A stretch of 19,995 nucleotides of DNA from Myxococcales bacterium. GTDB taxonomy: Bacteria; Myxococcota; Myxococcia; Myxococcales; Anaeromyxobacteraceae. Position numbers and translations under genes: made by a program. Location: positions 1-19,995 of the forward strand of contig JBBQEB010000062.1 of the NCBI GenBank assembly GCA_038320275.1. Reading direction: 5' to 3'. Of this stretch, positions 1-19,995 are shown in pieces. The first letter of the stretch is position 1, and each line of letters opens with the position of its first letter. The notes beneath the pieces are model-generated. The model worked only from the letters and a program-made list of their open reading frames with translations. It was not told where the DNA came from and did not search any database.

Positions 1-121
1 GTGGAAGGAAAACAGCGGCGAGCGCATCATCCAATTGCGCGCCGTCGCCCTCAGCGACCGGTGGGACGCCGCGATGAAGCTCACGCTGCGCCCGCTTCGA
101 AAGGCAGTGCGGGCGGCGTGA

Positions 122-571
122 TCAGGATGAGAGCCACACCCATGAGCACTGCAGCGCGGTCCCACCGCATGCGCCTGCGCCGTTGCACTGGTCGCCATAG
201 GTACACGCATCTCCGTCGTTACAGGATGACCCCGCAGGCGCATACCCAATCGTACATGTCGGCGTCCCGTTGCAGGACCGGGCGGTGCACGCGTCGGACG
301 AGCACTGAACGGCAGTGCCCACACACTGGCCCGCGCCATTACATGAGTCGCCGTATGTGCAGGCATTGCCGTCGTCGCAGATTCCTCCAGCAGACAGGTT
401 TTGGAGGGTCCAGCCTACGGTGCGATTGCACGCCCAACGCTTGCACGGCGGGGCCTCGCCGGGATCATCCCAGAGTTCTGGGCAAGGAATCGACACCCTC
501 GCCGTCTGCATGCTGACGGAGAGCACCGCGATTGCCAGCAGCGGCCGGGAGAAGGGAAGCGCCAAGCGCAT
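122..571 (-). CDS. Secreted cysteine-rich repeat protein (myxobacterial-type C-x-DG-x-ACT-x-x-D-x-C repeats), possibly truncated
   Basis: N-terminal hydrophobic signal-like segment (MRLALPFSRPLLAIAVLSVS). Two near-identical repeats CDDGNACTYGDSCNGAGQCVGTAVQCS / CNDGDACTYGDQCNGAGACGGTALQCS. Ends abruptly after the second repeat. Confidence 0.7.
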   Translation of the reverse strand: MRLALPFSRPLLAIAVLSVSMQTARVSIPCPELWDDPGEAPPCKRWACNRTVGWTLQNLSAGGICDDGNACTYGDSCNGAGQCVGTAVQCSSDACTARSCNGTPTCTIGYAPAGSSCNDGDACTYGDQCNGAGACGGTALQCSWVWLSS

Positions 572-744
572 ACCGGTCCTTCCTGTAATGGGGGAGGCGC
601 AATGGACCCTCGGAGGTCCAGGGGCACTTGCACCGCTACTTCACCGATCGTATTGCACGAAACGGGAATCGGATATCCCGCGATCAAGGGGCGTATCGAG
701 TCACGCTTCCGGCGGGGTGGCGCAAGGTTGGCTGTACCAGCGAA

Positions 745-971
745 CTCGCGGCGGATGCGAGGTACACACGGGTGTACGGCCCCCCGTGCTGAACGGGCCC
801 CTGCAGCGGCTCGTTCAGGACCCGCTCGCGGGCAAGATCCTGCGCGGCGAGTTCAAGCCCGGCGACCACATCGTGGTGGACGAGGGCAACAGCGAGACGC
901 TCGACTTCAGGAAGGCGGCCGCGAGCGCCGTCGCGGGGGCACCGGTCGCGAAGTGGGCGGCGGGGCGGTGA
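745..971 (+). pseudogene. clpB: 3' remnant of a ClpB/Hsp100 chaperone gene (D2-small domain end)
   Basis: 801-971 reads LQRLVQDPLAGKILRGEFKPGDHIVVDEG..., a typical ClpB C-terminus. 745-800 is a frameshift-degraded version of LADAGYDPVYGARPLKRA (reads LAADARYTRVYG, then broken). No upstream AAA+ domains are present. Confidence 0.75.
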
Positions 972-1049
972 ACGACCGCCGCCTGTCAGCCTCCCACTGC
1001 GGGCGCGCAATCGACACCAGTTCCTTTCGAGAGCTGATTCCCGGTGCCC

Positions 1050-1438
1050 CTACCCCTTCCCTCCGCGCGCCGCGAGGTAGGCGTGCGCGATGGAGGTCTC
1101 GTCGACGAACCCGACGATGGCGCCCGCCGCGTCGGTGACGGGCAGCTCCCGCACGCCGCGCGAGAGCATGGCCTCGAAAGCCGAGCGCACCCCATCGTCG
1201 AGGCTCAAGGCGATGGGAGGTCGCATCGCGTCCCCCGCGTTCGCGATGCCGTCGAGGTGCGGCTCGCCCGCGAGCCCGATGAGATCCTGCAGTGTGAGGA
1301 CCCCGACCATCGCTCCGCCGTCCATGACGGGAAAGACCTCCTGCCGCGTCCGGCCCGACAGGATGCGCATGAGCTCCCCCATCCGGCGCTGCGCTCCAGC
1401 GTGGCGAAGGGCGCGGTGTCGAGCGGGACCCCGCGCAG
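1050..1438 (-). pseudogene. C-terminal CBS-domain part of the chloride channel (ClC) gene, separated by the IS and frameshifted near 1383
   Basis: QEVFPVMDGGAMVGVLTLQDL and RELPVTDAAGAIVGFVDETSI are CBS motifs. The segment joins in frame to the ClC part at 3387 once the IS is removed. Confidence 0.85.
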
Positions 1439-1480
1439 GGAGACCCGAGTTTGAAAATGGCACCGGCCTCATAGGCACAC
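1439..1480. repeat. Target-site duplication plus IS terminal inverted repeat (transposase 3' side)
   Basis: GGAGA|CCCGAGTTTGAAAAT...GGCCTCATAGGCACAC, an imperfect inverted copy of 3351-3386. Confidence 0.9.
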
Positions 1481-3386
1481 TTCCCCCAGGTATTACGGGT
1501 AGATGTGCACGGAACTGGTCGAGGGGTCGTGTTACTAGGTGAGGGGTGGCGGCGGCGGGTTCGGTACCTGCGTAACCCCGTGGATCTTGGGCGGGGGATC
1601 GACCCTGAGCTTCCGGAGGAGCCCCTCGGTTTCCGGGCTCATGGAGGTGGTCTGGAGGTCGCGCGAGCCGCCGCGGTCGTACTCGATGACCTTCCCGCGC
1701 TCCAGCTCGGCACTGACGTTGCGCCAGGTGTCGCCGGCGCGGATCTCGATGATGCGCTCCAGGAGTAGCGCGAGGACGGAGATGGTGACGTGGGCCTGGA
1801 TGCGCCAGGATGCATGGTGGAAGACCGGCCGCATCCGCAGCCCGCCCTTGAGCTGCCGCCAGCACTGCTCGACGCGGAGGAGCTGCTTGTAGCCCAGGGC
1901 AAGATCCTCGGCGGTGAGCGAGTCGTCGTTGGAGGTAATGACCCACTTGCCGTCATAGCGGCTGGCGTCCTCAATGGCGCCGCGGTCGATGGCAATCTTG
2001 CCGGTCTTGGACTCACGCAGGAGCCGACCGTAGCGGGCGCTGGTGCGCAGTTCGCAGACGCGCTTGGAGTGGGCCTTCCCCGCGCGCTGGTCGAGCGTGG
2101 CGAGTTCGGCCTCGAGCTCGCCGATCAGCTTCTGGCGGTGCGCCGCCTGCCGCTCTGCCTCGGCCGGGTTGTGGCAGACGACGTAGCGTCGGCGGCGCTC
2201 GCCGTCACCGACCAGGACCTCCTTGACCCGCAGGTTGTCGCGGACCTCCTGGTAGCGGCCGGCGCGAGCGAGCACCTCGGTGGTGACCTCGTCGCCGGCG
2301 CGCATCCGCGAGGCGAGGATGTACTTGCCGTTGCCGAGCGCGAGCTTCTGCCGGTTCTCCTCCGAGTTCATCCCGGCGTCGCCGACGAAGACGCAGCGCC
2401 CGAGCCGCCAACCGCGCAGGTCCTCCTTCACCTTGGCGACCGTCGTCATGTCATTGGTCTCGCCGGAGAAGACCCACGACCGCACCGGCAGGCCGTCGCG
2501 CGTGACGGCCAGACCGACCACGATCTGCGGCGCGTCGCCCCGTCCGTTCTTGGAGTGGCCACGCTTGCGCAGCGCCTCGTACTCGCGCCCGTGATGGGCG
2601 TGCGGCGCCTCGTCCTCCTCGTCGATCTCGAAGTGCAGCGAGGTCGTGTCGTAGAAGATGACGTCGACGTCGGCGTTCATCAGGTCGGCCATCTTGAAGT
2701 AGACGGCCTTCTCGACGTCGAGCTTGTGATCCTCCAGGAAGTCCATCGCCAAGTAGAGGTGGTGCAAGTCGAGCGCCTTGGCGTCCGGCAGGAACACCTC
2801 CTCGCGGAGCCACTGCTCCCAGCAGTAGAGCTTGGAGTACGGCGACAGCGCGCGGTTGGCGACCATCGCGAAGAGCGCGCGCTCGAACGCCTCCGCCGTC
2901 CGTCGCGTCTTCGCGTGCGCCCGCAGGATCTCGTCGACGCCGAGTTCGGACCAGAGCTTCCCGAGCGCGTAGACCCCGCCGTAGGGCCACGACTGCCGGA
3001 GCTCCACGTCGTCGGGGACGACCACATCGTCCTTCGCGGTGGAGACCTCTCCCACCGAGCGCAGGATGCTCGCTGCGAGGCTCCGCAGCACCTGCTCCTT
3101 CGCCTCGTCGGCCCGACCGAAGTTGTAGACCACCTTGGCGACTGCGAAGCGCCGCTCGGTGTCCCAGGTGTTCTCGGCGAGCTGGTGGTACTTGACCTCG
3201 GTGCCGTCGGCGTTCCGGCGCTTCGTCGTCCGCAGGTACATGCCTATTTGATACGACGTAAGATGCCTACGGTCAAGCCAGCAGGCGCAAGTCGTGTGCC
3301 TATGAGTTTCGGGCCTCAGCGGCGCTCAACCCCTGGAGATGACTGGGTGCGTGTGCCTCGGAGGCCCGGAAATTTTCAAAGTCGGG
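1444..3386 (-). mobile_element. Complete IS1634-family insertion sequence (1943 bp)
   Basis: Terminal inverted repeats CCCGAGTTTGAAAAT (1444-1458) and ATTTTCAAAGTCGGG (3372-3386), 14/15 match. Direct repeat GGAGA at 1439-1443 and 3387-3391. Single transposase ORF inside. Confidence 0.93.
1535..3241 (-). CDS. IS1634-family DDE transposase, 568 aa, intact
   Basis: Motifs FYDTTSLHFE, RGHSKNGRGDAPQIVVGL, VFVGDAGM, DGKWVITSN, YKQLLRVEQCWRQLK, RPVFH...IQAHV. Tandem TAG TAA stops. Confidence 0.93.
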   Translation of the reverse strand: MYLRTTKRRNADGTEVKYHQLAENTWDTERRFAVAKVVYNFGRADEAKEQVLRSLAASILRSVGEVSTAKDDVVVPDDVELRQSWPYGGVYALGKLWSELGVDEILRAHAKTRRTAEAFERALFAMVANRALSPYSKLYCWEQWLREEVFLPDAKALDLHHLYLAMDFLEDHKLDVEKAVYFKMADLMNADVDVIFYDTTSLHFEIDEEDEAPHAHHGREYEALRKRGHSKNGRGDAPQIVVGLAVTRDGLPVRSWVFSGETNDMTTVAKVKEDLRGWRLGRCVFVGDAGMNSEENRQKLALGNGKYILASRMRAGDEVTTEVLARAGRYQEVRDNLRVKEVLVGDGERRRRYVVCHNPAEAERQAAHRQKLIGELEAELATLDQRAGKAHSKRVCELRTSARYGRLLRESKTGKIAIDRGAIEDASRYDGKWVITSNDDSLTAEDLALGYKQLLRVEQCWRQLKGGLRMRPVFHHASWRIQAHVTISVLALLLERIIEIRAGDTWRNVSAELERGKVIEYDRGGSRDLQTTSMSPETEGLLRKLRVDPPPKIHGVTQVPNPPPPPLT

Positions 3387-3391
3387 GGAGA
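3351..3391. repeat. IS terminal inverted repeat (transposase 5' side) plus target-site duplication
   Basis: GTGTGCCTCGGAGGCCCGGAAATTTTCAAAGTCGGG|GGAGA. Confidence 0.9.
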
Positions 3392-4165
3392 GCCTCTCCA
3401 GCCGGTCGGCGAGCGTCTCCTCGCGGAGCTGCACGCCGTCCTGCTCGAGCAGGGCCTCGTAGATGGGGGTGGGCCAGTAGTGTCGGGCGATGCCGTAGGC
3501 CAGCATGTTGGCGATCATGAGCGGCAGGATGAGGGAGTACCCTCCCGTCATCTCGACGATGATCAAGACGGAGGTGGTCGGCGCGCGGATGATCCCCGCG
3601 AACACCGCCCCCATCCCGACCAGGGCGAACGTGCCCAGGGCGTCGCTGGAGTGGTGCAGGAGCGCCATGTCCAGCGCGCCGACGGCGCCGCCCGCCATGC
3701 CGCCGATGAACAGCGCGGGCGCGAAGATGCCGCCTGCACCCCCGCTGGAGTAGGAGAAGACGGTCGCCGCCAGCTTGAGGAGGCAGAGCGGGACGAGCAG
3801 CTTCAGGGCGACCTTCTCCGCCAGCGCCGCCCCGAGGGTCGCGTAGCCGCCGCCCGTCACGCCCGGGGCGCCGAGGGTGGCGACGGCCAGCACCGCCAGC
3901 AGGCCCGTCGCGAGCCCTCCTACCGCGGGGTGCGCCCAGCGGTGCCGCGCGCCCTTGAAGCGCCTGCGCAACGCGACCAGGGACTCGGTGAAGGCGAGCG
4001 CGAGCGCCGCCGCCACGAGCCCCAGCACGGCGTACATCACGAGCGAGGACAGGTGCTCGAGCCCGTAGGGCCGGGGGACCTCGAAGATGGGGTGAACGAC
4101 GAGGACGCTGCGCTCGACGATGGCGCCAGCGCGGCGGCGACCACCACCCCGGAGAGGACGGTCTG
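3387..4165 (-). pseudogene. Chloride channel (ClC family) membrane domain, C-terminal half only
   Basis: Motifs GGAGGIFAPALFIGG, APTTSVLIIVEMTG and PIYEALL. The N-terminal half (GSGIP/GREGP motifs) is absent. An alternative frame 4165-4127 reads QTVLSGVVVAAALA, implying a 1-nt deletion near 4125. Confidence 0.88.
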
Positions 4166-4641
4166 CCACCACGCCCATGATGACCTCGGCCTCCCAGGAT
4201 GGCCGGGACGACAGCAACTGTCGGAACCCCATCCGCTTCATGGCGGTGAGCACGGCGTGGGTATCGCCGTGGATGCGCGAGGCGGTGACCTCGAAGAGCT
4301 CGCTGGCCGGGGCGAGGCGCTCGCCGTGCAACACGCGGCGGATCGCGTCGATCTGCTCGTCGGCGAGAGACGAAAGATTGGCGAGCGTGCGCTTGCGCAC
4401 CTTGCCGCCGTCGCGAAAGGACTCCCGGAGCAGGTAGGCGGGACGGGAGCCTCGGTTAGGCACGACGTCGACGTGCATGGGATACAGTAGCGCATGTAGG
4501 CGACATTCTGCAAGCTCATGGATGACAAATACATGGCTACATTATGCAGCCCGTTACGACAGCGGCGCAGCACCGAAGCTCTGCGCCGCATGGACTTCCC
4601 TGCCTTTACGAGGTCTGGAACCTACCGAAACTTCAGGCTAG
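4166..4641 (-). mobile_element. Truncated second IS1634-type element: 5' end plus first ~105 codons of transposase (ATG at 4478)
   Basis: MHVDVVPNRGSRPAYLLRESFRDGGKVRKRTLANLSSL is an IS1634-type transposase N-terminus. It is preceded by a lower-GC non-coding leader. The end at ...GAAACTTCAGGCTAG (4641) is inferred because no partner end is present. Confidence 0.7.
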
Positions 4642-4643
4642 AC

Positions 4644-5165
4644 ATGGGGATGGACCTTCTCGACATCCCGACCCGGACCGAAGGCGGCTTTCACGTGGTG
4701 GTGGAGTCCCCGCGCGGCGTCGGCCTCAAGCTGAAGCTCGACCCCAAGCTCAATGCGTTCGTCGCTTCGCGCGCGCTGCCGCTCGGGTTCGTCTACCCCT
4801 ATGACTGGGGGTTCATCCCCGGCACCAAGGGGCCCGACGGCGACCCGGTCGACGCGCTCGTCTACTGGGACGTGGGGAGCCATCCGGGCGTCGTCCTCCG
4901 GTGCCGGCCGCTCGGGGTGCTGCTGCTGGAAGAGGACGCGAAGGGCGGCGGACGCGAGCGCAACGACCGGGTGCTGGTGGTGCCGCTCGATCATCCCCGC
5001 GCCGAGGCCCTGCGTTCCGTCGAGGAGCTTCCCGAGCGGCTGCGCGACGAGCTGGCGCACTTCTTCACCTCCCAGATCTTCTTCGCGCCCAAGAACCCCA
5101 AGCTGCTGGGCTGGCGGGGGCCCTCGGCCGCCGAGGAGGTCATCGCCGGCGGAAGGCCGAAATGA
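4644..5165 (+). CDS. ppa: Family I inorganic pyrophosphatase (divergent active site); start 4644 or 4650
   Basis: VVVESPRG, YPYDWGFIPGT and DGDPVDAL signature. The ORF-track extension from 4518 lies in the IS leader. Confidence 0.88.
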   Translation: MGMDLLDIPTRTEGGFHVVVESPRGVGLKLKLDPKLNAFVASRALPLGFVYPYDWGFIPGTKGPDGDPVDALVYWDVGSHPGVVLRCRPLGVLLLEEDAKGGGRERNDRVLVVPLDHPRAEALRSVEELPERLRDELAHFFTSQIFFAPKNPKLLGWRGPSAAEEVIAGGRPK

Positions 5166-5168
5166 ACT

Positions 5169-6728
5169 TCATCCGCGCCGCGCGGTGAGCTCCAGCTCGC
5201 GCCCGAAGACCTCCCGGAAGAAGGCGCCCTCGCGCGCGGTGTCCCAGACCTCGAGCGCCGCGGGCCCGCGCAGTCGCAGCCGGATCGCGACCGCACCGCG
5301 CCGCGCCTCGGCGCGCAGCGCGCGCACGGGCTGCTGGTGCGAGGCGTCGAGCGCGTTGGCCACCCGCAGGAGGGCCGCCAGCTTGCGAACGAGGCCGAGC
5401 TCCTCGGGCGAGAGCCCCGCCAGATCGGGGCGCCGCGCGTCGGGCGTGGACCGCCGATGGTACCGCGCGACGTGGGCCACGAGCAGCCGCTCGCGCTCCG
5501 AGAAGCCCGCCAGATCGGCGTTCGCCACCAGGTAGAAGGTGTGCTTGTGGTGCCTGTGGAAGGACACCGCGACGCCGACGTCGTGGAGCATCGCCGCGGC
5601 CTCGAGGATGCGCCGTGCGTGAAAGGGCAGGGCGTGCAGCGCGTCGAGGTCCTCGAACAGCCTCACCGCGAGGGCCCCGACCTGCACGCCGTGCCGCTCG
5701 TCGAACCCGAGGCGCCGCCCGAAGGCGAGCGCGGCCGCGGCGGCGGAGCGGTCGTCCTCGGGAGAGCTCCGCCGCAGGAGGTCCAGCAGGACGCCGTTGC
5801 GCAAACCGGTGTCGACGCTTCGCACCGCCTGGAGGCCCAGGTGCCCGACCGCGGCCTCCAGGATGGCCGCTCCGGCGACGATGATCTCGGCGCGCCGGGG
5901 CTCGAAATGGCGCCGCCGCTCGGCGAGGTCCATGGCAGCGAGGAGCTTCACCGCCCGCGCGAGCTCCTTGGCGGTGGCGGTGCGGCCCTTGCGCGCCGCG
6001 AAGGCCACCACCGCGTTGATGGTGCCAGAGCTGCCGACGGCGACGCGGGGCGCGGCCGCGCCGGGCCGCGCCGGCGGCAGCCCTTCCCGGAAGGCCTCCG
6101 CCGCGTAGTCGCGTATCAGCGCGAGCCGCTTGCGGTTCACCTTGGAGGCGGTCCCGAACATGTCGGTGAGCCGGACCGCGCCGAGCGCGACGCTCGCGAG
6201 GCTGGTGGGGCGCTCCCCCTCGGCGGTCGCAACCTCCGTCGAGCCGCCGCCGATGTCGAGCACGGTGGAGAGCTGGCCCGGTGGCGTTCCGTGGAGCACG
6301 CCCAGGCAGATGAGCCGCGCCTCCTCCGCACCGGAGATGATCTCGAGCTCGAGCCCGGAGCCCTCCCGCGCGCGGCGCACGATGTCGGCGCCGTTGCGCG
6401 CCTCCCGGAGCGCGCTCGTCGCCACCGCCCGGACCCGGGCGCCGTCGCGCCGGCAGAGCGCGGCGTACCGGCTGAGGGTGAACAGCAGCCTGTCGGCCAC
6501 CGGGCGCGGGATGGACCCGGTGAGGAAGACGCCCTCGCCTGGCCGCACGGGGTCGCGCTCCTGGTGCAGCACCACCAGTTCCCCGTCCGCGGTGGGCCGG
6601 GCGAGCTCCAGCCGGACCGCATTCGAGCCGACGTCGATGGCCGCCAGGATGCGGGGGCGGCGTGCACGGGTCGGGCGCTTCGGCGGGGGCATCGGAGGGC
6701 GTTGTACCGGAAATCCGGGGGGTTTCAC
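5169..6728 (-). CDS. ppx: Exopolyphosphatase Ppx/GppA with C-terminal HD domain (alternative ATG start at 6692)
   Basis: IDVGSNAVR, VATSALREARN, SGAEEARL, LDIGGGSTE, GSSGT, GLRNG, LHDVG...HHKHTFYLV. Confidence 0.93.
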   Translation of the reverse strand: MKPPGFPVQRPPMPPPKRPTRARRPRILAAIDVGSNAVRLELARPTADGELVVLHQERDPVRPGEGVFLTGSIPRPVADRLLFTLSRYAALCRRDGARVRAVATSALREARNGADIVRRAREGSGLELEIISGAEEARLICLGVLHGTPPGQLSTVLDIGGGSTEVATAEGERPTSLASVALGAVRLTDMFGTASKVNRKRLALIRDYAAEAFREGLPPARPGAAAPRVAVGSSGTINAVVAFAARKGRTATAKELARAVKLLAAMDLAERRRHFEPRRAEIIVAGAAILEAAVGHLGLQAVRSVDTGLRNGVLLDLLRRSSPEDDRSAAAAALAFGRRLGFDERHGVQVGALAVRLFEDLDALHALPFHARRILEAAAMLHDVGVAVSFHRHHKHTFYLVANADLAGFSERERLLVAHVARYHRRSTPDARRPDLAGLSPEELGLVRKLAALLRVANALDASHQQPVRALRAEARRGAVAIRLRLRGPAALEVWDTAREGAFFREVFGRELELTARRG

Positions 6729-6853
6729 CGTGAACCGACGGTGCTCCGGGAGCCGCCCGGCCGGCAGGCGCGGTCCAAAACCTGATCGGGTGCGTACCTT
6801 CGACTACAATGGACCCTGCAGCGCGGTGTCAGGCGCGCGCAGCGACGGCCATC

Positions 6854-9055
6854 ATGCCCAGCCCCACCCTCAGAGAGAGCCTCGCCGAGGCGGTGTCCGC
6901 GCCCGAGGGCCCCTCCGCGCTCGACCCGTCCCTCTTCATCAACCGGGAGCTCTCCTGGCTGGAGTTCAACCAGCGGGTGCTGGACGAGGCCGCCGATCCG
7001 TCGCTGCCGCTCTCCGAGCGCCTCAAGTTCCTCGGCATCGCGTCCAGCAACCTGGACGAGTTCTTCATGGTCCGGGTGGCGGGGCTGAAAGTCCAGATCG
7101 AGGAGGGGGTGACCACCACCGCCGCCGACGGCCTGCTTCCCACGGAAGGGCTGAAGGCGGTGAGCACCCGTGTGCGCCGCATGGTGGACGACGGGTGCCG
7201 CCTCTGGCGCGACGCGCTCCGGCCGGGGCTGGAGCGCGAGCACGGCATCCGCATCGTGCGCCCGTCGGAGCTGACGCCGGAGGGGGCCGCCGAGGCGAGG
7301 CGCCACTTTCGCGAGCGGGTCCTCCCCCTGCTCACGCCGCTGGCGCACGACCGCAGCCATCCCTTCCCGCAGATCCAGAACAAGTCCATCTCGCTCGCGG
7401 TGCAGCTCCCCGCACCGGGCCAGCGCCGCCGCAAGCGGGCGGGCGGGACCATGGCGGTGGTGGGCGTGCCCACGGCCGCACTGCAGCGGCTCGTCCCGGT
7501 GGGCGACGGCCGAACCTTCGTCCTCGTGGAGGACCTCGTCGGCGAGCACGTGGCGGAGCTGTTCTTCTCCACCACCAAGCTCCGGACGGCTGCCTTCCGG
7601 GTGACCCGGAACTGGGACTTCGACGTCGATGCGGAGGAGGGCGACGACCTCCTCGCGCTCGTCTCGGAGGGCGTGCGCAGGCGCGACCAGGGCGCGCCGG
7701 TCCGGCTCGAGTTCGCGGCCGACGCGCCGCGCGAGCTCACCCAGCCCCTCGCGCGCCAGCACGGGCTCACCGAGGGCGATGTCTACGCGGTGGACGGGCC
7801 GCTACAGCTCCAGGACCTCGCCACCATCGCCGACCTCGCGCGCACCGACCGGCAGGCGCCGCGCGCCCTCGTCGCGGTGCCGGCCGTCCAGCTCGCCGAC
7901 GCGGAGTCGGTGCTCGACAGGGTCGCCCGCGGCGACGTGCTCCTCCACCACCCGTACGACGCCTTCGACCCGGTGGTGCGCTTCATCGAGGAGGCCGCCG
8001 ACGACCCCGACGTGAAGGCGATCAAGCAGGTGCTCTACCGAACCGGCAAGAACAGCCCGTTCGTGAAGGCGCTCCTGCGCGCCGCGGAGAAGGGCAAGCA
8101 GGTTGCGGTCTTCCTCGAGATCCGCGCGCGGCTCGACGAGGAGAACAACATCGGCCTCATCGACGAGCTCAAGCGGGCGAAGGCGATGGTGGTCTACGGC
8201 TACGACGGCTGCAAGACGCACTGCAAGATCTCGCTGGTGGTCCGCACCGAGGCCGGGGTGCCGCGCCGCTACGTGCACGTGGGGACCGGCAACTACAACC
8301 TCCAGACGGCGCGGCTCTACACGGACGTCTCGCTGCTCACCGCCCGCCCCGACATCGCAGAGGAGGTCGCGGCGGTCTTCAACATGCTGACCGGCAACAC
8401 CACCACCGACTTCGCCTCCCACGGCATCGTCCCGCAGTGGCCGTGGAAGCGGCTCGCCGTCGCGCCGCACGGTCTCAAGGAGAGGGTGCTCCGCCTCATC
8501 GAGGAGGAGGGGGCGGAGGCGGCGGCGGGGAGGCCCGCTCGCATCGCGGCGAAGATGAACTCGCTCGTCGATCGGGAGGTCATCACCGCCCTCTACCGCG
8601 CCAGCCAGGCCGGCGTGCGCGTCGACCTGCTGGTGCGCGGCATCTGCTGCCTGCGGCCCGGCATCTCCGGCGTCTCCGACCGCATCCGCGTTCACCAGGT
8701 GGTGGACCGCTATCTCGAGCACTCCCGCATCTTCGTGTTCGGCGAGGGGAAGCGCGCCCGCGCCTACCTCTCGTCCGCCGACTGGATGCCGCGCAACTTC
8801 CTCTCGCGGGTGGAGGTCATGGCGCCCGTCGAGGATCCCGAGCTCCGCGCCCGGGTGGTCGACATCATCGAGAAAGGCATGGCGGACGACGCGAAGGGCA
8901 GCGTGCTCCAGCCCGATGGGCGCTACCAGCGACGCCGCCCGCCTTCCGGGCAGCCGCCCATGCGCAGCCAGGAGGCGCTCGAGCCGCAGCGCCGCGCCGA
9001 CCCTCCAGAGCTCCGCCCCGTGTTCCCGCACGTCTCCCCGGGCCAGGCGCCGTGA
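6854..9055 (+). CDS. ppk1: Polyphosphate kinase 1
   Basis: FINRELSWLEFNQRVL, SNLDEFFMVRVAGL, LLHHPYDAF, KTHCK (phospho-accepting His), HVGTGNYN, DRYLEHSR, SSADWMPRN. Start could be 6809. Confidence 0.96.
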   Translation: MPSPTLRESLAEAVSAPEGPSALDPSLFINRELSWLEFNQRVLDEAADPSLPLSERLKFLGIASSNLDEFFMVRVAGLKVQIEEGVTTTAADGLLPTEGLKAVSTRVRRMVDDGCRLWRDALRPGLEREHGIRIVRPSELTPEGAAEARRHFRERVLPLLTPLAHDRSHPFPQIQNKSISLAVQLPAPGQRRRKRAGGTMAVVGVPTAALQRLVPVGDGRTFVLVEDLVGEHVAELFFSTTKLRTAAFRVTRNWDFDVDAEEGDDLLALVSEGVRRRDQGAPVRLEFAADAPRELTQPLARQHGLTEGDVYAVDGPLQLQDLATIADLARTDRQAPRALVAVPAVQLADAESVLDRVARGDVLLHHPYDAFDPVVRFIEEAADDPDVKAIKQVLYRTGKNSPFVKALLRAAEKGKQVAVFLEIRARLDEENNIGLIDELKRAKAMVVYGYDGCKTHCKISLVVRTEAGVPRRYVHVGTGNYNLQTARLYTDVSLLTARPDIAEEVAAVFNMLTGNTTTDFASHGIVPQWPWKRLAVAPHGLKERVLRLIEEEGAEAAAGRPARIAAKMNSLVDREVITALYRASQAGVRVDLLVRGICCLRPGISGVSDRIRVHQVVDRYLEHSRIFVFGEGKRARAYLSSADWMPRNFLSRVEVMAPVEDPELRARVVDIIEKGMADDAKGSVLQPDGRYQRRRPPSGQPPMRSQEALEPQRRADPPELRPVFPHVSPGQAP

Positions 9056-9090
9056 GGACCGCGCCCGTCGCGGGGGGTCACCCGGCGCAA

Positions 9091-9119
9091 TTGACGAGCT
9101 ATCGCCGAGGGTCTACATG
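9091..9119 (+). promoter_or_regulatory. Candidate sigma70-type promoter for ino1
   Basis: TTGACG-N17-TACATG in the ppk1-ino1 intergenic region. Good -35, weak -10. Confidence 0.35.
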
Positions 9120-9179
9120 GGGTCGCGCCCCCCCTCTCACCACCGCCTTCCCACCGTTCGGCCGGCCGAGGTCGTCATC

Positions 9180-10481
9180 ATGAAGAAGCTGAGCATCCGT
9201 CCACACCGCTCCGGGGAGCGCCTCGCCGTCCTTTTGCCGGGCCTCGGCGCCGTCGCGACCACCGCCATCGCCGGGGTGGAGGCGGTGAAGCGGAAGCTGA
9301 GCCAGCCGGTGGGCTCCCTCACGCAGCTCGGCGAGCTCATCGAGGAGGACGGGAGCTCCGGCCCGCGCCTCACCCAGGTGCTCTCGATGCCGGCGCTGGA
9401 AGAGCTGGTGTTCGGCGGGTGGGACCCCATCCCGGACAACGCCTACGAGGCCGCGCTGCGGGCGCGCGTGCTCGACGCTCCGCTCCTGCGCAAGCTGGAG
9501 GAACCGCTGGCGGCGGTGAAGCCGATGCCGGCGGTCTTCGACCAGTCCTGGGTGAAGCGCCTCGACGGGCCGAACGTGAAGAAGGGCTCGAAGAAGGCGA
9601 TGGCCGAGGCGCTCTGCCACGACATCCGCGAGTTCCTCTCCCGGAACGGCTGCGCGCGAGGCGTGATGGTGTGGACGGGCTCCACCGAGGTGTACGCGGA
9701 GACAGGGCCGGCGCACCTCTCGCTGAAGGCGTTCGAGGCGGCGCTGGAGAAGAGCGATCCGACGATCGCTCCCTCCATGATGTACGCCTACGCCGCCATG
9801 AAGACGGGGCTCGCCTACCTCAACGGCGCGCCCAACCTGTCGGCAGACATCCCCGCCCTGCGCGAACTGGCCGAGCGCGAGGGCATCCCCACCGGCGGCA
9901 AGGACTTCAAGACGGGCCAGACGCTCATGAAGACCACCATCGCCCCCATGCTGCGCGCGCGCATGCTGGGCCTCGACGGCTGGTTCTCGACCAACATCCT
10001 CGGCAACCGGGACGGCGAGGTGCTGGACGACGCCGAGAGCTTCAAGACGAAGGAGGTCTCGAAGCTGGGCGTGCTCGACGCCATCCTCGACGGCGAGCGC
10101 CACCCGGAGCTCTACGGCGACATCGCCCACAAGGTCACCATCCACTACTACCCGCCGCGCGGCGACAACAAGGAAGGCTGGGACGCCATCGACCTGAGCG
10201 GCTGGCTCGGCTATCCGATGTCGATCAAGATCAACTTCCAGTGCCGCGACTCCATCCTGGCCGCCCCCATCGTGCTCGACCTGGCGCTCCTCGGCGATCT
10301 GGCGCGGCGCGCCGGCGAGCGGGGCCCCCAGGAGTGGCTCTCCTTCTTCTTCAAGAGCCCGGTCACGGTGCCCGGCCGCATGGCGGTGCACGACCTCTTC
10401 CAGCAGCAGACGAACCTGCACCGGCACCTGCGCCGCTACGCAGAGGCGGCGGGCGCGGCTGTTGGAACCGCGGTGGGGTAG
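9180..10481 (+). CDS. ino1: myo-inositol-1(3)-phosphate synthase
   Basis: GLGAVATT NAD-binding loop, FGGWD, NGAPN, GKDFKTGQT, WFSTNILGNRDG, GDNKEGWD, CRDSILAAP, FFFKSP. GAGG RBS before ATG 9180. Confidence 0.95.
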   Translation: MKKLSIRPHRSGERLAVLLPGLGAVATTAIAGVEAVKRKLSQPVGSLTQLGELIEEDGSSGPRLTQVLSMPALEELVFGGWDPIPDNAYEAALRARVLDAPLLRKLEEPLAAVKPMPAVFDQSWVKRLDGPNVKKGSKKAMAEALCHDIREFLSRNGCARGVMVWTGSTEVYAETGPAHLSLKAFEAALEKSDPTIAPSMMYAYAAMKTGLAYLNGAPNLSADIPALRELAEREGIPTGGKDFKTGQTLMKTTIAPMLRARMLGLDGWFSTNILGNRDGEVLDDAESFKTKEVSKLGVLDAILDGERHPELYGDIAHKVTIHYYPPRGDNKEGWDAIDLSGWLGYPMSIKINFQCRDSILAAPIVLDLALLGDLARRAGERGPQEWLSFFFKSPVTVPGRMAVHDLFQQQTNLHRHLRRYAEAAGAAVGTAVG

Positions 10482-10488
10482 GCGAGAG

Positions 10489-11274
10489 ATGCATTTCTAC
10501 GCCCGGTTCCTGCTGCTCTCGTACCTCGGGATCTGGGCGATCAGCCTGCTCTTCATGGCCGTCGCGCGGCCACCCCTGCCGCCGCGCCTCGCGAACTACG
10601 GCCTCGTCATCCGCGTCATGGGCCGCTGGATGTACTGGTGGTCCGCGCCGGTGGTGCGCTGGTTCGACGCCCGCGGGCTCAATGCCAACCACGTCACCTT
10701 CCTGGGCTTCAGCCTCACCGCCTTCGCGGGCCTGCTGGCCGCCCAGGGCTGGTGGGGGCTCGCGGGCAGCGCGCTCATGTTCGGCTCGCTGTGCGACATC
10801 ATGGACGGCGAGCTGGCGCGACTGCAGAACGCCTCGCGCGCCTCCGGCGCCTTCCTCGACTCGAGCCTCGACCGCCTCTCCGAGATCGCGCTGTTCGGGG
10901 GCATGGCGGCGGGCTTCACCGACCGGACGGGCGCCTACTGGGCGTACGTGGCGGTCGGGGCCTCGATGATGGTGAGCTACGCCCGCGCCCGTGGCGAGGG
11001 GCTCGGGGTGAGCTGCCCCCCTGGCGGTCTCGAGCGGCCACACCGCGTGCTCATCATGATGTTCACGCTCCTCTTCATCGCGCTCTTCCCGGAGCGATGG
11101 GCCATGCTCGGGGCCGAGGTCGCCTGCGCGGTGGTCGCGGTGGGGGCGACAGCCACCGCGGTGTCGCGGCTCTCCACCATCTACGCCATGCTGCGCCGCA
11201 AGGAGGAGCCGGCGGCGGCAGAGCCCCCGGTGCGGCCCGCGCCCGGACCGGAGAAACCCGCCTCCGCGCGCTGA
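10489..11274 (+). CDS. CDP-alcohol phosphatidyltransferase, probable phosphatidylinositol(-phosphate) synthase
   Basis: Signature DIMDGELAR...GAFLDSSLDRLSE, plus ANHVT and MVSYARARGEGLG. Multiple TM helices. 7 bp downstream of ino1. Confidence 0.88.
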   Translation: MHFYARFLLLSYLGIWAISLLFMAVARPPLPPRLANYGLVIRVMGRWMYWWSAPVVRWFDARGLNANHVTFLGFSLTAFAGLLAAQGWWGLAGSALMFGSLCDIMDGELARLQNASRASGAFLDSSLDRLSEIALFGGMAAGFTDRTGAYWAYVAVGASMMVSYARARGEGLGVSCPPGGLERPHRVLIMMFTLLFIALFPERWAMLGAEVACAVVAVGATATAVSRLSTIYAMLRRKEEPAAAEPPVRPAPGPEKPASAR

Positions 11275-11331
11275 CGTTCGAGCGCGCGCCCCCGCAGCAG
11301 AGACCCGTTCACCTCACAGGAGGAGCTCCAG

Positions 11332-11625
11332 ATGGCAAATTCCGCCGGGTATCACGAGCCGTTCGAACACCTCTCCCCCAAGACGCGCGACCTGCACCGG
11401 GCGCTCACCTCGCTCCAGGAGGAGCTCGAGGCGGTCGACTGGTACCAGCAGCGCATCGACGTCATCGAGGACGCCGAGCTGAAGAGTATCCTCGAGCACA
11501 ACCGCGACGAGGAGAAGGAGCACGCGGTGATGCTCCTCGAGTGGATCCGCCGCAACGACCCGGCCTTCGCACGCCAGATCGCGGCCAAGATCGACAAGCC
11601 CGGCCACATCGCCAAGGAGGAGTAA
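11332..11625 (+). CDS. Encapsulated-ferritin-type (EncFtn/Flp) ferritin-like protein, 97 aa
   Basis: GYHEP...RDLHRALTSLQEELEAVDWYQQR...ILEHNRDEEKEHAVMLLEWIRRND. AGGAGG RBS at 11318-11323. Confidence 0.92.
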   Translation: MANSAGYHEPFEHLSPKTRDLHRALTSLQEELEAVDWYQQRIDVIEDAELKSILEHNRDEEKEHAVMLLEWIRRNDPAFARQIAAKIDKPGHIAKEE

Positions 11626-11653
11626 GGGGTAGGCGAGCTACGACGAGGAGGTC

Positions 11654-11689
11654 GAGGGCAGGGGAAGGAGCGGAGGTCCCCCTGCCTTC
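11654..11689. terminator. Hairpin between convergent genes, possible terminator
   Basis: GGCAGGGG (11657-11664) pairs with CCCCTGCC (11679-11686). No clear U tract. Confidence 0.4.
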
Positions 11690-12362
11690 AGCGGAACCGC
11701 AGCTCGAAGGGCATGGAGATCCGGGCCGTCCCGGCGCGGGCGCCGGAGGCCTGCAGCACCTGCCCGACCACCTTGGCCTGGGCGCAGGCGAGGAGCGCGT
11801 CGCTCGCGCCCGCCGGCGACTGCACTGGCGCCTTCGCGATGCGCACCTCGCCGTCCGCGGGCTCGAGCTCGAGGAGCAGCACCGGTGAGCCTCCGGGGCG
11901 CGAAAGGTGGCGCCCCCCGGAGCTGGCCGGGAGGAAGGTGGGCTGCTTGCGTGCGAAGGGCGTCTGCGCCGCGCTCGCGCCGCATGCGGCGACCTGAGCG
12001 TGCAGGGCGTCGAGCCCTGCCAGGAGGTCGGTGGGAGCGGCGGTGCCGCGCAGGCCTCCGCGGGTGATGCGCCGGGCCACCAGCGCGGGCCCCATCGGGC
12101 GCGGGGCGGGCGCGGGGCGGCGAACGGGAGAGACCGGGATCGCCAACGCCGCGGAGGCCGGAGCGGAGGCGACTGCCGGCGGGGGCGCTCGCGCCGGCTC
12201 TGCTCGAGACTCCGGGGACGAGGCTGGCGCCGCCACCGCCTCGGCGGGAGCTGCCGGCGGTGGCGGTGGCAAACGCGTCACCCACGCGATGACCGCCAGG
12301 CTGCCCCCGAAGAGCACCACCACGGCGGCGAGGGCCGCGAGGAGCGCTCGCCGTCCGCTCAC
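11688..12362 (-). CDS. Hypothetical membrane-anchored protein: TM helix, Pro/Ala linker, C-terminal two-Cys domain (TonB-like architecture)
   Basis: GTG start overlaps the FKBP stop (GTGA). Sequence RRALLAALAAVVVLFGGSLAVIAWV, then PPPPPAAPAE..., then QVAACG...LLACAQ...ISMPFELRF. Confidence 0.7.
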   Translation of the reverse strand: MSGRRALLAALAAVVVLFGGSLAVIAWVTRLPPPPPAAPAEAVAAPASSPESRAEPARAPPPAVASAPASAALAIPVSPVRRPAPAPRPMGPALVARRITRGGLRGTAAPTDLLAGLDALHAQVAACGASAAQTPFARKQPTFLPASSGGRHLSRPGGSPVLLLELEPADGEVRIAKAPVQSPAGASDALLACAQAKVVGQVLQASGARAGTARISMPFELRFR

Positions 12363-13039
12363 TTCACGTCCAGGAGCTCGAGCTCGAACACCAGCGTGGA
12401 TGACGGGCCAATCTTGCCCACCCCGCGGGAGCCGTACCCGAGCTGCGGCGGGACGACGAGCTCCCACTTCGACCCTGCCGGCATCAGCTTCAGCGCCTCG
12501 CGCCAGCCGGGGATGACCTTCGCGACCTGAAGCGAGGCGGGCTTTCCCTCGGGCGAGGCGTCGAACTCCGTGCCGTCCACCAAGGTCCCGCGGTAGGTGC
12601 AGCTCACCGTGTCGGCATCGGTGGGCTTCTTTCCGGTCCCGGTACGCAGGACCTTGTACTGGAGCCCGCTCGCGGTGGTCACCACCCCGGGCTTCGCCTT
12701 GTTGGCGGCGAGGAAGGCGGCGCCCACCTTGGCGTTGGAGCCTCCGCCGCGCGCCGCCTTCATCTTGTTCCGCATCTCCGTCTGGAACTCGGCCAGGGCG
12801 GTCTTGAGCTCCCCGTCGGAGAGCGCCAGCTTCGAGCCCGCGAACCAGTCGCGCAGGCCGCGGGAGAGCGCGTCGGCGTCCACCTCGCCCCCCTGAGCCT
12901 TGAGGTTCCGCGCGAGGTCCGCGCCCAGCGCATAGCTCATGCGCTGGCGCCGGTTGGCGAGGGGCGCCGGCTCGGCGGCGCGAGCGGCCACGGAGGCGAG
13001 CGCGAGGATCGCGATGACGAGGAAGGCGCGTGTTCTCAT
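12359..13039 (-). CDS. FKBP-type peptidyl-prolyl isomerase with N-terminal dimerisation domain and signal peptide (Mip/FkpA-like)
   Basis: SYALGADL, GVVTTASGLQYKVL, YRGTLVDGTEFD, VIPGWREALKLM, LVFELELLDV. GGAGA RBS. Signal MRTRAFLVIAILALASVAARA. Confidence 0.95.
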   Translation of the reverse strand: MRTRAFLVIAILALASVAARAAEPAPLANRRQRMSYALGADLARNLKAQGGEVDADALSRGLRDWFAGSKLALSDGELKTALAEFQTEMRNKMKAARGGGSNAKVGAAFLAANKAKPGVVTTASGLQYKVLRTGTGKKPTDADTVSCTYRGTLVDGTEFDASPEGKPASLQVAKVIPGWREALKLMPAGSKWELVVPPQLGYGSRGVGKIGPSSTLVFELELLDVK

Positions 13040-13116
13040 GAAGGTCTCCCGGCGCGTGGTGCGCGGCGTCTCTCTTATCCCGCGGCGAGCGTCGAGCGCG
13101 CGAGGAACTCGTGCCC

Positions 13117-14859
13117 TCAATAGCTGCCGTCGAGGGCCGCCAGCAGCGAAAGCCCCAGCCCCTTTTCCGCGGCGCCGCTCGACGCGAGGCCGACGCGTGT
13201 CAGGCCCGACAGCCGGAACCGGAGCCAGGGCGCCAGATCCTTCGAGGCGCTCGCCAGGAGGCCGAGTGTGACGTCGCTCGCGACGGGCGCCGGGCGGGTG
13301 TCCATGAAGAACGAGGCGCGCGAGAGGAGCCGCAGGCCCCAGGCGGCGTCCCCCTGCGCCTGCAGCCAGAGGCTCCGCCCGCCGGCCCAGCCGCGCTCCT
13401 CGAACCAGCCCGCGGAGGCGCCGCCCCGGCGTCCGAAGAGGCGCGGCAGCGCGAGCTCCGGCCCGCCGTACCCGCGGTCGAGGCCGGTGGTGAGGTCCTT
13501 GGCGTAGCCGCCGATCGCGCGCAAGGTCAGCGCCGGAGAGAGGTCCCACCCGGCGCTCGCCTCGGCGTGCCGGGCCGGGTTGGGGAAGAGCGCCGGCGCG
13601 CCGAGGTCGCCCGAGCCCAGCACCGAGAGCCCCTGGTAGCGCAGGCTGCCGGTGACGAAGAGTGGCGGCGCGAGCCGGGCGGAGAGCTCGAGGCGCGCGG
13701 CGTCGAGCGCGCCCGGCGCGGTCCGGTCGCCCATGAGCCCGAGCCTCGCGCCGCCGGAGAGATCGATGCTGCGGGACAGCCAGGCATGGCCGGACGCCTC
13801 CGCCTCCAGGCGCGTGCCCAGCTCGGGCGAGCGCACCATGGCGAGGCGCCCCTCGCCCCGCAGCATGGTGGACGCGCCCGAGCTCTCCAGCGCGCCGTAG
13901 GCGCCGGCGGTGGCGCGGCTCGTGGTGAGCCCGGTGGTGAGGACGTCCGGCACGGCACCGCCGAAGATGCCCAGCTCCGTGCCCCCGCTGCGCCAGCCCA
14001 CCTGCGCGCCGTCGAACGGGGTCGAGCCGGGCGCGCTCCAGGGCAGCACGCGGCCGATGGAGAGGGCGAAGGCCCGGCCGGGCTCGCGCGAGCTGGCGGA
14101 GAGCTCTCGCACCTCGACCCAGGCGGACTCCCCGGTGCGGAAGCGCTCGGAGACCGCGTTCGGCCGGGCCACCGCGCTCGCGTCGGCGAACAGGCGCCAG
14201 CCCGGGGCGAGCTCGGCGCCGCGAATGCGCGCCTCCAGCCGCTCCTCCGCGAGCCCGCTGGCGCCCGCGGTGAAGAAGCTCGCGTGCACGAGGCTCGCCT
14301 CGACGCCGTGGGGCGCCGCCGCCGCGCCGGGGCGCGGCCCAGGGGTGAACTCGACGGTCGCCACCGGAGCGGTGGCGAGGGCGGCCCGGCGGCGCGCCTG
14401 CTCGGAGGCGGTCAGGAGTGGAGGGAGCGGCGGGGGCGGCGCGGGGGCGGGCGCCGCCGCGGCGAGCGCGGTCGAGTCGCCCGGCTTCACGTCCGTCCCG
14501 GTGCAGCTCGAGGCGTGGTCCGAAGCCGCCTCCACGGTGCAGGTGCCGGCCGGCGCGCCGGCCCGCCTCAGCCGGAGCGATCGTCCGGGAGCGAGGCCGT
14601 CGAGGGTGCCGGCGTCGAGGTAGGCGCGCCCCGCGGCCACGCTCAGCACGGTGGCGATGCCGCTCACCCGCGCCCGCGCCTTCACCCGTGCAGGAGCGCG
14701 AGGGGGCGCGGGAGGGGTGGCCGGCATGGCCCGGGCAGGGCGTGCCGCGCGCCGCGGGGCCGCGCCCTCTCCCCGCGCGAGCGCAGGCGCCATGGCGAGG
14801 AGCAGCAGGGCGAGCGCGGCCGGGAAGCGCCCGGGCCCTCGCGGGGGTCGAAGGCTCAC
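13117..14859 (-). CDS. Putative outer-membrane beta-barrel protein with small N-terminal beta domain, 580 aa
   Basis: GTG overlaps the cytochrome stop. Signal peptide (AALALLLLAMAPALARG). Alternating amphipathic strands (FDGAQVGWR, ELGIFGG, AEASAGWDL). C-terminal strand ends in an aromatic residue (LSLLAALDGSY). Confidence 0.8.
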   Translation of the reverse strand: MSLRPPRGPGRFPAALALLLLAMAPALARGEGAAPRRAARPARAMPATPPAPPRAPARVKARARVSGIATVLSVAAGRAYLDAGTLDGLAPGRSLRLRRAGAPAGTCTVEAASDHASSCTGTDVKPGDSTALAAAAPAPAPPPPLPPLLTASEQARRRAALATAPVATVEFTPGPRPGAAAAPHGVEASLVHASFFTAGASGLAEERLEARIRGAELAPGWRLFADASAVARPNAVSERFRTGESAWVEVRELSASSREPGRAFALSIGRVLPWSAPGSTPFDGAQVGWRSGGTELGIFGGAVPDVLTTGLTTSRATAGAYGALESSGASTMLRGEGRLAMVRSPELGTRLEAEASGHAWLSRSIDLSGGARLGLMGDRTAPGALDAARLELSARLAPPLFVTGSLRYQGLSVLGSGDLGAPALFPNPARHAEASAGWDLSPALTLRAIGGYAKDLTTGLDRGYGGPELALPRLFGRRGGASAGWFEERGWAGGRSLWLQAQGDAAWGLRLLSRASFFMDTRPAPVASDVTLGLLASASKDLAPWLRFRLSGLTRVGLASSGAAEKGLGLSLLAALDGSY

Positions 14860-16049
14860 CCGCCGCCTCCACCATTGTTGTCGGTGTGGCAGGCGAGGCA
14901 ACTGTAGGCCTTGAAGTCGGCGGCCCAGGCCTTGTCGCCGCGGGAGGTCCGGTGGCAGGCGAGGCAGAACGGGCCGTGCCCTTCGCCAGTCAGCCCGTGT
15001 CTCACCGAGGGATGGCTCGCGATGCGATTCACCTGCCCGTCGGCGTGGCAGCGGAGGCAGGAGGCGGTGGCCCAGGCGTAGCTCGCGTACGTGATCCGGT
15101 CGAGGCGTCCCGTCGCGGCGCGGATGGCGGCGTGCTTCGTCGCCATGGCGGGCTGTGCGTGGCAGGGAACACAGGTGACGTCGGCGACCTTCTTGGTCGC
15201 CCCGTGACAGGCCGAACAGCCGACCGTCGCATGCTTGGTGCCGGTCACCGGGAAGAGCGCCGCGTCGTGGTTCGCCGGAAGCCCGGCTCGCCCGTCGGTG
15301 TGGCAGTCGTAGCAGGAGGGCGAGCTGTAGGCGTAGTTGGCGATGCCCACATGGGCGGCGTCGGTGCTCGCCCGGTCGTGGTCGTGACAGGCGGTGCACT
15401 GGAGGTCGGCCTTGGCGCGCGTCGGCCCGTGGCAGGTGGCGCAGCCGATGCCGCGATGAGGGGAGGCGGCGTCGATGGGGAACGGGTGGTCGAAGCTCGG
15501 GATGCCGCCGTCCTTGTGGCAGCCGTAGCAGGCGGGGCTCGCGAAGGCGTAGTTCGGGAGCCCGGCGTGAGCGGCATCCATCGCGGGCTGGTCGTGATGG
15601 CCGTGGCAGGTGGCGCACTGGAGATCCGTCACCGCCTTGGTGGGGCCGTGACAGGCCGCGCAGGCGAGCTTCTCGTGCGTGGCGCCCGGAGCGATGGGGA
15701 AGAACAGCGCATGGTCGACCGCGGCCGTGCCACCCTTGTGGCAGGGAACGCAGCTGTCGTTTCCGTAGGCGAAGCCCGATACGGCGGCGTGGGCCGGGGT
15801 CACGTCGGCCTGAGCGTGGCAGTGCAGGCAGTCCATCCCGCCTGCGGACAGAGCGAAGGAGGGCGCCGACGGCTCATGGCACCTGTCGCAGGCGAAGCCC
15901 GCGTGCGAGCCCATGACCACGAAGTGGTCCGCGTGGACGAACCGCTTCGGGCTCGCCCCGCCGTCGCCGCCGCACCCGGCGGAGAGGGCAAGGATGCAGA
16001 GGGACGCGATTGCAAATGAAGGGCTGGCTGCGACGAGGCGCACTCTCAT
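14856..16049 (-). CDS. Multiheme c-type cytochrome lipoprotein, 14 CxxCH, 397 aa
   Basis: ATGA overlap with the upstream gene. Lipobox LSAG-C. 14 CxxCH counted: four triheme repeats plus two. Confidence 0.92.
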   Translation of the reverse strand: MRVRLVAASPSFAIASLCILALSAGCGGDGGASPKRFVHADHFVVMGSHAGFACDRCHEPSAPSFALSAGGMDCLHCHAQADVTPAHAAVSGFAYGNDSCVPCHKGGTAAVDHALFFPIAPGATHEKLACAACHGPTKAVTDLQCATCHGHHDQPAMDAAHAGLPNYAFASPACYGCHKDGGIPSFDHPFPIDAASPHRGIGCATCHGPTRAKADLQCTACHDHDRASTDAAHVGIANYAYSSPSCYDCHTDGRAGLPANHDAALFPVTGTKHATVGCSACHGATKKVADVTCVPCHAQPAMATKHAAIRAATGRLDRITYASYAWATASCLRCHADGQVNRIASHPSVRHGLTGEGHGPFCLACHRTSRGDKAWAADFKAYSCLACHTDNNGGGGG

Positions 16050-16921
16050 GGGGTCTTCCCTCCGCTCCGGCGCAGCGCGCCGCTGCCGCCCGTCGTTCCG
16101 CCGGGGTGGCACTCGTAGCACTTGCGCGCGAAGCAGGCGAAGCCCGCCACGGTGGGGTGCTTGCCGCAATCGTGGCAGCGCATGCAGGCCGCCGTCCCGG
16201 TGCTGCAGGCGCCCGTCGCCGCGATGCTCCCCAGCGAGGTGTGGCACTTCAGGCAGGCGACCCCAGCGTGCCGCCCGCTCGCGATGGGAAAGCAGGCCTC
16301 GTGCTGAGCGAAGGAGGCGCCCTGGAAGCGCCACGGTCCGTGGCACTCCTGGCAGCGCGTGCCAAACCCGGCCGCGCGATGGTCGACGGCGCGCCCGGCG
16401 GTGGCGTCATAGTCCTTCTGATGACAGGCGATGCACCCCGGCGTCGCGCGGGTGAAGCCGCGGTCGCGCCGGTCGCCGTGGCAGGCCTCACAGGGCAGGA
16501 AGGCGTGGCGGCCCACCAGCGGGAAGTTGCCGCGCCGGTGCGCGTCCGCGTCGAAGCGGGACCGCCACGAGCTCTCCTCGTGGCAAGCCTCGCAGCGCGC
16601 GCCCAGCCGCCCCTCGTGCGCATCGCGGTGGCACGAGCCGCACGTCCGCCCCAGCGCGCGCGTGAAGCTCTCGGCATGGCAGGCCTTGCAGCCGGCGCGA
16701 AGGTGGGCACCGCGCAGCGGAAAGCCGGTGCGCTCGTGCGCGAACGCCACCTCGCTCCAGCCGTCCGGGGTGTGGCAGGCCTCGCAGCGCGTGTCGTCCG
16801 GGTGGGAGGGCGGAAGCGGCCGGAGATCCGGCGCGTTGCGGCCGCGGGCGCCGGGAGCGAGCGCCTCCGGGCTGGCGGCGGCGGAGAGGGAGAGCGCGGC
16901 GGCGAGAAGGGCGGCGATCAT
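16046..16921 (-). CDS. Periplasmic multiheme c-type cytochrome, 10 CxxCH, 291 aa
   Basis: ATGA overlap. Signal MIAALLAAALSLSAAA. 10 CxxCH counted. Confidence 0.92.
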   Translation of the reverse strand: MIAALLAAALSLSAAASPEALAPGARGRNAPDLRPLPPSHPDDTRCEACHTPDGWSEVAFAHERTGFPLRGAHLRAGCKACHAESFTRALGRTCGSCHRDAHEGRLGARCEACHEESSWRSRFDADAHRRGNFPLVGRHAFLPCEACHGDRRDRGFTRATPGCIACHQKDYDATAGRAVDHRAAGFGTRCQECHGPWRFQGASFAQHEACFPIASGRHAGVACLKCHTSLGSIAATGACSTGTAACMRCHDCGKHPTVAGFACFARKCYECHPGGTTGGSGALRRSGGKTP

Positions 16922-18816
16922 CGGGGAAGGCTCGTGGGCTCGAAGCCCCGGAAAGCGCCCTTGTGGAAGTCGGCGTGGCAGCCCGCGCAGGCGCGCGGCA
17001 GGCCGCGGTAGCGCCGGACCGGCGCGCCGCCCGCCACCACCACCTCTGCGTGGCACCTGGCGCAGGCGACGCGGGCGTGCTTCCCGGTGAGCGGGTAGTC
17101 CGTGAAGGGCTGTTCATGCCGGAAGAGGGTCTTCTTCCAGTCGTCGGCGGCGTGGCAGCGGGTGCAGTCGGTGGTGGGCTCCGGCGAGACCCCCGGCGCG
17201 CTCGCCACGGCGGCGAACTGCCCGGCGTGCGGGTCGGCGTGGCAGGCGGCGCAGGCCGAGGCGATCGGGCGATAGCGCACCGCGCCGCCCAGCGCGGGAT
17301 CGGACCGGTGGCAGCTCGCGCAGCGCGCCCTGGCGTGCTTCCCCACGAGCGCGAAGCGGCTGTCGTTGCCATGGTCGAAGCGGACCGTGCGGAAGGAGCT
17401 CGCCTCGTGACAGGAGGCACAGCCCTGGGCGCGGACGAGCTGTCCGGCATGCGGGTCGGCGTGGCAGGTCTCGCAGCGGGCCAGGTCGCCGCCCAGGTGG
17501 AGCACCGCCGGGGAGATCTGGAGCTCGAGCCCGCGGCGCTCCACCTCGGCGCGCACGGGGGCCGGTACGCGGGCGGCGAGCCCGGGATCGCGCGGATGGC
17601 AGGCGGCGCAGGCCACCACCCGGTGCGCTCCGGCGAGCGGATAGGCCGTGCGCTCGTGCTCGGCTTGCCCGAACCGTGCCGGGGCGAAGCCCTGCACCGT
17701 GTGGCAGCGGTCACAAGCCGCACCCTGGGCTCCGCGCCCGGCGAGCTGGCCCACGTGCGCGTCGGCGTGGCAGTCGGCGCAGGCGCCGAACGGGAGCCCC
17801 TTGAAGCGCGCTGGCTCGCCCTTCCACGGACCGTGACAGGAGACGCAGGCCACTGCGCCGTGCGCTCCGAGGAGTGGGTAGCGGGTCCTGTCGTGGAAGG
17901 CGCGCGCCCCGGGGCTGCCCGCCGCCCCGCCGGTGGCGGAGCTCGCGATCTTCCGCCAGCCCTCCGTGATGTGGCAGCTCGCGCAGGCGTTCCCGAAGCG
18001 ACCCTCGTGCGCGTCCTTGTGGCAGTCGAGGCAGGAGGCGTGCGCCACCGGCCGGTAGCGCGTGAAGTGGTCGGCGGCGACCGGGGCGGTGAGCGCGCCG
18101 TGGCCGGGCGCGGGCTCCTTCACCTGCGGGTGGCACTTCGCGCAGGCGGCCCTGGCGTGCAGGCCGGTGAGCGGGTACGCGGTGCGAGCGTGGTCGAAGC
18201 GCGGCACCGGTTTCCAGCCCGCGTCACCGTGGCAGCGGACGCAATCGGGCCCGAGCTGACCTCGGTGCTCGTCGAAGTGGCAGCGGGCGCAGGCGTCGAG
18301 AGCGGGCGCGCCCAGGTAGGTCTGCCGGCGCGGTGACTTCGCGAGGAGCTCCTTCACCGCCGGATCGGCGACGAGGCGCGGATCGTGGCACCGCTCACAC
18401 GCCACCTTCGCGTGCTTGCCGCCCAGGGCGACCCCTGTCCTGGCGTGATCGAAGCGCCTCGGGCCGCCCTCGCCCCACTCCACCAGCGGCGCCGCCTCGC
18501 CCTGGTGCTCGTGGTGGCAGGTCCAGCAGTCGCGGTCCTTCGCGGCGAGCTTTCCATGGAAGCCGCGCCCCTGCGCGACGCGCGGCGCGAGCTCGGTGTG
18601 GCACTCCAGGCAGCGCGCTTGCGAGAGCTGCTCGCCCCTGGGATGGCACTTCGTGCAGTGGTCGAGTCCCGACAGCTTCGCGTGCGCGCGGGAGAGGTCG
18701 CCGGGAGAGAACACGTCGGCCGCGCGGGCGGCGCCGCCCACGCCGGCGAGGGCGAGGGCGATGGCGAGAGCCAGGCGGACGAGCCGCGGCGCGCGAGGGC
18801 GTCCGAGGGGGCTCAT
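16918..18816 (-). CDS. Periplasmic multiheme c-type cytochrome, 20 CxxCH, 632 aa
   Basis: ATGA overlap. Signal ...LALAIALALAGVGGAARA. SPGDLSRAH N-terminus. 20 CxxCH counted in repeats FDH-x-RT-x-YPL-x-G-x-H...CxxCH. Confidence 0.94.
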   Translation of the reverse strand: MSPLGRPRAPRLVRLALAIALALAGVGGAARAADVFSPGDLSRAHAKLSGLDHCTKCHPRGEQLSQARCLECHTELAPRVAQGRGFHGKLAAKDRDCWTCHHEHQGEAAPLVEWGEGGPRRFDHARTGVALGGKHAKVACERCHDPRLVADPAVKELLAKSPRRQTYLGAPALDACARCHFDEHRGQLGPDCVRCHGDAGWKPVPRFDHARTAYPLTGLHARAACAKCHPQVKEPAPGHGALTAPVAADHFTRYRPVAHASCLDCHKDAHEGRFGNACASCHITEGWRKIASSATGGAAGSPGARAFHDRTRYPLLGAHGAVACVSCHGPWKGEPARFKGLPFGACADCHADAHVGQLAGRGAQGAACDRCHTVQGFAPARFGQAEHERTAYPLAGAHRVVACAACHPRDPGLAARVPAPVRAEVERRGLELQISPAVLHLGGDLARCETCHADPHAGQLVRAQGCASCHEASSFRTVRFDHGNDSRFALVGKHARARCASCHRSDPALGGAVRYRPIASACAACHADPHAGQFAAVASAPGVSPEPTTDCTRCHAADDWKKTLFRHEQPFTDYPLTGKHARVACARCHAEVVVAGGAPVRRYRGLPRACAGCHADFHKGAFRGFEPTSLPR

Positions 18817-19995
18817 CGGTGCAGGATCCCGTAGCCGAGCCACAGCGAGACGCCGATGTGCGCGGCGATGGCGAAGACGAGGAAGATGGCGAGCGAGGCG
18901 TGGAAGATCCGCCACCCACCGAGCAGCCCCTTGAGCGAGCCGTAGAAGCCGATCTGCAGCCGGAGACGGCGCAGGCGCTGGTAGGACTCGCGGAAGCCCA
19001 GGTAGGCGGCGCGCTCCGGGAACAGCCCGCGCACCTGGGCGAGGTCGGCGCGCGCGCGGAGGGCCTGGCCCGGCCAGCCGAGCAGGGCCACCGCCAGCGA
19101 GCGCCGGGCGAGTGGCTTCGTCACGCGCGCGAAGAGCGCACGCACCTTCGCGGGGTCGCGCACGCTGTCGAGGAGCGGCTCCACCTCGTCGCGCAGCCGC
19201 ACGAAGCCCGCCTGAAGCTCCTCCAGCTCCACCGCTCGCCCGCCTGCGCCCGGGACGAGCCCGAAGATGTAGCGGCCCACGATGCCGGTGAGGACCACCA
19301 CCGCGAGCGCGCTGGCGGTGCCGGTGGCGAGGAGGTTGCGCGACTGGAACGCGGAGTGGAAGGCGATGACGAGCGGGCTCATGAAGCCCACGAACACGTG
19401 CACCTGGAGCCAGGTTCGGATGTGGCCCTTCCCCCGCAGGACTCCGAGGTGCTTGCGGGCCGCGTAGAAGAAGTTCGACAGCATGAACAGCGTCGCCGCG
19501 ATCCCGATGCCATGCCCCCACGCACCAGCCGATCGGAGCGCGTGGTGCAGCGGGGAGCGCATGCGGGCGCGTGGATCGAGGAGGTAGTACGCGCGGCCTT
19601 GCCAGGCGAGGAACGCCAGGATGGCGAGGGCGGCCGCGAACAGGGCCAGGTTGAGCCCGCGCTCGAACCTGCGCCGGGCGCGGTCCCTCTCCTTGCCAGC
19701 CTGCGCGACGCGCGCGCGCTTGACCCCGGTTCTGGGCGCGCCCGGCGCCTCGCCGAAATAGCCCCGCAGCCCCACCCCGGCGCGGGCGAGCAGCTCGTTG
19801 GGGAGCTCACCGCCGGCCTGGACGATCACGAAGTCGTTGGCGATGGCCTCTTCGCCTTCCGCGAGGGCCAGCACCACCTCACGCGCGGCGATCGAGCGGA
19901 CCTGGGAGGCGAGCGCGAGGCGCAGCGAGCCCGCGCGCGCGAGCGCCTCCACGGCCGCGCGGTTCTCGGCGCGGGCTTTCCCCAGCGCTGCGCCG
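18813..19995 (-). CDS. Partial: FAD/NAD(P)-dependent (thioredoxin-reductase-fold) oxidoreductase C-terminus fused to a His-containing membrane domain (putative di-heme b)
   Basis: Frame is open to the window edge (GAALGKARAENRAAVEAL...). SQVRSI...VVL...NDFVIVQAGGELP resembles the end of the NAD(P)-binding domain of pyridine-nucleotide oxidoreductases. TM helices follow, with WLQVHVFVG...IAFH, TGIVGRY and WRIFH...IAAH. Confidence 0.75.
   Translation of the reverse strand, partial: GAALGKARAENRAAVEALARAGSLRLALASQVRSIAAREVVLALAEGEEAIANDFVIVQAGGELPNELLARAGVGLRGYFGEAPGAPRTGVKRARVAQAGKERDRARRRFERGLNLALFAAALAILAFLAWQGRAYYLLDPRARMRSPLHHALRSAGAWGHGIGIAATLFMLSNFFYAARKHLGVLRGKGHIRTWLQVHVFVGFMSPLVIAFHSAFQSRNLLATGTASALAVVVLTGIVGRYIFGLVPGAGGRAVELEELQAGFVRLRDEVEPLLDSVRDPAKVRALFARVTKPLARRSLAVALLGWPGQALRARADLAQVRGLFPERAAYLGFRESYQRLRRLRLQIGFYGSLKGLLGGWRIFHASLAIFLVFAIAAHIGVSLWLGYGILHR

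Follow-up and report, generated by a model that had tools for sequence, protein, structure and literature searches.

Can one operon carry electrons from the cytoplasm to the cell surface through its own NAD(P)H input, without drawing on the quinone pool? The question is raised by five consecutive genes, here called A to E, of an Anaeromyxobacter genome. In the MtrCAB system of Shewanella, the decahaem cytochrome MtrA lies inside the barrel MtrB, the surface lipoprotein MtrC is a further decahaem cytochrome, and the system is fed from quinol by CymA. The genes analysed here encode an oxidoreductase fused to a membrane domain, three multihaem cytochromes and a predicted barrel. We consider it somewhat more probable than even that the five proteins form one trans-envelope conduit, PCC3-like in kind, through which electrons would pass from cytoplasmic NAD(P)H to surface acceptors and bypass the quinones.

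Organization of the operon

The window, which is the whole stretch of DNA that was analysed, is an entire contig of 19,995 nucleotides (G000:C62), and genes A to E all lie on its minus strand (Table 1). Each gene overlaps the next by a start/stop tetranucleotide, ATGA at 18813-16 (A-B), 16918-21 (B-C) and 16046-49 (C-D), and GTGA at 14856-59 (D-E). These overlaps are consistent with a single transcript and with translational coupling. By motif count, B, C and D together contain 44 CxxCH motifs and none of the CxxxCH or CxxxxCH type. The preliminary description of this locus had reported the same overlaps, cytochromes with 20, 10 and 14 haems, and a lipoprotein with Gly at +2 as the last of these cytochromes, and we found all of this as described. 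An encapsulated-ferritin-like gene lies 1.5 kb downstream of the operon, as it does at 2 of the 11 loci from relatives.

Table 1 Features of the operon and of the contig that carries the 5' part of gene A.
Feature	Position	Strand	Basis or remark
Gene A, 3' part	18813..19995	-	Open frame, 393 codons + stop; 5' end lost at contig end
Gene A, 5' part, 400 codons	G000:C212 = L011:4299-5498	+	141-base overlap with window
A membrane domain (P0152), 298 aa	18816..19709	-	Predicted to bind two b-haems
Gene B, 632-aa secreted cytochrome, 20 CxxCH	16918..18816	-	Motif count, Pfam
Gene C, 291-aa secreted decahaem cytochrome	16046..16921	-	10 CxxCH, 29 aa per haem
Gene D, 397-aa lipoprotein cytochrome, 14 CxxCH	14856..16049	-	Motif count, lipobox-type Cys
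Gene E, 580-aa secreted protein	13117..14859	-	Signal peptide, AF2 model
A-B-C-D-E junctions	14856..18816	-	Four start/stop overlaps: ATGA x3, GTGA x1

Structure of protein A

The portion of A in the window begins within the FAD/NAD(P)H domain, of which it holds the final ~90 residues, and continues through a linker into the five-helix membrane domain. The end of contig C212 is the reverse complement of the window end over 141 identical bases, in frame; a public contig extends 261 bases beyond the end of C212. This overlap, together with the orthologues of A, which are continuous through the junction, suggests that the two contigs are adjacent. The complete protein would be about 746 residues long, and full-length fused orthologues have 739-768 residues. 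The proposed fusion of an oxidoreductase with a membrane protein is thus borne out, its first 400 residues being located on C212, and the FAD/NAD and Fe-S motifs that the preliminary description had suggested looking for upstream are present there.

Protein A can be described as an N-terminal transmembrane helix followed by an Fe-S domain, a flavoprotein and the five-helix membrane domain. In the C212 piece, Pfam recognises Fer4_10 at residues 54-103 and Pyr_redox_3 at residues 176-376 (123.6 bits). The Fe-S domain has two Cx5Cx3CP motifs and six conserved cysteines instead of eight, the second cysteine position being Ser and His, so that a plain 2x[4Fe-4S] arrangement may be doubtful. The flavoprotein is thioredoxin-reductase-like, with the dinucleotide-binding motifs GAGPAG and GGGDSA and without CxxC. 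Its closest solved relatives are TrxR-like enzymes, YpdA/Bdr and TrxR-type ferredoxin-NADP reductases (7a76, 7.7e-24; 7a7b; 3ab1).

The membrane domain carries the motif W195-x3-H199-x13-H213 on helix 3 and W361-x3-H365-x13-H379 on helix 5. Helix 4 has a [S/T]GxxG motif, T236-G-x-x-G240-R241, and is separated from helix 5 by a positively charged insert of ~110 residues. The four His, the two Trp and the GxxG(R) do not vary among 18 fused and 37 mostly stand-alone homologues. From hydropathy and positive-inside charges, helices 3 and 5 are both predicted to run from the cytoplasm to the periplasm; the motifs would place two b-haems one above the other in the membrane, one bound by H199/H365 and the other by H213/H379. 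For A, AF2 gave a model of only moderate confidence (pLDDT 71.3). With this model, Foldseek gave no match at E≤1e-3, and the di-haem b561 CybB (5oc0_A) scores a Z of 7.1, which is inside the noise for helical bundles. No Pfam family, Ferric_reduct included, matches the membrane domain even at E≤10. A phmmer search retrieved 1653 representative clusters at E≤1e-3, in which fused forms of ~745 residues and stand-alone forms of ~290-300 residues occur.

The cytochromes and the predicted barrel

Protein B, which is predicted to be a haem wire that spans the periplasm, has 27 further His and no Met past the signal peptide. It matches Cytochrome_C7 (84.1 bits), Cytochrom_CIII and Cytochrom_c3_2 of Pfam, and neither B nor C has a sequence relative among the solved structures. 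Orthologous loci encode a B with 20 motifs in nine of ten cases and with 23 in the remaining one, while C has 10 motifs in all ten. All 10 CxxCH of C are moreover invariant in 20/20 aligned orthologues, which, with the near-constant counts of B and C, argues that the motifs are not due to chance. C is predicted to be the cytochrome inserted in the barrel. The haem wires have 28-32 residues per haem, and the extra His are sufficient for bis-His ligation.

Protein D begins with MRVRLVAASPSFAIASLCILALSAGC-GG, a lipoprotein-type Cys with Gly at +2, and is predicted to face the cell surface. It is the variable member of the set. At the ten loci of relatives, the gap between C and E holds a lipoprotein cytochrome with 8-13 motifs in seven cases and none in three, and the surface cytochrome reaches 57 motifs in one relative.

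Protein E starts, after its signal peptide, with a small β domain (residues 68-131) in which two Cys are invariant; a helix (151-163) follows, and then a predicted barrel (185-579) whose last residue is Tyr. It contains no Cys-haem motif and matches no Pfam or NCBIfam family. In the AF2 model, which has a mean pLDDT of 78.5, the barrel has 22 strands. The top Foldseek matches are outer-membrane barrels, namely the FimD usher (8.1e-9), MOMP and the OprD/Occ porins, with TM-scores of only 0.3-0.4. E is thus predicted to be a 22-strand outer-membrane barrel, in keeping with its earlier assignment as a β-barrel.

Conservation of the gene set

The co-occurrence on which the preliminary description depended is found in the relatives. 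A, B, C and E occur together, in the same order, at 10 of 11 loci, which represent several genera and families. Of 41 related genomes, 17 have both A and E, and in 23 neither was found; the last one, G021, shows nothing more than a match to A at 3e-4, and at strong thresholds none of the 41 has one gene without the other. The alignment of E comprises 25 homologues. A profile of E matches 10/10 Anaeromyxobacter-type loci and also the reading frame directly after C at six loci of Polyangia.

About 28 of 201 sampled Myxococcota genomes encode the flavoprotein and the membrane domain as a single, fused reading frame. At the loci with a stand-alone membrane protein, in Polyangia and other taxa, a separate flavoprotein gene lies nearby in 12 of 16, mostly divergent from and adjacent to the membrane-protein gene, while the other four have none within 9 kb. 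The separate flavoproteins show 41-46% identity with the N-terminal piece of A and terminate with KYGEA, precisely where A has YFGEA ahead of its linker. This adjacency in Polyangia supports a functional link between the two parts. At 16/16 of these further loci, the gene for the membrane protein has B-like and C-like genes after it.

Comparison with known systems

The outer half of the operon follows a logic similar to that of MtrCAB, in that a decahaem protein of ~30 residues per haem (C) is combined with a barrel (E) and, at the surface, with a lipoprotein cytochrome (D). However, the three proteins are not members of the MtrCAB families. C scores 23.1 bits against TIGR03508 (DmsE/MtrA decahaem), where the cut-off is 192.2; E has no Pfam match; and D just reaches the cut-off of the MtrC/MtrF domain II/IV family (30.1 bits against 30), with no single stretch that passes. 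MtrCAB is fed by a quinol dehydrogenase, whereas the input here would not be one.

Protein A resembles NOX/FRE and MsrQ on paper, as cytoplasmic NAD(P)H, a flavin and two bis-His b-haems on two H-x13-H helices are common to them. The flavoprotein of A belongs to the thioredoxin-reductase fold family, unlike NOX, which has the FNR fold. The domain order of A is reversed with respect to NOX/FRE and includes an inserted Fe-S domain; the acceptor of A would be a cytochrome c wire instead of O2 or Fe(III) chelates. The best relatives of the flavin domain, YpdA/Bdr and the TrxR-type ferredoxin-NADP+ reductases, share with it the two dinucleotide motifs and the lack of CxxC; the flavin domain of A scores 129.9 bits against the YpdA model, with a cut-off of 339.9. 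Among the names of the sequence matches, there is no TrxR-like member that is joined to both a ferredoxin domain and a membrane cytochrome.

The Pcc clusters of Geobacter and Anaeromyxobacter are likewise porin-cytochrome conduits that include an outer lipoprotein cytochrome of roughly a dozen haems, and they are found in the same bacterial group as the present operon. In Anaeromyxobacter, Pcc consists of two genes, for a porin and for a 12-haem cytochrome of 338-344 residues (Shi et al. 2014, PMC4245776). The locus orthologous to the present operon in a complete genome of the Anaeromyxobacter family encodes cytochromes with 20, 10 and 9 motifs (618, 309 and 262 residues), and it is thus a separate locus, outside the description in PMC4245776.

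No characterised system was found to match; judging from the available text of the published accounts, the closest type, which the preliminary description had not named, is PCC3/PCC4. These porin-cytochrome clusters are genome predictions (He, Barco, Emerson & Roden 2017, PMC5566968; Hoover et al. 2023, PMC10734462). As far as the available text of PMC5566968 goes, their inner-membrane protein (IMP) has five transmembrane helices, the third and the fifth with W-x3-H-x13-H and the fourth with SGxxG, and is hypothesised to react with quinones. All three features of this published description recur in the membrane domain of A. In A, however, this domain is fused with an Fe-S/FAD/NAD(P)H flavoprotein anchored by a TM helix, of which the available parts of the PCC3/PCC4 accounts make no mention beyond a separate Fe-S gene upstream of the IMP, and further 'redox genes', in PCC4 subgroup II. 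The present operon also has the extra decahaem cytochrome C, its barrel is predicted to have 22 strands against up to 42 predicted for PCC3, and its hosts are Myxococcota, whereas those given for PCC3/PCC4 in the same text are Proteobacteria.

Proposed electron path and alternatives

In the conduit that we favour, electrons would enter from NAD(P)H through FAD to the Fe-S clusters of A, and cross the membrane by way of the inner and then the outer haem b. From there they may pass to the 20-haem B, to the decahaem C within barrel E, and through the surface lipoprotein D to Fe(III)/Mn(IV) minerals, humics or similar acceptors. We infer the outward direction, the binding of haem b and the independence from quinones. 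Outward flow would run along the membrane potential and leave the proton of NAD(P)H inside, so that the route itself would conserve no energy and would regenerate NAD(P)+ as a fast electron sink.

The five-helix di-haem domain could instead be a quinol oxidase or a quinone reductase, in which case the quinone pool is not bypassed and the flavoprotein is a side entry (an NAD(P)H:quinone reductase on the same cytochrome b) or has a role in regulation or redox sensing. We regard this as unlikely, but as the most credible of the alternatives: a quinone-active cytochrome b is proposed, in the available text of PMC5566968, for proteins with the identical motif set, many homologues of the membrane domain are stand-alone, and four of the 16 stand-alone loci lack a nearby flavoprotein gene. 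Against it, fusion in about 28 of 201 Myxococcota genomes and adjacency in 12 of 16 split loci form the pattern of a dedicated redox partner. That A to E are mere neighbours without a common function, or that the contig join is an assembly artefact, is very improbable. A is indeed divided between two contigs, but its orthologues are uninterrupted over the junction, and the four overlaps, the gene order shared by 10 of 11 loci and the joint occurrence of A and E in 17 genomes, with neither alone at strong thresholds, all speak for a set.

The same outward path could also serve a housekeeping surface reductase, for reductive iron acquisition, detoxification of metals or oxidants, or redox repair of envelope proteins, as a two-membrane analogue of the eukaryotic ferric reductases/NOX and of MsrQ. 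Two H-x13-H helices with an NAD(P)H flavoprotein follow ferric reductase/NOX logic, a parallel that He et al. draw for IMPs in the available text of PMC5566968. A route that would conserve no energy and the ferritin-like gene 1.5 kb downstream, seen also at 2 of 11 related loci, fit such a role, which we nevertheless hold to be improbable, since 44 c-haems, a 20-haem B and a surface cytochrome with up to 57 motifs are costly and resemble a respiratory conduit. Slightly less probable still is inward uptake, with Fe(II), reduced humics or a partner cell oxidised at the surface and the flavoprotein reducing NAD(P)+ or another cytoplasmic acceptor. According to the available text of PMC5566968, PCC3/PCC4 clusters came to light in bacteria that oxidise Fe(II), PCC3 occurs mainly in iron oxidisers, and the flow is drawn inward; the part of PMC10734462 that discusses MtoA/MtrA holds multihaem wires to be reversible in principle. 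On general bioenergetic grounds, however, reverse flow would oppose both the potential gap, up to about -320 mV, and the membrane potential, as electrons would move toward the negative side. No energy-coupling subunit is visible in the operon, and Anaeromyxobacter isolates are named as Fe(III) reducers (PMC4245776).

The literature searched yielded no description of a flavoprotein linked to such a conduit. If the outward, quinone-independent path is correct, these bacteria would have a conduit to the cell surface with its own NAD(P)H input, independent of the quinone pool.

Gene organisation and cytochromes

Genes A to E of the Anaeromyxobacteraceae genome G000 form a real, conserved operon. 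The genome assembly comprises 4.1 Mb in 343 contigs, with a completeness of 90.7%, and the whole 19,995-base window, which has a G+C content of 66-79%, is one of these contigs, G000:C62. The nearest named relatives of its proteins belong to Anaeromyxobacter species, with an identity of 60-63% for A. diazotrophicus. The start/stop overlaps reported in the preliminary description were confirmed; the junctions between the five genes read ATGA, ATGA, ATGA and GTGA and lie where they had been placed. The haem counts of the three cytochromes also stand: B, C and D carry 20, 10 and 14 CxxCH motifs, respectively, and longer variants of the motif are absent. There are 28-32 residues per haem in these proteins, and the His residues found beyond the haem motifs, 27 in B, 10 in C and 20 in D, are sufficient for bis-His ligation. 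A sequence search of the solved structures with B, C and D found no relative. Motifs, export signals and the order of the domains are read directly from the genes.

Coordinates of the cluster, of its neighbours in genome G000 and of unusual open frames in relatives' loci
Feature	Sequence	Position	Strand	Remarks
Gene A	window	18813-19994	minus	open at contig end
Gene A, 5' part	L011 (G000:C212)	4299-5498		ATG start at 4299; 400 residues
Gene B	window	16918-18816	minus	20 CxxCH
Gene C	window	16046-16921	minus	10 CxxCH
Gene D	window	14856-16049	minus	14 CxxCH; lipoprotein Cys then Gly
Gene E	window	13117-14859	minus	predicted barrel
FKBP-type peptidyl-prolyl isomerase	window	12359-13041	minus	FKBP_N and FKBP_C; signal peptide; predicted periplasmic
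EncFtn-like encapsulated-ferritin-like gene	window	11332-11625	plus	129.5 bits
Polyphosphate set	window	4518-11274		inorganic pyrophosphatase, Ppx/GppA, polyphosphate kinase 1
ClC chloride-channel ORF	window	3300-4478	minus	matches positions 135-346 of 346 of the family profile
DDE transposase	window	1535-3241	minus	adjoins the ClC ORF
Response-regulator/histidine-kinase hybrid	L011 (G000:C212)	2996-4096	minus	divergent from A
B orthologue	L014 (G010:C3)	10536-14393		23 motifs
Lipoprotein cytochrome and barrel in one frame	L016 (G019:C5)	5330-9394		13 haems
ORF beside the cluster	L017 (G031:C10)	679-8130	plus	57 CxxCH

Flavoprotein and Fe-S domains of protein A

The 5' part of gene A was found by searching G000 with the 393-residue window piece as the query. 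A second match, of 46 residues and with 100% identity, is located at the end of contig C212. The final 141 bases of C212 are the reverse complement of the window end, in frame, and a public contig extends 261 bases past the end of C212; it comes from a sediment metagenome run (X1), the one DNA data set listed as carrying the sequence, beside which no RNA data set is listed. Full-length A would have about 746 residues, and its orthologues have 739-768.

The N-terminal piece of A starts with a hydrophobic helix, which is followed by an Arg-rich sequence. Fer4_10 matches this piece with 39.7 bits (Pfam cut-off 25.5), Pyr_redox_3 with 123.6 bits (cut-off 30) and Pyr_redox_2 with 80.6 bits. The preliminary description had inferred an NAD(P)(H) flavoprotein, and the retrieved upstream part has the corresponding motifs, GAGPAG at 178 and GGGDSA at 330. 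By its sequence, the flavin domain can be classed with the thioredoxin-reductase-like flavoproteins that bind two dinucleotides. The solved structures closest to it are those of thioredoxin-reductase-like enzymes, of YpdA/Bdr and of the ferredoxin-NADP reductases of the TrxR type. The flavoprotein lacks the redox-active CxxC; beyond the Fe-S domain, C156 is the single Cys, and it is not conserved. None of the curated NCBIfam models reached its cut-off, TIGR04018 (YpdA) scoring 129.9 against 339.9 and TIGR01292 scoring 66.5 against 343.45. Lacking CxxC and scoring far under these cut-offs, A was rejected both as a thioredoxin reductase proper and as a YpdA equivalog.

A search for Fe-S cysteine motifs in A had also been proposed. 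Two were found, but each has the form Cx5Cx3CP instead of the CxxCxxCxxxCP that occurs twice, with 8 Cys in all, in a canonical 2x[4Fe-4S] ferredoxin domain. The second canonical Cys is replaced by Ser in the first motif and by His in the second, leaving six conserved Cys in total. This replacement is kept in both the fused and the split forms of the protein (alignment A2; the C212 locus L011; relatives' loci L023-L036). With Ser and His in place of the second Cys, and with six conserved Cys, A may hold 3Fe-4S clusters or clusters with a non-Cys ligand.

Membrane domain of protein A

The C-terminal domain of A, P0152, has 298 residues and corresponds to residues 96-393 of the window piece. Hydropathy, charge distribution and an AF2 model predict five helices, at about 113-135, 158-178, 194-216, 222-247 and 361-388 of that piece. 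A basic insert of about 110 residues separates helices 4 and 5. Helix 3 has the motif W195-x3-H199-x13-H213, which is repeated in helix 5 as W361-x3-H365-x13-H379, while helix 4 has the segment TGIVGR (TGxxGR), in which Thr replaces the Ser of SGxxG. Both W-x3-H-x13-H motifs are invariant in all 18 fused proteins and in all 37 membrane proteins of a second alignment, which are mostly stand-alone and have 30-48% identity. In this 37-row alignment both Gly residues of helix 4 are invariant and the Arg that follows is nearly so. Since the domains that hold the cofactors have to lie in the cytoplasm, both of the His-bearing helices, 3 and 5, would run from the inside to the outside. Two b-haems are predicted from the sequence, an inner one bound by H199 and H365 and an outer one bound by H213 and H379.

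Pfam at E<=10 gives no family for P0152, only a chance match to SelB (E 0.092). Searched in full with HMMER, 1.84 billion representatives yielded 1653 clusters at E<=1e-3, which include fused forms of about 745 residues and free forms of about 290-300 residues. The AF2 model of A is of moderate quality (pLDDT 71.3), and Foldseek found nothing at E<=1e-3 for its membrane domain. In the wide search with VIA-align, generic helical proteins came out on top with a Z of 9.4. At a Z of 7.1 and an rmsd of 4.6 over 133 aligned residues, the match to CybB (5oc0_A), a di-haem cytochrome b561, stays within helical-bundle noise.

Barrel protein E

The description of the 580-residue E as a β-barrel is borne out by its AF2 model (mean pLDDT 78.5, with 25 homologues), which predicts 22 strands between residue 185 and the C-terminal Tyr. 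The model also comprises one helix and a small β domain [68-131]. This domain is confidently modelled and has the invariant residues C107, C119 and R99; that it serves as a plug or as a docking site for a cytochrome is a guess. The best Foldseek matches of E are outer-membrane barrels, namely the FimD usher (8.1e-9), MOMP and the OprD/Occ porins. Because the TM-scores to these barrels are only 0.3-0.4, E is regarded as a barrel of no known family. There is no Pfam family for E at E<=10 and no NCBIfam family, and the MtrB chain is absent among the best 50 Foldseek matches listed. An uncontrolled prediction of a complex between C (30-291) and E (60-580) scored 0.01 and 0.22, where the mark is 0.32, and counts neither for nor against such a complex.

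Conservation of the cluster

Synteny agrees with the earlier view of the genes as one set: A, B, C and E occur in the same order in 10 of 11 relatives' loci around A homologues, the eleventh being a second copy of A with different partners. C orthologues have 10 motifs in all ten loci, and B orthologues have 20 motifs in nine of them and 23 in one. The 23-motif protein, from the same genus (L014), has about 705 residues, the usual length being about 600-630. A lipoprotein cytochrome with 8-13 motifs is encoded between C and E in seven of the ten loci. Locus L017 has no D-type gene at this place; beside the cluster lies instead an ORF of about 2464 residues, which begins like a lipoprotein and carries 57 motifs. 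In L016, a 13-haem lipoprotein cytochrome and the barrel share a single reading frame of about 1016 residues, which is either a D-E fusion or merely the result of a missing stop between two genes.

Co-inheritance of A and E is evident among 41 related genomes. A was found in 18 of them, although in G021 only as a partial match at 3e-4, and E in 17, exactly those with a strong match to A; as far as the contigs permit, the two genes share one. In a sample of 201 Myxococcota genomes, which includes the unpublished G217 (no conclusion hinges on it), 60 match a full-length A orthologue at 1e-20; about 28 of the 201, from many families, have an end-to-end match in a single frame.

The membrane protein also exists in a free form. 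When species genomes were searched using one subfamily of this form (the narrower alignment A4), 16 loci came up, in Polyangiaceae, Haliangium, Sandaracinaceae, Kofleriaceae, other Myxococcota and two Acidobacteriota, and in no other phyla. All 16 have B-like and C-like genes after that of the membrane protein. In 12, a gene of its own encodes a flavoprotein that shares 41-46% identity with the N-terminal piece of A; this gene is close by, mostly divergent and adjacent. The split flavoprotein ends in KYGEA, at the same point as the YFGEA that precedes the linker in A. The E profile matches the ORF directly after C in 6 of the 16 loci. These split-form loci indicate that the flavoprotein, the membrane protein, the 20- and 10-haem cytochromes and the barrel travel together, fused or not. 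In a tree of 225 membrane domains the fused or stand-alone state changes at least 9-15 times, but some of the rows scored as "stand-alone" could be genes cut off on short contigs, and the tree therefore gives no count of fusion events.

The genes that flank A-E are not conserved across the 11 relatives' loci, and the FKBP isomerase and the response-regulator/histidine kinase were therefore excluded from the system. The FKBP gene begins 75 bases past the stop of the barrel gene, on the same strand, and is beside the cluster in none of the 11 loci. The kinase hybrid gene, about 200 bases upstream of A, has a homologue near the cluster in two (L015 and L020). The encapsulated-ferritin-like gene, 1.5 kb beyond the barrel gene, also has one in two (L012 and L020). 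Elsewhere in the window, the ClC ORF matches only the last two thirds of its family profile, and the gene may have been truncated by insertion. The polyphosphate set is followed by genes for myo-inositol-1-phosphate synthase and a CDP-alcohol phosphatidyltransferase, which together suggest inositol phospholipid synthesis.

Comparison with known systems

The main text of He et al. 2017 (PMC5566968) describes the inner-membrane proteins (IMPs) of the predicted porin-cytochrome gene clusters PCC3 and PCC4 as having about 300 residues and five helices, of which the third and the fifth bear W-x3-H-x13-H and the fourth bears SGxxG. All three defining features are found in the membrane domain of A, with Thr for Ser in helix 4. 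The likeness to a PCC3 IMP is one of motifs and topology; according to the same text, the IMPs of PCC3 and PCC4 have no significant overall homology to each other. In the search for IMPs of named PCC3 organisms, the ESM Atlas gave clusters of Acidobacteriota, Gemmatimonadota and Myxococcota, and tblastn against plasmids gave no match.

The cluster as a whole resembles PCC3 in combining a barrel (E), a long periplasmic cytochrome (B), a lipoprotein (D) and an IMP domain (in A) in one overlapping operon. However, PCC3 has a four-gene layout with one periplasmic cytochrome, whereas the window adds the decahaem C, conserved in 10/10 and 16/16 loci; the PCC3 porin has up to 42 predicted strands, against 22 in E; and in the window a flavoprotein is fused to the IMP. 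The periplasmic PCC3 cytochrome has 21-27 haems in the main-text account of Gallionellaceae (PMC10734462), compared with 20 in B. In PCC4 subgroup II an Fe-S protein is encoded separately, upstream of the IMP, and there are other "redox genes" whose domains are given in a supplementary figure; the supplementary lists and Supplementary Figure 4 of PMC5566968 could show whether a flavoprotein has been depicted before. A flavoprotein is not mentioned in the main-text passages on PCC3 and PCC4 in PMC5566968, PMC10734462 and bioRxiv 10.1101/2025.02.27.639646, the last of which, in 2025, still terms PCC3 functionally unverified.

Other systems were rejected as the identity of the cluster. Against the DmsE/MtrA family (TIGR03508, cut-off 192.2), C, B and D score 23.1, 33.3 and 32.1 bits; the cytochromes fall outside this family and the barrel outside the Mtr barrel families, and Mtr was discarded. 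D reaches 30.1 bits on PF22113, the MtrC/MtrF domain (cut-off 30, E 4.1e-7), with no single stretch passing alone. Shi et al. 2014 describe an Anaeromyxobacter Pcc of two genes, for a porin and a 12-haem cytochrome of 338-344 residues, against 20/10/14 motifs in the window and 20/10/9 in L013, the orthologous locus. The composition of the operon in Skennerton et al. 2017 (β-propeller, 16-haem and 26-haem proteins and PPIase) is different, and the Mto-type cluster of Methylobacter was likewise rejected. The transmembrane domain of ferric reductases and NOX has only H-x13-H on two helices in common with P0152, which matches no profile of that family.

On sequence grounds, the cluster can be assigned to the porin-cytochrome systems: its membrane protein and its long periplasmic cytochrome are like those of PCC3, its outer half follows the logic of Mtr, and the fused Fe-S flavoprotein of NAD(P)H type distinguishes it. 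The full-text literature searched, which takes in the main text of PMC5566968, holds no account of a flavoprotein-membrane-cytochrome fusion or of this Anaeromyxobacter cluster. This cluster type appears to be widespread and undescribed in that literature.

Proposed electron route and its significance

We infer a path in which NAD(P)H would reduce the FAD of A, from which electrons would pass to the Fe-S clusters and cross the inner membrane via the two predicted b-haems. They would then cross the periplasm along the 20-haem B, enter C inside barrel E and exit through D. Outward flow is favoured because it is downhill and along the membrane potential, and because PMC4245776 counts isolates of Anaeromyxobacter among the Fe(III) reducers; we regard inward flow through the conduit as very unlikely. 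The outward route itself would conserve no energy. The membrane domain of A could have a quinone site, since the main text of He et al. 2017 (PMC5566968) proposes a quinone link, along with two b-haems, for the IMPs that it resembles; with a flavoprotein fused to this domain in A, we think such a site unlikely. A housekeeping role as a reductase is distinctly improbable.

A bolder reading, which we hold to be a fair possibility short of a probable one, is that of a respiratory vent independent of quinones. One enzyme of the inner membrane, with FAD, Fe-S clusters and two b-haems, would be wired directly to the 20-haem cytochrome that spans the periplasm and to the exit formed by porin and cytochrome. 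Minerals outside a two-membrane cell would thereby receive reducing power from the cytoplasm, aided by the membrane potential, as if a bacterial NOX had been lengthened by 44 c-haems. In its fused and its split form alike, this module would then be the inner-membrane partner so far missing from PCC3-type clusters, which are widespread in several phyla and unexplained.

To our knowledge, all characterised Gram-negative routes of extracellular electron transfer exit the quinol pool via CymA, ImcH, CbcL or CbcBA. Direct feeding by NAD(P)H would, if real, make the present conduit one of a different bioenergetic design, with no quinone step, no energy conservation of its own and a large driving force. 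The IMPs of PCC3 and PCC4 would gain a concrete partner and a set of cofactors, and the fused A, a compact and self-contained part, could serve in engineered bacteria as a link between NAD(P)H in the cytoplasm and electrodes. Such a conduit could explain how Anaeromyxobacter and other Myxococcota of soils and sediments dispose of electrons onto iron, manganese and humic matter.
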